Virus record (IMG/VR): IMGVR_UViG_3300028920_000026
Location: 128,001 to 190,723 of that record
Strand: one strand, 5' to 3'
Source of the DNA: a virus
DNA: 62,723 nucleotides
A model generated the notes under the pieces. That model was not told the DNA's origin. It did no database searches and saw nothing but the letters and a program-made list of their open reading frames with translations. The translations under genes and the position numbers were made by a program. Positions 1-62,723 of the stretch are shown one piece after another; the first letter of the stretch is position 1, and each line of letters begins with the position of its first letter.

Positions 1-177
1 TCCTGAGATTGTCGGCGATCTGATCCTTCAAGGAATACGTTACATCAAACACATTCTTGATACCTGGACGTAGAGGCGTCTTGACGCCGTACATCGTGGG
101 AGTAGGTTCGACGGCCCTTGCGTCCTGAAGTGTTGTTTCTAAGGTTTTACCTACGCTTCGAAAGCTAAACGTTCCCA

Positions 178-1794
178 CTATGCCTCTTCCTCGCTGCCAT
201 AACTGATTATCTTTTCGACATCAATCACAACCAAAACTGGTCGACGATAGGAAGTTCCAGTAGGATCATCGGACGCATCAGTGGGGCCATCCTCAGGCCC
301 AGCGAACGGATGATTGTAGTAGCCGTCCTGCGTCTTCTTTTCGAATTTGTACGTAACCCTTTTGATCGCCGAACCGACAAGCTTACCGTCTGCACCTTTG
401 TTTTCTGGATCGGGCGCACCTCCACCGATGCCGGGCGCATCTCCAGAGTTTCCTCCCCCATAATCAGAGAGGAACATCTCAACGTGAAGCGGATGTGGTG
501 AATTACCTTCGCTTCCGATGAGAACTACATCGCCTTTCTTGAAGGCTGGAATCTCCTTGTCGCCGCGTGACTTGTCAAAGAGTATAGCGTCACGTTCATG
601 AGCGATCCTCAGCAGGCTGCTGATTGCCGTACCTTCTCTATAGGGTTCAGTGAAGAACCTATCACCCTTTGCACCGGCCGCGATCAGCGCCCCTCTGACG
701 AAGAGGCCGCATGATGATGCGCCTGATGCTGCAAATAATGCCTTTTGCTTGGGTCTTCCAGGTTCTCCTCGTTGACCATTGTCAGTGTCTGCGTTGTCGC
801 CGTACGATGGGTCACCGTCGTTCTTGTATATAAGATTTGGGAAGAGACCCATCGTGTATTTTTCACGCGTATCATCGTTTCCGTACGATGTTCCCTCCAT
901 CGTCTCTGCAAACCTGACTACTTTGTCCCGTGGGCCATCTTCAGAATGTTTACCAGGAAACGGCGGAGGTTCGTAGCCAAATTCTTTGCCCATCGCGCCG
1001 ACCGCCCCACCAGACGCAGACCCCAGCGTAACTCCGATGAGGTCGATTGCTAGACATTCACCCGTTCTGATTGCAAGGACCTTTGTAGTTGCGATCTGAA
1101 GCAATGGGTTTGGACCGTTTGTAGCGGCAAACGCATCGAGGGCGAGCTCACATATCGACGCAAGGTTTAGCGTAAGCAGGTCGATCGCCAACACAGGGAA
1201 CTGACCGATCAAGCTGACGAAAATATTCGGTAGTGCGAGGATCGGGTTGATCGCAAGTGTCGGAAGGTCCGCCATGATCTCAGGGAGCGGGATCTCTGGT
1301 ATCTCTGGAATCGGAATCGCCGGAGGGATCTCGAGAAGTGACATGATGTCCGGCAGCTTTGCCGCGATGTCGGGCGGCATGATTTCGAGCTTTAACATCA
1401 GCCTAGGTAGGTTCAACATCAAACCTGGAAACTTCGGCAACGAGATGCTCGGCATCGGCAGGTTCAACGTTGCGGCGATGTGAATCGGGTCAAAGATGAT
1501 CGGCAGAAACGGTGTCTGCCCAGGCATGTTCAGCGTCTGCGCGACGCTTAGGTACGCGCCTAACGCCCACTTGTGCCAGTCAGCGTACGTTTCTTCATCG
1601 TGTAGATCAGGTATTGGGAATCCTAAAGGCGCTGGAGGAATCTCTGGACCACACGGTGTAAGGAACGGGACTGAGAACTCGCTGCCCAACCTCAGCTGTT
1701 CACAAACATCTTCGATGAATCTGAACTTTGCTCCTTCTGTGAGCTCAGCACCGCCGACCTCAAGGACCCCGGCGTCTTCTTGGGTCATTCCCAT
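178..1794 (-). CDS. Large protein with central Pro/Ile-rich (I-P-E-I-P) repeats and a C-terminal NlpC/P60-like cysteine peptidase domain; possible virion-associated cell-wall hydrolase
   Basis: 538-aa ORF. The C-terminal region ...ASSCGLFVRG...GDVVLIGSEG...HVEMFLSDYGGG matches the Cys...His...His layout of NlpC/P60 (CHAP-like) peptidases. The middle is low-complexity IPPAIPIPEIPEIPLPEI. Its start codon lies 1 nt from the stop of the next minus-strand ORF (operon packing). Confidence 0.45.
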   Translation of the reverse strand: MGMTQEDAGVLEVGGAELTEGAKFRFIEDVCEQLRLGSEFSVPFLTPCGPEIPPAPLGFPIPDLHDEETYADWHKWALGAYLSVAQTLNMPGQTPFLPIIFDPIHIAATLNLPMPSISLPKFPGLMLNLPRLMLKLEIMPPDIAAKLPDIMSLLEIPPAIPIPEIPEIPLPEIMADLPTLAINPILALPNIFVSLIGQFPVLAIDLLTLNLASICELALDAFAATNGPNPLLQIATTKVLAIRTGECLAIDLIGVTLGSASGGAVGAMGKEFGYEPPPFPGKHSEDGPRDKVVRFAETMEGTSYGNDDTREKYTMGLFPNLIYKNDGDPSYGDNADTDNGQRGEPGRPKQKALFAASGASSCGLFVRGALIAAGAKGDRFFTEPYREGTAISSLLRIAHERDAILFDKSRGDKEIPAFKKGDVVLIGSEGNSPHPLHVEMFLSDYGGGNSGDAPGIGGGAPDPENKGADGKLVGSAIKRVTYKFEKKTQDGYYNHPFAGPEDGPTDASDDPTGTSYRRPVLVVIDVEKIISYGSEEEA

Positions 1795-1797
1795 TTG

Positions 1798-3312
1798 TCA
1801 ATCTCCGCTCTTGACAAGGATCCTATCTGCCCACATTCCCTGGCCTTTGACACCTGTAACCATCTGGCCACCCATTGTCGAGATTGGACCTATACCGGTG
1901 ACCTTTCCCGTTTCTCTGTTGAGCGTACATGGGATGTCAGACACAAAGACGCCTTTGTCAGCTTTTTCGTCACCGAGCAGCATGGCACCCGATGCGCCCG
2001 GTCGAATGACAACATCACCGTTCGCTCGAAGCGCGATTGCAGCCCATTGTGATGTGTCTTCTGTTGCACGCATCCTACCGTTGTCGTCACGTTCGTACGA
2101 TGTGACGTAAAAGACCATGTCAGAGCGTGCAATCACCCTTACTTTGTCTGATTTTAGGACGATTGCACCGTCACCCGATGATTCTGACTTGAGTTCTTCC
2201 TCGTCGGCGCCCCTGTCCTTGACGGCTGACTTGTCATCACCCGCAAGGTACGATTCGTTGAATCCTTGAAGGTTGAAGTTTGTGTCGACCATCGTCGTGT
2301 TTGCAACAAAAACACGAGACCTATCATTTACGTAGTCAATGTCGCCTTCTGTTGCCGAACGTTCTGATGCCGACTTTGCGACCTCCTCTCGTTCGAGAGA
2401 GTTGATGACGACGGATCCGAGCGTCTTTTCTGTTTGTCCTCTGCCGACGACAATGTCGATAAGTCCGATGTTTTTACCTTTGATGTCAGCTGCGCTGACG
2501 TCTGGTTCGGGTCCTTTGTTTTCGTTCTCAACGTCGCCGTCAATGTGTGTAGGTCCTATCCTATCAGTGCCAAAGATGATCGCCTGGTTGTTTGAACCCT
2601 CAAGCACAAAGTCCGCTGGGCGCTTGCTCAACCTGGGAACTGCTTCGTATGACGTGAGCTTTGATGCGTTTGAACCCGTTAGTATCTGTTCGTACGCGTC
2701 GCTCCCGCCTGAGATGTACCTTGAGTCGACGGTCGCAAATCGCTCATCATCATCAGAACGATCGCCAGTCCCGTTGAGGAAATCATACTCTGGTTTTGCT
2801 GTACCGTCAGCGAGGTTCTTGCTAGACCCACCCTTTGCAAACTCAGGATCCCCGTCACGCGGTGCGTGACAATGGTTCACATCATCAGAGTGATCGAACC
2901 CAACGATGCGCCAAAGCCACCATCCAATGTCAGTGTCCTTTTGACCAGGAGAATCGTAGAACACCCAGACGTGTTCACCTGCCTTGCACGGCATCGCGAT
3001 GTGCGACGGCATGAACGGGAAGTAGAACATCGGAGGTTCCTGTGGACCACTCTCTGTCAGGACTCGTTGGCCGACGATCGTGTTTCGTGGAAGGACGTTC
3101 ACAAACTTCATGTTTGAAACCTTCAACACGTTTCGCAGGTATGCGACGTACTGTTCAGTCATCGACTTCGGATCAAGCACTTCAAGGATGACGACTTTTG
3201 TGAAGTTCGGCACGGGAGGTGCATTGGCGTTCTCGTAATACTTCGATTCGTCGTTTCGAAGTGCGGGCAGGCGACCTTCTGCTACCGCTTGTTCGATGTC
3301 TTCGTAAAGCAT
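1798..3312 (-). CDS. Hypothetical protein (504 aa), possibly a structural or baseplate-associated partner of the downstream peptidase protein
   Basis: Long uninterrupted ORF, tightly coupled to the 178-1794 ORF. No recognisable catalytic motif. Confidence 0.4.
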   Translation of the reverse strand: MLYEDIEQAVAEGRLPALRNDESKYYENANAPPVPNFTKVVILEVLDPKSMTEQYVAYLRNVLKVSNMKFVNVLPRNTIVGQRVLTESGPQEPPMFYFPFMPSHIAMPCKAGEHVWVFYDSPGQKDTDIGWWLWRIVGFDHSDDVNHCHAPRDGDPEFAKGGSSKNLADGTAKPEYDFLNGTGDRSDDDERFATVDSRYISGGSDAYEQILTGSNASKLTSYEAVPRLSKRPADFVLEGSNNQAIIFGTDRIGPTHIDGDVENENKGPEPDVSAADIKGKNIGLIDIVVGRGQTEKTLGSVVINSLEREEVAKSASERSATEGDIDYVNDRSRVFVANTTMVDTNFNLQGFNESYLAGDDKSAVKDRGADEEELKSESSGDGAIVLKSDKVRVIARSDMVFYVTSYERDDNGRMRATEDTSQWAAIALRANGDVVIRPGASGAMLLGDEKADKGVFVSDIPCTLNRETGKVTGIGPISTMGGQMVTGVKGQGMWADRILVKSGD

Positions 3313-3313
3313 C

Positions 3314-3712
3314 TCAGTTCTTCTTGCCGTTGTCTCTCTTGTTGATCATGTCGTAAATATCGTTGTGTGAAGGTCCATCATCCTTCGCTTGTGCCTTTGC
3401 AATGAGTTCAGCGAGCTTGATCATCTGGTCATTCGCTCGACCCATGCGTTCAAGGAACGTTGCCATCGTCTTGCCGTGAACGGCATGCTCGGAGCTTTTT
3501 TCCTGGCAGATCTTCACCAGAGTCACGTAGTTTGAGTACGCATTTTGTCTATCAGTCAGAGCGTTCTCGTAGATCTCAAGCCACAACAATCGCTTCTTTT
3601 CATCAAGGTCTTCAATGTCCTTTAACAGGGCATTGAAGTTGCCGAGACGCTTCTGCACCTCGGCAGGAGAAAGCATGACGTCAGTCAAAGAACATGAATC
3701 TTGCGTTGTCAC
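3314..3712 (-). CDS. Hypothetical protein (132 aa)
   Basis: ORF in the same-strand gene train. No motif recognised. Confidence 0.35.
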   Translation of the reverse strand: MTTQDSCSLTDVMLSPAEVQKRLGNFNALLKDIEDLDEKKRLLWLEIYENALTDRQNAYSNYVTLVKICQEKSSEHAVHGKTMATFLERMGRANDQMIKLAELIAKAQAKDDGPSHNDIYDMINKRDNGKKN

Positions 3713-4490
3713 CTTTTATCCTCCTATAGTGTCGCTTGATCGACTGCATCGTTGTTGTAAGTTGCTTGGGAGAAAGTCCAGAGATCTCACGTAGGTATAG
3801 CAGGATCGCACCCTTGTTGAGCAGGTCGAGCTCGTTGATGTTCTGAAAAATTGTGATGATCGCATTGATACAAATTAGCTCGTTCTCTGTTCGAGCCTTC
3901 TCCCTGATCTCACATAGAAGGTCGATGACAGACTGAGCCATTGCTTGCTTTTCGAGCAGCTCATCTTGTCCAGGAATCGTACAGTGTTCCTCGATGATCC
4001 TGGACTCATTTGCATTCAGAGCATCCGGATCGTCAAGGCTGACAGACCTGCGAACACGCGTCACGCGCTGCTTCGTCTTGATGATCAGCCAGTTCTTAGC
4101 GACCACATTGAAGTAGCTGAATGCATTCGTTCCACGAGTTGCATCGAACTTCCCGATCGTTTCAAACAGGAAGTTGACACAGTCGTTCTTGAGGTCCTCG
4201 TACGAATCGTGCATCGCACGGAACTTGTGAATGTTGATCAGGTTTTCAACAAGCTTTTCAAATGCAGGCATGATGTCCTGCACGTAGATGCCTTCCCTGT
4301 CCTTGTGATCATTGGACTGTTGGTACCTGACTATTGCATCCTGAGTTCCAGAATGGAAATAGAGCTTCTTCTCTCCGCCCTTGCGTCGACGCTGGATCTT
4401 ACGTCCCTTCGTTGGTACCGTGGAAGGCGTTTGTGTTTGGTCTGTCATCCGGCTCCTCTTCTGCTGCAAAATCGTCCAACAGGCTAGCAA
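3681..4490 (-). CDS. RNA polymerase sigma factor, sigma-70 family (region 2 plus a C-terminal region-4-like HTH); possibly a gp55-type phage late sigma
   Basis: The segment DLKNDCVNFLFETIGKFDATRGTNAFSYFNVVAKNWLIIK matches sigma-70 region 2 (FD..RG..FSTYA..WI). The C-terminal LLYLREISGLSPKQLTTTMQSIKRHYRRI resembles the region 4.2 HTH. An alternative ATG start (M15) lies at 4448. Confidence 0.5.
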   Translation of the reverse strand: MLACWTILQQKRSRMTDQTQTPSTVPTKGRKIQRRRKGGEKKLYFHSGTQDAIVRYQQSNDHKDREGIYVQDIMPAFEKLVENLINIHKFRAMHDSYEDLKNDCVNFLFETIGKFDATRGTNAFSYFNVVAKNWLIIKTKQRVTRVRRSVSLDDPDALNANESRIIEEHCTIPGQDELLEKQAMAQSVIDLLCEIREKARTENELICINAIITIFQNINELDLLNKGAILLYLREISGLSPKQLTTTMQSIKRHYRRIKGDNARFMFFD

Positions 4491-4752
4491 CCTCGTCGCG
4501 CGCTTCCTTCACGACCTTTACAAGAAGTACGACGATAGGTTCATTGCTAACGACCGGGTATTTTGAGACCTTGTCAATTTCAGCGTGGACCTTTATTAAG
4601 ACTTTCTTCGAACGTTCGAGAAAATCCTCCTCATCATTGCGCAGGTCCTCAAGCGAGAGCAAACGACCAGAAAGCCGCAAAGACGCGTTTGCTATAAAAA
4701 AAAGGAAGACCAACGTGATGATGTTTGTAACGATGAGGAGGGTGGTAAGCAT
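4399..4752 (-). CDS. Small membrane protein (one predicted N-terminal TM helix)
   Basis: An internal ATG at 4750-4752 overlaps the TAA stop of the upstream glycosyltransferase (TAATG). The hydrophobic stretch LLIVTNIITLVFLFFIANASL predicts one TM helix. Function unknown. Confidence 0.3.
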   Translation of the reverse strand: MLTTLLIVTNIITLVFLFFIANASLRLSGRLLSLEDLRNDEEDFLERSKKVLIKVHAEIDKVSKYPVVSNEPIVVLLVKVVKEARDEVASLLDDFAAEEEPDDRPNTNAFHGTNEGT

Positions 4753-5921
4753 TATGTCAGCTGCTCCTTGAATGTATCTTCGTATATGTTTGCGATCTTC
4801 TCGAAGCCGTACATGTTGAGCAGCTTGTTTTTGAGCGCCGCGGCCCATTCGTTCGGTTTTAACGAGTTATCGTAGAACTTTCGAACACGACGCTTGAAAT
4901 CAGCCTCAGAGGCTTCAGCCCACCTTGTACCAGGAACGAAGATCTTGTTGTCGATTCTTGAACTATGGATTTCCTTAAGATCATAGTGGACCTGAATAAA
5001 GCGTCCGTGCTTCATAAAGTCCATGTGTCCAGACCACGGTGTTGCGATAACAGGAAGCCCGCTGACCGCTGCTTCAAGGATAGGCAAACCATAACCTTCG
5101 CCACGAGTGATTGCAACGAGGGCTTTCACTGACGGGTGTCTGTAGATCGTGGCTACCTGTTCGTCCGTTAGGCTTCCATGTATGACATGGATTCGCGGGA
5201 ACTCTCCTACGCGGACCTCCTTGATCAGGTCTGTCGTCATCTGAAAGACGCGCTCGCGGTCAATTTTTGTGTTCCTTGCTGTGTTTGTTTTCAAAACAAT
5301 GCCCACATCAGGGTTGTCCTTGAACTCTTCACATAACCACCTGATCGTGAAGAAGATGTTCTTCCTGTCGTTGTATGGGTTCGTACCTGTGATTTGCCCA
5401 AACACCAGAAAGTTGTGTTTCGTTGACGTTTCACCGAGTGGACATTCAGGAAGCGCTTCATCCGGCAACGCGATCGAATCATGAAACGATTCTGGGATCA
5501 CATACATCGGAACTTTGACCTCGCCTGCATTCGTCAGAGACTTTGCCGAGTGTTCTGATGGGACGACGATTGCATCCATTGCATTGCAGTGATTCACCCA
5601 TTCTGGGCTTGCTCTGTCGGTTTCAACGGCCGCAGTGACACCAACGTTGAACTTTGCAATCTTGGGATCCCACTCGTTCGGCAGCTGGACCTGAAAACTA
5701 ACGTCTGCCTGCCCTTCCATCGGCTTAGAGAAGTTCATAAGTTTACCGATCAGCCCATTTTGGGCGTCCGGCGTGAGGTGCCATGGCGTGATCCCCCAAG
5801 GAAGTGCTCCGACGTAGAGGTCAATGTTGTTCCTTTCGACAAGCCATCGCGCGATCTGGCGCGAGTGCACCCCATAACCCGACTGCGTAAAAACCGGGCC
5901 TCTGATGAAAACCTTCTTCAT
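4752..5921 (-). CDS. Glycosyltransferase, GT4/GT1 (retaining GT-B) family
   Basis: The C-terminal EGYGLPILEAAVSGLPVIATPWSG matches the E-x7-E motif of GT4 enzymes. The start was trimmed to the ATG at 5919-5921, which overlaps the stop of the next GT. Confidence 0.65.
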   Translation of the reverse strand: MKKVFIRGPVFTQSGYGVHSRQIARWLVERNNIDLYVGALPWGITPWHLTPDAQNGLIGKLMNFSKPMEGQADVSFQVQLPNEWDPKIAKFNVGVTAAVETDRASPEWVNHCNAMDAIVVPSEHSAKSLTNAGEVKVPMYVIPESFHDSIALPDEALPECPLGETSTKHNFLVFGQITGTNPYNDRKNIFFTIRWLCEEFKDNPDVGIVLKTNTARNTKIDRERVFQMTTDLIKEVRVGEFPRIHVIHGSLTDEQVATIYRHPSVKALVAITRGEGYGLPILEAAVSGLPVIATPWSGHMDFMKHGRFIQVHYDLKEIHSSRIDNKIFVPGTRWAEASEADFKRRVRKFYDNSLKPNEWAAALKNKLLNMYGFEKIANIYEDTFKEQLT

Positions 5922-7159
5922 TAGAACTCCTTCGTCGTCCAGGGCGTGTAGCTCCAGTTTGCGATTGTGTGCTGCAGCGTCTCGTCCCAGCTTGTGACCA
6001 TCTGTTCGATCCTGTAGTCCCGGATGCAGTGTTCCCTGCACTTTTCGCCGAGCGCACGACGTTCGTCTGCACCGAATTCGTACATCTTCATGATCGCATC
6101 AGTGAACGTCTTGTTGCTGACAAAGTCCTCGTAGATGTACGGAATCATCTGGTTTCCAACACAACATCTGACCTCTGGATCGAGCGCGATTCCGTAGTTA
6201 AACCCATCGATGTGGTCCTCAACCTGTCTGCCAAGTCCACCAGTCTTGATCGCGATCGCTGGCGTACCTGCGAGCTTTCCTTCAAGGATCGGTAAACCGA
6301 AGCCTTCGTTGCACGATCTGTTCAGCTGTACGTCAGCGATGTTGTAGATGACATTCATCATGTCAAAGCCGATCCTGTCCTTCGAATAGGTGACGTTGTC
6401 CTTCACGCCCATCTTGTCTGTCACCTGGAACAGGTCGGAACCTTCCTTGTCTTTGGGATCGGTGTGAAGCAGCAACGTTGCCTTTCGATGACCATGATTC
6501 CTTTCAAGTTCATCGAGGAAGTCCTTCCACGATACGATGATGTCATTGACCATCTTACGACGAGCGTTCCTGCCGACGTACAGGGCGATGAAGTGATCCT
6601 CTCGTTCCTTGCCAAGCAGGTTGCGCTTGTGCATCTTGATGTCCTCTTCCGAGAGCGGCTTGTAGAGCTCTGACGGAACGGCATGAGGAACGTAGTGGGT
6701 GCGTTCTGGGAACCATGAACGCACCATCTCGTACGTTGGATAGTTGATGCAGTTGATCAGGTCGGTGCTTTCGTACAGCACACGGTTGAATTCTGGGCGT
6801 GGGTCATTGTCCCACAGGTGATTGTAGACGATGGGACAGATCTGGTGGATCTCGTCTTCCATCTCCCAGACCCACATGAAGAACCTCGGATCCGTGAACA
6901 GGAACAGCGCATCAGGCTTTTCTGAAACGAGTACCTGGCGCAGCATGTTCGGATTTCCGAACCCGTCGGTCGGCTTGATGATGAAGTCATCGTTCACGAC
7001 AACGGTTCTGTAGTCATCGTGTTTGATTGCCGCTCCGAAGCATCGAAACGAATAACGGCCTGTCTTCAACAGACCGTCGATCAACCACCTCGCCTGCGTA
7101 CCCACGCCGCTCGTAGAGAGAGGGTGGTCAGCCAACATCACGATCTTGGACTTTGGCAT
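5921..7159 (-). CDS. Glycosyltransferase, GT4/GT1 family
   Basis: The motif NEGFGLPILEGKLAGTPAIAIKTGG (E-x7-E) is present. The protein is 412 aa. Confidence 0.65.
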   Translation of the reverse strand: MPKSKIVMLADHPLSTSGVGTQARWLIDGLLKTGRYSFRCFGAAIKHDDYRTVVVNDDFIIKPTDGFGNPNMLRQVLVSEKPDALFLFTDPRFFMWVWEMEDEIHQICPIVYNHLWDNDPRPEFNRVLYESTDLINCINYPTYEMVRSWFPERTHYVPHAVPSELYKPLSEEDIKMHKRNLLGKEREDHFIALYVGRNARRKMVNDIIVSWKDFLDELERNHGHRKATLLLHTDPKDKEGSDLFQVTDKMGVKDNVTYSKDRIGFDMMNVIYNIADVQLNRSCNEGFGLPILEGKLAGTPAIAIKTGGLGRQVEDHIDGFNYGIALDPEVRCCVGNQMIPYIYEDFVSNKTFTDAIMKMYEFGADERRALGEKCREHCIRDYRIEQMVTSWDETLQHTIANWSYTPWTTKEF

Positions 7160-7243
7160 ACTATCTGCGTTCTCCTGGGCTCTCAGGACAGATAGTAACC
7201 ACTCAGCGTGAATGTTTTTATCTTGAGGAAGGAATTCTGCCGT

Positions 7244-8167
7244 TTATATCTGTCTGTAGATGGAATCGCAGTGCTCGGTCCCAAAATAATCGCACCACTT
7301 GCAACCCGTCCTGTCCTTGATTGCAATACCGCGGTGGAGCGTGACAAGCATATCTTTGACGAGTTTGCCAGCTCGTTCCGACGTAATGTCACCGACTGAG
7401 ACCGGGAAGAAATCACACAGCGTTCCAGGCTTTCCTTCCCTTTTTAGGATGACAAACGCACACCTGACGTCCTTGAAGTTTGCACCTGTCTTCTGACACC
7501 AGAAGCGTTTGTAGAGGATGAGCTGGTTCTTGGTCATCACGTCCTGCTTCTTTTCCTTGAACCAACCACGCGTCGAAGTCTTCCAATCGATGAGCCACGT
7601 AAGCCGCTTCTTGCCGCGCTTGTCAAGGCACGTGATCACACCATCGATGAAGCCTTTAAACGCGTGTTCGAAGCCCTCGACCTGCTCGTAGAGCTGGTGT
7701 TCAGCCTCAACGAACTCCCAGTTCGGAAAGTTGTCATCCATGAACGCAGGTATCTCTGCGAGGATTGCTCGAGCCTGCTTCTTCCACGTTTCCCGCCCCT
7801 GTACAATGACTCTACCACGAGGCGTCTTGATGTCAACCTTTGAGAACGATTGTTTCCATTTCTCGAGGTCATCACCCGAGAGGACGTCCGATGGTGGGTT
7901 TGCTCGCATCTTGTCCCACATTTTGTCGATCATGTCAGTCGCAATCTCGACCTTCATCTTGCGCGTTTCGAGGAAGTCCTGCAGCGCAGCGTGAATGGCT
8001 GTTCCAAACAGTGCATGGACGTTTTGAACATACTTGTCGAGCTTGTCGATCTGGGCAAGCTTGTGTGCCCAGGTACATCCAAACCACATCGAGAGTTCAG
8101 AAAACGAGACGTGAGGTTTTCCAGTCGGAAGATTCACAAGGTTCAGCTTTACCTTCTTTTTTGTCAT
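7244..8167 (-). CDS. Cas4/RecB-family PD-(D/E)xK exonuclease with a 4-Cys Fe-S signature
   Basis: Motifs FKGFIDGV ... LIDWKTS ... QLILYKRFW (D, D-x-K, QxxxY) are present. The cysteines are one N-terminal Cys (FGCTW) and the C-terminal CKWCDYFGTEHC. The start was trimmed to the ATG at 8165-8167 because the first 26 codons of the track ORF are simply the reverse translation of the tRNA gene. Confidence 0.55.
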   Translation of the reverse strand: MTKKKVKLNLVNLPTGKPHVSFSELSMWFGCTWAHKLAQIDKLDKYVQNVHALFGTAIHAALQDFLETRKMKVEIATDMIDKMWDKMRANPPSDVLSGDDLEKWKQSFSKVDIKTPRGRVIVQGRETWKKQARAILAEIPAFMDDNFPNWEFVEAEHQLYEQVEGFEHAFKGFIDGVITCLDKRGKKRLTWLIDWKTSTRGWFKEKKQDVMTKNQLILYKRFWCQKTGANFKDVRCAFVILKREGKPGTLCDFFPVSVGDITSERAGKLVKDMLVTLHRGIAIKDRTGCKWCDYFGTEHCDSIYRQI

Positions 8168-8184
8168 CGTTCGTCCCCTTTCAG

Positions 8185-8259
8185 CGCCTCCAGAGGGATT
8201 CGAACCCTCGACATTTCCGCGTTTTAAAGACGCGTGCTCTACCACTGAGCTACAGAGGC
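8185..8259 (-). tRNA. tRNA with anticodon 5'-UUA-3' (would decode UAA; ochre-suppressor-type), class I, no encoded CCA
   Basis: The minus-strand read is GCCTCTG-TA-GCTC-AGTGGTA-GAGC-A-CGCGT-CTTTAAA-ACGCG-GAAATGTC-GAGGG-TTCGAAT-CCCTC-TGGAGGC-G. The anticodon stem (CGCGT/ACGCG) is a perfect 5 bp and the loop is 7 nt (C32 U33 UUA A37 A38). The canonical D-arm has G18G19, and the T-loop is TTCGAAT. The acceptor stem has two G-U pairs. The variable region is 8 nt, which is slightly atypical. Confidence 0.6.
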
Positions 8260-8739
8260 GAAATGTTTCTGATAAAAGCGTTTTGAATTGATACTTCTGT
8301 GTGTTTGCCCCTTACCGATGTTTTTGCCCTTGTATGTGTCAGTTTGAGCATGACAATTTGGACAAATAAGACGTAGATTTTCTTTCTTATTGTTTGTGAT
8401 GTTACCATCAATGTGATCAATTTCAATGAGAATTAAACGTGACATCCATGTTGTATTTTTGCATATTTCGCACAAATGACCACGTTCTTTTATGAGACGT
8501 CTTTTTCTCGCAGCATCGGAACGCAACTCATCAAATGATTTTTGATGAGTTGCAATGTTATGAGAAATCAACGCACCCTTTGATTCAAACCTTAAGCCAC
8601 AAATTCTACATTGATGATTTGAACGTCTATATTCTTTGCGTTTTGGAATTTCTCCCTTTCGAACATGACCCGAAATGTGACCAGTAAGTTGTTCTTTTGA
8701 AGAACACTCTTGACCACAATGATGACATTTTAAGATCAT
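8239..8739 (-). CDS. HNH homing endonuclease with N-terminal C2H2-type zinc fingers
   Basis: The HNH core is EIDHIDGNITNNKKENLRLICPNCH. There are two CxxC...HxxxH fingers (CHHCGQ...H, CRICGL...H). The last 7 codons and the TAG stop lie inside the 5' end of the tRNA gene. Confidence 0.7.
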   Translation of the reverse strand: MILKCHHCGQECSSKEQLTGHISGHVRKGEIPKRKEYRRSNHQCRICGLRFESKGALISHNIATHQKSFDELRSDAARKRRLIKERGHLCEICKNTTWMSRLILIEIDHIDGNITNNKKENLRLICPNCHAQTDTYKGKNIGKGQTHRSINSKRFYQKHFASVAQW

Positions 8740-8743
8740 CTAC

Positions 8744-9076
8744 TCATTTTAACGCAAGTGAGAGCGATTTACAAATGGATTTCGCTGATGGTTCAAGCGC
8801 GATGGCCGTAAGTTGGTCGCCGATGTCTGGTTCATGGAACTGGGCGACTTTGTAGTCTCCCATCCTTGCCATCTCGACAAGTTCTTTTAAGAAATATTCG
8901 TTAGGAACCTCGAGCAACGCAATGTAGTTGCTACGCTCAAACCATTCACGATCGAGCTCAGGAAACTCTGCAGTGAATTGTCTAAGCGCATGAGCTGCCT
9001 GTACTGCCCGGTATCCCGGGGCGACCTCGCCCCGGGTCACTAGGTACAGCTTGTCGCCTTCCTTTATCCGCGCCAT
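8744..9076 (-). CDS. Peptidyl-tRNA hydrolase, PTH2 family-like
   Basis: The 110-aa product carries ...GYRAVQAAHAL... (compare the GK.AAQ..HA motif of Pth2). Downstream, W...ALLEVPNEYFLKELVEMARMGDYKVAQFHEPDIGDQLTAIALEP follows the Pth2 fold pattern (W..G..KVVLKV..E.EL..L...A...GL....DAG.T....GT.TVLAIGP). Confidence 0.5.
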   Translation of the reverse strand: MARIKEGDKLYLVTRGEVAPGYRAVQAAHALRQFTAEFPELDREWFERSNYIALLEVPNEYFLKELVEMARMGDYKVAQFHEPDIGDQLTAIALEPSAKSICKSLSLALK

Positions 9077-9079
9077 GGC

Positions 9080-9397
9080 CTACTCATTCATCCATTCAAG
9101 AATTCTTGAGTCGGTCACAAGGACCCTCGATGCGACCTCGCGAGCCAGTACCTTGACCTCCCATTCATTGAGGGATGTCTTCTTTTCCATCAGCCTGTAC
9201 GGTGTACCGCTGAGGAACCCTCTCGCGATGTGGATCGTCCTGCCGTCGCGCTTCTCATTCGTCTTGATCAGAGCGATCGCCTGAGCATCCTCGTGATCCT
9301 TGCGACTACGACAAACAAGCTTTGCGTGACGAAGCTCACGCACCTTTGCAACATGGCCCTTTAGTTCAGCCTTGAGCGTCAATTCTATATGCGACAT
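9080..9397 (-). CDS. Hypothetical protein (105 aa), basic
   Basis: ORF coupled to the Pth2-like gene (its stop lies 1 nt from the Pth2 start). No motif recognised. Confidence 0.35.
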   Translation of the reverse strand: MSHIELTLKAELKGHVAKVRELRHAKLVCRSRKDHEDAQAIALIKTNEKRDGRTIHIARGFLSGTPYRLMEKKTSLNEWEVKVLAREVASRVLVTDSRILEWMNE

Positions 9398-9596
9398 GAT
9401 AGTCCTCCAAAGTCAAACACAAACGAAACAAAACAGACGAGACTGGATTCGCTGTGTTTGGGAGGACTTCGAGCCCGAATTTACGAGTAACCAAGCATGT
9501 AACAAATCATATTGTAATCATACATTTACTTGTGTACACATCTAAAATACAGTTATGTTCTCTCGCTACTTTCATTTTGCAGCAGCGGCTTTGAAT

Positions 9597-10394
9597 TTAC
9601 CCATTTTCGCCCCCAAACAATTCGACGAATAGCCGATTTGCCTCGACTTCCTGGGCATCTTGTGCGGCATTCCATGCGACACTCCATGCGGAATTCGTGG
9701 CAGCGTATGCGGTGGTTGCGGCGGTTGCGGCGGTGGGAGCGGCGTGCCATGTGGGGTCTGCTGCGGCTGCTGCTGCAGCAAGGACTGCGGCTTCGGCGGC
9801 AACGGGCATAGTGGAGGTGACGCTGACGCGTCGTGCAGCAGACCATGCTGCATTCAACTTCTTATCGGTTGCTCTCCTCCATGCATACTGCTCGGCCACG
9901 TTGATTGTATTTTCTAATACTTTATGGTCCGTCTTAAACGCCAAGTGCAGAACAGACCTTGCACACCAAACAGCCCACAACCGCAGGAATCGATCGGTCT
10001 CCTCGCGCGTTGCAATCCAATCAGTATGCAGGATAGTCCCGCAAAGTTTTTTTATGCCAACGTTCACATTACCACTGATGCGGCTTGACGTGAGCAGCGG
10101 GTTGGAGGTATACTTCGCCCCAGTATCCAATGCATCGCGCAGCGTCAGCGAGCCGTGAAAGCCGCGCCCACAGAGCACCGCCGGTCCATCCACCCGTAGC
10201 GTTTTGCCAGCGACGATACGCCGACCATCGTCATGTGCCAGACGTAAGTCGCCTGAAACGAATCGCCATACGTTGTATTGAGGTATTGTCATTCTCATTC
10301 CTTTTCCAGAATAGACGAACACATTGATCATTAAAATTTCTTGCAATGTTCTGACGTTTGCAGAACCAACGTTAATCGTTTGGATTTGAGACAA
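9597..10394 (-). CDS. Hypothetical protein with an Ala/Thr-rich low-complexity C-terminus
   Basis: 265-aa ORF. The C-terminal AAEAAVLAAAAAAADPTWHAAPTAATAATTAYAATN is encoded by a local GC-rich repeat at about 9640-9860. Confidence 0.4.
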   Translation of the reverse strand: MSQIQTINVGSANVRTLQEILMINVFVYSGKGMRMTIPQYNVWRFVSGDLRLAHDDGRRIVAGKTLRVDGPAVLCGRGFHGSLTLRDALDTGAKYTSNPLLTSSRISGNVNVGIKKLCGTILHTDWIATREETDRFLRLWAVWCARSVLHLAFKTDHKVLENTINVAEQYAWRRATDKKLNAAWSAARRVSVTSTMPVAAEAAVLAAAAAAADPTWHAAPTAATAATTAYAATNSAWSVAWNAAQDAQEVEANRLFVELFGGENG

Positions 10395-10773
10395 GGTAAA
10401 CAGCGGTATTCCTACACCATCCGATCCTCTGAGACTTAGACGTGAGGACCTTATAGTAGGTCTTGTGATCCCTATGATCGGCTACTATGTCTATGATCGT
10501 CACCAGCTCGCCGTCCATGACTTTGCCAATGCAGCGCTCGCCTAACTTCATGACTTTTGACCTCTCGCGCATTGCTAACCTACTTGGGGTGCCCAAAAAT
10601 GTCTTCTGCGTTGCGGAATCAGCAACATCCAATTCCTCTTCAATGTCTGCCAAGAATCCCGGCGCTGGGAACAATCCAATGCAGTCCTTCTTACGCCCTT
10701 TGAATTCCTTTGTTGCGATACGACACAAGGAGCCTCTAGTGATCATGTGATCATTGTAAGGCTCCTTGGACAC
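10372..10773 (-). CDS. Hypothetical protein (133 aa)
   Basis: ORF only. Confidence 0.3.
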   Translation of the reverse strand: MSKEPYNDHMITRGSLCRIATKEFKGRKKDCIGLFPAPGFLADIEEELDVADSATQKTFLGTPSRLAMRERSKVMKLGERCIGKVMDGELVTIIDIVADHRDHKTYYKVLTSKSQRIGWCRNTAVYLVSNPND

Positions 10774-10788
10774 ACTTGCATTGTGTCG

Positions 10789-11211
10789 CTACGAACGCAT
10801 CTTAACTTCAATCGTCGACAGGTCGACTTCCTTTTGATCTGCCTGCTTTGCACGCTCTGCTCGTAGGTTGCGGAACCTGATCCCGCAGTAGATCATACCT
10901 CGGACAAGGACCGCTGCTGACTTTCTGAGCCCATGCAGCGCCTTTGGGACGACGACCGGAGACCCATGTCCCTGGTTGGATTCACCAGGATTGTCTGCCC
11001 AATCTGCTGCCGTTCTGTCCATGTAGACTCGAGCGAGGTTCAAGAACCTCGGCACGGTGCGTGCCTCGTCTGCTATGCGCCGTGGAAGGTCGTTTTGGTA
11101 CTCGAGTTCCGACCAGATCGCTTCGGTGGCCTGATCAAACTCTTCACGTGTGATTATTCGACTCATTGCTTGTTCTTTGCTGGATACAAGCACTTCGAAC
11201 ATGGACCACAC
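10789..11211 (-). CDS. Hypothetical protein (140 aa)
   Basis: ORF only. Confidence 0.3.
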   Translation of the reverse strand: MWSMFEVLVSSKEQAMSRIITREEFDQATEAIWSELEYQNDLPRRIADEARTVPRFLNLARVYMDRTAADWADNPGESNQGHGSPVVVPKALHGLRKSAAVLVRGMIYCGIRFRNLRAERAKQADQKEVDLSTIEVKMRS

Positions 11212-11981
11212 CTATGGCGTTCGCTCTGCCCAAAGAAGTCTGGTGGACAGACCATACGGCGATGTTCCTGAGAAAGGCCTTGCCACCACGAGTGATCCGT
11301 CATCTTTTCGAGCTTCTTGCCCGTCAGCTTGTCTTCACCGTCTCGAGCTCGCAGGTCGTAGTCTGGGAAGATGACTGACCCACTCGGCAGGTCGTCTGGA
11401 ACTGTTCCATCGCACGTGAGGTAGCAGATGCGAAGACCGGGCCAGCAGTCGTACAGTTCCTTTGCCTTTCTGTAGTTCCTTGAATCGGCAGAGAGGTTGA
11501 CTGCTAGATTCTTTGCGTCGAGGTCCTGCACAACGTCGAACGTTCGCGTGTAGATCCAGTGCCGCACGTTAGAAGAGAACTTTGCAACCTTTGCGATCCA
11601 ACGAGCGTGCCTGTCGTTCATTACGTCGCCGCTCACATGCCAGCGGAAACCGTCTGAGCAGTGTTCACCGATCCATGCTGCAAACGCTGCAGCTGTATCG
11701 TACATCGATGATTCTGACATGAGGATCCGGTGCATGACACGTTCGTTCTTGCAGTACTCGGCATACACCTCAGGCGCGTGCTTCTGCAGACCATACACGT
11801 AGCACGACTTCATGCAGTCCTCTGTTGCACCGGGACACGTTGAGATGTGTGGCAGGCTCAGCGCGTTCGGAACAGGCACCTCGTAAGAGCCATTGCCAAC
11901 AGTAATCTTGCTGTTCCCATCAACATAGAGCGAAAGCCCGTCACCGACATTGATCAGTTCCTTTACGTACGTCGTCGCCAT
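11163..11981 (-). CDS. Cys-rich hypothetical protein (272 aa)
   Basis: Long ORF with conserved-looking cysteine clusters (CPGATEDCMKSCY near the N-terminus; CGPCSKC at the C-terminus). No confident family assignment. Confidence 0.35.
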   Translation of the reverse strand: MATTYVKELINVGDGLSLYVDGNSKITVGNGSYEVPVPNALSLPHISTCPGATEDCMKSCYVYGLQKHAPEVYAEYCKNERVMHRILMSESSMYDTAAAFAAWIGEHCSDGFRWHVSGDVMNDRHARWIAKVAKFSSNVRHWIYTRTFDVVQDLDAKNLAVNLSADSRNYRKAKELYDCWPGLRICYLTCDGTVPDDLPSGSVIFPDYDLRARDGEDKLTGKKLEKMTDHSWWQGLSQEHRRMVCPPDFFGQSERHRCGPCSKCLYPAKNKQ

Positions 11982-12250
11982 TTCAAAACAACCTTCTTGA
12001 GAAGAATCCTCAACTTTTCAAAAATGCCCGCCTTGACGTCTGGAACTGTTCCACTTGAGAGCTTATCGCCTGAAGCTTCACCGGTAAGGCGGGCAAAGAC
12101 CTTTTCGAAGTTTTTGGAGTGACATTCCTCTGAGCAGAACCAAAGAGAACGTCCACGTCCACCTACCCAACAATTCTCATGTGGTCCAGTGATGAGCCTG
12201 CTGATGGAAAAATGTTTACCACAACCATTACACGGAAGATCATCAGTCAT
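11963..12250 (-). CDS. Small zinc-ribbon protein
   Basis: An internal ATG at 12248-12250 abuts the stop of the dehydrogenase gene. The protein carries CNGCGKH...C..EEC. Confidence 0.3.
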   Translation of the reverse strand: MTDDLPCNGCGKHFSISRLITGPHENCWVGGRGRSLWFCSEECHSKNFEKVFARLTGEASGDKLSSGTVPDVKAGIFEKLRILLKKVVLKWRRRT

Positions 12251-13226
12251 CTGAAACTGCGCGCCCAACCAGAAGTTCCCAGTCACGGTGTTCGGGAGGT
12301 CGAACCTCAAGGTTCTTCTTCATTGCGCCTTCAATAACGACAGGTTCTACACCGACCTGCCGCGCTACGTATGCAAGCGCGTTCATGTCCTTCGGGAAGC
12401 AGTGTCCCCCAAAGCCTCGAACATGCTTGCCGTCAACGACAACGGGACCAGGTACCGCCCAGTGCGAACCTCCGATGCGTTGATCGTACTTAACGTATTC
12501 AACGACCTTGTCGTAGTCAACGTTCAGGCCAAGCTTGTCAAGCGCGGTACAGATGTCGTACATCTCGTTTGCGAACGAGACCTTCGTGGCGAGAAAGCAG
12601 TTGATCGTGTACTTCACGAGCTCGGCCGTCGTCGAAGACGTCTTGATGATCGGAACCTTTGGGTACGCTGCTTGATACGTAAGCTTGACGTCATTGATCC
12701 AAGGACGCGGTCCACCGAGGATGATGCGTGTCTGGTTCAGAAAATCATCAATTGCATTCGCTTCAGTGAGAAATTCAGGATTGAAGATCACATGCAATCC
12801 GTATTTGTTGAACATCTCGTTCCAACGTTCCGTAGAACCAGGAGGACACGTTGATTTGACAACGGCAATGCGTTCACCGTCTACGCTTGCAAGCTCTTCA
12901 AGCACGGACTCAACGATGCGCGTATCTGCTGAACCATCCTTGCGCATCGGAGTAGGAACACCGACAAAGTAGATGCGAGTAAAGTCGATCTTTTCGTCGT
13001 TTTCGATCTTCTTGACAAACTCAGGTAGAGGCTTCACCTCATCGAAGCGCGGAACACCTTTTTTGTATGTCAAGGCGCCATTGATGATCTTGCCTCGGCG
13101 GCGTGGGTCAGCAACTTTTCCCGCCTTATCATAAGCATACACGTCAAATGCATGGCACATACCGACAGAAAGAGACCCACCCACAAAACCCTGTCCAATA
13201 CAGGCAATTGCTCGTTTGTTATTCAT
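12243..13226 (-). CDS. Nucleotide-sugar 6-dehydrogenase (UDP-glucose/GDP-mannose dehydrogenase family)
   Basis: The N-terminus has a Rossmann motif, IACIGQGFVGGS. NPEFLTEANAIDDFLNQTRIILGG matches NPEFLREG...DRIV.G. GFGGHCFPKD matches the catalytic-Cys motif GFGGSCFPKD. Confidence 0.65.
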   Translation of the reverse strand: MNNKRAIACIGQGFVGGSLSVGMCHAFDVYAYDKAGKVADPRRRGKIINGALTYKKGVPRFDEVKPLPEFVKKIENDEKIDFTRIYFVGVPTPMRKDGSADTRIVESVLEELASVDGERIAVVKSTCPPGSTERWNEMFNKYGLHVIFNPEFLTEANAIDDFLNQTRIILGGPRPWINDVKLTYQAAYPKVPIIKTSSTTAELVKYTINCFLATKVSFANEMYDICTALDKLGLNVDYDKVVEYVKYDQRIGGSHWAVPGPVVVDGKHVRGFGGHCFPKDMNALAYVARQVGVEPVVIEGAMKKNLEVRPPEHRDWELLVGRAVSDD

Positions 13227-13921
13227 ATCCTTGCATCCTTATGATTGAGTTCATGTAAAAACTCTCTGTAACCTTGGGTGGTTAACTCATCTTGAGTTAA
13301 CCAATTTAATTCGTAGTTGTTTTGAATACAAAATGTTTGAAGTGCTGATTTTTTCACACCAGCCTTAACATCATATCCTTTGACTTCTTCAATGATTTTT
13401 TGCTTTTTTGATAACCTTACAATCAAAAAGTCAGGAACATAATGTTTTGTCGATCCTTCAAACTCATACGCAATGCTAATTCCGTGTCGTTTTGTCCATG
13501 AAATAACATCATTATCATGATCAAGCTGATGCATACGAAACAGTTCAAGCGCGGAATCAGCATAAAACACTTCATTCATCTTTGTAGATTTGTACGTGCT
13601 CTTTCTACTATGAACAAAGTTATTCTTTATCCTTCCAGACGCGATCCCTTCTGATCTTTTCTTCGACATTACCTGTCGCGTTTCATCGGAATGTTGCTTT
13701 CCAAAGAAGGGATTATTCTCAGCGCTTTGGTTCCTATCAATTGTGCTTTTACCGATTATTTTTCGAGTCTCTTTGGTATGCTTCTTACCAAAGAAAGGAT
13801 TACCTGGTCCTTTATGAAGACAAGATCTGCAGACACGCTTGTATTTTTCAGCGTTGTGCATTGTTGCAGATGTTTTGTAACAAATCCTCTTATTACACTT
13901 TGGGCACAATCTTTCAAACAC
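13223..13921 (-). CDS. Homing-endonuclease-like protein: zinc ribbon + two NUMOD3 motifs + C-terminal PD-(D/E)xK nuclease domain
   Basis: The N-terminus has CPKCN...CRSC. Two NUMOD3-type repeats are present (NPFFGKKHTKETRKIIGKS and NPFFGKQHSDETRQVMSKK). The C-terminal ...ISWTKRHGISIAYEFE...YVPDFLIV...EEVKG is a paralog of the C-termini of the 45507, 49048 and 52421 ORFs. An ATGA overlap joins it to the dehydrogenase gene. Confidence 0.55.
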   Translation of the reverse strand: MFERLCPKCNKRICYKTSATMHNAEKYKRVCRSCLHKGPGNPFFGKKHTKETRKIIGKSTIDRNQSAENNPFFGKQHSDETRQVMSKKRSEGIASGRIKNNFVHSRKSTYKSTKMNEVFYADSALELFRMHQLDHDNDVISWTKRHGISIAYEFEGSTKHYVPDFLIVRLSKKQKIIEEVKGYDVKAGVKKSALQTFCIQNNYELNWLTQDELTTQGYREFLHELNHKDARI

Positions 13922-13951
13922 AAAATCAATTGTACGGAACGTACGTACTGT

Positions 13952-14575
13952 CTACAAACGTACAAAAAATGCAAGTTCGCCACCGACCTGCTCAGCCGGT
14001 GTCTTGAGCGGTCGTGTACCATACCTGTAGTTCACGCCTTCTACGCTGATAGCTACACCTGTTTCTTTTGATAGTTCAGCTGAAACGTCTTCATCGGATG
14101 CATTCGACCTGGGCTGCATGAAGTCGAACACAGACGGGTCCTTTTCTGTAGGCTTCGCTTGGACGGGTAGGACTACGTAGACGCCTATCTTTGCGACCTG
14201 TAACATGCGTTTCAGCATCTCAGGAGCGTTGTTTGAGTGTTCCAACGAATGGCACGTATACACGATGTCATAGCTGTTTTCACCAAACCTATCAACGATG
14301 TCGTGCATGTCCATCTTGACGATGTACTCCTCAGGGGCATCAAGGAGGTCGAGTCCAAGCGCTTCGTACCCAGCGTCGCGGAAGTCCTTGACCTCGCTGA
14401 AGTGCCTCGCTCCGACACAGAGGATCGACTGTGCATCTGGTGCGATCTTCTTGAGCACCTTGATGTCGTGGACGCGGACATCGTGCCGGTTGACAGTCCT
14501 GTGTCGCGTCTTCTCGTGGCGATCTACCTGGATTCGCGTGTACTCGTCGTGCGATCCGTAACTGTACCTCTTCAT
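13952..14575 (-). CDS. Class I SAM-dependent methyltransferase
   Basis: ILCVGARHFSEVKDF (motif I-like) and DIVYTCHSLEH (motif II/III-like) are present. The protein is 207 aa. Confidence 0.5.
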   Translation of the reverse strand: MKRYSYGSHDEYTRIQVDRHEKTRHRTVNRHDVRVHDIKVLKKIAPDAQSILCVGARHFSEVKDFRDAGYEALGLDLLDAPEEYIVKMDMHDIVDRFGENSYDIVYTCHSLEHSNNAPEMLKRMLQVAKIGVYVVLPVQAKPTEKDPSVFDFMQPRSNASDEDVSAELSKETGVAISVEGVNYRYGTRPLKTPAEQVGGELAFFVRL

Positions 14576-14588
14576 CCCGTCCTCCCAT

Positions 14589-15536
14589 TCAGCCGTTTAG
14601 GCATTGCTCGAACATCTTCCTGTATTGCGGCCACATGAGTTCGCGGCGCATGGTCCTGACGTTGTTGTACGCGACACCGATGTTTGGATCAGCATAAACG
14701 ACGTTCTCATGGATGCTTTCAGGCGCAAGCACCTGTTCAGCGATCCCGACGGGCGTGCTGACGATAGGTACACGCATCGCTGCAGCCTCGAGTATCGACT
14801 GCGGACCACCCTCGTGACGAGCAGTGACGAGATAGATGCTGCATGCCCTGTACATCGTTCTGATTGTCTCGAGTGGCGGGCGTTCGATGTACGTGTAGCC
14901 GATACCGACGCTATCGAGCCTGTTCATGATGTACTGACGACGCCATCCGCCGAGTAGCACACGCACCTTTTCAGGCGTTAATGATTCTTTAACGATGTGT
15001 TCTACAGCGTCACAGAACAGGTCTGGTCCTTTTTCGAGCTTCGGAGACTTCAGGTCGTGTCCCTCTGTGTCGCGCTGGAACGAACCAACGATGTACTCGT
15101 CCAGATTGAGGTTGAGTACTTCCCTTGCCACAAGCATGGCTTCCGTCTCCGTACCGACGACATCCGGTGGCGTCCAGAACTCGTCGTTGTACCAGTACCT
15201 CGTGACGACGATAGGCTTTGATGTCAGCCGCCTGATGAATTCTGCTGTCCTTTCATTGAAGCAGTGGTAGAGGTTCGTGACGGTGTCCCTCACGTAGAAG
15301 TCGCGCTTCTGCGCATGTCCAAACTTCTCAGGAACGATGTGATGGACAGTCGTGACGACCCTTTTTGACTGAAGATCGAACGGACTTACCTTGTCCCACG
15401 CCCAGTCTGCAAGCAACCAGATCACATCAGCTTCAGATGGACGATTGACGGCAATGTCTTGGTTTCCTTCGAACCATTCGTCGACCATGCGATCAACGAT
15501 CCAGTCCTCACCAGGAGGAAGCGCGTAGACCCTCAT
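14589..15536 (-). CDS. Glycosyltransferase (GT-B, GT4-like)
   Basis: VTARHEGGPQSILEAAAMRVPIVSTPVG is an E-x7-E-type motif. Confidence 0.55.
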   Translation of the reverse strand: MRVYALPPGEDWIVDRMVDEWFEGNQDIAVNRPSEADVIWLLADWAWDKVSPFDLQSKRVVTTVHHIVPEKFGHAQKRDFYVRDTVTNLYHCFNERTAEFIRRLTSKPIVVTRYWYNDEFWTPPDVVGTETEAMLVAREVLNLNLDEYIVGSFQRDTEGHDLKSPKLEKGPDLFCDAVEHIVKESLTPEKVRVLLGGWRRQYIMNRLDSVGIGYTYIERPPLETIRTMYRACSIYLVTARHEGGPQSILEAAAMRVPIVSTPVGIAEQVLAPESIHENVVYADPNIGVAYNNVRTMRRELMWPQYRKMFEQCLNG

Positions 15537-16513
15537 CGTGTGTTCTCCATGATCTTTGACAGTAAAAATTTTTCTAATTCACTGTCTGATAATGATTTTA
15601 CTTCAGAATAGTAGATCCTAATAAGCTTCATGTTCAACGATTTGAACAATTCATCTTGTACCTGATCTTTAGCTCGACGTTTTTGAGTATGTAAGTATTT
15701 TTTTGACGCTTTTGAAAGACCATGCCAAAATTCACCATCGTGTTCGATCCAAACATCAATTGATTTGATGTAAAAATCAACGGGATGTTTGTTGAACCAT
15801 TTTGGATGTTGAACATCATCATTTCCAAAAATTATCTGAAGTGCCTGCAGGATGCGTGCTTCAATCTTTGTTGTCTTAAACAGGTTGATACCTTTACGTT
15901 CCTTCGTTGCAAGCGCCTTTGCATTGACAACAGGATTTTGCATCGCATTTTTTGTTCCATATTTCTGTATGCACGTCGCCTCAATCTTTTCTTTTGCACC
16001 TGGCATTTGTGCAGGAGACTTCACACCGTGTTTTTCAAATGTTTCAAACGCTTTTTTGTGTGCCTTGTCTGCGAATTCTTTTACTTGAAGAGGATGTTCG
16101 ACTCCATAACGTTCTTTGAACGTTGAACGCATTGTGTTGATTGAAGATGTTCTGATCGTTTGATCACACATCGGATTTTCACCACCGTAACGTTCAACGC
16201 ATGTTTTACGACGTTTTTGTTCAATCATTGGTGATTGAATTGGACGCTCTGCGCCATAACGTTCAACATTTGTACGTTCCTGTGCATTGCACAACACTCC
16301 ACCTTTTTTACGAGCGTTTAATACACACCGTGTATTGCAAAAATGTAACCTAGACCTAGAACCTTTGAGACGATGTGTTCTCGTAAATTCCTGTTTGCAT
16401 TGATCACATTTATAAACATAGACGTTACGTTTGCATTTGCGTTGCGCTGAATTTACATATGTTTCCTTATCGATTCTTAAGAGCATACGATAGAATGTCC
16501 TCATACGCCTCAA
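15533..16513 (-). CDS. Putative homing endonuclease / DNA-binding protein with five tandem ERYG-type repeats and a C-terminal nuclease-like domain
   Basis: The N-terminus has a zinc ribbon, CDQCKQ...C. The repeats are VERYGAERPIQSP, VERYGGENPMCDQ, KERYGVEHPLQVKEF, FEKHGVKSPAQMPG and IQKYGTKNAMQNPVV. The C-terminal ...DFYIKSIDVWIEHDGEFWHG... resembles Vsr/PD-(D/E)xK-like nucleases. It is inserted between two glycosyltransferase genes. Confidence 0.4.
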   Translation of the reverse strand: MRRMRTFYRMLLRIDKETYVNSAQRKCKRNVYVYKCDQCKQEFTRTHRLKGSRSRLHFCNTRCVLNARKKGGVLCNAQERTNVERYGAERPIQSPMIEQKRRKTCVERYGGENPMCDQTIRTSSINTMRSTFKERYGVEHPLQVKEFADKAHKKAFETFEKHGVKSPAQMPGAKEKIEATCIQKYGTKNAMQNPVVNAKALATKERKGINLFKTTKIEARILQALQIIFGNDDVQHPKWFNKHPVDFYIKSIDVWIEHDGEFWHGLSKASKKYLHTQKRRAKDQVQDELFKSLNMKLIRIYYSEVKSLSDSELEKFLLSKIMENTR

Positions 16514-17453
16514 CTACGTATTTGATGTCAACAATAGAACCCATTGCGTATCGTTGCGCGGAATCAAAATCCTTCCAGACGATGTCTTGCTCGACGATAA
16601 TGTCCGGTGGATTATCGTAGTCACGAAGAGTATAGTCATATGCAACTTGTTCCTGTAGCAAAATTCCATTCACTCCTACGAGTTCACGAGTGCCTCCGTC
16701 TGATGTGTGGATAACAGGACATCCACACCCAAGTGATTCAACGACTGTATTCGGTGAATGATCCAACCACGCAAGATGAATCATATAGTCTGCCTGTGAA
16801 TAGACCTGTAGGCATGCCTCGTGAGAGATGCTGCCGGCGTAGAAGATCGATGGTTTGATGTATCTATCGACGGATCTTAACGCCGCAGCGTCAGCGTTGT
16901 TTCCCAGGATCAGCAACCCGGCGTTTGGAAATTTCGTACGCTTCAGGTGTTGAAAAAATTCAACGTTTGCCTTGAGGCGCTTCTGAGGGTGCCAGTTCGA
17001 TGAACAGACAAAAAGCTTATCAAAATCATTGCGTAGGTTCTGAAGTGATACCTGTTGTTGCTGTGTGAGGGCTGTTCTGATCTCGAGCGGATCGATCCCG
17101 TTGTGAATCACTGCGTCGTATTTGTGCTCGCCCCACCAACCTGTGACCTGCTTCCTGTTGAACTCCGACTGAAACACGACCGCCGTTGCAGCATCATAGG
17201 TCCTCTTGATGCCCACGTTCTTCACAGAAAACTCGTCTGGTTTGAACCAGATACCATCAAGACGTTGCACGAATGGTTTGCTCGTGTCCAACCGTGGGCT
17301 CTGTTCGATGAACACGATTGCAACATCGTAGTCATCTGGATCTGCGAGAATGTGTCCACGGTTTGCAAGCGCCTTAGCGAGGCGCTTTGCGAACGAGTTT
17401 GGTCCCGATCGCGATGACATGTCTACGTTGTCAAAGTAGATTTTCAATTCCAT
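16467..17453 (-). CDS. Glycosyltransferase (GT-B fold, GT1/GT4-like)
   Basis: 328-aa ORF. GCGCPVIHTSDGGTRELV resembles the C-terminal donor-binding region of GT-B enzymes. Confidence 0.45.
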   Translation of the reverse strand: MELKIYFDNVDMSSRSGPNSFAKRLAKALANRGHILADPDDYDVAIVFIEQSPRLDTSKPFVQRLDGIWFKPDEFSVKNVGIKRTYDAATAVVFQSEFNRKQVTGWWGEHKYDAVIHNGIDPLEIRTALTQQQQVSLQNLRNDFDKLFVCSSNWHPQKRLKANVEFFQHLKRTKFPNAGLLILGNNADAAALRSVDRYIKPSIFYAGSISHEACLQVYSQADYMIHLAWLDHSPNTVVESLGCGCPVIHTSDGGTRELVGVNGILLQEQVAYDYTLRDYDNPPDIIVEQDIVWKDFDSAQRYAMGSIVDIKYVVEAYEDILSYALKNR

Positions 17454-17828
17454 GATCCTGACGTTAGTTGTTGTAATTCATCATTTACGTAGACCTACAT
17501 ACGTCCACTATCAATCTCTTGACGACCGTAAGTGTTTCGTGCTAGTTCCCTCGCTGCATTGCGTTCCTTGATAAAACGAGCGCTAACATACATCAGGCAT
17601 GGAAACCTTGCCTTGTCTATTGATGACGTGTTGCGCATTGTTCTATAACGTTAGCACTAAAATAAGAACATCGATGAATTCCTTGAGAATCATGTTCAAG
17701 CTGTTTCTGGCGGTACCAGTCGGCCTTGTCAAATTTCCCAATGGACCTTAAAAAGAGTTCGTGTTTTTCGAGCACTGAGATTGTTGACATTAAATGATCT
17801 CTTGAGCGTTCAAATGGGTAGAGATTCC

Positions 17829-18215
17829 TTATGAACGTTTCTTGATTACTGCAACAATTTCCGCGAGTACTGGCGTTCCATGCAGGAGGACACCACACAG
17901 GGCGAGCTCTGACGTGGGCATGTCATCATGTTTCACACGTTCAGTAAAGATGTTCGGATTGAGCTCATCTCTTCCATTGATGGAAACCATATCATAGTAT
18001 GCCTGCGCGACAAAGTTGATGCCCTTGTCTGTGATGCCGTTCTTCAGTGTTGGAATCATCAGGACTATCTCTTGAAGCGCAAGAAAGATGTCCTGATAGA
18101 TCAGTGTACAGCTTTCCTTGTCGGATGGGTCATGACCCCGATGCTTTTGTAACTTTGCCTCAATCGCCCTCTTGACGGCGTCTTCAATCTGCTTATGTGT
18201 GATCTGCGTTCCCAC
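17829..18215 (-). CDS. Hypothetical protein (128 aa)
   Basis: ORF within the glycosyltransferase cluster. Confidence 0.3.
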   Translation of the reverse strand: MGTQITHKQIEDAVKRAIEAKLQKHRGHDPSDKESCTLIYQDIFLALQEIVLMIPTLKNGITDKGINFVAQAYYDMVSINGRDELNPNIFTERVKHDDMPTSELALCGVLLHGTPVLAEIVAVIKKRS

Positions 18216-19203
18216 TTGTCACCGCCTTTATGAATTCACAGTATCGTTCGATGCACGTTTGCCAATCGATGAGCGTGTCCTTGCTTGGAACGGTCCATGA
18301 ACCAGCAGTGAGCTTTTCAACTAGTTCTTCAAACGAATCATACAACAAACACTCATCATTGCCAACAAATTCCGGCCCAGCGCCTCCGTCTCGACGGACG
18401 AATGTAGGCATGTCGCATGCAATCGCCTCTAGAACGTGGTTCGGTCCTGGTTCTGCACGTGACGCAGAGACGTACACATCATACCTACCGAGCTCGTTAC
18501 CAAGGGCTTTTCCATAAAGCGGCTTGATGACCTTTGTATTCTTGAACGTACCTCGATCTCGTCCGATGTAGGTGAATGTGAAGCCTGGATTCTGTCCGAT
18601 CCACTCATCAAGTTGATTGTAGATGTCAAAACCCTTCAATTCATGGTTCGACCAATGATGGGTTACGATGTTGTTTTTATCATTGTCGATCGCGTCTTGG
18701 CATCGAAAGACATCGCGGTCCACGCCATTCCTGACGACGGTCGTTTGCTTGCACGCCCACCCGTCGTTCCTTGTGAAGTAGTCTTTGATGTACTCGCTTA
18801 CAAAGATCGTTCCGTCGATGTACCTGCTTGCAGTACGCCAGTTTGCATCAACGTGGTTTGTTCCCTTTCTTGCATCGTTCTCGTTGACACGAAGAAACAG
18901 CGGAACATTGATTCCGAACTGTGACTGGAACATCTTGTACTGCACGAGCTGCTGCAGCCCAGCACCAAGCGTCTGCTGATCAGTCTCCAGCCCGATCAAG
19001 AGCGCGGCGTCAGGTGCAGTGTTGTGATCCTGTGGACTGATGATCTCAACGTCAAACTTTTCGGCGTATTTGAAAAGGGCCTTGACAAACATGTTTCCGC
19101 CGCCCCACGGCCCTCGAACAGGCGCTCTATTCACGTAGAGTTTCATTGTCATGCGTCTTTGTTGTCCATTGATGTCACAAGCTTGGTGTAATATTCCTGC
19201 CAC
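18193..19203 (-). CDS. Glycosyltransferase (GT4-like)
   Basis: EPGPNHVLEAIACDMPTFVRRDGGAGPEFVG is an E-x7-E-like donor-binding motif. Confidence 0.5.
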   Translation of the reverse strand: MAGILHQACDINGQQRRMTMKLYVNRAPVRGPWGGGNMFVKALFKYAEKFDVEIISPQDHNTAPDAALLIGLETDQQTLGAGLQQLVQYKMFQSQFGINVPLFLRVNENDARKGTNHVDANWRTASRYIDGTIFVSEYIKDYFTRNDGWACKQTTVVRNGVDRDVFRCQDAIDNDKNNIVTHHWSNHELKGFDIYNQLDEWIGQNPGFTFTYIGRDRGTFKNTKVIKPLYGKALGNELGRYDVYVSASRAEPGPNHVLEAIACDMPTFVRRDGGAGPEFVGNDECLLYDSFEELVEKLTAGSWTVPSKDTLIDWQTCIERYCEFIKAVTSGNADHT

Positions 19204-19206
19204 TTG

Positions 19207-19485
19207 CTAATCGTCGTTCCTTGCCATGTCACGCATCGTGTTTAGAGATTCCTCGCCATCGATCCAGACGAGTGCCTGGACGAATCCTAACCATCTCATT
19301 GCCTTTTCGATGTGATCCTCTGCAACGAATTCAACGATCCTGTCACACATCCACGCCGCATGCGGGTAGACCTCGTCGGGATCTGGATGTCCGACCTCGT
19401 CGTACGATTCAACAGGCATCTGCTGAGGGTTTGGAAGGAGTGTCTTATAGTGAGCAGCTAGCTCGAGAACCTTTTCTTTTGTCAT
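19207..19485 (-). CDS. Hypothetical protein (92 aa)
   Basis: Small ORF coupled between two glycosyltransferase genes. Confidence 0.3.
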   Translation of the reverse strand: MTKEKVLELAAHYKTLLPNPQQMPVESYDEVGHPDPDEVYPHAAWMCDRIVEFVAEDHIEKAMRWLGFVQALVWIDGEESLNTMRDMARNDD

Positions 19486-20243
19486 ATTACGTATCCTCTG
19501 CGACGAAGGAATTGAGCCTCGTCGCGTTGGAACCTTGCATCATCTGTTTGGTACGTTTCCGGTACATCTTCGATGGTATAGTGGTACATCACACGTGGTA
19601 GAAATACGCGCTTGCCGGCATTTCTTAACACTGGCAAGTAGATCGCTTGGTCACCCGCACGCTGAATGTATTCTCCATCCTCACCGCGAAAGTTTTCGTC
19701 ACATACATCGTTGAGCAAACGCTTTTTGAACGTCTTTAGGTGGCTTGTGACCCAAGGATGTACGTATGGATCTGCATCGTCAGGAAGCGGTCCACTGATA
19801 TTCTTGTCACTGTAACCCCACCTGTGTGCTGTCCACAACGCATTGCACTTAGTATCATTGTACGCTTCATTGATGATGTGCAATGCGTCGAGGTCGACCA
19901 ACCAATCGTCTGCGTCGATGCGACAGACGATGTCCTCATCGCAGCACGCTTCGTTTATTCCGTAAATGACATTTGCAACTTCCCACTTCTTTTCGCTGTT
20001 CCACTTCACTTTTAAGTGTCGACAACCTTGATCACGTAGCGATCTGAACCTCGTGATGACTCGAGCCTCCTCCTCGCGTTCGTTAGGACTCGAAAGATCA
20101 TCTATGAGATAGAGCATCCACTTTGAATAAGACTGCCCGTACAGCGAATGTAGTAGCCTAGGAAGCGTCGCACTAGCATTGTACATCGGCGCGATGAAGA
20201 CGAATCTATTCTCACGTCGTGTGATGTCTGTGAAGTTTACCAT
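19482..20243 (-). CDS. Glycosyltransferase family 2 (GT-A fold)
   Basis: FIAPMYNASATLPRLLHSL...LIDDLSSP matches the GT2 N-terminal pattern, and RIDADDW is the DXD motif. ATGA coupling links it to the upstream gene. Confidence 0.6.
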   Translation of the reverse strand: MVNFTDITRRENRFVFIAPMYNASATLPRLLHSLYGQSYSKWMLYLIDDLSSPNEREEEARVITRFRSLRDQGCRHLKVKWNSEKKWEVANVIYGINEACCDEDIVCRIDADDWLVDLDALHIINEAYNDTKCNALWTAHRWGYSDKNISGPLPDDADPYVHPWVTSHLKTFKKRLLNDVCDENFRGEDGEYIQRAGDQAIYLPVLRNAGKRVFLPRVMYHYTIEDVPETYQTDDARFQRDEAQFLRRRGYVI

Positions 20244-20938
20244 GGCATCTCGAGGTCAGATGATTGTACGACGAACTGTCCATAGTTGACTGTCTTATCA
20301 ATCCTGTCGTCAGGATATAGCTGTCTGTCCATGACAACGAGTTCGGCATCGAGTCCGGACTGTGCGACAGCCCTACGAACATCTTCACTGTTGTGATCAT
20401 CGATGATTATGAACTTAGCCCAGCGATTCTTTACAAGTTCAATGTCAGCGCTGATGCCATTGAATGATGAATCTCCATCAACAATCACGATATCAAACTT
20501 TTCAGGTTCCTTGAGTTCATGTGTAAGCACAGCATCGCTGGTACCGCGAAAGAACTTGATGAGCTTGAACCAGTCACCTGGAAACGTTTTCGTCATCATG
20601 TCGCAGTATTCTTTTGTGATCTGTGGATCGATCGTACAGATCGATCCATCGTAACCTGCGTCCGACATTGCTCGAGCTGCGCACAGAGTCGAATATCCAC
20701 GACCGGTTCCGATTTCAAGCACACTCTTGCACTCAAACTGCCTGATCATGTAGTAAAGAAGGATACCGCGCTCGTAGTTTGCGCGAAAGAACGCTCCGCG
20801 GGCTGCGTAGTCTGGATTATCGCGGTCTCGTTGTTGTTTCGCGGTCAGTTCACCGATGAAGTCAAAATCACCGAGGTTTACGCCGGCAAGCGTAACGTCG
20901 AACTCTACTAGCTTATCCTTGATGTTTGTCGTCTTCAT
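20237..20938 (-). CDS. Class I SAM-dependent (sugar O-) methyltransferase-like
   Basis: VLEIGTGRGYSTLCAARAM is motif I and FDIVIVDGDSS is the acidic motif. The start was trimmed to the ATG at 20936-20938, which overlaps the TGA stop of the upstream GT2 gene (ATGA). Confidence 0.55.
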   Translation of the reverse strand: MKTTNIKDKLVEFDVTLAGVNLGDFDFIGELTAKQQRDRDNPDYAARGAFFRANYERGILLYYMIRQFECKSVLEIGTGRGYSTLCAARAMSDAGYDGSICTIDPQITKEYCDMMTKTFPGDWFKLIKFFRGTSDAVLTHELKEPEKFDIVIVDGDSSFNGISADIELVKNRWAKFIIIDDHNSEDVRRAVAQSGLDAELVVMDRQLYPDDRIDKTVNYGQFVVQSSDLEMPW

Positions 20939-21876
20939 TCGTCTATCTCCGAAACAGGTCCCTCGACCATGACCTTGCTCTGTGGGTACTTTAGCGGGTC
21001 TCCAGAACTGTCGAGAGGAAGTTCCCAACCCGCTGGAAACGCGACCATTCCGAACGACACAGGGTGCGAAAGCTGCATCAACAGATCCCATGTGTCGTTT
21101 ACGAGTGGATTGTAAACAAGGCGTTCGCCATTTACAGCACCCTGGTAGTACCCGTAGCGCTTGCCGCCTCTCATGAATGCGTATCCACCTCGAGGATCGT
21201 TCCAGATCGGGAGGAAGATAGGAACATGGTGTGTTGCTGAGATTGGTGTATGTTCGTTGTGATAGTCGATCTGTTTTTTGACAGCCTGGTCGTACCAATC
21301 CTCAGAACGTCCCCAGTACTCCTGCGTCTGGGGCCAGTTTGTCGGGTATGGTCCGAGTTCATCGAACACGTTTGTCTTGAAGAACCCCATCGTGTGGAAG
21401 TGGTCGTCGGTGTACCTCCAGAACCTGTGTCCTGCGAACGATGCTTCGTCCTTGACAACCTTTGATTTGAGCGTTGAACACCTGACTCCGTTCGCAGTCA
21501 AACACATGTATGGGCTCTGTCGGAGCGCCTTGGCATACTGTTCGATCGCACCAGTGGGTCCGATGTACTGTAGGTCGTCCTGCAAGAACAGAATGATGTC
21601 GTGTTTTGCACGTTCGATGATGATGTTCTTTGCGATGTATTCGTCGTTCGTCCAGTTCGATTCACCGTACGCACCGCGAACGATTGCCTCATTAATCCAC
21701 ACACGTTTACATTCATATATGTGTTTGTGTAGGACTTGGTGAACCAGCTGTTCTGTTGAGCAGTTGTCGACGATGACGACCTGATGCATTCCACAAATTA
21801 CTTCGTCGCGAAGCGATTCAAGCAGGACGTCTAAGTACTTGCCCCTGTTGAAGCTCGTGATGCCGATCGTGATCAT
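20935..21876 (-). CDS. Glycosyltransferase family 2-like
   Basis: MITIGITSFNRGKYLDVLLESL is a GT2-type N-terminus, and VDNCS is an acidic motif. The start was trimmed to the ATG at 21874-21876, which overlaps the stop of the upstream GT. Confidence 0.5.
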   Translation of the reverse strand: MITIGITSFNRGKYLDVLLESLRDEVICGMHQVVIVDNCSTEQLVHQVLHKHIYECKRVWINEAIVRGAYGESNWTNDEYIAKNIIIERAKHDIILFLQDDLQYIGPTGAIEQYAKALRQSPYMCLTANGVRCSTLKSKVVKDEASFAGHRFWRYTDDHFHTMGFFKTNVFDELGPYPTNWPQTQEYWGRSEDWYDQAVKKQIDYHNEHTPISATHHVPIFLPIWNDPRGGYAFMRGGKRYGYYQGAVNGERLVYNPLVNDTWDLLMQLSHPVSFGMVAFPAGWELPLDSSGDPLKYPQSKVMVEGPVSEIDE

Positions 21877-23819
21877 CTCATGAGTTCCGGTTGGCTCATC
21901 TCTATCTTGATGTGAGGTAGGCACTGACCTTCCCACTTTCTATGGAAGATCCACCCACCAGTCTCTGTGGCGAGTGCCTTTGCCTTTTTAGCAATCATCT
22001 CGTCAGTCACTTCTGACCACGGAACGTCAAAGAAGTTGTTGTTTTCTGCAGTGTCTTCAACCGATTTGTTGAAAAGCGCGTTCCAGTGGTTCTGCCAATA
22101 GTCACGGTACAGCTTGATCTTGCGTTCGATGTCGTACCAGCTGTAGTGGAACACGCCAGGGAGATCTTGCAGGATCTTGTTTAGAAGGCCTTCGTACTGA
22201 CCTTTTGCGGTTGGATCACTGAAAAGTACAGCTCTTCGCAACTTCTCGAAGTCTTGGGTCCAAAAGTTTAGGTGTGGAATCGGATCGCCTGTTTCTGTAT
22301 GGATCATATCGCATCCGTCGGTTCCTTCAAGGGCATACAACTCGCCGCTATCGTCATACATTCGAAGTTGCTTTGGAATTCCGTGCGTGATGTACGGTTT
22401 GTTTCGTGAAAGGCGCCACTTCCACGGTGTCGCATCAACACGTACCTTGTCAGACCCACCCCAATACTCGACAACAGGTAGACACACGATATCAATGCCC
22501 TTCGTGATCGACCTGCATAGCTCCTTGACCTTCGACGCATGAGATTCGTGTACGACCTCATCGCTGTCCTGCTGCCAACAGAACTCTTGTGTACACATCT
22601 TTCGTGCCTCTGCCTTCTGCACGCCGTCAAAGACCGCGTGGCGAGGATGAGACCAATCACGTTTGATTTGCTTGACATTTACCCTATTGATGATGTTCCC
22701 ATCATTCTGATGAACATGTTCTGCTGCAATGCGCAATAATACTTCCCACGTTCCGTCAGTCGATCCACCGTCAACAACACAGACTTCGTCACAGAACTGA
22801 AGCATTGACCTGATCGATTGCTCGAACGGATATTCTTGGGAAACACAGTTGTATGTTGTCGTGTAACCGGAGATTGTGGGCTCGTACTCGATGAACGCCT
22901 TGATGCAGTTCCAAAACACCCCACGAGCTGCATAGAGGTATTGCTCGATTGACTCAATGTCGTCGGTTGCAAACCATTCTTCGTCCTTGTGTTGAACGTT
23001 TGAATTAAGTTCAAGTTCGCAGCCAAGAAGTTTGGCTTCAATAACCATCCTGGGACACGTGTCGCCTCCTTCAGGGAGGTAGACGAATCCCTTTGCGGTT
23101 GCGAGTTTCTCGAGTACTTCGTTATATGGAACATTCCACAGCTGTTCGTGTTCGTATCCTTTTTTAAGACAGAAATCCCTGGCTGCCTTGGCAGCCTTGA
23201 TCCAACTGGGAGAATTGAGGGTGATCCACTTCTTTCGCTCTTTTCCTGAATGCTTCTCGCGAAGCAGCTTGATGCTCGCGAACGTTGCATCGTCGAAGAC
23301 AGAACTGAGGACTACGTTGTCCTTTTCTTCGAGGAATGGGAAGCGATCGTGATATCGCTTCATCTGGGTTTCAGACATCCAAAAAATTCCCATTGCACCG
23401 TAGTAGAATGCAGATGTCATCTTTCCATGCATCTGGTTTGCGCAGTCGCACGGTACGCCTTCCTGGTGCATATGAAGCTCAGTTGACCTGAACCGACAGA
23501 ACTTGTAGTCGTACTCAAGCACGGCGTACTGCATGTTCCCGACGATGGATGGGATCAACCTGATGTCCATCTGTGTCCAGTTACCGAATATCCAGAACCT
23601 GTCGTGTCCCTTTTGCAGAAGTTCGATCGTGACGTCCTTTGATTTGACTCTAAACACTTTGAACGGGCTGGAGTCTATGAGTGCTTGTGTCGTGAGTTCA
23701 GCTCCACCGACGTATTCATCAACGAACATGTCTGCAACAAAGATGATCTGGACATCGGGTGGGATCTCGTTCTTTGGAGGTTCAGGTACGGCAAATGGGC
23801 TTTCAAATGGTGTGAACAT
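21873..23819 (-). CDS. Large multidomain glycosyltransferase (contains a GT2/GT-A domain)
   Basis: 648 aa. FCDEVCVVDGGSTDGTWEVLLRIAAE is the GT2 (D)DGSTDGT signature. Additional N-terminal domains are uncharacterised. Confidence 0.55.
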   Translation of the reverse strand: MFTPFESPFAVPEPPKNEIPPDVQIIFVADMFVDEYVGGAELTTQALIDSSPFKVFRVKSKDVTIELLQKGHDRFWIFGNWTQMDIRLIPSIVGNMQYAVLEYDYKFCRFRSTELHMHQEGVPCDCANQMHGKMTSAFYYGAMGIFWMSETQMKRYHDRFPFLEEKDNVVLSSVFDDATFASIKLLREKHSGKERKKWITLNSPSWIKAAKAARDFCLKKGYEHEQLWNVPYNEVLEKLATAKGFVYLPEGGDTCPRMVIEAKLLGCELELNSNVQHKDEEWFATDDIESIEQYLYAARGVFWNCIKAFIEYEPTISGYTTTYNCVSQEYPFEQSIRSMLQFCDEVCVVDGGSTDGTWEVLLRIAAEHVHQNDGNIINRVNVKQIKRDWSHPRHAVFDGVQKAEARKMCTQEFCWQQDSDEVVHESHASKVKELCRSITKGIDIVCLPVVEYWGGSDKVRVDATPWKWRLSRNKPYITHGIPKQLRMYDDSGELYALEGTDGCDMIHTETGDPIPHLNFWTQDFEKLRRAVLFSDPTAKGQYEGLLNKILQDLPGVFHYSWYDIERKIKLYRDYWQNHWNALFNKSVEDTAENNNFFDVPWSEVTDEMIAKKAKALATETGGWIFHRKWEGQCLPHIKIEMSQPELMR

Positions 23820-23963
23820 GCTGTCATGATTCTAGCGCATCAATTCTGGATGTTCAAAGAAATTTTGTTTGTCAAAACGCCACGTGCGGTAGTAAGATCT
23901 TCTTTTAGTAGATCAGATCTAGAAATCAAATTTCAGCAGTCAGAAAGAATAGAAAGAACAGAA
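23820..23963. promoter_or_regulatory. AT-rich divergent intergenic control region at the minus/plus strand switch
   Basis: About 145 bp of non-coding DNA sits between the start of the minus-strand GT gene (23819) and the plus-strand chaperonin gene (23964). AT-rich runs are present (aaattttgtttgtcaaaa; agaaagaatagaaagaacagaa). Confidence 0.35.
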
Positions 23964-25178
23964 ATGAGAAATAAAAATGGCGCGACAGCGCGCGTGTGTG
24001 TACATGAAGACCTCGCGGTGCTGAAGAAAAGGGTCACAGCTGACCTCGCCAAGTTCGTACAGTCTGGCCTCGTACTTTCGCTTGGAAGGATAGTCGCGCC
24101 AGAAAGTGCATTGTTGGACTTCAAAAACGTTGATGACTTTGGACGACGTCTTATTGAATTTATCGAAACAGCCGCGGTCGAAGCAGAGCGGTACAGTCCT
24201 GGAGCGTTTGCAAGGGTCATCGCTTCTGTCAACAACAAAGCGAGCGTCGACGAGTGGCAAGCGGCGCTCGACAACGGTGCTGATCGTCCAACAGACAAGG
24301 ACATTGATTGGCTCATTGATGAATTCGGAGAAGGCACACCGAAAGACGCGCTACGTGAGGTCATCGATCTCGTTGGGTTCGGAGGACGCGTCTGCGTAGA
24401 ACAAGCAAACGGTCAGGACGTCATTGTCGAACAAGGTAATGGCTTTACGTTTCCTGTCGGTACGCACGACATATTCGTCGGAAGGTACAGGAACCCGCGA
24501 GTGTTCGTTGTCGACGGGTACATTGAAAGCGTTGCTGAGGTGACAACGTTGCTCGAGCAGTCACACGCATCGAAGGAATATCTCGTTATCTTTCACCGTG
24601 GGATGCACGCCGACGTTACAAACACACTCGCAGTAAATTGGAGGAGAGGTACGCTGCGATGCATCCCAGTTCATGTACCTTTCGACGTAGAAGGGATCAA
24701 CACTCTGAATGATATAGCAGTCGCTTGTGACTCCGATGTTACGTCTTCGAACAAGGGAGAGCTGATCAGTACCGTCGATTATGCGTCGCTTGTTTACGTT
24801 GAAGAGATCATTGCTTGGTCAAACAAGCTTTCAATCATGAACGACTCAAACGTTTCTCGTGTTGCTGCTCATGTGCAAGAGCTCAATCGCAGGCGTTGCG
24901 CCATAAACGAAGACGTCATCAAGGAATTGTACGACAAACGCATACGTTCGTTGTCGTCGAACGTCGTCACGCTAAAGCTACCCGTGTGGTCGGGCTACAG
25001 GTACACGAGGTACAGGGTCGATGAGTTCCTGAGGGCATACAGATGCCTTGTTGATCATGGAACAGTCGTCGTCAACGAGAAGAAGCACCTCGCTACAACT
25101 GCGCTTGCGATGGTACGCTACGTTCCTGTGCTCAAGAGACAGCTTGAAGAACTGGGTGCTATCATTAGCTTATCGTGA
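23964..25178 (+). CDS. GroEL-like chaperonin (divergent, about 405 aa)
   Basis: NTLAVNWRRGTLRCIPVHVPFDVEGINTLNDIAVACDSDVTS aligns with the GroEL apical-domain segment [42 protein letters not shown]. The preceding EYLVIFHRGMHADV matches GroEL PLLIIAEDVEGEAL. The start was set to the ATG at 23964. Confidence 0.45.
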   Translation: MRNKNGATARVCVHEDLAVLKKRVTADLAKFVQSGLVLSLGRIVAPESALLDFKNVDDFGRRLIEFIETAAVEAERYSPGAFARVIASVNNKASVDEWQAALDNGADRPTDKDIDWLIDEFGEGTPKDALREVIDLVGFGGRVCVEQANGQDVIVEQGNGFTFPVGTHDIFVGRYRNPRVFVVDGYIESVAEVTTLLEQSHASKEYLVIFHRGMHADVTNTLAVNWRRGTLRCIPVHVPFDVEGINTLNDIAVACDSDVTSSNKGELISTVDYASLVYVEEIIAWSNKLSIMNDSNVSRVAAHVQELNRRRCAINEDVIKELYDKRIRSLSSNVVTLKLPVWSGYRYTRYRVDEFLRAYRCLVDHGTVVVNEKKHLATTALAMVRYVPVLKRQLEELGAIISLS

Positions 25179-25953
25179 GCTTCTCGAGCTTCGCTGGATC
25201 AAGTCCTGCATCGATGAGGTGCTGAGCAAAGCTCAATTCGTCGCCTTCAGCCTTCCAGAGGAGTGCGACCTTCCTTGCAACACCCTTTAGCGCTTCTTCG
25301 CTCGCTTTACCCTTCTGGGTCTCCGCGCTGCTGTCCTCGGGAGGTTGCTCTTGCTCAAGGCTTTTTGCCACGTTCTCAAAATCAACGCGATCAAGCTCGT
25401 CTGTAATCTCGACGATCCTGTCGAATGATAGTAGTGGAACGTCAAGGACATCTTCAGGAGCGATGTCAATAACGTTTGAAAAACCTTTCATCGCTCCGGC
25501 AATAGCGGAGTAGATGCCTTGGGCGACCTTCATCGCTGCGTCTGTGATCGCCTTGCGTTCGTCGCTCCCCAGTTCTTCTTCGTCACTGCGTCTTGCGTCT
25601 GTGATTGCCGTATAGGCATCGATCAATGTACCGCCAGTGTCCATTGCTGATTTGAATGCCTCTTGGTTTTTTTCTGCGGCGGCTGAAACAGCACCGGCAA
25701 TAGCGTCCATCGCTCCGACGAGGCCACGAGCTGCGTTTAGCGCAGCGGCTACGTTTGTTCCACGTTGGATGTTGCCGACGATCTGTGCTGTGATGTTCGA
25801 TAGCTCCTCGCTGAGCGGGTCCTGAAGTTTGTCGAGTTCCTTGGAGACGGCGCTTAGGGCGGCGTTTACCTGGTTCACGTCTGCCTTCGCTTCGTTGAGC
25901 GTCCGAAGCGCTCGACGTTCAATACGACGGAATTTTAGAGTATGACGTGTCAT
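25165..25953 (-). CDS. Hypothetical coiled-coil protein (262 aa)
   Basis: Ala/Glu-rich predicted coiled coil. It is an opposite-strand gene embedded in the plus-strand block, convergent with the chaperonin gene. Confidence 0.35.
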   Translation of the reverse strand: MTRHTLKFRRIERRALRTLNEAKADVNQVNAALSAVSKELDKLQDPLSEELSNITAQIVGNIQRGTNVAAALNAARGLVGAMDAIAGAVSAAAEKNQEAFKSAMDTGGTLIDAYTAITDARRSDEEELGSDERKAITDAAMKVAQGIYSAIAGAMKGFSNVIDIAPEDVLDVPLLSFDRIVEITDELDRVDFENVAKSLEQEQPPEDSSAETQKGKASEEALKGVARKVALLWKAEGDELSFAQHLIDAGLDPAKLEKLTIS

Positions 25954-26002
25954 GACGTTTACTTACAATATCTAGGAAGTTAAGATTGCTTTCGGAGTTT
26001 CT

Positions 26003-26269
26003 ATGACTAACAATGGCAACGAAATCATCAAGAGGTTTTCTCAGGTCGCCATCACGGTGAAGGATGACACCCAACGGGCGATCGTGAACGCAGTTCGCTC
26101 GAAGAAAATCACCCTCGACGCTAAGTCGCTTCAGTTGGTTCTGCAGGTCATTGACGCAAGCATTACGACAACATGGGGCAATTCGGAACGTATCCTCAAG
26201 AAGACCATTGACGAGCAGCTCGATGTTGTGTTTGGAGATGGCTTCGCCGCAGGATCAAAAAAAAGCTGA
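26003..26269 (+). CDS. Hypothetical protein (88 aa)
   Basis: ORF only. Confidence 0.3.
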   Translation: MTNNGNEIIKRFSQVAITVKDDTQRAIVNAVRSKKITLDAKSLQLVLQVIDASITTTWGNSERILKKTIDEQLDVVFGDGFAAGSKKS

Positions 26270-26323
26270 GCAACGACCCAAAACCGAAATCACAAAAGAA
26301 GAGAAGGCCACGAACGTTCTAGC

Positions 26324-26815
26324 ATGGCTGTTTCGAGCGATCAAGAGTTTTCTATGGCGTCTGGTCACAAGCATTTAGTAAGTTGCAGGTGTTCGTTACC
26401 GCAGTTTAAGAACATGGATGACCCACCGTTTCACAAGTTTATCGTGTTCTCAGTCATAGACGATAACGAAAACATAGCATCTAGTTATGCACAGTGTAAC
26501 AATTGCGGCGTGATCCACAGGATCACAGACATCTGTAGGTCAGAGATCGTCAACAGAGAGGACCTCATGACGCTTCCAAGCATCGATGATGTCAGGCTCG
26601 GGATGAATGATCAGCTCGCGGCAACGCTTGATAGGTACAAGGCTGACCTACCGACGTGGCAGGCGGTACAGTACATTATCGACAACGAACGATGGGGTGA
26701 CTTTGTGACGTTGACGTCCGACGAACTTGAAGGTGAGCGTCAAGTGAAGTATATCCAGATCCTGGGCAGGAACATCTTCAAGATCAAGACACACACCCAA
26801 GGAGCGACAGTATGA
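26324..26815 (+). CDS. Hypothetical Cys-containing protein (163 aa)
   Basis: ORF carrying CRCS...CNNCG. It is coupled to the next ORF by an ATGA overlap. Confidence 0.35.
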   Translation: MAVSSDQEFSMASGHKHLVSCRCSLPQFKNMDDPPFHKFIVFSVIDDNENIASSYAQCNNCGVIHRITDICRSEIVNREDLMTLPSIDDVRLGMNDQLAATLDRYKADLPTWQAVQYIIDNERWGDFVTLTSDELEGERQVKYIQILGRNIFKIKTHTQGATV

Positions 26816-27102
26816 CGATAGACGAAGCAAGGATGGATGAGTTCATGACGGAACGTATGGCGTTCGAGAATACTCGGGCGCGAGGCATCGTCCGAGAGAT
26901 CCTGAACTTTGGCGTAAACGATAGGATGATCTTGATCATCATCTCGTCGCTAGCGGCGAACCTTGAGCGCGTCGAACACATGAAGATGATCACGAAGTGC
27001 GTTCGAGAGTTTGAATCGTCTGAAACATTCCTCCTTGACAAGATTGAAGAGAGCGAAAAGGTTGGTTACGTTTTAGGAGAGGACGACGAAGTTGTGGGGT
27101 AG
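26812..27102 (+). CDS. Hypothetical protein (96 aa)
   Basis: ORF translationally coupled to its neighbours. Confidence 0.3.
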   Translation: MTIDEARMDEFMTERMAFENTRARGIVREILNFGVNDRMILIIISSLAANLERVEHMKMITKCVREFESSETFLLDKIEESEKVGYVLGEDDEVVG

Positions 27103-27340
27103 GGTTCCACATCCTCGTGTGTTTGTCTATCTGAATGGCAACCTGTTGTTCGAGCAGACGAAGGAATGTTCAGGCGACTATACACTCAATTCTGCGGCAG
27201 GTCCAAACATCGTAGATTGTTTGCGATTTCAGTTTCCGTTGAAAAAGACAGACCACATCCAGGTTGTCATGGGGGACATTAGGTTTTGTGCTGAGCTTCC
27301 AAGGAACTTTCAGCCACGCGAAAGGATAGACGATGGGTAG
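27092..27340 (+). CDS. Hypothetical protein (82 aa)
   Basis: ORF overlapping its neighbours by a few nt. Confidence 0.3.
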   Translation: MWGRVPHPRVFVYLNGNLLFEQTKECSGDYTLNSAAGPNIVDCLRFQFPLKKTDHIQVVMGDIRFCAELPRNFQPRERIDDG

Positions 27341-27938
27341 GAAGGCCGTTGGCACCAAGAACAACAAACCGTCAGGTTCTGGGATGAAGCGAGCGATGGC
27401 AGCAGCGTTCAAGATCCCGATGATGAAGAACAACGACTCGCGGTTGGTCTACCTTAGCGGTGACGTCACCGAAGACTCGATCTCTGAGATCCAGGAACAG
27501 CTGCTTGACCTCGCATCCGCCAGCCGTGATCCGATCCATCTAGTTGTGTCGACATACGGTGGCGCTGTACACGAAATGTTCTCGCTGTACGACGTGATGA
27601 AGTTCATCCCGGCACCCGTTTATACGGTCGGCCTCGGCAAAGTCATGTCAGCCGGAAGCCTCATCCTTGCTGCGGGCGAGAAGGGACACAGGATGATCGG
27701 CGCTTCAACGCGTGTCATGATTCACTCGCTGTCTGCTGGTTTCTTTGGGAACCTATTTGAACTGGTGAACGAGATTGATGAAATCAAGCGTCTTCAAGAC
27801 ATGTACGTCTCAAAGATGGTAGCAGAGACGAAGATGTGCAAGAACGACGTAAATGCGATGCTGAAGACGAAAGTCGATTCGGTGTTCTCTGCACAGCAGG
27901 CCGTAGAACTCGGTATCGTTGACAAGATCATTACCTAG
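27333..27938 (+). CDS. ClpP-family serine protease (possible prohead protease)
   Basis: LVVSTYGGAVHEMFSLYDVM and GKVMSAGSLILAAGEKGHRMIGASTRVMIHSL match the ClpP active-site regions around the Ser and His. Confidence 0.65.
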   Translation: MGRKAVGTKNNKPSGSGMKRAMAAAFKIPMMKNNDSRLVYLSGDVTEDSISEIQEQLLDLASASRDPIHLVVSTYGGAVHEMFSLYDVMKFIPAPVYTVGLGKVMSAGSLILAAGEKGHRMIGASTRVMIHSLSAGFFGNLFELVNEIDEIKRLQDMYVSKMVAETKMCKNDVNAMLKTKVDSVFSAQQAVELGIVDKIIT

Positions 27939-27956
27939 CTGTGTAGATTCCTGCGT

Positions 27957-29657
27957 TTGTTGGTACATTTGGGATGTATGCCCAGACATGACTACAGGAC
28001 GCACTTTCCGTTCCCAACAATCAGGCCACAGCAGGTAGAGGCGATTGAGTTTACGCTCAATGCCTTCGAATCAGGTAAAAAGTACGTTGTTCTCGAGATG
28101 GGGACCGGATGTGGGAAGTCCGCAGTAGGTGTGTGTATTTCACGGTACCTTCAGCGTTCTCTTACGTATATGTCCGACTTTGCCATGCAGGATGTTTCGG
28201 TAAGGGGGAGCGTAGGTTCGTGGTTTCTGACAACACAGAAGATCCTGCAGGAGCAATACGTAAGGGACTTCGGCAGGAACACGAAGCAGGCTCCGGGTAT
28301 CAGGTCGATCAAGTCGTCAACGAGCTACAACTGTCAGCTTCAGGTGACCGAAGATGATGACAGTAAGATCTCGTGTGGTGAGGTCCATAGGTTGATGTCG
28401 GCGAATGCGATCTTCAAGATGCTGTACGCTCCTTGCATGGATCGTTGCTGCTACAAGGAGGACAAGAAGAGGTTTCTCGAGGCGCTAGAAAGCGTGACCA
28501 ACTACTCGTACTTCTTCACAGAATCTCAGTACGCAAAGCAGATTCAGGGTCGCGAGCTGCTCGTGCTCGATGAGGCACACACAATTGAAGGCCAGCTTGG
28601 AGGCTTTGTTGAAGTGACGATCAGCGAACGCTTTGCGAAGGACGCCTTGAACGTGAAGATGCCAAAGACGTTCAAGGACATCAAGGCTGCTGTACGTTGG
28701 GTTAAGAACAAGTACATGCCTGCTCTCCGCGACGAGGTCATTCGTATGGGCAAGATGCTCGAGGAGATGGGTGACGCTGCAAAGAAGGTTACATCGTTCA
28801 AGGATTACGCCCAGCGCCATGATATGCTCGATAAGCACATGTGTAAGGTCGGTCGTATGCTGAAGGTTTTCATAGAGGATAACTGGATCATGAACCTGAT
28901 TCCCGCTGAGGGTCGTAAGCTCCGCAAGATCCAGTTCAAACCTGTTGATGTGAGCACGTTTGCGTTAGATCACCTCTTTGCGTTTGCTGACAAGGTCCTA
29001 ATGATGTCTGCAACGATCCTTGATAAGGGTGTGTTCTGTAGGTCGCTTGGCCTTGACGAGTTAGATGTAGCATTCCTGAGGATTGGGTCTCCGTTCGATG
29101 TAAAGAACAGACCGATACACGTGATGCCTGTCGGTTCGATGGCAAAGGCGGCGATCGAGAAGACGCTTCCAAAGATGGCAGAGGCGGTTGAGTTCATCCT
29201 CGAACAACATGACGGTGAGAAGGGTATTATCCATTGTGTAAATTTTAGAGTTGCAAACTACATCGTTGAGAACGTAGCGAACAACCGTCTCGTGACGCAC
29301 ACGTCGCAGAACAGGGAACAGATCCTGCGCCTGCACGAGGAGAGTGACGTACCGTCTGTTCTCGTTTCTCCGTCGATGATGGAAGGAGTTGACCTAGCAG
29401 GCGACAAGAGCAGGTTCCAGATCATTTGCAAGGTCCCATTCCCATTTCTCGGTGACGATGTTGTCAAGAAGCGAATGGCAAAGGACAAGATCTGGTACGA
29501 CTATAGGACGGTGATGATGGTCGTTCAGGCTCTGGGTCGCTCGATCCGTCACGAGAACGATCATGCTGTATCGTATGTTCTTGATGCCGATTGGGGTAGG
29601 TTCTATCATCGATCGAGGCGAATGTTTCCCGATGAGATTCTAAAGGCAATTCAGTGA
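27957..29657 (+). CDS. XPD/Rad3/DinG-family (superfamily 2) DNA helicase with an Fe-S cysteine cluster
   Basis: Walker A is EMGTGCGKSA. The DEAH box is LVLDEAHTIEG. The four-Cys insert is C..C...C..CC, between positions 28320 and 28460. The C-terminal ALGRSIRHENDHAVSYVLDADW is the motif VI region. Confidence 0.65.
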   Translation: MLVHLGCMPRHDYRTHFPFPTIRPQQVEAIEFTLNAFESGKKYVVLEMGTGCGKSAVGVCISRYLQRSLTYMSDFAMQDVSVRGSVGSWFLTTQKILQEQYVRDFGRNTKQAPGIRSIKSSTSYNCQLQVTEDDDSKISCGEVHRLMSANAIFKMLYAPCMDRCCYKEDKKRFLEALESVTNYSYFFTESQYAKQIQGRELLVLDEAHTIEGQLGGFVEVTISERFAKDALNVKMPKTFKDIKAAVRWVKNKYMPALRDEVIRMGKMLEEMGDAAKKVTSFKDYAQRHDMLDKHMCKVGRMLKVFIEDNWIMNLIPAEGRKLRKIQFKPVDVSTFALDHLFAFADKVLMMSATILDKGVFCRSLGLDELDVAFLRIGSPFDVKNRPIHVMPVGSMAKAAIEKTLPKMAEAVEFILEQHDGEKGIIHCVNFRVANYIVENVANNRLVTHTSQNREQILRLHEESDVPSVLVSPSMMEGVDLAGDKSRFQIICKVPFPFLGDDVVKKRMAKDKIWYDYRTVMMVVQALGRSIRHENDHAVSYVLDADWGRFYHRSRRMFPDEILKAIQ

Positions 29658-29753
29658 CGTCTCTGACGTAAGTCCACGCACACCCAGGGCAACAAATATT
29701 TACTGTCGATTTTTGAGACGTATATTTATGCTCGAGTGAAAGGAGGCCATCAC

Positions 29754-29981
29754 ATGGCTGCAGAAACAACCAATCCCGTCATTGCAAAGTGGGACGAGAT
29801 TAAGGTACTCGTTGCCGACCTCGAACTCGATGTTGTCAAGAATGCTCGTGGTACTGCCGCAGCCGGCGTCCGTGCCCGAAGGGGCCTGCGTCAGCTAAAG
29901 GTGAAGGCCACCGAGTTTGTTAAGATGACTGTCGAGCGCGACAAGGCAAAGAAGGCCGACAAACCCGAAAAGTCTGAGTAG
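29754..29981 (+). CDS. Small basic Lys/Ala-rich protein (histone H1-like or other nucleic-acid-binding protein)
   Basis: The ATG at 29754 is preceded by a perfect Shine-Dalgarno, AAGGAGG, with a 7-nt spacer. The product is about 75 aa, with AAAGVRARRGLRQLKVKATEF...KAKKADKPEKSE. A strong terminator follows. Confidence 0.4.
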   Translation: MAAETTNPVIAKWDEIKVLVADLELDVVKNARGTAAAGVRARRGLRQLKVKATEFVKMTVERDKAKKADKPEKSE

Positions 29982-30013
29982 AGACGACTTCGCACATCAA
30001 AATGCGACACGAT

Positions 30014-30044
30014 GAGCCCCAGCAATGGGGCTTGTCTGTTTTTT
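30014..30044 (+). terminator. Rho-independent terminator
   Basis: The GC-rich hairpin GAGCCCCA-GCAA-TGGGGCTT is followed by TGTCTGTTTTTTGG, immediately after the small basic protein gene. Confidence 0.5.
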
Positions 30045-30080
30045 GGCTACAAGGATACTTAGAATTGAGGAAAGATAGCG

Positions 30081-30473
30081 ATGCCAGCACCCAGAGCAGT
30101 TCTTGAAGCACTCGAAAAGTTTGGACTTCGTTCCGACAAGGCATATTCACTCGTCCGTTCGGATGGCACGCTTAGGCCAGTAGGATTTAATTCCGAAGAC
30201 ATTCTAATTGTCGCTCCAGATCTAGAGGGTGAACCTGTGAATCCTGAGCCTGTGAAGCCAGCTGTAGTGCAAGAAGAGGCACAGGTTGTTGAGGTTGCAG
30301 AGGAACCTGCTCTTGAACCTGTTGTTGAGGAGCTCGTCGAGAAACCTACGCTCGTCGAGGAGCCGAAGACAGAAGCAACACCTGAACCGGTGAAGCCTGC
30401 GCCTGCTCCTGAAAAGGAAGTGCCGAAGCGAAAGCCGCGTCGCAAGAAGGCTCAGCAGGCGGATGATGCCTGA
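30081..30473 (+). CDS. Hypothetical acidic Pro/Glu/Val-rich protein (130 aa)
   Basis: The N-terminal about 50 aa are structured-looking, followed by a PEP/VKP-repeat low-complexity linker and a basic KRKPRRKK tail. Confidence 0.35.
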   Translation: MPAPRAVLEALEKFGLRSDKAYSLVRSDGTLRPVGFNSEDILIVAPDLEGEPVNPEPVKPAVVQEEAQVVEVAEEPALEPVVEELVEKPTLVEEPKTEATPEPVKPAPAPEKEVPKRKPRRKKAQQADDA

Positions 30474-30733
30474 TCGACCACAGCGTCTCTGAACCTCTGA
30501 ATGATGCTCTTCTCGACCTGACAGATCCTCATCCTAGTCAGGTCGAAGATGTTGCCAACCTTCTCAAGGGTGAGCGGGCCGCTCGCGGCAGCGATGAGAC
30601 AGCAGTTGTGTGACTCCTCGTGTGGAATCCAATCACGACAGCTGCGTCTGTTGCAGTGCACGTTGTGCCTCTTGTGTTCTGCGAAGCACGTTGTATTGAC
30701 TACAGGAAGTTTCCTTTCATTGTGGCCTGACAT
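30452..30733 (-). CDS. Stand-alone sigma-70 region 4 (4.1/4.2 HTH) domain protein with a Cys/His-rich N-terminus
   Basis: LTLEKVGNIFDLTRMRICQVEKSIIQRFRDA aligns almost residue-for-residue with the sigma-70 region 4.2 sequence [29 protein letters not shown]. The N-terminal 45 aa contain C/H residues (CFAEHKRHNVHCNRRSCRDW...HNCC). Confidence 0.45.
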   Translation of the reverse strand: MSGHNERKLPVVNTTCFAEHKRHNVHCNRRSCRDWIPHEESHNCCLIAAASGPLTLEKVGNIFDLTRMRICQVEKSIIQRFRDAVVDQASSAC

Positions 30734-30810
30734 GAGGTTTATGCCTTTCGTGTGATATAGAATCTACTTTGCGTCTACGTTTATGTACAAGGACGAAGAC
30801 AGGAAGACAA

Positions 30811-32217
30811 ATGAAGAAGACGTACGTTCTCGACACCAATGTCCTGCTCGGTGATCCGAATGCTCTCAACGCGTTCGATGACAATGATTTAATCATTCCT
30901 CTTGTCGTGCTTGAGGAACTTGACAGGCACAAGAACAGACAGGACGATGTTGGCGCATGTGCACGTCAGGTGAATAGGATGCTCGACATGATGAGAAAGT
31001 TGGGTAAACTGATCGACGGCGTTGAGACCAAGGGTGGAGGTACGGTCAAAGTTGTTAGCGCGAATGATACGTCAAAACTACCTGCGGAGCTCGACGCATC
31101 AAAAGTTGACAACAAATTGCTAGCATTCATGTTGGCGACGATCGATAAACTTCATCACGCGTCGCTTGATCGTCACAGGACGATCCTCGTTTCACGTGAC
31201 ATCAATGTACGTATCAAGTGCGATGCCTTGGGTATTTTGTGTCAGGACTACAAAAAACTTAGGGTTGCGTCATCGATTGAAGAATTTTACAAGGGCGTTG
31301 TGACGCATGATGTATCGGAAGAGTATATCGATAGATTTTATGATGATGACGGTGCCGTCCCACTTGATGAGTGGGGTGAGCTGTTTCCTAATCAGATCAT
31401 CGTGATCAAGTTTGTTGAAGGTGATCGTACGATCAAGAGTGCAATCGCTCGCGTCATAGATCACCCAGAATTCGTGAACATGCAATGGCTACAACCCATC
31501 AAGAAGACAGAGAAGTGTTTTGGTCTGTTGCCTCGCAACAAGGAACAGAACTTTTCACTTGATCTACTGTTTGATCCAGAGGTAAAGCTTGTGACGCTTG
31601 TCGGACCATCTGGAACAGGAAAAACGCTTATGGCACTTGCCGCGGGTCTCGAGCAGCATACGCATCTCGGCATAAACGAGTGCAAGCGCTATGAAAGGCT
31701 CGTTGTTACGCGTTCTGTACAACCTGTAGGTCGTGACCTTGGATACCTTCCTGGAACGATGTACGAAAAGATGGAGCCTTGGCTTGCTCCTGTACGCGAC
31801 AATCTTGATTTTCTTATGTCAAGGAACGGTAAAAAGCAACAATCACCTCAGAAGAACGGTTCAAAGGGACAAAGGCTTGATCCATATTTTTCATTAATGA
31901 TGGAGAAGGGCCTGATTGAAGTTGAGGCGGTTTCGTACATGCGAGGTCGATCGATTTCAGATTCGTACATTGTCATCGATGAAGCACAGAACTTAACCGT
32001 CCATGAATTGAAGACGATCATCACTCGTGTCGGTGAAAACACGAAGATCGTGTTGACAGGGGACGTTGAACAGATTGATAATGTGAACGTTGATGTCTTT
32101 ACAAATGGATTGACGTATGCCATCGAGAGGTTTAAGAGGTCAAAGATTGCGGGTCACGTAACCCTACTGAAAGGTGAAAGATCGGCTCTTGCGACCGAAG
32201 CGTCAAGAATTCTTTGA
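30811..32217 (+). CDS. phoH: PIN-domain + PhoH-like ATPase fusion (PhoH2-type)
   Basis: The N-terminal YVLDTNVLLGDP...IIPLVVLEELD is a PIN motif. The central LVGPSGTGKTLMALAAGLEQ is the PhoH Walker A, and IVIDEAQNLT is Walker B. The start was set to the ATG at 30811. Confidence 0.7.
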   Translation: MKKTYVLDTNVLLGDPNALNAFDDNDLIIPLVVLEELDRHKNRQDDVGACARQVNRMLDMMRKLGKLIDGVETKGGGTVKVVSANDTSKLPAELDASKVDNKLLAFMLATIDKLHHASLDRHRTILVSRDINVRIKCDALGILCQDYKKLRVASSIEEFYKGVVTHDVSEEYIDRFYDDDGAVPLDEWGELFPNQIIVIKFVEGDRTIKSAIARVIDHPEFVNMQWLQPIKKTEKCFGLLPRNKEQNFSLDLLFDPEVKLVTLVGPSGTGKTLMALAAGLEQHTHLGINECKRYERLVVTRSVQPVGRDLGYLPGTMYEKMEPWLAPVRDNLDFLMSRNGKKQQSPQKNGSKGQRLDPYFSLMMEKGLIEVEAVSYMRGRSISDSYIVIDEAQNLTVHELKTIITRVGENTKIVLTGDVEQIDNVNVDVFTNGLTYAIERFKRSKIAGHVTLLKGERSALATEASRIL

Positions 32218-32296
32218 CAGAGGACTGTTTGGATTAGTTCGCATCCTCTGAAGTCGGTACCGTCTATGTACGCTGCCGTATATTTGTGCTAGACGG

Positions 32297-33304
32297 ATGG
32301 GAATCTTAGATAACAAATCGCGTGTGTTCGATGTCTTGTTGACGCAGCAGGGACGTCAGCAGGTCGTTGATGGAAAAATGCGCATCGAGTATGTGACGTT
32401 TACAGACGACGGCACCTTCTATAAGGCGGATATCGCGAGTGGATCGGCTGACGCAACGACGAGGTTGTACCTTGAGTGTTGTAACCTTCCGCAGGACATG
32501 ATTACGTTCGAGGCGAACGATGCAGGAAGGCTAAACTCATTCAAGAACCTTGGTGGCATTGAAGTAAGAGACGGTAGGATTGTTTCATCATCAATCACAG
32601 CAGCAAGCGGTTCTATTGTTACCGGCTCCAACGAGAACCTTACTGTGTTGACAGGATCAGTGTTTGCGTCAACAGCTGGATCGTTATTAGCATCATCAAT
32701 CGATAACTTCCGTCAGCTTCGCATCCTTGGAACACAAGGCAAACTTCTCGATAGCGAAAAGTTTGAGATGTCGCATAATCAGGTGACGTTTTCGATCACA
32801 GATGATAGACCAATCCCATCAAACATGCGAGAGTATAACCACCTTTCGCGTCTTGAAGGGTTGTTTAGTGACCCACGACTTTCGCGAGCAATCAACTACA
32901 AGTACCTTCCGCCGGTCAATAAGAATGTCGATAGAACCATCGATACGACCGATCCTGTAGCAATCCCAGATGAATTGAAGATTGCACATTTCAAACCATG
33001 GGGCCTCGTCGATCCTCTTGACATAGATGATGTTGTTGTTGAACTTGCGTACTATGAGCAGACGGGTTACATGCGTGAGGTCAAGTTTGATCCAACGTCT
33101 CGTAACAATACGATTGTAGGACAGTTCTTTGAACTGACAAATAATGAACTCAAAAAGCTCGATATCATTGATTTTGGTCGGCATCCGTGGCAGGACGATG
33201 ACGATCGAGTGAAATGGTTGCACGTCTTCTTTGTTGGAAAGGTCATGACCGACGACAACGGTGATGATACATTCATTCACATTTTTACTCTTGTCTTCAA
33301 GTGA
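32297..33304 (+). CDS. Hypothetical protein (335 aa)
   Basis: ORF only. It precedes the giant-ORF trio. Confidence 0.35.
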   Translation: MGILDNKSRVFDVLLTQQGRQQVVDGKMRIEYVTFTDDGTFYKADIASGSADATTRLYLECCNLPQDMITFEANDAGRLNSFKNLGGIEVRDGRIVSSSITAASGSIVTGSNENLTVLTGSVFASTAGSLLASSIDNFRQLRILGTQGKLLDSEKFEMSHNQVTFSITDDRPIPSNMREYNHLSRLEGLFSDPRLSRAINYKYLPPVNKNVDRTIDTTDPVAIPDELKIAHFKPWGLVDPLDIDDVVVELAYYEQTGYMREVKFDPTSRNNTIVGQFFELTNNELKKLDIIDFGRHPWQDDDDRVKWLHVFFVGKVMTDDNGDDTFIHIFTLVFK

Positions 33305-33310
33305 GGCACA

Positions 33311-35827
33311 GTGTTCTATAGGGCGCCAAGAAGAAGAAACATTATCTCGATTGATGAGGATACGTTTGCCACGCTTGAACACATCTATGAGCAACCGTAC
33401 AACCCGTCGTATCCAGATACGAAGCACAAGTGGTATCGTTTCAAGTTTAGGTACAAGGTACCTGTACGCGATGTGTTCAAACACAACGTCTTTACAGTAA
33501 GGGTACGTGTCCTAACGAGGACCCTTGCGTTCAGGCAGATGGTCGCTCGTACGAGAGGACGCGTCCTAACACGCCAATTGATCAATAGGATTCGTTGGCA
33601 GATGACGTACGCAAAGAACCTACGATCTCAGCAGTCTCAATTTGTTGTAGCAGCGCGAAACAGCGACATAAGCGCACATGTGAACAATGATGCGTTGTCT
33701 GATCTTCGTCGCGGCGCACAACCAGAGGATATCAGGTCATTTCGCAGCAAGAGGCTCATAAATCGTCGTGTATCTGACATCCAAGAACGCGGTGAACGTC
33801 GTCCTGTGCTCGGTGGTTACGCCTGGCAGGACATAAATAACCGCGATCAAGTGACGTCAGATGACTTTACGAGCCAGTTCTTTTCGAAGATGCTCATGTA
33901 CGATATGATCATCAAGCGTGGTCTCGATCCTAGCTACGTTGCAAACATGAGTCACAGGACGATGTCTTCACGGCAGGCTGTTGGTGGCCTAGTAAGAAGG
34001 CAACGTTCTCGCGCGTTGACAACCGATTCTGAATACAACGCTCAGACACGTCTAATGTACGGGTATGTTTTCAACACAGACGATATGACAACTGTACGCC
34101 AGACTGATGAAGTGTCCGAACAAACAATGCAGATTCAGACGTTTGAAACAGACGTACAGACACACTACGAGATTCCAGTAAACATGACGCTGTACAGCGA
34201 AAAGATGAGGATCGGAAACGATGACAATACGACGCTTGTTGTAAAGTTTGACCTCATCAGCAACAGGACCGGCATGATAGTCGATGAACTGATTGCTCCG
34301 CTGGATGTTGAGAAACATGTTGAAAATTACAGAATTCCAAATGAACCGCCCGAGCTGCGTATCGCAAGAGCGGAAGACCTGTCAAAGTTCACACTTGAAA
34401 TAACACAACGTGATCCAAAGGCGACGCGAGTCAGAGTGTTGCAGAAAAAGATTCATAGAAATTCGCCTGTCATCAATGATTACGCAACGATCGGTGACTT
34501 TGAAATAGACAAGCGACTGAAGACAGTCAGGGTTCCTGTCATCACACCTGTAAACGATTACACGATCTACAGGGTTATTTCAATGGGAACAGCGGATCAG
34601 CTTAGCTACGAGTTTACGAACGTCGTGTTAAGACCGTCGAAAGTCTACCCAGTTAAGGCTGTATCACTTGTCACTGCGTTTGCTGAGGCTGGGATTTCGC
34701 TAGAGCTGAGGAATATTCCTACAGATGTTGTTTCGATCCAATTCCTCGTTAAGGACAAGACGATCCATGAGAGGAACTGGAGAAACGTTGGCCCTCCGTT
34801 TGTTGTTGATGATTCAATACGAAACCTTGATTTCATGACGGTGACAGATCCGACCGTGAAACATCAACATGTTTACGAGTATACTGTCAAGATGTTCTAC
34901 CTTGCAGGGTCGACAGAACTTGCGGGACATGCTCTGATCGAATTCGTCAAACCAGAATCAAATGTTGTAACAACTGAGATTTCGAACATTGAGATCGCTC
35001 AGGATGATATACCGAACGTAACGTTCCAAATGACGACAGAACTTCTTGATTCTAATCTTGACATTCTGACAGGTTTGATGAAGCTGCGTGAGATCGAAAA
35101 GTACTTCACTGATTCGATTGCAGACGAACGAGACCTGTTCAAACAGCTCGTTGCTCACAACGTCCAGCGCGTCAATATCACGACGGGTGAACGTGAGGAC
35201 TTTGGCGTGATCTCTGATACAATTTTCAATGATGATAGATCAAGGAGGTCAAACGCAGTCAAACCCTTGGACGTTAGAATGAAATACAGGTACGAGGTTT
35301 ATCCTCTATTGAGGTCGCCTGAATCACTTTTTGAGCGCCTGTCGAAGAACAAGGTTGATGAAGTAACGAAGAAGCCGTACAGGTACAATCCTGCAAAGTT
35401 TCTTCATCCTGTAACATTGAATCGTGGAATGATAGTGACGCCACTTGGCAGGAAGACGCTGTTTGCAAAGCAGGAGATGTCACACGGTATTGTTGGAAAC
35501 GTTGAAACTATTGACGTTGATTTTGAGAGGCCTCCTGCAACGATCAATAACATTGATGCTGGACGTATCGATTATGATACCGTAAGGGTCGATTGGCAGA
35601 TTGACGGTCAAATATCACAGATCGATCACTTCATTGTTATGAAGGAAACGCTTGGATCAAGGACGATTATTGGAAAGGTGCATTCGGAGTTTACGGACAA
35701 CAATGCGTACTTCCTTCACAGGATCACAGGTGATGATTCTGCGCAGTTTAGATACGTCATCGTTCCGGTGTTCAACGACTACACGATCGGCATGAAGCAG
35801 GAAAGTAACTACATCGAGGTACAATGA
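33311..35827 (+). CDS. Giant hypothetical protein 1 of 3 (838 aa), probably beta-rich/FN3-like and possibly a virion component
   Basis: Uninterrupted 2.5-kb ORF. The C-terminal region has Ig/FN3-like patterns (RVDWQIDGQISQIDHFIV...FRYVIVPVFNDYTIG). Its stop overlaps the next start (ATGA). Confidence 0.4.
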   Translation: MFYRAPRRRNIISIDEDTFATLEHIYEQPYNPSYPDTKHKWYRFKFRYKVPVRDVFKHNVFTVRVRVLTRTLAFRQMVARTRGRVLTRQLINRIRWQMTYAKNLRSQQSQFVVAARNSDISAHVNNDALSDLRRGAQPEDIRSFRSKRLINRRVSDIQERGERRPVLGGYAWQDINNRDQVTSDDFTSQFFSKMLMYDMIIKRGLDPSYVANMSHRTMSSRQAVGGLVRRQRSRALTTDSEYNAQTRLMYGYVFNTDDMTTVRQTDEVSEQTMQIQTFETDVQTHYEIPVNMTLYSEKMRIGNDDNTTLVVKFDLISNRTGMIVDELIAPLDVEKHVENYRIPNEPPELRIARAEDLSKFTLEITQRDPKATRVRVLQKKIHRNSPVINDYATIGDFEIDKRLKTVRVPVITPVNDYTIYRVISMGTADQLSYEFTNVVLRPSKVYPVKAVSLVTAFAEAGISLELRNIPTDVVSIQFLVKDKTIHERNWRNVGPPFVVDDSIRNLDFMTVTDPTVKHQHVYEYTVKMFYLAGSTELAGHALIEFVKPESNVVTTEISNIEIAQDDIPNVTFQMTTELLDSNLDILTGLMKLREIEKYFTDSIADERDLFKQLVAHNVQRVNITTGEREDFGVISDTIFNDDRSRRSNAVKPLDVRMKYRYEVYPLLRSPESLFERLSKNKVDEVTKKPYRYNPAKFLHPVTLNRGMIVTPLGRKTLFAKQEMSHGIVGNVETIDVDFERPPATINNIDAGRIDYDTVRVDWQIDGQISQIDHFIVMKETLGSRTIIGKVHSEFTDNNAYFLHRITGDDSAQFRYVIVPVFNDYTIGMKQESNYIEVQ

Positions 35828-38800
35828 GCAAGAAGAACACAAAGGGGTTCAGGCGCTCGCTTTCATCGTATACGCCTACGACGAAGATCAAGCTTGACTC
35901 GTCATACACGACGGGATACAACCTTGCGAACATCCAACCTCATGGCCTTGATCAAGTAACACTGCAAAACCTTGCGACTGGACTTCGTGATTACAAGCCG
36001 CCAGCAAAGGGAATCATGTCAACTGGCAGGCGCAAGAATCCGATTGCGTACTGGAGGTATGGTCGCAAAAACACCGTTACGCTCAGCCAGAAGAGGTTGA
36101 TGCCAAACGCCGCGCAGCGAGCGGCGGCAAGAAAATTTGACGCGATTGAGGACATCTCTGGCATCACACGTCAGCGTCCAGAGATTGTGATGGTAACAGA
36201 GTTCCATCCTGTGTTTGAAAAGGATAGGACAATCGAGGAGAACAAGTTCGCGTCGCAGTGGAACGTACGATCGTACGCAAAGTCCCAATTGACTGAACAT
36301 GGTCGGTTGATTGATGCGAGGTTCAATCTTGATTCATTGAACGTGCAGGGGATGCGTAGAACATTTAGAAGGTTATGGAAGCGAGCGAAGCGCAACAAGG
36401 CGCTTATGCAAAGGTTGAAGCGTCAGCGCAGGACGTTTGGTAACAAAATCAAGAGGCTTCGTACGACAGCGAACTTCATGATCCAGATGCTTCGTGTGAT
36501 GGAAAATACAAAGGAGCTGTTTGACCTTCGAGATCTTAGACATACCGCGGAATACAGCCAAAATCTTCACAGTGATTACAAGGAAGGTCAGGTCATTGTT
36601 CCTGATGACCAGTCACAGTACACACGTAACGAGTTGCTTGACTTTACAGAGAAGAACCTACCGGCAAATACATCGATTGCTCGAACGATGGAGCAGTACG
36701 GTTTTACGCGAACGGCGGTTGATTCAAAGTTTACGTCAACAAAGATCTGGTGCCAGTCAGTTCTTGAGTACAGGCACATGCTCGAGTACCATTCAGCGCA
36801 GCTATTGGATAGAGAATCATGGGCAAACAAGCGTGATCAACATCCGACTGCACTTGCCGCTCCGACGTATTTCAGACTCGATATAGCAAACAGAACTTCT
36901 GGCTTGACGCTCCCGACGATGCGTGCGATCGCGAATACCGAACCGTCGCTTGCAGACATTAATGCAGTGACAAATAATATCACACAAGCGTATCTGAAGA
37001 TGAACTGGGGCATTGCAAACAATACCACTCGTATTGCTGCATGGCTGTGGCTGTTTAGCAAGGAGTTTAGGTTCAGCAATGGCCTTGCGAAGCAGGAGGT
37101 CCGCGACGCGCTCAAGAACGGGTTCAGATACAATGTTTCAAACGGTCAAAATGCAGACGTGTTTGAAAGTGTCTTTGGGCTCAGAACGTATGCTATTGAC
37201 CAGGTTCCGGCAACGATTGGAAGGGACCTCTTTTCGTTGGCATACGAGCGACCTGATACCTCAACGGCGGTCATGAATTTTGAATCGAAGTACCTAGAAG
37301 GGACATCAGGAATTCTTTCACCGGGTAGTGAATACTATGTTGACGATGTGCTCGATAATTTTGGACAGACCGTCAGGCCTTCTAAATCGATTGATACGGC
37401 TGACAAAACAAACTATGAATTCGACACAACGAGGCTAAAGGCGTTTGTGAAGCGTCTTGATGAAACACGCACAGCGTTTGAAGCAGTATCAAATGGAATG
37501 AACTTTATGGCTCACTGGCGTGGTGACGATAGAAAGTCCGTCAGTTCGGAACGCGCCATTGCACATCCACCGACGTTCTATAGTTGGATGACGAACAAGT
37601 TCGTCAATATGTCGAAACACGAACTCGACAAGAAGTATGCAGAGGACAACATGACGGGCGTCCTTTCGCTTGCCGCGAAGGACGTAAGATTAAAGTCATC
37701 ATTGTTCATGTTGCTAATGCTAAGAATGTTTCGGGAGAAGCCTCAGACATCTCGCGCTCCCGAGGCGTCAAGAGGGTTGCAGATCGGAAGAGGCAACTTT
37801 ACGACGATTAGACAGGCAGCAAATGTTGTCGTCTCGAAGGTCAAGGCGAACGTTAAGAAGGTTCGTGTCATCAGGACGTCGAATATAAAGGCGTACACGT
37901 CTAAGACGTATACTATGTCATCGGCACAGCTTGCGACGATGTTGGCAAACGGCTCGTCACCGACGTGGGAAAAGATCGAGGAAATATTCAGGTCGATCTA
38001 CAACGCGATGGTTGATCGTGGCGAGGTGATCATTGGTGACAGGACTCGCTACGCTGGTGTCCTTGATACGATGATGATGATGATCGCATTTGAGGTGCTG
38101 ATATCAATCTTTGAAAAGTACTCAAAGCTGCGCGTAAATACCACGACACGCTACGCGCTCTTCCCAGGATACAGGACAGACAGGACAAGTTACACAACAT
38201 CATCTGATGTTATCTTTTTCGATAGCGTAAAGATAGATGCATCAGCGACACGACATGAATTCACTAAAGTCATATCGCGTTTGTTTGTCGAGAGACGTAG
38301 GATGATCATGGGATACGTCGCGCTCTATGCGTCGATGAATACCATCAGAGGAAACCTACAGGCATTTATAAACTACCTCGAATCGCGCAAGACAAAGGAA
38401 CACGTACAGAGGTTAATTGGATTTACGCCCGGATTTGAGGATCCTCGGTTTATGCGACTCATCTTCAACGAACAGCAGATGATGCTGTTTGCATCATCGA
38501 TCTATGATACGACGACGATGTTGAAGAAGTTTTACAGGTCACCTGACATCGATGCAGACGGCGATAGGGATGTTGACGATGCGTTTGATGTATTGGATGA
38601 AAGCATCGTTTCGCCGCACGTAAGAAGGTTGTTTATGGCGACGTTCGGCGATACGCAATTCGCCCAACGTGAAGGAAACAACAAGCAGATCATTACCATA
38701 GGTTTTCCACTTGGTTTCGTCGAAGCATTCAATCAATCGGTCAACACAGATAAGGCAACTGCAACGTCGTTTGATAAGAAACAAAATGATATCATCAAGC

Positions 38801-39978
38801 TGAACGTCTATAAAGTTGATATGCGACATCCAGAGGTGATATTCAAACCGCAGACGTTCTTGTTTGAGATGTCAAGGTTTCCAGTCCGTGTCGGCGAGGC
38901 ACACCTGAAGGTGAAACCAACAGCAACATTCGATGATGTTGTCAATGCAATTGCGACTCGAGACTTGCTGCAGGATCCACACCAGAACGGTGACACAATC
39001 TACTATGGCAATACGTCAGATGCTGACATCATTTCTGATGGACATCAACCATCGTCAGCTCAGGTCAAACAGGCGTTGGCAGACGAGACGTATGACTTTC
39101 TTGATGATGAAGAAAAGCATGAGATCCTGACAAACACAGCGCTCAGCTACATGCTTGAGATCTACATCAAAGCCTTGACAAATCTGAATGTGGGTGAGTA
39201 TGCATTTTTCATGCGTCCCGAGGACGCGGTGAGGAAGGTCAACGCTGAAGTTGTTGATGACATGGTTAGATACGTGTTGGATGACATCATTGAGGACAAG
39301 AGCAAGCGTAGTCCCAAGAGACCAACCAGCATCACTCGTCCGAAGAGGCCAAGAAAATCTAGCCATGGGAAGCGTAATGCTCGCCTGTTTACGTCTGGCA
39401 ACTGGAGTTCGACAAAATCACGAAGCGGTGTTGCTGGAACTGCAAAACGCGACATTTCACCACGTACAGAACAGATTATTGCCTCGAAGGCTGGAGACGC
39501 TCGTGACCTTGCACCTGCGTCAATCAATGAGCTTGTTGGGAAGGCAACGGTCAAAGACATCCCTAAACTCTTGACGGAACTTCGAGCAATGAATGCGATT
39601 GCGAATACGTACAGCCCAATGTCCGATCCAGAGGCTGCTGCTAGGTCATACTTCTCACCGAGGATGTATGACAGGGTGTTCAATATCGTCGTAGATCCAG
39701 ATGATTTTGAGATCGATATTGACAAGACCATGGCGACTCCATACGGCAAGGCCGTCATGGAAGAACTCATCAGGGACGGTGAGGTTGAAGACATCAGGTT
39801 GAAGCTTTATAGGCGCTCACGGTATAGAAGGATGATCAACAGGTACAGGCGCTACTACCTCGCCCGAGGAAGCTGGAAGCCGATCTATAGGCAGCGATCA
39901 CGTGACAAGGGTGAAGGTGATATCATCTTTGAAAAGTATTTTATCACCGTTGAGACGTATGGAGAGGACGTCATATGA
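35824..39978 (+). CDS. Giant hypothetical protein 2 of 3 (1384 aa)
   Basis: Uninterrupted 4.15-kb ORF. It lacks polymerase, ATPase or protease motifs. The C-terminus is basic (KRPRKSSHGKRNARLF) and carries RYRR repeats. It is coupled by ATGA overlaps on both sides. Confidence 0.4.
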   Translation: MSKKNTKGFRRSLSSYTPTTKIKLDSSYTTGYNLANIQPHGLDQVTLQNLATGLRDYKPPAKGIMSTGRRKNPIAYWRYGRKNTVTLSQKRLMPNAAQRAAARKFDAIEDISGITRQRPEIVMVTEFHPVFEKDRTIEENKFASQWNVRSYAKSQLTEHGRLIDARFNLDSLNVQGMRRTFRRLWKRAKRNKALMQRLKRQRRTFGNKIKRLRTTANFMIQMLRVMENTKELFDLRDLRHTAEYSQNLHSDYKEGQVIVPDDQSQYTRNELLDFTEKNLPANTSIARTMEQYGFTRTAVDSKFTSTKIWCQSVLEYRHMLEYHSAQLLDRESWANKRDQHPTALAAPTYFRLDIANRTSGLTLPTMRAIANTEPSLADINAVTNNITQAYLKMNWGIANNTTRIAAWLWLFSKEFRFSNGLAKQEVRDALKNGFRYNVSNGQNADVFESVFGLRTYAIDQVPATIGRDLFSLAYERPDTSTAVMNFESKYLEGTSGILSPGSEYYVDDVLDNFGQTVRPSKSIDTADKTNYEFDTTRLKAFVKRLDETRTAFEAVSNGMNFMAHWRGDDRKSVSSERAIAHPPTFYSWMTNKFVNMSKHELDKKYAEDNMTGVLSLAAKDVRLKSSLFMLLMLRMFREKPQTSRAPEASRGLQIGRGNFTTIRQAANVVVSKVKANVKKVRVIRTSNIKAYTSKTYTMSSAQLATMLANGSSPTWEKIEEIFRSIYNAMVDRGEVIIGDRTRYAGVLDTMMMMIAFEVLISIFEKYSKLRVNTTTRYALFPGYRTDRTSYTTSSDVIFFDSVKIDASATRHEFTKVISRLFVERRRMIMGYVALYASMNTIRGNLQAFINYLESRKTKEHVQRLIGFTPGFEDPRFMRLIFNEQQMMLFASSIYDTTTMLKKFYRSPDIDADGDRDVDDAFDVLDESIVSPHVRRLFMATFGDTQFAQREGNNKQIITIGFPLGFVEAFNQSVNTDKATATSFDKKQNDIIKLNVYKVDMRHPEVIFKPQTFLFEMSRFPVRVGEAHLKVKPTATFDDVVNAIATRDLLQDPHQNGDTIYYGNTSDADIISDGHQPSSAQVKQALADETYDFLDDEEKHEILTNTALSYMLEIYIKALTNLNVGEYAFFMRPEDAVRKVNAEVVDDMVRYVLDDIIEDKSKRSPKRPTSITRPKRPRKSSHGKRNARLFTSGNWSSTKSRSGVAGTAKRDISPRTEQIIASKAGDARDLAPASINELVGKATVKDIPKLLTELRAMNAIANTYSPMSDPEAAARSYFSPRMYDRVFNIVVDPDDFEIDIDKTMATPYGKAVMEELIRDGEVEDIRLKLYRRSRYRRMINRYRRYYLARGSWKPIYRQRSRDKGEGDIIFEKYFITVETYGEDVI

Positions 39979-41924
39979 GCATCTCGCAACCATCGAAGGA
40001 AGTTTACGTTGTAGAGGTACCTGACTGCAAGGACTTTGAAGCATCGTTTACGTACAACTACTTTGAGCCTTCAGAAAGTGTCAGTGAATTTGCAGGTATT
40101 CCGTTGAAATACAGACAGAGGCCGACAGAGCAACGCGATGCGAGCTTTCAGAACTTTGCAGACACACGTGTTCCTCGTTGGGTTGCGCTGCGATGGTCGC
40201 TACCACGTTTACGCGTAAGAGGACTGTTTAGGATTGAGGAAGAACAGAGGGGCGATCAGTTTGACGTGGCGCCGTACAAGGACCTGATCAGAGGGAACCT
40301 TGACAAGATTCTATCAGAAGAGGCGTTTGCGTCTGAGAACTTTGTGTCGCTCGTGTTTCAGGACGGGCAAATGGACGAAACTATGTTCTTTGCTGCATCG
40401 GGTTCGTACGTCCAGCACACGATCGATGAGCCAGATGACAGGACAGACAGCACTCGTCGCGCGGCACTTCGGGCTTCGATGATAGCCCCAGCCGATGTGA
40501 ATCCAACGTTCATCAACGAGGCACTGGCACAACCTACCCTCGGTGAGGGCATCAAGTACCACAAGAACGTAAGCGACCTTAGACAAAACAGACGTACAGG
40601 TATCATTACCAGGCTTCTAAGGAAGGTCACAGCAGGTGCTCAGATCAATACACGCCTACTGTCTACGATGCTAAAGCAGGCGAACATAAGCCCATCGACT
40701 GATGCTGGTGATTTTGACGTCCTTCGTGATCTTGCTGATTCGTATGAGTCTACAGCAAATGCCCATGCAACAGATGATGTAGACGATACTAATTTTAAGC
40801 TGTACCTTCCTTACGTAGACGGCCGCGTCGACGAGTCGGGTTCTGGCAGGACACCACAAAGGTTTGCAAAGCTTGTTGGATACATCGTTGACAAGAACGA
40901 GGTGTTGAGTGATGGTACGTTCGTTGAAAAGGATCCGATCATCATTGAGAACCCTCGTGTCAAGGAGACGATTGACTTTGGTATCAGGTACAACGCAATG
41001 TACACGTACCAGGTCAGGGTAATCTACATGTTGACGGTTCCATCAATTGATGAAGAGACTGGTGACGTTGCAATATTGAAGATTCTTGTGAGCTCGCGTC
41101 CTACACACCTTGAGTACGTCCCAACGACAGAGGAGATCACACCGCCCCCGCCGACAGACATCAACTTTACGTGGGACTATAGACGACTCAATAGAGAAGG
41201 CAAACCTGGGAGCCTAATGATACACTGGACGTTTCCGCCAAACCCCCAGCGCGACATCAAGAGGTTCCAGGTATATAGGAGGAAGTCGGTCGAACACGCA
41301 TTCGAACTTGTCAAGATGTACGACTTTGACGATTCTCTGCAGCAGATTCCGTACAAAGAAGAGTATGATGAGCAGCAGATCGAGTACATTGACTCTCCGG
41401 CGACGTGGTGGTACGATGATGATTTTGTGAAGACATCACGTTTCATCTATACCGTCTGTTCGATGGACGCTCATGGGTACGTATCGGACTACGGTGCGCA
41501 GTTTGAGATTTGGTTTGATCTGTTTGAAAACAGCATCAAGAAGAGACTCATCAGTCACATGGGTGCTCCGGCAGCGTATCCAAACCTGTACATTGAGCAG
41601 GACCTTTTCGTTGATACGATCAGGGTGTCAGGTGAAAAGTCAAAGACGATGGCAGTGTACTTCAATCCAGAATACTACAGGCTGTACGACGACCACGACA
41701 AGAACATTCCTGTGTTTACTACGACGCAGGACGGTGGAAGTTATAGGTTGCAGTTCATCAACATGGACAACCAGAAGGATCAGGTTTTGACGATTTCAGT
41801 GGACGACATCGTCAAGAGGACGAAGGCCGAATACGTTGATGAAACCATCGATTCAAAGGCACTAGATGCTGCCGCCGCCACCCGTGCGGCGAGAGCCTGT
41901 AACCTACGTAAGACATACAGCTGA
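39975..41924 (+). CDS. Giant hypothetical protein 3 of 3 (649 aa)
   Basis: Uninterrupted ORF. ITPPPPTDINFTWDYRRLNREGKPGSLMIHWTFPPNPQRDIKRFQVYRRKS resembles an FN3-like module. Confidence 0.4.
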   Translation: MSISQPSKEVYVVEVPDCKDFEASFTYNYFEPSESVSEFAGIPLKYRQRPTEQRDASFQNFADTRVPRWVALRWSLPRLRVRGLFRIEEEQRGDQFDVAPYKDLIRGNLDKILSEEAFASENFVSLVFQDGQMDETMFFAASGSYVQHTIDEPDDRTDSTRRAALRASMIAPADVNPTFINEALAQPTLGEGIKYHKNVSDLRQNRRTGIITRLLRKVTAGAQINTRLLSTMLKQANISPSTDAGDFDVLRDLADSYESTANAHATDDVDDTNFKLYLPYVDGRVDESGSGRTPQRFAKLVGYIVDKNEVLSDGTFVEKDPIIIENPRVKETIDFGIRYNAMYTYQVRVIYMLTVPSIDEETGDVAILKILVSSRPTHLEYVPTTEEITPPPPTDINFTWDYRRLNREGKPGSLMIHWTFPPNPQRDIKRFQVYRRKSVEHAFELVKMYDFDDSLQQIPYKEEYDEQQIEYIDSPATWWYDDDFVKTSRFIYTVCSMDAHGYVSDYGAQFEIWFDLFENSIKKRLISHMGAPAAYPNLYIEQDLFVDTIRVSGEKSKTMAVYFNPEYYRLYDDHDKNIPVFTTTQDGGSYRLQFINMDNQKDQVLTISVDDIVKRTKAEYVDETIDSKALDAAAATRAARACNLRKTYS

Positions 41925-41955
41925 ACATAACCGTTTCCAGTTGTACAATAGTGGC

Positions 41956-42357
41956 ATGGAAGAGCTAGAACCAGGGACGCTGGATGTGTTGGAGGGCGAT
42001 GGTTATCCCGGTTCGCTCGTCTGTCACTGTGACGATGAATGCTCACGAGGTGTCATCGTTTCTGAAAGATCAACGGGTATCGGTGTCATGTGGTCGGTCG
42101 AGCCGCACATCACAGATTTGTCGATCATCAAGGCAAGACTAAAAAAGGTCATGAATGATTACATTCGCAACGTCAATGATGATGCCATGATGAAAAATCT
42201 GATGTGGAGGTTTCAGTCAGAGCTTGATGTATTCCAAGCCCATCGCCGCATCCACGGTTTTACCGTCGATTTAAACCTTCAAAAGAGACAATTCTTGGTG
42301 AATATCCAACCGGTCGCAAGCATTCAGTACATGACGATGACCATCGACATAAGGTAG
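41956..42357 (+). CDS. Hypothetical protein (about 133 aa)
   Basis: The ATG at 41956 lies just after the stop of the 649-aa ORF. The product contains CHCDDEC. Confidence 0.3.
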   Translation: MEELEPGTLDVLEGDGYPGSLVCHCDDECSRGVIVSERSTGIGVMWSVEPHITDLSIIKARLKKVMNDYIRNVNDDAMMKNLMWRFQSELDVFQAHRRIHGFTVDLNLQKRQFLVNIQPVASIQYMTMTIDIR

Positions 42358-42613
42358 GATATGGAAAATAAACCACAGAAGATTGATCAACTTGCGCGTC
42401 ACAGGTGGACGATTCACGTTGATAGTGAAATTACCATTGACGGCGGAAAGCATCGGCGAAAGAACAGGAATCATTTTGCAAAAGAGTAAGGGTCAATTTG
42501 TGCAATTTGAGATTGGGTTTGCGTTTGTTGAGCAAAAATGCAGATTGGGTAAGGGGATCCTTTACAATTCAAGGAAGTAGTATGACAAAGTTTTGCGCAA
42601 CTACGAAAGAGTC

Positions 42614-43297
42614 ATGATCGTCTATAGTCTGACATCCAGAACCTCCGGAAAGTCGTACGTCGGAAAGACGATCAGGGCGCTTGACCAGCGTTGGCGTGAA
42701 CACGTTTACCATGCCATGAACGATTCTACCGAGATGCCTCTGTATGCCGCGATCAGGAAGTACGGGTCAGACGACTTTACCAAGGAGGTCCTCGCCGAGG
42801 CCGCGTCGGAAGAAGAGCTGAACGAGCTCGAGGTCAGGAATATCGCGGAACTCGGGACGTTCGTCAACGGTTACAACGCGACCCGAGGAGGCGACGGGAT
42901 AAGTGGGTACAGACACACCTCTGAGACAAAGAAGAGGTTTTCTGAGATGAGGAAGGGGTCAGGAAACCACAACTGGGGTGGGTTGAGCGAAGAACATGGG
43001 AGAAATATGGCTCGAGCAAAGGTTGGGATAGGCACGGGTCCAAGGCCACATGCTATGGGATGGCATCACACAAATGAAGCAAAAGAAAAGATCAGTAAAA
43101 ATTCGTCTTCTCAGCCGCGGACCCCAATTTCTGTACGCCAGCTAGATAGTATTGGTCAGGTTCTAGCAACGTATCCTTCTATGAGTCTAGCATCGCAAGC
43201 AGTTGGTGGCCGAGGTCGTGGGATCAAGGCGTGTTGTGAAGGTAGACAAGGGACTTATCTTGGATACCGTTGGGAGTTCGCAAATCCTAAAAGGTGA
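42614..43297 (+). CDS. GIY-YIG homing endonuclease with NUMOD3 DNA-binding repeats
   Basis: MIVYSLTSRTSGKSYVGKT...RWREH...NGYNATRGGDG is a GIY-YIG domain of the I-TevI/Seg type. It is followed by HTSETKKRFSEMRKG... and HTNEAKEKISKNS (NUMOD3-like repeats). Confidence 0.7.
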   Translation: MIVYSLTSRTSGKSYVGKTIRALDQRWREHVYHAMNDSTEMPLYAAIRKYGSDDFTKEVLAEAASEEELNELEVRNIAELGTFVNGYNATRGGDGISGYRHTSETKKRFSEMRKGSGNHNWGGLSEEHGRNMARAKVGIGTGPRPHAMGWHHTNEAKEKISKNSSSQPRTPISVRQLDSIGQVLATYPSMSLASQAVGGRGRGIKACCEGRQGTYLGYRWEFANPKR

Positions 43298-44019
43298 ATA
43301 ATATGGGTTGGTTAGATCATTCGACCAATAATCTGATTCTCGACGCAGTTCTTACAGACATCGGTCGTCAGTTTCTCGCGAGGAACGATGGATCGTTTTC
43401 GATCCACAAGTTTGCCTTGGGCGACGATGAGGTCGACTATGGCATCATCCAGAAGTACGGTCGCACCGTGGGCAAGGAGAAGATCGAAAAGAACACTCCT
43501 GTTTTTGAGGCGCTGACCAACCAGGCGCACGCACTCAAGTACAAGCTGGTGTCTGTCAGCAACCCAAATCTGCTTCGACTCCCCAGCTTCACGCTGTCGG
43601 GCGACTCGAACGTCGACGGGTTGAACTCGGCCGTTACGCTAGGTAGGACGACACAGAAGACGGCGTCCGTCACGATCGAACAGACGATCAAGAATGAAAC
43701 GCAGATCGATGTCGAGCTTCGCGATCAGACGTTTATCATCGAGCTTCCGAACCTGTTCGTTGAGATCCTGAACGATACACCTGAAAACATCGACGAACAG
43801 CAACGTGCGATGTACATCGTACCCAGAGCCCCTGCCGAAAACAGCTTTGGTGGTTCAACTGTACAGTTTACTCTCTCTGTGAAATCGCTTACGGATGCGA
43901 CGTTTACGACGTACGGAACGACCGCAAACAAGAACAAGATCAATGCCTTCCTGAAAGTCACAGGCGTCCAATCAGGAGCCGTCCAAGATATTTCATTGGT
44001 GATCGACAAGACGCTGTAA
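43294..44019 (+). CDS. Hypothetical protein (241 aa), possibly structural
   Basis: An ATGA overlap joins it to the GIY-YIG gene. The product is beta-rich. No motif recognised. Confidence 0.35.
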   Translation: MNNMGWLDHSTNNLILDAVLTDIGRQFLARNDGSFSIHKFALGDDEVDYGIIQKYGRTVGKEKIEKNTPVFEALTNQAHALKYKLVSVSNPNLLRLPSFTLSGDSNVDGLNSAVTLGRTTQKTASVTIEQTIKNETQIDVELRDQTFIIELPNLFVEILNDTPENIDEQQRAMYIVPRAPAENSFGGSTVQFTLSVKSLTDATFTTYGTTANKNKINAFLKVTGVQSGAVQDISLVIDKTL

Positions 44020-44035
44020 TAAGGTTTGTTTTACC

Positions 44036-44212
44036 ATGTGGCAAAAAGTAAATTCAAAAGAACCGCTTCAGTTTGACGATGTTCCAAAGATCATCTTTGC
44101 TGCTGTTACTATTGACGAAACGAACGTTAACATTGAAATGTTTGCAAACGTTTCAAAGCTTTCACCAGAAACGAGGCTTCTGGTTCGTCGTGAATTGGGA
44201 ATGGTGAAGTAA
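44036..44212 (+). CDS. Small hypothetical protein (58 aa)
   Basis: An ATG-initiated ORF fills the gap between two larger genes (MWQKVNSKEPLQFDDVPKII...). It is not in the supplied track, probably because it is under 60 aa. Confidence 0.25.
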   Translation: MWQKVNSKEPLQFDDVPKIIFAAVTIDETNVNIEMFANVSKLSPETRLLVRRELGMVK

Positions 44213-44214
44213 GA

Positions 44215-45456
44215 ATGGCAACCTTTAAAGAAATCCTCCCGTCAGACATCAAGACCGCTAGGTCGTTTCTTAACCAACTGATCGATGTTCTGCAAGAGGA
44301 CATTAGCGCGTCTGTTTCACGTAGGAAGTACCAAGTCTTCGTCACCGGTGGCGTCGGTCCGGGCGTCACCAGCTCTCTGTACCAGACAGTCTATGATCAG
44401 GACTTCACGCTCCAGACGGCAAACCCGATCTTTGATGTGACGTTCGGATTACGTCCTGATGGCGATACAGTAGCAACGTCTCAGACAGGCACGGACGCAG
44501 CAGGCAAGGAGCTCTTTCCATCGTCATCGCTCATGATGCGAGAGAAGATGGACATCTATAGGCAGTACGCCAAGGCGCTGCTCGGTGATTCGACCGCTGT
44601 CTTTACGAGTCCGTTTGATAGCAACGATGTTGGTGACCAGATTGATGTTCCATTGATGATCTCCTTCAAGCGACTGTTTGCAAGGGATCAGATCAAGCGT
44701 GAAACGTTCGCGATGAAGTTCTATCAGACGGCATCAGCCGTTGGTCCAAACGCCCAAGAGATCCCACCAGATGATGGTGATACGCAGGTCGGATATATTA
44801 CAAACCTAAACAGGACGTCGATCTCTGGATCTGCGATCTATACGGACGTCGGATCGTCAACGAACAAGCTTACGACGTTTGGAGGCCAGGTCGGTAACAT
44901 TGTCGATTCTGCAAATACGTCACGTAACGTCGGCCTGATGTTCTACGACAGGGGTATCGCGGTCTTCGATCTTGAGAAGATCACTTCTGCGAGTCAGTTC
45001 ATGTCAGGTGTCATCGACGGGATGACGCCTTCGGGCCTGCAGGTGCTCGGCGGTGCAAGCACCCCGACGTCTGGAACCGCAAAGTTTGTTCCTGACTTTG
45101 TCGTCTCAGCGAGCATCGACAATGTCATCGATCACGTGTGTTCAGCTAGGTTCCAGTCGGGTTCAAACACCGCGCTTACGTTTCAGAACGTTACAAACAT
45201 CAACTCGACGCTCATCTTCTGCAGGACGTCGGCAGACGAGTTCAACTATTCGGCGAATCCAACGTTCGTTGACAACGATAACAGGATTGTTGTCATCGAT
45301 CAAGGCCAAGAAGATACACAGCAGTCGTTCACCTTTGTGACGTCTGTCGGTCTGTATGACGCAAACGACAACCTGCTCGCTGTTGCAAAGCTTTCGCGAC
45401 CCGTTGAAAAGTCGCCCGAGAGAGACTTTACCCTAAGAGTTCGACTTGACTTTTAG
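44215..45456 (+). CDS. Hypothetical structural protein (413 aa) sharing a C-terminal domain with the 845-aa protein
   Basis: The C-terminus, FVTSVGLYDANDNLLAVAKLSRPVEKSPERDFTLRVRLDF, is clearly homologous to the C-terminus of the 46497-49034 ORF, FVYITGINFHDDNMNVVMKAQLAQPITKRFRDKLAFKVKIDF. Confidence 0.4.
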   Translation: MATFKEILPSDIKTARSFLNQLIDVLQEDISASVSRRKYQVFVTGGVGPGVTSSLYQTVYDQDFTLQTANPIFDVTFGLRPDGDTVATSQTGTDAAGKELFPSSSLMMREKMDIYRQYAKALLGDSTAVFTSPFDSNDVGDQIDVPLMISFKRLFARDQIKRETFAMKFYQTASAVGPNAQEIPPDDGDTQVGYITNLNRTSISGSAIYTDVGSSTNKLTTFGGQVGNIVDSANTSRNVGLMFYDRGIAVFDLEKITSASQFMSGVIDGMTPSGLQVLGGASTPTSGTAKFVPDFVVSASIDNVIDHVCSARFQSGSNTALTFQNVTNINSTLIFCRTSADEFNYSANPTFVDNDNRIVVIDQGQEDTQQSFTFVTSVGLYDANDNLLAVAKLSRPVEKSPERDFTLRVRLDF

Positions 45457-45506
45457 GATGTTTTTTTACTGGTATACAGAGCAATACGCTGAATTACTAT
45501 CTGTAC

Positions 45507-46478
45507 ATGCCGATGTACGGTTACGTATGCAAGAAGTGTGGTACAGAATTTCAATCGCCTAAGAAAGGTAAGAAGTACTGTTCACATGAGTGTTTCGCTC
45601 ACCGCTTTGATCCTGTGACGAAGACGTGCGAGACCTGTGGATGTGAATTCACGGTCGCGTATAGGTTTAGAGGTCAGAAGACGTGTGGTAAGGAGTGTGC
45701 AAAGTCGGTGATCTCAAAGACGTTGAACGCGCGTGAGGTGAAACAGTGCCTTGCGTGTGGGAAGGACTTTGAGGTTGTGCAATCGTACAAGGACGATGCA
45801 AAGTACTGTTCGTACGAGTGTTTTCTCTCGACTCGAGCAACTCGTCAGCCAAATGTAACAAAGGTCTGTGAGTATTGTGATCAGGAATTTGTTGTTCCGT
45901 TTGTGAAGAATAACAGGCGATTCTGTAACAAGAGCTGTGCAAACAGCGGTGAAAATAATGGGTCTTTTGGACTAACTGGATCTTTACATCCAACATCAAA
46001 TGTTTCAAGTTGGAATAAAGGTAAGACAAAGTACGATGATTCTCGGTTACGAATGCTAGGCGAAAAGATATCAACGATCATAGCTGATAAGATCGTTAGT
46101 GGAACATGGTCACCGCCTTCTACGGGATTCAAAGGCGAACACTACACCGGCATAAAGAACGGTGGTGAAGAGGTTTACCTACGTTCATCGTTTGAAAGTG
46201 CTGTTGCTCGAAGTCTAGACGAGGACGATGATGTTGTATCGTGGGTTCACGAACCGTTCAGGCTTCCGTACATGTTCGATGGTAGCATTCACAATTACGT
46301 ACCTGATTTTCTTGTTTTCTTTAGAGATTGTACCGAACTGTGGGAAGTCAAACCAAAGATGTTGACTGAAACTGTGCAGAATATCGCTAAACGTGAGGTT
46401 GCTACTGCATGGTGTACTTCAAACAAGACAACATATAGAGATGTTACAGAAGATGACATTGGCTTGCTGTCATGTTAG
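45507..46478 (+). CDS. Homing-endonuclease-like protein: five tandem zinc-ribbon repeats + C-terminal PD-(D/E)xK nuclease domain
   Basis: The repeats have the form C..CG..F.......YCS.EC (CKKCGTEF...YCSHECF; CETCGCEF...CGKECA; CLACGKDF...YCSYECF; CEYCDQEF...FCNKSCA). The C-terminal VVSWVHEPFRLPY...YVPDFLVFF...ELWEVKP is paralogous to the 13223, 49048 and 52421 ORFs. Confidence 0.5.
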   Translation: MPMYGYVCKKCGTEFQSPKKGKKYCSHECFAHRFDPVTKTCETCGCEFTVAYRFRGQKTCGKECAKSVISKTLNAREVKQCLACGKDFEVVQSYKDDAKYCSYECFLSTRATRQPNVTKVCEYCDQEFVVPFVKNNRRFCNKSCANSGENNGSFGLTGSLHPTSNVSSWNKGKTKYDDSRLRMLGEKISTIIADKIVSGTWSPPSTGFKGEHYTGIKNGGEEVYLRSSFESAVARSLDEDDDVVSWVHEPFRLPYMFDGSIHNYVPDFLVFFRDCTELWEVKPKMLTETVQNIAKREVATAWCTSNKTTYRDVTEDDIGLLSC

Positions 46479-46496
46479 AAGGGATACTTACACGAG

Positions 46497-49034
46497 ATGG
46501 CAATCGTCACGCTGACAAAGGATGACTTCGACTCATATTCGGTGCTGACGACTCCGACGCGCTACTTTAGGTCGAGTTCGCTTGGCGGTGTGACAGGGTC
46601 AGTCTACGTCTATGCGAGGCACTCTGACGTTGAGAAGGAACTTGCACCGCTCGATGCGTTTAGGGACGCGACACACGATGACTCTGACATAGCGGCGTTG
46701 GTGAAGCAGATCCAAACGTTCGGTCGCTTTATCATGAAGAACCCAACGTATCCTGAGCAGTGGAGACCTGCGTTCAACGCGGCGCTCGAAACGTACCTTA
46801 CAAAGGTGAACGAGCTGGGTACGTCAGCGCGCAAGTTCAAGGCAATGGAGGTAAACAGGTTCGTGCCTGGGACAAGGTGGTCTCAGAACATGAGCAGGAA
46901 GCTAACTGTCAAGAACACGCTTAACAAGTACTACAGGGTTCTCTATCCGAGCGCGCAGTGGGCGTTTACGAACTATAACAGCCTGAACTTCTTTTCATCA
47001 TCCCAAGTTCCGAATTCGTCGGCGCTCATCTACCCGATGAGGTCAGCTCCTGCTGAACATACCGGATACGCGACAGGATCGTACATTCCGAGTGGCGCAT
47101 TTTCGCTTGATTTCTACATTAATCCGAGGTACAAGTCGTTCGAGGGAGACGCCGGTCCTGTCATCGTCCCTGGGACGATCATGCATGTTCCTGATGTGTT
47201 TGCGGTCTCGATGATTACGGGTTCGCTCCGTGATGAGCGTAGCCGTGTCGATTCCTGGCGCCTTATGCTACAGGTAAAACACTCGACAAATATCAATCCG
47301 TCGATGGCGCAGACGAACGTCGGTGGAAATTATCCGTATGACATGATCTTCATGTCTGATAACAACGTGTTTCGTCACAATAGGTGGTACCATGTCGTCG
47401 TCAGGTGGGGGACTGATGCTGTGAACAATGGTACTGGTTCGTTTAATATTGACGGTGTCGATAGGGGTAAGTTTGTCATTCCGTCGGGAACGATCGCACT
47501 CGAACTTCCGGCGTCTGGTTGGCAGGAACCGGCAGCACTGTTTATCGGCAACTACTTTGAACCTTTTGATGGCGCGATCGACAATCAGGCATTGACGTTC
47601 TTTGGTACCGACACCGCGCTTCGAGAGGGGTTGGACGAGCTCGATGATGTCCTGAATCAGAACGAACCGAATGACTATCAGATGAGGTTTCCGCTCGTTG
47701 CTGAGATGCATGATGTTGCGATCAAGCGTCACTATATGGACGATGTTGATATTGCGGCGTCCGCGTCTGTTGGTCCGATGGCGATCGATTCGGGAAGCAA
47801 GGGAATCGCGTTCTATCTTCCACCGTTCTTCGTTCAGGAATCTTCATTTAGACAGTACGTTACTGACCGTGGAGGGATTCTACAGACACCGTTCTTTGAG
47901 ATCGACGGTACGACAGACGATCCGTTCAACGTGGCGATGGCATTTGGTGTCAACGGCCATTACATGAACCTTGAGAACTATGTTCGAGACTTTGCATCAG
48001 ACAACAACCCAAGGCTTCATCAGTTGTCGGGAACGGCGATCTCGTACACGACTCAGGCACGTGAGGCCAACGAGTTTCTATACGATGATCCGTATGTTCG
48101 AAAGCGAAATTTGACAATCCTGCCGTGCGACGATGGAAACTTCAGGCCGAGCTACGAGCTTCTCATGTCAGAGAGCCTGAATACGAAGTTTGTAAATGAC
48201 CTTGGATACGAGGATCACAGCCTTGTAAGCCTAGACAACCTGCTGCTTGATCAGTCGCTTATATTCGGTACAGATTTTGATTCGATCAATGGAGATGATT
48301 CAAAGTCGGATGATAAGGTTGAGGCGTTCGTAAACGAGCAGATCGGTTTTACGCCTGAACAACCTGGTATCTCTCCGGGAGCTGCGTTTAACACATACAT
48401 CAGGGCGATCAACGATTCGATCGCGTCTGGCAACTATGGAGCAGGCGTCCAGGCAGGTGCTCCGCTGACGATCTTCAACAGGACACGTGATTCCAGCAGC
48501 AATCAGGTCACGTTCTTCGACTTCAGCAACCTGTTCTACGGCGATCGCATCGTGCCAGGGACGTTTACGATCAAGGATCCGTCTATCACGGGTTCTGGCG
48601 GACACGTTTCGCTGACGTTGAAGGATGATGGTTTCGGAAACCTCTACAGGGCAGACTGCCAGACGAGCGCATCAACGTGGTGCAACGTCGGTAACATCTA
48701 CTACAACGAGGGCATTGTCGTCGTCAAGAATCCGAGTGCGTACTTCTTTGGCAAAGAAGAGTACGAGATGTCGTTCAAGGGTGAACGTCGAGTCCACGTT
48801 TTGAACGTGAACGTTGTAGTTGGAAAGAACGAATTCAACTCATCATCCAATCCAAACTGGATGCCTGTCTCTGCGTCAGCATCAACAACAGACCCAGACC
48901 AGGACTTTGTCTATATCACAGGTATCAACTTCCATGATGACAACATGAACGTTGTTATGAAGGCACAGCTAGCACAACCGATCACGAAGAGGTTTAGGGA
49001 TAAGCTTGCGTTCAAGGTGAAAATCGATTTTTAG
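46497..49034 (+). CDS. Large hypothetical structural protein (845 aa)
   Basis: Long ORF. Its C-terminal about 40 aa are homologous to the C-terminus of the 44215-45456 ORF. Confidence 0.4.
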   Translation: MAIVTLTKDDFDSYSVLTTPTRYFRSSSLGGVTGSVYVYARHSDVEKELAPLDAFRDATHDDSDIAALVKQIQTFGRFIMKNPTYPEQWRPAFNAALETYLTKVNELGTSARKFKAMEVNRFVPGTRWSQNMSRKLTVKNTLNKYYRVLYPSAQWAFTNYNSLNFFSSSQVPNSSALIYPMRSAPAEHTGYATGSYIPSGAFSLDFYINPRYKSFEGDAGPVIVPGTIMHVPDVFAVSMITGSLRDERSRVDSWRLMLQVKHSTNINPSMAQTNVGGNYPYDMIFMSDNNVFRHNRWYHVVVRWGTDAVNNGTGSFNIDGVDRGKFVIPSGTIALELPASGWQEPAALFIGNYFEPFDGAIDNQALTFFGTDTALREGLDELDDVLNQNEPNDYQMRFPLVAEMHDVAIKRHYMDDVDIAASASVGPMAIDSGSKGIAFYLPPFFVQESSFRQYVTDRGGILQTPFFEIDGTTDDPFNVAMAFGVNGHYMNLENYVRDFASDNNPRLHQLSGTAISYTTQAREANEFLYDDPYVRKRNLTILPCDDGNFRPSYELLMSESLNTKFVNDLGYEDHSLVSLDNLLLDQSLIFGTDFDSINGDDSKSDDKVEAFVNEQIGFTPEQPGISPGAAFNTYIRAINDSIASGNYGAGVQAGAPLTIFNRTRDSSSNQVTFFDFSNLFYGDRIVPGTFTIKDPSITGSGGHVSLTLKDDGFGNLYRADCQTSASTWCNVGNIYYNEGIVVVKNPSAYFFGKEEYEMSFKGERRVHVLNVNVVVGKNEFNSSSNPNWMPVSASASTTDPDQDFVYITGINFHDDNMNVVMKAQLAQPITKRFRDKLAFKVKIDF

Positions 49035-49047
49035 GATTGCCAATGCT

Positions 49048-50055
49048 ATGAGGGTGATGTATAATTCCCTCATGCTCATCGAGATCAAGGAACTTCCTCG
49101 TTCCAAACCTGGAGCTCGTGGTCTTCCACCTCGAATCTGCATCCTTAAATGTGATATCTGTGGAAAGACGTACGAAAAGAAGTATGCTAAATCTCAGGTC
49201 AAAGCCAAGATTCATCGTTGTTCATTGAAGTGTGCATATGCTGCTCGCGGTCCCGGATCTCGCGGCGGTGAAGTTGTAGTCAGAAACTGTGCTCACTGTG
49301 GTAAAGAACTTCCACTGATGACAAAGGGAAGCATCTCTAGCGAGCATAGCTTCTGTGGTAAATCATGCTACGCAAAGTGGCGGTCAGAACATCCAGAAGT
49401 CTATGCTGCAAATACCGCCGCGATGCATACGCCTGAAGTAGCTACAAAGATATCGCAGAGGGTTCAAGAACGTATGCAGCAACCTGGTTATGTTCATCCT
49501 ATGCAGGGTAAACATCATACTCAAGAGACGAAGGATGCGATCTCGCGGCATCATAGAGATACAGGTTGTCTCAATGGCGAGAAGAACGGGATGTTTGGAC
49601 GTAGGCATACGAAGCAAGCGCGTGAGAAAATGTCAAACGCCGTATCACGCCGCATTATTGAAGGACGAATGATTGCGTATGGTTCTAAATGGAATGTGCA
49701 TGGACATTTTTATGCAAAGAAATGTTCAAATTACGATGAATGTTTCTATCGATCTAGCTGGGAACTTAAGTTCATGCAGTGGCTCGATGCGAATGATGCA
49801 GTTGAATCGTGGGAATATGAATCGGTTCGTATTCCGTACTGCTACAACGAACACAAACGTTGGTACGTTCCTGACTTTCTCGTGACGTATATCGATGGGA
49901 CACGTAGGATGTACGAGATCAAACCTGCTGAGTTTGTTTCTACGGAACGTGCCGTGTTGAAGGAAGCCGCTGGTAGGAAGTTTTGTGTTGAGAATAACAT
50001 ATATGAATATGTTGTGTTGACAGGAGATTCATTGTGCCAGATGGAAGTTACTTAG
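49048..50055 (+). CDS. Homing-endonuclease-like protein: zinc ribbons + NUMOD3-like repeats + PD-(D/E)xK nuclease domain
   Basis: Zinc-ribbon segments are CDICGK...CSLKCA and CAHCGK...CGKSC. The repeats are HTPEVATKISQR, HHTQETKDAISRHH and RHTKQAREKMSNAVS. The C-terminal RSSWELKFMQWLD...ESWEYE...YVPDFLVTY...YEIKP is paralogous. Confidence 0.5.
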   Translation: MRVMYNSLMLIEIKELPRSKPGARGLPPRICILKCDICGKTYEKKYAKSQVKAKIHRCSLKCAYAARGPGSRGGEVVVRNCAHCGKELPLMTKGSISSEHSFCGKSCYAKWRSEHPEVYAANTAAMHTPEVATKISQRVQERMQQPGYVHPMQGKHHTQETKDAISRHHRDTGCLNGEKNGMFGRRHTKQAREKMSNAVSRRIIEGRMIAYGSKWNVHGHFYAKKCSNYDECFYRSSWELKFMQWLDANDAVESWEYESVRIPYCYNEHKRWYVPDFLVTYIDGTRRMYEIKPAEFVSTERAVLKEAAGRKFCVENNIYEYVVLTGDSLCQMEVT

Positions 50056-50065
50056 TTTAAGAGAA

Positions 50066-51220
50066 ATGTCGTTTCTTCTTCGTAGTTTTGTTAAAAATGT
50101 TCTACTACAGGAACGTCGTAGGGATGACCTTGCTAAATTAAGTGAGTTAGCAGGTGATCGTAACCTGTTCATAACGTTCCGTAATCATTTAACTTTAAAT
50201 ACGAACGTCAGTACACAGTACGCAACACCTCTTGGATTGTACGCATATCCATTGACGGTTGATATTGTTCGTCAACTGAAAAATGATGAGTTACCATTTG
50301 CAACAGAGATGAAGTACGTTGTGTTGTTTGAATGTACTTCACCACAATCATTGCTAAAGCTGCAACACATCAATTCGATAGATGATGCACTTGATGTATT
50401 TTCAAGAGTTGCAACTGATATTGAAATCGATGATGTTCGTGTTGATCTTGAAGCGTCCGGTAAGAATCCAGCGGAGGGGCTTTGGGCGTTGTTGTACTCG
50501 TACGCAAACATGCGAAGAGGAAAATATCGCTTCAACAAAGTGACATCAACGTTTTTTGACAAGTTTAGTGTGTCATATGACTTGACATCAGGTCACGGTC
50601 GTTCTGTTACAACTTTGCTAAAGCGTGCAGGTTATTCTGGGATTGTTGATTACGGTGATGGAATCATTCATCACAATGAACCCACGCAGGCTGTGTTCTT
50701 TAATGTTCCGGATTTGAAGATTGTTGAAGCGTTTGACAATCCTCTCATTGTTGGGCGTGAATTTATAAAGAACGATAGTGTTAATGTACGTAGCTTTGAA
50801 ACATTGATCTCTCAATTGAAGAATCAATCAAAAGGTATCATCGTAAGAACGTTCAAGACAATGAACGTAATTGGGTTGTTGTCAGATCCATCTAAGATCT
50901 ACCAAATAAATTGGAAAAAGATCAGCCCTGCTATAACGCAGCTTCTTCTAAATCATCCTGAGGTGCTTGATATTGACGGCACGATGGATCGATTATTGCT
51001 TGGGTTCGATATTGATAGGTTACCAGATCTCGTCAAAAGAAAGTTCATGAGCTTTAACGTAATAACAGATATGCTTGCGCAGCAAGGTCAATTGTTAAGT
51101 GCCCAACAGGCGTTGCGTTTGTATGATGCAGCTGGCAATAAAAAGAAGGAACTTATTGTTCGCTACATTGATAAGCTGTGTTATGAACCTGATGAATTCG
51201 ATAAGATGATGAGCAAATGA
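50066..51220 (+). CDS. Hypothetical protein (384 aa)
   Basis: ORF only. An ATGA overlap joins it to the next gene. Confidence 0.35.
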   Translation: MSFLLRSFVKNVLLQERRRDDLAKLSELAGDRNLFITFRNHLTLNTNVSTQYATPLGLYAYPLTVDIVRQLKNDELPFATEMKYVVLFECTSPQSLLKLQHINSIDDALDVFSRVATDIEIDDVRVDLEASGKNPAEGLWALLYSYANMRRGKYRFNKVTSTFFDKFSVSYDLTSGHGRSVTTLLKRAGYSGIVDYGDGIIHHNEPTQAVFFNVPDLKIVEAFDNPLIVGREFIKNDSVNVRSFETLISQLKNQSKGIIVRTFKTMNVIGLLSDPSKIYQINWKKISPAITQLLLNHPEVLDIDGTMDRLLLGFDIDRLPDLVKRKFMSFNVITDMLAQQGQLLSAQQALRLYDAAGNKKKELIVRYIDKLCYEPDEFDKMMSK

Positions 51221-51792
51221 GCAAAAATCCCATTGTAGATGCATGCAAGTTCTGTATGTTTGCACATGATTTTGATGTTGGTGATTCAAGGTTTTTACCA
51301 AACATCGATCAGATGTTCGTGATCAACAGGTATTTCTATCGTCCGGAAGCTGCGATCTTCAAAAAGAAGCGCCGTGTTGGGATGTCAACGTTGTTTATGT
51401 TGCTAGCGATGTATGAATGTATAAACGGAGCAAGGGTCCATGTTTATGCATCGACACCACAGATGGCTGCGTACAATGCTAGGATGTTTGAAGCGTTTGT
51501 GTCGACAACGTGTTTATCGCAGTCATTTGGAAGGGCGTTGACGACAAAGTCGTTTTCAAACGGCGCATTTATCGATTTTAAGGTCGCAACAGTACCAAAC
51601 CTACGTGGTGTTTGTGGAGACGTAGCGTTCATTGACGAGGCGCAGTCCCTTAGGGAAGAGTGCTTCATTAAGGAAGCCCTGAAGAATCGTGTAGCAAACA
51701 ATATATCCGTGTCATGGACAATTGATGATCAAGGCAACACGATTCCTGTGCCCGATAAATACGCTCAGCTCGTATGCAGCCTTACAGAGTAA
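51217..51792 (+). CDS. Terminase large subunit ATPase-domain paralog (191 aa, lacks the nuclease domain)
   Basis: KRRVGMSTLFMLLAMYE...VHVYASTPQMAAYNARMF...GAFIDFKVATVPNLRGVCGDVAFIDEAQSL aligns with the authentic TerL at 59163, SRQLGLSTVAAAYAVWL...ILVIATKLQTATNF...GSQIKAIPTSEDAGRSEALSLLIVDEAAFI. These are the Walker A-like, coupling and Walker B segments. Confidence 0.45.
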   Translation: MSKNPIVDACKFCMFAHDFDVGDSRFLPNIDQMFVINRYFYRPEAAIFKKKRRVGMSTLFMLLAMYECINGARVHVYASTPQMAAYNARMFEAFVSTTCLSQSFGRALTTKSFSNGAFIDFKVATVPNLRGVCGDVAFIDEAQSLREECFIKEALKNRVANNISVSWTIDDQGNTIPVPDKYAQLVCSLTE

Positions 51793-51818
51793 CAAAGGCA
51801 TAATAACAAAGGAACGCG

Positions 51819-52409
51819 TCAATGACGTTTAGAACCCATCGGAAGGTTTCGCTTGTCACTTGCATTCCAGGGTGTCTTACCACCTATCGCACCGGGTCCA
51901 GTTCCCAATCCCAATCCACCGCTGCTAAAGCCAGTTCCGCCTCCGCCCATGCCTGCGAATGGGCTTGTACCGTGAGCAGCTGACATTGCACCTCTGAAGT
52001 GTCTTTGTGGTTGGCGCCCCTGGAATGAAAGACCCCAGCCGATGAGTTCCTGCTTGACGCTTTTGATAAGTGCTTGGCTCGGCAACGCTCCTTCGACGCC
52101 TCGTTTGTTGAAGTCGATGTTTCTTGCGAGTGCCTGAAGCTCTGCTGTTGAGTACGAGTCCTCATCGTTGTCCATTTTGTACTCGACAAACGTCGCAACG
52201 TCATTGAACTCAGGCATCTCCATGAGCTCGAGTACGTCCTCTTCGAATGCTAGGTCTCCTGATGCCTGTGTCTGCCTGATGCTCCCGCCACGTTTGATAC
52301 GATCATCGTGTTTTGCTGCGTCTTCCTCAGCGGTACGAGATCGTTCACCGTACCAAGGCTGGCTCTCAATAATGGCCTCAATGAATTCACGAAGTAGGTC
52401 GACGCTCAT
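51819..52409 (-). CDS. Hypothetical acidic protein with a Gly-rich C-terminal tail (196 aa)
   Basis: This is the only minus-strand ORF in this part of the plus block. Its C-terminus is GMGGGGTGFSSGGLGLGTGPGAIGG. Confidence 0.35.
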   Translation of the reverse strand: MSVDLLREFIEAIIESQPWYGERSRTAEEDAAKHDDRIKRGGSIRQTQASGDLAFEEDVLELMEMPEFNDVATFVEYKMDNDEDSYSTAELQALARNIDFNKRGVEGALPSQALIKSVKQELIGWGLSFQGRQPQRHFRGAMSAAHGTSPFAGMGGGGTGFSSGGLGLGTGPGAIGGKTPWNASDKRNLPMGSKRH

Positions 52410-52420
52410 GAAGCATATTT

Positions 52421-52828
52421 ATGCCCGTGGCCGTGAAGCGACGTCGACGTAGGAAAAGAAAGTACCATCGAGGCATTCATACCTCGACGAAGCTTCTGAA
52501 CGCTCCAGTAAAGTATAGGTCCGGGTGGGAGCTAAAGTACATGCAGTGGCTAGACGAGAATGATGATGTTGAATCGTATGAGTACGAAGCGATGTACATC
52601 GAATACGTCAGCAACAAGAGGACAGGACGTGTGCGGAGATATCTACCTGACGTTTATGTGCACATGGTAGACGGGTCGCACAGGCTCGTAGAGATCAAAC
52701 CCTCGTCCAAGGTCAACAAATCCACCAACAAGAAGAAGTTGGACGCGGCACGAGGATGGTGTCAGGCACACGGTGTAATGCTGGAAATTGTTACTGAGGT
52801 CACACTAAAAGGTCTAAACATCCTATAA
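52421..52828 (+). CDS. Stand-alone PD-(D/E)xK nuclease-domain protein (homing-endonuclease-like paralog)
   Basis: YRSGWELKYMQWLDENDDVESYEYE...YLPDVYVHM...VEIKP has the same domain as the C-termini of the 13223, 45507 and 49048 ORFs. The N-terminus is basic (VKRRRRRKRKYHRG). Confidence 0.45.
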   Translation: MPVAVKRRRRRKRKYHRGIHTSTKLLNAPVKYRSGWELKYMQWLDENDDVESYEYEAMYIEYVSNKRTGRVRRYLPDVYVHMVDGSHRLVEIKPSSKVNKSTNKKKLDAARGWCQAHGVMLEIVTEVTLKGLNIL

Positions 52829-52838
52829 AAGATTAAAT

Positions 52839-53615
52839 TTGGGTGACTTACATATGGTTATGTTTATCAGCGTAGGAAAACTTCGATCGTTGGTATTGAG
52901 TGTTCTTTCAGAGGGTCGCCTCGAGCAGGTAAAGGAACGATTTTTTGAGATCGAGGATGTTATTGACGTTCTTTCACAGAATGATCCATCACACAGCAAC
53001 AAGTATCTAGCCTGGATGGCTCGTCAGGTGATGCATGGGTTCACCGTAGAAAAAGTCATTGAATCTATCAATCGATTTCACTCTAATATTAGGAGGATGT
53101 CTCCTGAACTTAGGGACATAAACGTATTTCATGATGTTGACGCACTAGATGATGAGGTCATGAAGGTTGCAACCGTGCTGACTCGTCGTCAGATGGATGC
53201 AGCTGCGCGCCAAGAGGCGCCAGTTATCTACAGTGATGGTCCAATCATACTCAGGCGTATCCTCTCACATGCTGCGTCTAGCAAGTATGGGAAGGGTACA
53301 AAGTGGTGCATATCTTCTCGTTGGAACGATGAAGATTGGAAAGCTTACGCGCGTACATGGAACATTTATGTTCTTATCAATTCAAATAATTCAAGAAAGA
53401 TTGCAATCATTGCGAACAAGAACGGCGATTCCGAGTGGGAAGTCTATGATGAACAAGATGAGCACTTTGAGATAGATGTAGACGATGACGTATATAGGGC
53501 GATGGGCCTTGTAAACATTGCCATTAATCGAACGTTTGATGATGATGTTTCTGATATCATCAAGAATTGGGGTTGGATAGATGCGATACAGAATGACATT
53601 GAGCAAAGCACCTAA
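52839..53615 (+). CDS. Hypothetical protein (258 aa)
   Basis: ORF only. Confidence 0.35.
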   Translation: MGDLHMVMFISVGKLRSLVLSVLSEGRLEQVKERFFEIEDVIDVLSQNDPSHSNKYLAWMARQVMHGFTVEKVIESINRFHSNIRRMSPELRDINVFHDVDALDDEVMKVATVLTRRQMDAAARQEAPVIYSDGPIILRRILSHAASSKYGKGTKWCISSRWNDEDWKAYARTWNIYVLINSNNSRKIAIIANKNGDSEWEVYDEQDEHFEIDVDDDVYRAMGLVNIAINRTFDDDVSDIIKNWGWIDAIQNDIEQST

Positions 53616-53729
53616 ACTTGTTGTTCGTTGGACAATATTGCGTGCATACGCTGGATATCGATGTCATTTATCATATAAATGTAGGTAGACTTGCCAGATC
53701 TAGGCGTATGTTGTACCTTTGATTTCACT

Positions 53730-54299
53730 ATGATACCTGAACTCGTGCTTGGGCTCGACGTATCGACGAGCGTGACAGGAATTGTTGTCCTTGAGAATGT
53801 TGGCGACTTTGAACCGAAGAAACACGTCGTTCACTGGACGCCGTGCGAGCTTGCAAAGCACAAGTCATTCTGGGACAAGACAAGAGTCCTATACGATGCG
53901 TTGGACGATGTTCGTAGGATGTATGCGTTGGACGTCGGTGCAATCTACGTTGAGGAACCCATGAAGCGCTTTGCGCAGGGGTTCTCGTCAGCTCAAACTG
54001 TGAGCATTCTCCAACGCATGAACGGTATCGCCTGTTACATTGCGTATACGATGTGGAACGTTGAACCAACGTATGTCAACGTTTCGTCGGCTCGAAAGGC
54101 GGCGGGTGTCAAAGTCGTTCAGACAAAGAAGGATCCACAGAATAGGAACGCCAAACAACAGACGTTTGATCACATGTTGGCGAACGATCTGAATCACGTG
54201 CAGTGGCCACAGAAGAAGTCCGGTGTTCCCAAGGACTTTGCATACGACGTCGTCGATGCATATGTTATTGCCCGTGGAGGCATGTTGCTGAACAAGTAA
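53730..54299 (+). CDS. RuvC/YqgF-fold Holliday-junction resolvase-like nuclease
   Basis: The N-terminal LVLGLDVSTSVTGIVVLE has the RuvC-like first catalytic-Asp context. YVEEP supplies an acidic Glu. The C-terminal YDVVDAYVIARGG supplies the terminal Asp. The start was set to the ATG at 53730. Confidence 0.4.
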   Translation: MIPELVLGLDVSTSVTGIVVLENVGDFEPKKHVVHWTPCELAKHKSFWDKTRVLYDALDDVRRMYALDVGAIYVEEPMKRFAQGFSSAQTVSILQRMNGIACYIAYTMWNVEPTYVNVSSARKAAGVKVVQTKKDPQNRNAKQQTFDHMLANDLNHVQWPQKKSGVPKDFAYDVVDAYVIARGGMLLNK

Positions 54300-54323
54300 A
54301 GGCGCATAGCGTATTTTTGATAT

Positions 54324-55271
54324 GTGCTCTCTTTGACGGAGAAGATCGATTTTATAAGAAGGGTGTTTGGATCGTATCAGCTTCAACGCAACGAGAAGAA
54401 CATTGCCGTCAAGTGCCCGCTGTGTGGAAACACGTCATCAGACAAGAAGAAGCTCGTCATCAGATTAGAGGATGATCTTTGCCATTGTTGGGTCTGTGGC
54501 TATAAGGCAAGGTCGCTTGTTCACCTTCTCAAAAAGTTTTCAAGGGACGATCTTAGAGAGTACGTTGACAAGTTCTACGACGGCAAGAAGAACGTAGACA
54601 TCGATGATGTTGAAAAGAGGATTATCAGGCTTCCTGACGACTTCAGGCTTCTTGTTCTATCGAAGGACGATAATGATCCAGATACAAAAGCGGCGATCAA
54701 GTACTGTCAACGACGTGGATTATCAGACAGAGATCTTTGGTTTTACAAGCTTGGGATCTCCAACGATCGTCGTTGGTATAGGAGGGTGATCGTTCCGAGT
54801 TTTGACCGCGAGGGAAAGTTGAATGATTTTGTGGGTCGAACGATCGGGAAGAACGTTCTTCCAAAGTACGATTCGCCTGGACATGACAAACTAGGAAACA
54901 TCTTTAACGAGCTGTACGTTGATTGGTCAAAGCAGCTTGTTCTATGTGAAGGTCCGTTCGATGCGATGAAGTGTGGTGACAATGTTGTTCCGCTTCTTGG
55001 AGCAGAATTGAACGAAGAATCCTTGTTGTTCGAACGCATTGTTGTAAACAATACACCTGTAGCGCTCGCCTTGGACGCCGACATGGAAGAGAAGATACCG
55101 CTGATCGTTAAGAAACTAGAAGAGTACGACGTATCAGTTGTTGTCGTACGTGTCGATGATGATCCAGGGGCACTTACTCGTGAACAGTTTGCCGTTGCTC
55201 TTCGAGATGCACGTCCGCTGACGTGGTTCAACAGCATACAAGAGAAGCTACAACGTGCTGTGTTAGCATAA
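54324..55271 (+). CDS. DNA primase (zinc-binding domain + Toprim), T4 gp61/DnaG-like
   Basis: Zinc ribbon: CPLCGN...CHCWVCG. Toprim: LVLCEGPFDAMKCGDNVVPLLG (E...D.D). It lies in the replication-gene cluster. Confidence 0.55.
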   Translation: MLSLTEKIDFIRRVFGSYQLQRNEKNIAVKCPLCGNTSSDKKKLVIRLEDDLCHCWVCGYKARSLVHLLKKFSRDDLREYVDKFYDGKKNVDIDDVEKRIIRLPDDFRLLVLSKDDNDPDTKAAIKYCQRRGLSDRDLWFYKLGISNDRRWYRRVIVPSFDREGKLNDFVGRTIGKNVLPKYDSPGHDKLGNIFNELYVDWSKQLVLCEGPFDAMKCGDNVVPLLGAELNEESLLFERIVVNNTPVALALDADMEEKIPLIVKKLEEYDVSVVVVRVDDDPGALTREQFAVALRDARPLTWFNSIQEKLQRAVLA

Positions 55272-55284
55272 TTTAGGAGAACAT

Positions 55285-58200
55285 ATGATCAGGATTGCTC
55301 ACCTCGCTGACGTTCACTATAGAGGGCTTGCACGTCACGATGAGTACAGACAGGTTTTTGATGCGTTTGCCGAGGACGCATTGGCTGCGTCTGTTGATAG
55401 GGTCTACGTTGCAGGCGACATCTTCCACACAAAGACGACGGGCATAAGTCCAGAATACATCCAGGAGATCTCTCGTTGGATGACACAGCTCTCGTCAGTC
55501 GCAGAGACACATCTGATTCTTGGCAACCATGATGGGAACCTGATCAACCTCTCGCGTCAGGATGCCGTTACGCCAATCTTTGACCTCGTTAAGCAACACG
55601 GTACGAAGAATCCCATTCGCCTCTGGAAATGGAGCGGCGTTTACGATTTCGCGCCGGGGATGAAGCTGTGCCTGTTTAGTATCTTTGACAAGGAGACCTG
55701 GGACAAGGTCAAGCCCGTCCCTGGCTACGTCAACATTGCAACTTATCATGGACCAGTAAGCGGTGCACGAACGGAATCTGACTGGGTCGTTGAGGGTGAT
55801 GTCTCGCTTGAGATGTTTAAAGAGTATGATTTTGTTTTTCTCGGAGACATTCACAGGCTTCAGTATCTCTGCTACAGGATGATCAAAGGAGAAGAACGAC
55901 CTTGGATTGCATATCCTGGTTCGGTATTACAGCAGAACTATGCGGAGGCAATCGATCATGGGTACCTGCTTTGGGAGATTGAGGATGCAAGAGACTTTGA
56001 CGTTTCGTTTAGAAAGCTTCCTAATCCACGTCCGTTCATCACTGTCAACTGGAGGGGGAATGTTGAATCTACTGTTGAGCAGGCTCGTGGTTTTGGTGAT
56101 GGCGTTCGTGTCCGCGTCAGAAGCGATAGACACATAGCGCAAGGTGATTCTGACGCATTATCGACGGCCTTGAGGAGCGAAGCCGGTGCATCAGAGATCA
56201 CGTTCAAGTCAGACGTTGTTGTCGGCAATCCTGTTTTCAAAGGAGAAGACAACCAAACACTCGTCAGAGATGACTTCAGGAATGCAGATGTTGTTCTGGG
56301 CCTTGTGCGGTCGTTCCATTCGAGCACGTCTTTCAATGATGATGACATCGACCGCATGCGCAGCCTCATCAACGGGTACATCCATACGATTACCAATGGT
56401 GATGATGTCACGCGTCATACAACGTGGTCGTTGCGTGAGTTCAGGTTCGACAACCTATATGGGTACGGAGAAGGAAATGTCATCAACTTCGACAAGCTAA
56501 ACGGAATCACAGGTATTTTCGGTCCAAATAGGACAGGAAAGTCGTCGATCCCAGGCGGCATCATGTATACCTTGTTCAATACGTCTGATAGAGGAATGAT
56601 CAAGAACATCGACATTTGCAACGTCAGGAAGCCTTACTGCTACGGCAAGGTGAGGTTCTCTGTAGATGGTGTCGATTACATTGTTGAACGTCAGACGTCG
56701 AAGCACGAGACGAAGAAAAAGGGCGTGTTCAATTCAATCACGGCATTGAACATCTGGAAGGTCGAGCAGGACGGATCGCTGAACGATCAAGTCTGTGACA
56801 GCAGGAACAATACAGAGAAGGCGCTGCGTAAGATACTTGGAACAGCCGAGGACTACCTCCTTACAGGATTGTCATCGCAGGGTGAGACCGATTCGTTCGT
56901 CAAGTATAGGTCGACTGCACGCTGGCGTGTGTTGGCGAGGTTCCTCGATATTGACATCTTTGCAAGGATGGAACACTTGGTAAAGGAGGACATCAAGGGA
57001 TTCAAGGCACAGCTTCGCAACTTTCCAGAAAGGAACTGGGGAGAGCTCGCGAGGGATGCCCGTCGTCGTCTAGAGGAATGTACTGAATCGATCGAAGGAA
57101 AGGTTGATGAGCTTCAAAAGGTAAACGCTCGTCTTGCTGATGTGAACGCGCTTCTTACGGCGCACGGATCAAAAGTTGTTGTTACGCCTGTTCAGGTTGA
57201 ACAGTTGAGAATGAAGCTCGAGTCCGATGAAGCGCAGCTGCTTGATAATAAGGAGGAGCTAAAAACGCTTCGTTCAGAAAACAAAGCGAATGAGAAGAAA
57301 CTTTCAAAGATCGATGATCTTCTAGCTCAGCATGATATCACAGCGCTTCGTGCGAAGGTCGATGAAATTGGAACAGCACGAACTCGTGTAAGTGACCTCA
57401 AACATGCATTAGAACGTCACGATTCGACGCTTGCATCAAAGAAGCGTTCCGCAAAGTTGCTTGAGACAGTGCCCTGCGATGACAAGTTTCCTACATGTAG
57501 GTTCATTAAAGATGCTCATGAGGATAAGGCAAAGATAGCAGAGCAGGAGAGGGTCGTGCAGGAGGCGCACCAGCTTCTTGTAGAGGCACAGGAAATGTTT
57601 AAGTCGATGTTGGAGGACGACATCGAAGGACGTCTGAAGAAGCTTGAGGCACTTCGTGATCGTCGGTCGAAGCTCGAACTCGCGATCTTGCGCAAGAAGA
57701 ACGAGATTGACAGGCTCGAACACGCATTACGGGCAACGGAAGAAAAGGTCGAGCAGGACATGTCGACGTTGCAGGAGCTCGAGTCGGCGCTGAACGACGA
57801 AGAGAATTCTGAGATTGTTCAGCTTCGAACTGAGTCTGACAACATCAGAGAGCGCATCGATGAGATCGATAACGAGAGGTTTGCCCTTGCGACAAGAAAA
57901 GGCAGGATTGAGTCAGAGATCACGAATATGCTGACAGAGAAGCGCACTCGCGATGAGATCCTCGGAAACATGAGGATTCACGAGCTGCTGGCGATAGCAT
58001 TTTCGAAGAAGGGTATTCCACGCACAATCATCACGAGCCAGCTTCCTGTCATCAATATTGAGATTGCAAAGCTTCTCAGCGGTGTTACGAACTACAAGAT
58101 CGAGTTTGAGGTCGAAGACGGTACAGATCGCCTAGAGATGTACATTGACTACGGAGACTCACGTAGGATCATCGAGCTCGGTAGTGGTATGGAGAAGCTC

Positions 58201-58455
58201 GTTGCGTCGATTGCAATTAGGGTCGCGTTGATCAACGTATCGAGCCTCCCACGCCCAGACGTCTTCTTCATAGACGAGGGCTTCGGTGCCCTTGATTCTC
58301 TGCAGATCGAGACAGGCACACGTCTCGTTCGTGTGCTAAAAGATTACTTCAAGAATGTGCTGATCATCAGCCACGTCGATGCGGTCAAAGAGATCGTTGA
58401 CGGGTTGATTGAGATCACGAAGGACGAGCAAGATTCACGCGTTGTGTATGATTGA
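55285..58455 (+). CDS. Fused Mre11/SbcD-like phosphoesterase + Rad50/SbcC-like ABC ATPase (single 1056-aa polypeptide)
   Basis: The N-terminus has calcineurin-like motifs I-V (IAHLADVHYRG; VYVAGDIFH; ILGNHDG; ATYHGPVSG; VFLGDIHRL). The C-terminal part has Walker A, GIFGPNRTGKSS, a long coiled coil (about 56900-57900), a signature-like SGMEKLVASIAIRVAL, Walker B/D-loop VFFIDEGFGALD, and the H-loop ISHVD. Confidence 0.65.
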   Translation: MIRIAHLADVHYRGLARHDEYRQVFDAFAEDALAASVDRVYVAGDIFHTKTTGISPEYIQEISRWMTQLSSVAETHLILGNHDGNLINLSRQDAVTPIFDLVKQHGTKNPIRLWKWSGVYDFAPGMKLCLFSIFDKETWDKVKPVPGYVNIATYHGPVSGARTESDWVVEGDVSLEMFKEYDFVFLGDIHRLQYLCYRMIKGEERPWIAYPGSVLQQNYAEAIDHGYLLWEIEDARDFDVSFRKLPNPRPFITVNWRGNVESTVEQARGFGDGVRVRVRSDRHIAQGDSDALSTALRSEAGASEITFKSDVVVGNPVFKGEDNQTLVRDDFRNADVVLGLVRSFHSSTSFNDDDIDRMRSLINGYIHTITNGDDVTRHTTWSLREFRFDNLYGYGEGNVINFDKLNGITGIFGPNRTGKSSIPGGIMYTLFNTSDRGMIKNIDICNVRKPYCYGKVRFSVDGVDYIVERQTSKHETKKKGVFNSITALNIWKVEQDGSLNDQVCDSRNNTEKALRKILGTAEDYLLTGLSSQGETDSFVKYRSTARWRVLARFLDIDIFARMEHLVKEDIKGFKAQLRNFPERNWGELARDARRRLEECTESIEGKVDELQKVNARLADVNALLTAHGSKVVVTPVQVEQLRMKLESDEAQLLDNKEELKTLRSENKANEKKLSKIDDLLAQHDITALRAKVDEIGTARTRVSDLKHALERHDSTLASKKRSAKLLETVPCDDKFPTCRFIKDAHEDKAKIAEQERVVQEAHQLLVEAQEMFKSMLEDDIEGRLKKLEALRDRRSKLELAILRKKNEIDRLEHALRATEEKVEQDMSTLQELESALNDEENSEIVQLRTESDNIRERIDEIDNERFALATRKGRIESEITNMLTEKRTRDEILGNMRIHELLAIAFSKKGIPRTIITSQLPVINIEIAKLLSGVTNYKIEFEVEDGTDRLEMYIDYGDSRRIIELGSGMEKLVASIAIRVALINVSSLPRPDVFFIDEGFGALDSLQIETGTRLVRVLKDYFKNVLIISHVDAVKEIVDGLIEITKDEQDSRVVYD

Positions 58456-58458
58456 TGC

Positions 58459-58749
58459 ATGCGCATCTCGCGTTGTCGTGTTCGTACCGACAAAGAAACG
58501 CACATAACGGTCACAATCGACCGTGAAATATGCACCGTTCCAGTGGTTTGCCCACTGTGCAGGTCGGTCATGCGTTCATGGGACGACGAGGTCGCATGGA
58601 ACGAGCTGAGCTGCTGTGATGCGTGCGCTCAAAAATGGGCCCGACAGGACAAGGAGCGTTGGGTTGCAGGATGGCGTCCTGATCCTCAGGAGGTTCAAGA
58701 TGCCGTTCGTGATCGTCCACGATTGTTTCTTGCTCAGCAGATATCATGA
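58459..58749 (+). CDS. Small zinc-ribbon protein (96 aa)
   Basis: CPLCRS...CCDAC. ORF between the Mre11-Rad50 gene and the terminase genes. Confidence 0.3.
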   Translation: MRISRCRVRTDKETHITVTIDREICTVPVVCPLCRSVMRSWDDEVAWNELSCCDACAQKWARQDKERWVAGWRPDPQEVQDAVRDRPRLFLAQQIS

Positions 58750-58782
58750 GAGCGAGATACCTATCTGTGGAGATACAGGAAC

Positions 58783-59166
58783 ATGCCTGCAAAGATCGAT
58801 TACAACGCCCTTGGACAGGCGCTTGATACGACTTGGGGTCGTAGCTCGACGCCGCTCACATCGTCAACATCAGTGAAGATGCAACTTGCTGGCGAAGGCA
58901 CCATCAAGGTAAACTACGCATCGATCGTTAGCTTTAGAAACCAACGAGAACTTCAACAGACTCGTGCAAGGTATGTTGATGAGGCCCGCTGCATCATCAA
59001 TGCAACGATAAACGATGTCAAGAAAACGTACAAGGAACTGACGGGTAAGAGCATCAAGACGTCTGAAGTGACGGCGGATGACTCGCTTGAGGTTATTGGT
59101 CTTGCAGTGCATAATCCCATCAAGAGAGCGTATGCACGACGTACTGCAATATTTGAGATCGCATGA
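58783..59166 (+). CDS. Possible small terminase subunit (127 aa)
   Basis: Its position is immediately upstream of, and translationally coupled (ATGA) to, the large terminase. The size is consistent. No sequence motif recognised. Confidence 0.3.
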   Translation: MPAKIDYNALGQALDTTWGRSSTPLTSSTSVKMQLAGEGTIKVNYASIVSFRNQRELQQTRARYVDEARCIINATINDVKKTYKELTGKSIKTSEVTADDSLEVIGLAVHNPIKRAYARRTAIFEIA

Positions 59167-60797
59167 CCAAGAAGCAACAGGTTGTAGAGATCCTCAAGTG
59201 TGGCAGAGATCCATCGTACTTTATCAACAATTACGTCAAGATCCAGCATCCCATTCGAGGGTTGATTCCGTTCAAGACGTACAAGTTTCAGGATCAGTGT
59301 CTTCTTGACTTTGAGAAATACCAGTTCAACATAACATTGAAGTCTCGCCAGTTGGGACTTTCGACAGTAGCGGCGGCATATGCTGTGTGGCTTGCGATAT
59401 TTCATCGTGAGAAGAACATCCTTGTCATTGCAACGAAGCTTCAGACGGCAACAAACTTCATCAAAAAGGTGAAAGTTGCACTTGCAGGTCTACCAGACTG
59501 GTTAAAGCTTCCGAAAGAGGTCGGTATTGCAAAGACTGAGGTTACGTTTGACAACGGCTCACAGATCAAGGCGATCCCAACGTCAGAGGACGCAGGTCGT
59601 TCAGAGGCGTTGTCGCTCCTCATTGTCGATGAGGCGGCGTTTATTCGTGACTTTGGAGAGATCTGGACAGGTTTGTATCCCACGTTGTCAACGGGTGGTC
59701 GAGCCATCATCATCTCTACGCCAAACGGCGTTGCGGGTGTAGGCGCTCAGTACTATAGGATGTGGACAGAGGCAGAGGCCGGTCAGAACGACTTCAATCC
59801 AATCAGGCTCGAGTGGACGATTCATCCAGAGCACGATAAAGAGTGGTTCGATAAACAAGCCCGCCAGCTTGGTGATCCCAAGAGGATCGCTCAGGAGCTT
59901 CTCTGTGACTTTCTTGCGTCTGGTGATACGTTCCTACAACCCGACGATCTAGCATGGGTACGTTCACAGATCAAAGAACCTATCTCTCGTGAAGGTTATG
60001 CACACAACGTTTGGGTCTGGTCAAAGCCACACCCTGACGCCAAGTACGTCATGTCTGGTGACGTTGCTCGTGGCGATGGAAACGACTATTCAACGTTCCA
60101 CATCATTGATGTAGCAACATGTAATATCGTTGCTGAATTCATGGGTAAGCTTCCTCCCGATAGACACGGCGAACACATGGCCGAGTGGGGGAAGAAGTAC
60201 AATGATGCTCTCCTTGCCGCAGAACTAAACACGTATGGGTATATGACGAACGTCAAGCTTCGTGACATGGGTTATCCACACCTCTTCTACAAGAAGTGTA
60301 ACATGGATCCTTGGTTATACCTTGCGAGCGATGATGAGCTGCCAGGGTTCGACAACCAAAAGAAGACGCGTACGCAAATTCTGTCAAAGCTTGAGGAGTC
60401 GATCAGGAACAGAACATTCCATTCACATTCACGTAGGTTGTACGAACAGCTCAACACGTTTGTCTGGAACAATGGCAAGGCGATGGCGTCATCTGATAGC
60501 CACGATGACCTTGTGATCAGCGCTGCTATCGGTTGTTGGATTGTTGACGGTGGTGACAAGGTAACAGAGGCAACGCTTGCAATGACAAAGGCGATGCTTG
60601 CGTGTTCTCATAGGGAACAGGGCGTACGCCACGAGAAGCTTGCACAGATCGACAACGTTAAGCCCCTGGTGAATCCAGCGTTGTTGGGCATGAATCCACA
60701 CAGTGTTTACAGACCACGCGACCCGTCACAGGTGAGTCGTAATGCACGAGTAGCACCGGGAGCGTTGAACGACTTCAACTGGCTTTTGGGTAGATAG
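59163..60797 (+). CDS. terL: Terminase large subunit (T4 gp17-like ATPase + nuclease)
   Basis: The N-terminus, YFINNYVKIQHPIRGLIPFKTYKFQ, is followed by Walker A-like LKSRQLGLST and Walker B LLIVDEAAFI. The C-terminal nuclease region contains acidic residues (HIIDVA...SDSHDDLV). Confidence 0.75.
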   Translation: MTKKQQVVEILKCGRDPSYFINNYVKIQHPIRGLIPFKTYKFQDQCLLDFEKYQFNITLKSRQLGLSTVAAAYAVWLAIFHREKNILVIATKLQTATNFIKKVKVALAGLPDWLKLPKEVGIAKTEVTFDNGSQIKAIPTSEDAGRSEALSLLIVDEAAFIRDFGEIWTGLYPTLSTGGRAIIISTPNGVAGVGAQYYRMWTEAEAGQNDFNPIRLEWTIHPEHDKEWFDKQARQLGDPKRIAQELLCDFLASGDTFLQPDDLAWVRSQIKEPISREGYAHNVWVWSKPHPDAKYVMSGDVARGDGNDYSTFHIIDVATCNIVAEFMGKLPPDRHGEHMAEWGKKYNDALLAAELNTYGYMTNVKLRDMGYPHLFYKKCNMDPWLYLASDDELPGFDNQKKTRTQILSKLEESIRNRTFHSHSRRLYEQLNTFVWNNGKAMASSDSHDDLVISAAIGCWIVDGGDKVTEATLAMTKAMLACSHREQGVRHEKLAQIDNVKPLVNPALLGMNPHSVYRPRDPSQVSRNARVAPGALNDFNWLLGR

Positions 60798-60822
60798 TTA
60801 ATACGTTGAGAGGCGTAACAAC

Positions 60823-61191
60823 ATGGACAAGAAGACCGCTGGAAAGAATAGCACCGTGAAGATCACGATCAGTGAGAAGCGGATGCGTGAAATCATCAGT
60901 GAAGAACTTGCTGCTGTCATCAAGGAGGCCGGCAAGTCTGTCATCACCGAGGACATGCAGACCGAAGATGAGCAGAAGAAGTCTCACGAGATCTCTGCCG
61001 CAGCGAGCACGCTCCATGATGCGATCGAGTCTTTCGAAGGTGAAGACCTTCCTGACGTACCGTCGGAGCTCGCGTCAGCGCTCCAGTCCGCAAAGTCGGT
61101 GTTGGCAAACATGGCTGATAGTCCAGGTCAGTATAAGGGCGGTGCGCCGGTAGCAGACAGTGGCGCTCCTGTTGAAGGAGAGAGGTTCTAA
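60823..61191 (+). CDS. Hypothetical acidic helical protein (122 aa) between terminase and portal
   Basis: ORF; Glu/Asp-rich. Its position suggests a head-assembly accessory or scaffold-like protein. Confidence 0.3.
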   Translation: MDKKTAGKNSTVKITISEKRMREIISEELAAVIKEAGKSVITEDMQTEDEQKKSHEISAAASTLHDAIESFEGEDLPDVPSELASALQSAKSVLANMADSPGQYKGGAPVADSGAPVEGERF

Positions 61192-61260
61192 CCTATACGA
61201 AGTTCGACTTGATTTTACCATCGAGTATAGCTTGCTCGTAAATGGGCTGGCGAGGTCAAG

Positions 61261-62723
61261 ATGCCAAAAAAGACATCAGTTTCGTTATTCAGGCGCCTTA
61301 ATCGGCTGTTCAGGAGCGGTCCGCAGATCAGAAGAAAAATTCGCACGTCTGACACGACGATGGCGGTCCCCGACAAGACAAAGTCGTCGGGTGTTCTGCT
61401 GTTTCAAAAGTCGATGTCACCGACGTATGCGACCATCACGTCAAACGCGTACAACCTGAGTGAGAGGTTGATGCGTTATCAAGATTTTCAAGAAATGGAA
61501 TACACTCCTGAACTGGCAGCGGCACTCGACATTTATGCTGATGAGTCAGTGCCTCAGGATGAGAAGGGACGCATCCTTCACATCTACTCGGAGAACGAGA
61601 AGATCAAGGAGGTGCTTGAGGACCTCTTCTACAACGTTTTGAACGTTGACTTCAACCTGCGTCCGTGGGTCAGGAACCTCGTCAAGTATGGAGACTTCAT
61701 CCTCTACAACGACGTGCATCCTGAGTACGGCGTTATGAACGCGTTCCCGATTCCGGTGAACGAGATCGAACGTGAAGAGAACTACGACAGAGAGGATCCA
61801 TTTGCGGTCAGGTTCAGATGGGTCACGCTTGGGAACAGGACGCTCGAAAACTGGGAAATTTCACACTTTAGGCTTCTTGGAAACGACATGTTCCTGCCGT
61901 ATGGTTCGTCGGTTATCGAACCTGCCCGCCGCATCTGGCGTCAGCTGATCCTCATTGAGGACGCGATGTTGGTCTACAGGGTGGTCAGGGCACCAGAACG
62001 TCGTGTCTTCTATATTGATGTTGCAAACATCCCTCCTGACGAGGTTGAGAACTACATCAACCAACAGAAACAACAGTTGCGTTCGTCGCAGGTTATCGAT
62101 CGTGAAAGCGGTCGAGTAGACCTTAGATACAACCCGCTCTCTGTAGATGAGGACTACTTCATCCCAGTTCGTGGGACGGAGTCAGGAACGAAGATCGATA
62201 CGTTGACGGGTGGACAGAACACCGCTGCCGTCGAGGACGTCGAGTACATTCAGAAGAAGATGATTGCCGCGTTGAAGATCCCAAGGGCGTACCTCGGATA
62301 CGACGACATGCTTTCGTCAAAGGCGACACTTGCACAGGAGGACATTCGCTTTGCGCGTACGATTAATACAATTCAGAAGACAATCATTGCCGAGCTGAAC
62401 AAGATCGCAATCATTCATCTGTACGCACATGGCTATACAAACGAGGATCTCATGGACTTCAACCTTAGGTTGACGTCTCCTTCAACGGTCGCTGAACAGC
62501 AGAAGCTTGAGCTCTGGCGAGCGCGTTTTGAGATCGCAGGTGCTGCCCCCGAGAACATGTTGCAACCCAAGTGGTTGATGAAGAACATCCTCAATATGAC
62601 AGATAAAGAGATCAGAGAGAATGCAGCAGGCGGCGGCGGAGGCGCTGGTGGAGGAGGCGGGGGAGGTAGCCTTGCTGGTGACCTCGGCGGTGGAGAAGAT
62701 ATCTTTGGTGGCGGCGACGAAAG
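61261..62723 (+). CDS. Portal protein (T4 gp20-like), 3' partial (runs off the window)
   Basis: The ATG at 61261 opens a frame that stays open to the window end (487 codons). It was not in the track because no stop is reached. The translation (...LLFQKSMSPTYATITSNAYNLSERLMRYQDFQEMEYTPELAAALDIYADES...) has the length and composition pattern of gp20-family portals. The last about 35 aa are Gly-rich. Confidence 0.65.
   Translation, partial: MPKKTSVSLFRRLNRLFRSGPQIRRKIRTSDTTMAVPDKTKSSGVLLFQKSMSPTYATITSNAYNLSERLMRYQDFQEMEYTPELAAALDIYADESVPQDEKGRILHIYSENEKIKEVLEDLFYNVLNVDFNLRPWVRNLVKYGDFILYNDVHPEYGVMNAFPIPVNEIEREENYDREDPFAVRFRWVTLGNRTLENWEISHFRLLGNDMFLPYGSSVIEPARRIWRQLILIEDAMLVYRVVRAPERRVFYIDVANIPPDEVENYINQQKQQLRSSQVIDRESGRVDLRYNPLSVDEDYFIPVRGTESGTKIDTLTGGQNTAAVEDVEYIQKKMIAALKIPRAYLGYDDMLSSKATLAQEDIRFARTINTIQKTIIAELNKIAIIHLYAHGYTNEDLMDFNLRLTSPSTVAEQQKLELWRARFEIAGAAPENMLQPKWLMKNILNMTDKEIRENAAGGGGGAGGGGGGGSLAGDLGGGEDIFGGGDE

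Follow-up and report, generated by a model that had tools for sequence, protein, structure and literature searches.

A single-chain Mre11-Rad50 (SbcD-SbcC) protein of the R555 type encoded by a jumbo phage

The stretch of DNA analysed here (the window; 62,723 nt) comes from a 331-kb jumbo phage contig and carries, on the plus strand, one open reading frame of 1056 codons running from an ATG to a TGA (Table 1). The ATG lies 5 nt 3' of an AGGAG Shine-Dalgarno motif, a strong ribosome-binding site, and is separated by 13 nt from the stop codon of the preceding primase gene (55269-55271); a run of 1056 stop-free codons would arise by chance with a probability of about 1e-22. The gene is part of a module with a conserved order of RuvC-like resolvase, primase, fusion, large terminase subunit (TerL) and prohead protease, in which TerL follows within 2.5 kb downstream of the fusion in 51 of 55 loci. 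An orthologue of the window primase also directly precedes the fusion in Microcystis phage Mel-JY01 and in the genome record LR756508. A nucleotide search with 12 kb around the fusion gene found no match among 50,697 phage records. Since the window phage has no close sequenced relative, gene context was taken from metagenomic contigs. Judged by TerL, the nearest cultured phage is Flavobacterium phage immuto, in which no Mre11/Rad50 gene lies close to the terminase. With its T4-like TerL and prohead protease context, the window phage is a jumbo phage of about 330 kb and a distant relative of T4-like phages.

Table 1. Features of the fusion gene, its protein product and the surrounding module (positions within the window).
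Feature	Residues (aa)	Position (nt)	Strand	Basis or remark
TnsA-like/endonuclease I-like ORF		52421-52828		endonuclease neighbour
RuvC-like Holliday-junction resolvase		53691-54299	+	phrog_159; upstream of fusion in 51/53 loci
DnaG-type primase, directly upstream of fusion	315 aa in total	54324-55271	+	phrog_47, E 1e-39
Shine-Dalgarno AGGAG		55275-55279	+	upstream of fusion ATG
Single-chain Mre11-Rad50 CDS, complete	1-1056	55285-58455	+	1056 aa plus TGA
Mre11/SbcD phosphoesterase (nuclease) domain	1-245	55285-56019	+	Pfam Metallophos, phrog_100, hhalign, Foldseek, motif invariance
Mre11 motif I, HLADVHYR	6-13	55300-55323	+	sequence
Mre11 motif II, AGDIFHTK (GDIFH)	43-50	55411-55434	+	sequence
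Mre11 motif III, LGNHD	79-83	55519-55533	+	sequence
Mre11 motif IV, YHG	154-156	55744-55752	+	sequence
Mre11 motif V, LGDIH (GDIH)	186-190	55840-55854	+	sequence
Predicted beta-hairpin (QYLCYRMIK-GE-ERPWIAY)	193-210	55861-55914	+	AF2; tip intact in window protein
Predicted small alpha/beta domain at Mre11 capping-domain position	251-309	56035-56211	+	AF2 secondary structure
Predicted flexible linker, low confidence	311-333	56215-56283	+	AF2, pLDDT 42-48
Predicted helix-loop-helix at putative Rad50-binding position of Mre11	334-370	56284-56394	+	AF2
Rad50/SbcC ATPase N-lobe	381-553	56425-56943	+	phrog_77, PDB profile matches, gp46 alignment
Walker A, GPNRTGKSS	413-421	56521-56547	+	sequence
Q-loop, SSQGE	530-534	56872-56886	+	sequence
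Predicted ascending coiled-coil arm	557-728 (172 aa)	56953-57468	+	AF2
Apex loop, VPCDDKFPTC	729-738	57469-57498	+	AF2, alignment
Predicted descending coiled-coil arm	739-906 (168 aa)	57499-58002	+	AF2
Rad50/SbcC ATPase C-lobe	911-1056	58015-58452	+	profile and hhalign matches
Signature, LGSGMEK	965-971	58177-58197	+	sequence
Walker B/D-loop, VFFIDEGFGALD	993-1004	58261-58296	+	sequence
H-loop, ISHVD	1028-1032	58366-58380	+	sequence
Large terminase subunit, downstream end of module	 	59163-60797	+	phrog_2

The protein consists of two halves, an SbcD/Mre11 phosphoesterase (aa 1 to ~370) and a complete SbcC/Rad50 ABC ATPase (aa ~381-1056). In profile searches, the SbcD-like phrog_100 covered aa 1-355 (E 7e-22) and the SbcC-like phrog_77 covered aa 379-1055 (E 8e-53; 181 bits), and a profile of the fusion family matched only Mre11/SbcD, Rad50/SbcC and, weakly, SMC heads in the PDB, together with a marginal hit to Langerin (E 9.5e-4). 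An AF2 model (mean pLDDT 79) shows the domains in the expected order; its Foldseek matches include Rad50 (7zr1_C, E 1.7e-17), the SbcC head (7yzp_C) and SbcD (4m0v_A, TM 0.66; 7yzo_A). Catalytic and ATP-binding motifs are invariant or nearly so across 120 homologues, and every motif string quoted in the earlier note is present in the protein (positions in Table 1). Its scores against the NCBIfam models of cellular SbcC (TIGR00618; 59.6 bits, cut-off 478.5), SbcD (TIGR00619; 25.6 bits, cut-off 77.65) and the Rad50 and Mre11 equivalogs fall far short of the curated cut-offs, which marks the protein as a divergent lineage. A search of the 62.7-kb window, which is part of the 331-kb genome, yielded no second Mre11/Rad50 homologue.

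In the nuclease half, Pfam Metallophos covers aa 2-191 (E 2.8e-10), hhalign aligns the protein with E. coli SbcD (aa 1-293) at 95.5% probability, and SbcD structures align with the model over 351-421 columns in Foldseek. All five phosphoesterase motifs, which had been placed in the N-terminal ~350 aa, are present, but they are confined to the first 190 residues. The metal-ligand positions (D9, H11, D45, H48, N81, H82, H155, D188 and H190) are invariant across the family, and each is occupied by a residue able to bind metal. Such conservation is what one expects of an active site that selection maintains.

The ATPase half is bisected by a coiled coil predicted over aa 557-906 in the AF2 model (~350 aa), consistent with the ~330 aa estimated earlier, and its C-lobe aligns with that of E. 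coli SbcC (hhalign, 95.5% probability). In E. coli SbcC, the hook is a CxxC motif. At the usual site of this zinc hook, the fusion family carries a PC-x6-C apex, whose two cysteines (C731 and C738) are invariant in all 120 homologues; the C-x6-C spacing recurs in 106 of 114 representatives. In hhalign, the CPTC hook of T4 gp46 aligns with a [YF]PTC of the family, which suggests that the first hook cysteine was replaced by Tyr or Phe and that a new invariant cysteine appeared four residues upstream. The C-x6-C apex differs from the canonical CxxC, and a zinc-hook function would accordingly not be assured. The signature also departs from characterised Mre11-Rad50 proteins (SGMEK, not SGGE); both departures are minor.

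The contig stems from a metagenome assembly (ENA ERZ27252253, k141_1101516), and two adjacent sbcD-like and sbcC-like genes could in principle have been joined by a stop or frameshift missed near 56300-56500. We give this reading practically no credence. The same architecture recurs in at least 120 clusters at 43-59% identity, all of full length (1011-1077 aa; 120 of the 120 best clusters), and in 113 of the 149 other listed representatives, which measure 1000-1110 aa at ~30-44% identity; altogether, 1691 representatives were retrieved at E<=1e-30 (clustering at 50% identity). One open reading frame spans both halves in 65 of 80 independent viral contigs from IMG/VR, and in the isolate genome of Mel-JY01 the fusion (WWT39521) is a single annotated CDS. 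The junction itself (aa 320-400) is essentially free of gaps in the 120 homologues and includes invariant residues such as W381 and N390; in the AF2 model, helices at 334-344 and 352-370 lead through a connector of ~10 aa into the Rad50 half. At the remaining 15 of the 80 loci the break falls inside the nuclease domain (aa ~205-220) and never at the Mre11|Rad50 boundary. On this comparative evidence from clusters, representatives and viral loci, the assembly artefact was rejected. Because sequence, profile, structure-prediction and comparative evidence agree, the reading of the earlier note holds: the window ORF is a genuine single polypeptide of 1056 aa uniting an Mre11 nuclease with a complete Rad50 ATPase.

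The breaks in the split relatives coincide with the tip of a beta-hairpin, the site at which some relatives are two ORFs or hold an endonuclease gene. The homologue in LR756508 is split by an insertion of ~900 nt, in which an Rfam search found no group I intron and which we read as a free-standing TnsA-like endonuclease gene. The strands flanking the break are acidic on one side (EIEIDE) and basic on the other (KIKIKVKK). Taken together with the apex, the swapped ligands (GDxxH, GDIH) and the SGMEK signature, these sequence features raise a tentative idea, which we regard as rather unlikely: arm joining and metal binding could differ from every characterised Mre11-Rad50, and in the roughly one fifth of relatives split at the nuclease hairpin tip the pieces might re-zip via their acidic and basic strands, as a natural split enzyme left by homing-endonuclease invasion.

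Among cellular enzymes, E. coli SbcCD (structures 6S6V, 6S85, 7YZO, 7YZP and 4M0V) is a close counterpart. Both folds are shared with the window protein, and Foldseek matches were obtained to each subunit. In E. coli, sbcD precedes sbcC in the same order as the fusion halves, but the genes, which overlap by 4 nt, encode two polypeptides; SbcC (1048 aa in total) has a much longer coiled coil, and the SbcD motifs GDVFD and GHIH correspond to GDIFH and GDIH of the window protein. In T4, gene 47 precedes gene 46, collinear with the fusion halves. The two are indeed separate genes, as had been noted, but are not strictly adjacent, since the small ORFs 46.2 and 46.1 lie between them. The proposed alignment to this pair gave a clear result for one half and a weak one for the other: hhalign matched gp46 at 95.7% over aa 376-1027, including the ...PTC of the hook, whereas gp47 reached only 30% (E 5.6e-4), albeit collinear through the motifs. 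T4 retains the canonical CPTC hook in gp46, a protein of 560 aa with a shorter coiled coil than that of the window protein, and GDIFD and GHFH in gp47.

The closest precedent is viral. Yoshida, Claverie and Ogata (Virol J 2011; PMC3175470) described Mre11/Rad50 fusions in Mimivirus (R555) and in a Bacillus phage, and found R555-like fusions to be abundant on phage-like aquatic scaffolds (GOS ocean) near primase and endonuclease genes, the same neighbour types as at the window locus. In the active site of R555, the third Asp of GDxxD is replaced by His, and an Asp stands in place of the P. furiosus H206 equivalent; a region of capping/HLH length and a short connector between the halves fit the geometry of the T. 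maritima complex, and the hook is absent from the discussion (PMC3175470). Compared with this published description, the window protein shares the order of an Mre11-like N-terminal and a Rad50-like C-terminal half in one ORF and both substitutions (GDxxH and GDIH, with H48 and D188 invariant). The middle region predicted by the AF2 model (alpha/beta 251-309, HLH 334-370, connector of ~10 aa) may correspond to that of R555. The window protein is shorter (1056 vs 1351 aa) and, unlike Mimivirus R555, is encoded by a tailed jumbo phage whose head module is T4-like. Structural searches with Foldseek against BFVD likewise returned full-length fused giant-virus proteins as best matches, led by Tupanvirus A0A6N1NVE8 (1379 aa; E 2.7e-52 over 1326 columns) and followed by Harvfovirus, Yasminevirus, Catovirus and others. 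The window protein is thus a member of the R555-type fusions, an architecture known since 2011.

Single-ORF Mre11-Rad50 proteins also occur in cultured phages, namely Mel-JY01, the Tenacibaculum phages pT24 and PTm1, and Bacillus phage 0305phi8-36, whose fusion was reported in 2011 to be without one P-loop segment and the capping/HLH region (PMC3175470). The Mel-JY01 protein, annotated only as 'AAA domain containing protein', shares the GDxxH, GDIH and SGME motifs and the orthologous primase directly upstream; it is only 27.6% identical to the window protein, however, and keeps a CxxC hook (CKHC). We found no later literature on phage R555-like fusions after 2011.

The ligand changes (D to H in motif II, H to D in motif V) and the non-canonical hook would also suit an SMC-like protein with a chiefly structural role, tethering or condensing the DNA ends of a large genome, whose nuclease half is vestigial. 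We consider this highly improbable, given that metal-ligand positions remain metal-capable and invariant across the family and that R555-type proteins carry both changes. Furthermore, inteins occupy the GNHD and Walker A sites in some family members, in one of them next to the GNHD nuclease motif, a pattern that in our judgement is typical of indispensable enzymes.

A second functional alternative arises from Lamassu, a system composed of LmuB, a separate LmuA effector and usually LmuC, for which an SbcCD-like action has been proposed (bioRxiv 10.1101/2022.05.11.491447). LmuB, like the window protein, combines a Rad50-like split ABC ATPase with a coiled coil; with the PADLOC LmuB model PDLC03859, aa 393-1039 reach 100 bits, more than with the cellular SbcC models, and LmuACB chains are among the Foldseek matches (9hqx_B, E 1.2e-11). 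The Rad50 half might accordingly be an LmuB-type sensor of foreign ends and the fused phosphoesterase an effector, excluding competing phages or plasmids and not serving the phage's own replication. This, too, is improbable. The phage SbcC PHROG scores higher than the LmuB model, and the N-terminal half comprises an entire Mre11/SbcD, including capping-like and HLH regions, and corresponds to no listed LmuA effector type. PADLOC models found no match in the 8 neighbouring ORFs of the fusion, and thus neither the LmuA that defines the system nor LmuC, and the gene belongs to a conserved core module of resolvase, primase and TerL, not to a variable island. With LmuA and LmuC absent from these 8 neighbours and the gene in the core module, the Lamassu reading was rejected. 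It is further disfavoured by the Mel-JY01 and LR756508 genome records, each of which contains only one place matching the fusion protein, its sole detected Mre11/Rad50 homologue, and by SbcCD being practically universal in jumbo phages (PMC7824862).

This near-universality, together with the protein being the sole detectable homologue in the window, Mel-JY01 and LR756508 and with the gene's place between resolvase and primase on one side and terminase on the other, points to the task performed by gp46/47 in T4. We therefore consider it very probable that the window encodes a genuine R555-type single-chain Mre11-Rad50 (SbcD-SbcC) DNA-end-processing enzyme of a ~330-kb jumbo phage, likely with that task. 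By analogy with characterised SbcCD and Mre11-Rad50 complexes, from which activity, oligomeric state and metal content are extrapolated as well, a pair of fusion chains would assemble into a counterpart of the M2R2 tetramer. On DNA ends, both Rad50 heads would be engaged by ATP, whose hydrolysis would then open the way for the Mre11 dimer to cut or resect. The base of the coiled coil would serve as docking site for the helix-loop-helix, and the two arms would be held together at the apex by the cysteines, probably via a metal ion. The likely role would be double-strand-end processing for recombination-dependent replication and repair, with host DNA degradation as a possible further one. Little is gained from the suggestion that covalent linkage fixes a 1:1 stoichiometry, since the canonical complex is an M2R2 heterotetramer to begin with (PMC7752040). 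Being fused ensures that the two halves are co-expressed, co-assembled and co-transferred, which alters their delivery and not their chemistry.

Described as unusual in the earlier note, the fusion is so in relation to T4 and to cellular systems, but not otherwise: the fusion class was published in 2011 (PMC3175470), and the present family counts over 1600 clusters at 50% identity, with at least 567 contigs in IMG/VR. First noticed in Mimivirus, the fusion is how this enzyme is normally built across a very large lineage of aquatic jumbo and large phages, most of it uncultured. This lends support to the proposal, made in 2011, that phages are the source of the abundant R555-like environmental sequences. 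A single chain of ~1050 aa could serve conveniently as a minimal system for work on Mre11-Rad50 structure and biochemistry, and the variant apex motif offers a natural test of Rad50 hook requirements. The function is ordinary and the significance modest, with the understanding of the pathway unchanged.

As the earlier note had claimed, the Mre11-Rad50 fusion is encoded by one ORF. It has 1056 codons and runs from ATG to TGA, and all the motif strings that the note quoted were found in the protein at the places it gave. The chance probability of a stop-free frame of this length is ~1e-22; the ATG is preceded at 5 nt by an AGGAG ribosome-binding site and at 13 nt by the stop of the upstream gene. 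Among PHROG profiles, the SbcD-like phrog_100 matches aa 1-355 (E 7e-22) and the SbcC-like phrog_77 matches aa 379-1055 (E 8e-53), while Pfam assigns Metallophos to aa 2-191, with weaker matches to SMC_N, AAA_23 and SbcC_Walker_B. A PDB search with a profile made from 54 family members returned Rad50/SbcC, Mre11/SbcD and, weakly, SMC heads, the sole outlier being a marginal match to Langerin (E 9.5e-4). In profile-profile alignments, E. coli SbcD residues 1-293 and the E. coli SbcC C-lobe each matched the fusion family with 95.5% probability. Of the T4 proteins that the note had proposed for alignment, gp46 matched aa 376-1027 (95.7% probability), and the gp47 match was weak though collinear. 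Foldseek comparison of the AlphaFold2 model (mean pLDDT 79.2) with the PDB matched Rad50 (7zr1_C, E 1.7e-17) and both E. coli subunits, the SbcC head (7yzp_C) and SbcD (4m0v_A, target-normalised TM 0.66; 7yzo_A across 421 columns). These profile, alignment and structure matches therefore confirm both the fusion and its domain assignment.

Features of the window, of the fusion protein (aa positions; domains predicted from the AlphaFold2 model) and of related loci
Feature	Location	Remark
Helicase, ResIII + Helicase_C_2	27957-29657 (+)	XPD/Rad3-like by interpretation
PIN-PhoH fusion protein	30769-32217 (+)	PIN_4 E 4e-29, PhoH E 3e-46
Four large ORFs	33311-41924 (+), 46497-49034 (+)	838, 1384, 649, 845 aa
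TnsA-like ORFs	45507-46478, 49048-50055, 52421-52828 (+)	E 1e-10 to 1e-14
RuvC-like resolvase	53691-54299	upstream of primase
DnaG-type primase	54324-55271	directly upstream of fusion
Mre11-Rad50 fusion	55285-58455 (+)	
Nuclease domain	aa 1-245	
Small alpha/beta domain	aa 251-309	capping-domain position
Disordered linker	aa 311-333	
Helix-loop-helix	aa 334-370	
Rad50 N-lobe	aa 381-553	
Ascending coiled coil	aa 557-728	
Apex loop	aa 729-738	VPCDDKFPTC, window 57469-57498
Descending coiled coil	aa 739-906	
Rad50 C-lobe	aa 911-1056	
Cys-rich ORF	58459-58749 (+)	96 aa, CPLC...CCDAC
127-aa ORF		between Cys-rich ORF and TerL
Large terminase (TerL)	59163-60797	downstream of fusion
Portal region, then T4-type prohead protease	past window end	after TerL
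Peptide deformylase	L002 19832-20335, L003 20943-21428	jumbo-phage contigs
Split IMG/VR loci	L028, L029, L053, L059, L072, L074-L076, L078, L079, L082, L083, L090, L091, L094	
Split among other 149 representatives listed	~22, e.g. P0138, P0154, P0181	
Interrupted fused gene	L005 (LR756508.1) 5944-10169	interrupting ORF 6665-7582

We dismissed an assembly artefact, in which two genes had been joined, on comparative evidence. In a collection of 5.8 billion proteins, the best 120 clusters (the close homologues) are all 1011-1077 aa long, with 97-100% query coverage and 43-59% identity. HMMER, run exhaustively over 1.84 billion representatives (50% clustering), retrieved 1691 proteins at E<=1e-30, and 113 of the 149 other representatives listed measure 1000-1110 aa. 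The junction region (aa 320-400) is virtually gap-free among the close homologues, W381 and N390 being among its invariant residues. An uninterrupted ORF spans both halves in 65 of 80 independent IMG/VR contigs; the remaining 15 break at aa ~205-220, within the nuclease domain, and none of the 80 breaks at the Mre11/Rad50 boundary. The genome of an isolate, Microcystis phage Mel-JY01, carries a 27.6%-identical homologue annotated as one CDS. Judged from these sequences, the fusion is a real, conserved single-chain Mre11-Rad50, and profiles, structure matches and comparative evidence all bear out the structural interpretation first given to it.

The rarity that the earlier note had seen in this arrangement, set against the separate gp47 and gp46 genes of T4, was not borne out: the class was published in 2011, and this family numbers 1691 representatives at the above threshold. 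Mimivirus R555 is such a Mre11/Rad50 fusion (Yoshida, Claverie and Ogata, Virol J 2011; PMC3175470); the same study described twelve further fusions, one of them in Bacillus phage 0305phi8-36, and found R555 homologues to be plentiful in aquatic viral metagenomes, on scaffolds bearing phage primases and endonucleases (PMC3175470). Compared with SbcD, the window protein has GDIFH for GDVFD and GDIH for GHIH; the two substituted active-site residues, H48 and D188, are invariant, and the same pair of substitutions is reported for R555 (PMC3175470). Among the predicted viral structures of BFVD, Mimiviridae-type giant viruses supply its best matches, which are full-length fused proteins headed by that of Tupanvirus (E 2.7e-52, 1326 columns), with those of Harvfovirus, Yasminevirus, Catovirus, Klosneuvirus and Bodo saltans virus next; the structural matches also include ~1300-aa fused proteins from the Tenacibaculum phages pT24 and PTm1. 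The primase and the TnsA-like ORF upstream of the fusion are the neighbour types of the ocean scaffolds (PMC3175470). Substitutions, structure matches and neighbour types thus tie the window protein to the R555 class. Many homologues already bear both SbcC and SbcD names in the JGI automatic annotation; since its NCBIfam scores all fall far under the cut-offs, the fusion does not count as an equivalog of cellular SbcC, SbcD, Rad50 or Mre11. One model of Lamassu LmuB scored 100 bits on the fusion, and we rejected a reading as part of this defence system, since LmuA and LmuC are absent from the neighbouring genes and the gene lies inside a core module.

The family carries the apex motif VPC-x6-C (consensus VPCGDxYPTCKFIKDAH), of which C731 and C738 are invariant in all 120 close homologues; the C-x6-C spacing is kept in 106 of 114 representatives at ~30-44% identity. 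Reviews give the hook motif as CXXC (PMC7752040), and distant fused relatives retain it (CKHC in Mel-JY01, CEYC in LR756508). T4 GGLCPTCL aligns to GD.[YF]PTCK of the family, so that the second cysteine is common to both, the first is now aromatic, and a new cysteine stands four residues further upstream. As both apex cysteines fall exactly at the predicted coiled-coil turn, flanked by arms 172 and 168 residues long, they are well placed in the model as a putative hook, with putative metal binding. The PC-x6-C variant goes without mention in the 2011 fusion paper or the 2020 review. The signature motif likewise departs from the canonical SGGE, reading SGMEK; all close homologues share M969, and SGAEK occurs in some more distant representatives.

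An identical protein is found on a 331,213-bp metagenomic contig (ENA ERZ27252253, k141_1101516), and contigs bearing relatives are 200-324 kb long. The family is rare in a genome collection of 185,579 species, where it occurs on only a few small MAG contigs, of unrelated taxonomic assignment, that look like mis-binned phage DNA. The nearest phages by TerL are Flavobacterium phage immuto, Mel-JY01 and LR756508 (38-41% identity), then T4-like cyanophages (~32%), which makes this phage a distantly branching member of the T4-like assemblage. A resolvase lies upstream of the fusion in 51 of 53 loci, a primase directly upstream in 45 of 64, and TerL at most 2.5 kb downstream in 51 of 55. In Mel-JY01 and LR756508, whose fusions are 24-28% identical, an orthologous primase (31-33% identity) also stands directly upstream. 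Each of these two genomes has only one matching place for the fusion, and the 62.7-kb window holds no second Mre11- or Rad50-like ORF. Jumbo phages are reported to carry SbcC and SbcD practically universally, as part of their core recombination apparatus (Iyer et al., PMC7824862).

The 96-aa Cys-rich ORF starts 4 nt past the fusion stop and adjoins the fusion downstream in 48 of 55 related loci; no significant family match was found for it, and it could be a nuclease accessory factor or unrelated. The PIN-PhoH and helicase genes lie upstream in the same plus-strand block. At ~24000-26000 of the window, genes on the minus strand (left) give way to genes on the plus strand (right) and the GC skew changes sign, with the cumulative minimum near 24 kb; this region may mark a point of divergent transcription or a switch linked to replication. 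The four large ORFs, possibly structural or tail-fibre proteins, gave no significant Pfam match, the only hint being a sub-threshold Laminin_G_3 in the 845-aa ORF, and the three scanned against PHROGs (838, 1384 and 845 aa) gave no match there. Past the window's right end, two jumbo-phage contigs carry a peptide deformylase gene inside the head-morphogenesis block, immediately downstream of the prohead protease.

About one fifth of the family is encoded as two ORFs (~220 aa + ~865 aa), cut within the nuclease domain at a beta-hairpin tip equivalent to window aa 193-210. The first ORF ends in a conserved acidic strand (...RE.EIEIDEDEL.KYPG[CA]..[IV]E, then the stop), the second opens with a basic strand, likewise conserved (M(G)KKIKIKVKKPW...), and their spacing varies between an overlap of 55 nt and a gap of 134 nt. 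Because the strand charges are complementary, these sequences suggest a split nuclease that would reassemble via a beta-zipper, without a covalent link. The huge phage LR756508 (484 kb) has a Cys-rich ORF of 305 aa inserted into its fused gene at this hairpin site. The ORF encodes a TnsA-like endonuclease domain (PF08722, E 5.8e-6), and Rfam detected no group I intron in the insert, which therefore looks like a free-standing homing-endonuclease gene splitting the fused gene. The three TnsA-like window ORFs belong to the same family and carry the domain N-terminally, one with NUMOD3 and two with a weak T7 endonuclease I match, among them the ORF 2.4 kb upstream of the fusion; they are probably free-standing homing endonucleases dispersed in the replication module. 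Four longer representatives, P0197 (1400 aa), P0209 (1416 aa), P0231 (1779 aa) and P0247 (1429 aa), have inserts of ~330-720 aa beside GNHD and/or Walker A that match Intein_splicing, LAGLIDADG_3 and Hom_end, and are therefore inteins within catalytic motifs.

The nuclease metal ligands and ATPase motifs of the fusion are complete and conserved. By analogy with SbcCD and Mre11-Rad50, two fused chains would be the equivalent of the M2R2 complex: at a DNA end, ATP would bring the Rad50 heads into engagement, and its hydrolysis would give the Mre11 dimer access to the DNA. The helix-loop-helix may stand in for the Rad50-binding domain, and the apex would join both coiled-coil arms, each of ~170 residues or roughly 25 nm (estimated at 0.15 nm per residue). 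In E. coli, sbcD overlaps sbcC by 4 nt, and T4 has the order 47, 46.2, 46.1, 46; both share the Mre11-then-Rad50 order of the fusion, so that loss of a stop codon would suffice to make one. The architecture has been known since 2011, and the window adds an example from an uncultured jumbo phage; the hook variant and the relatives with split genes give modest leads. Given its neighbouring genes, the fusion likely has a role like that of T4 gp46/47, in end processing for recombination-dependent replication and repair.
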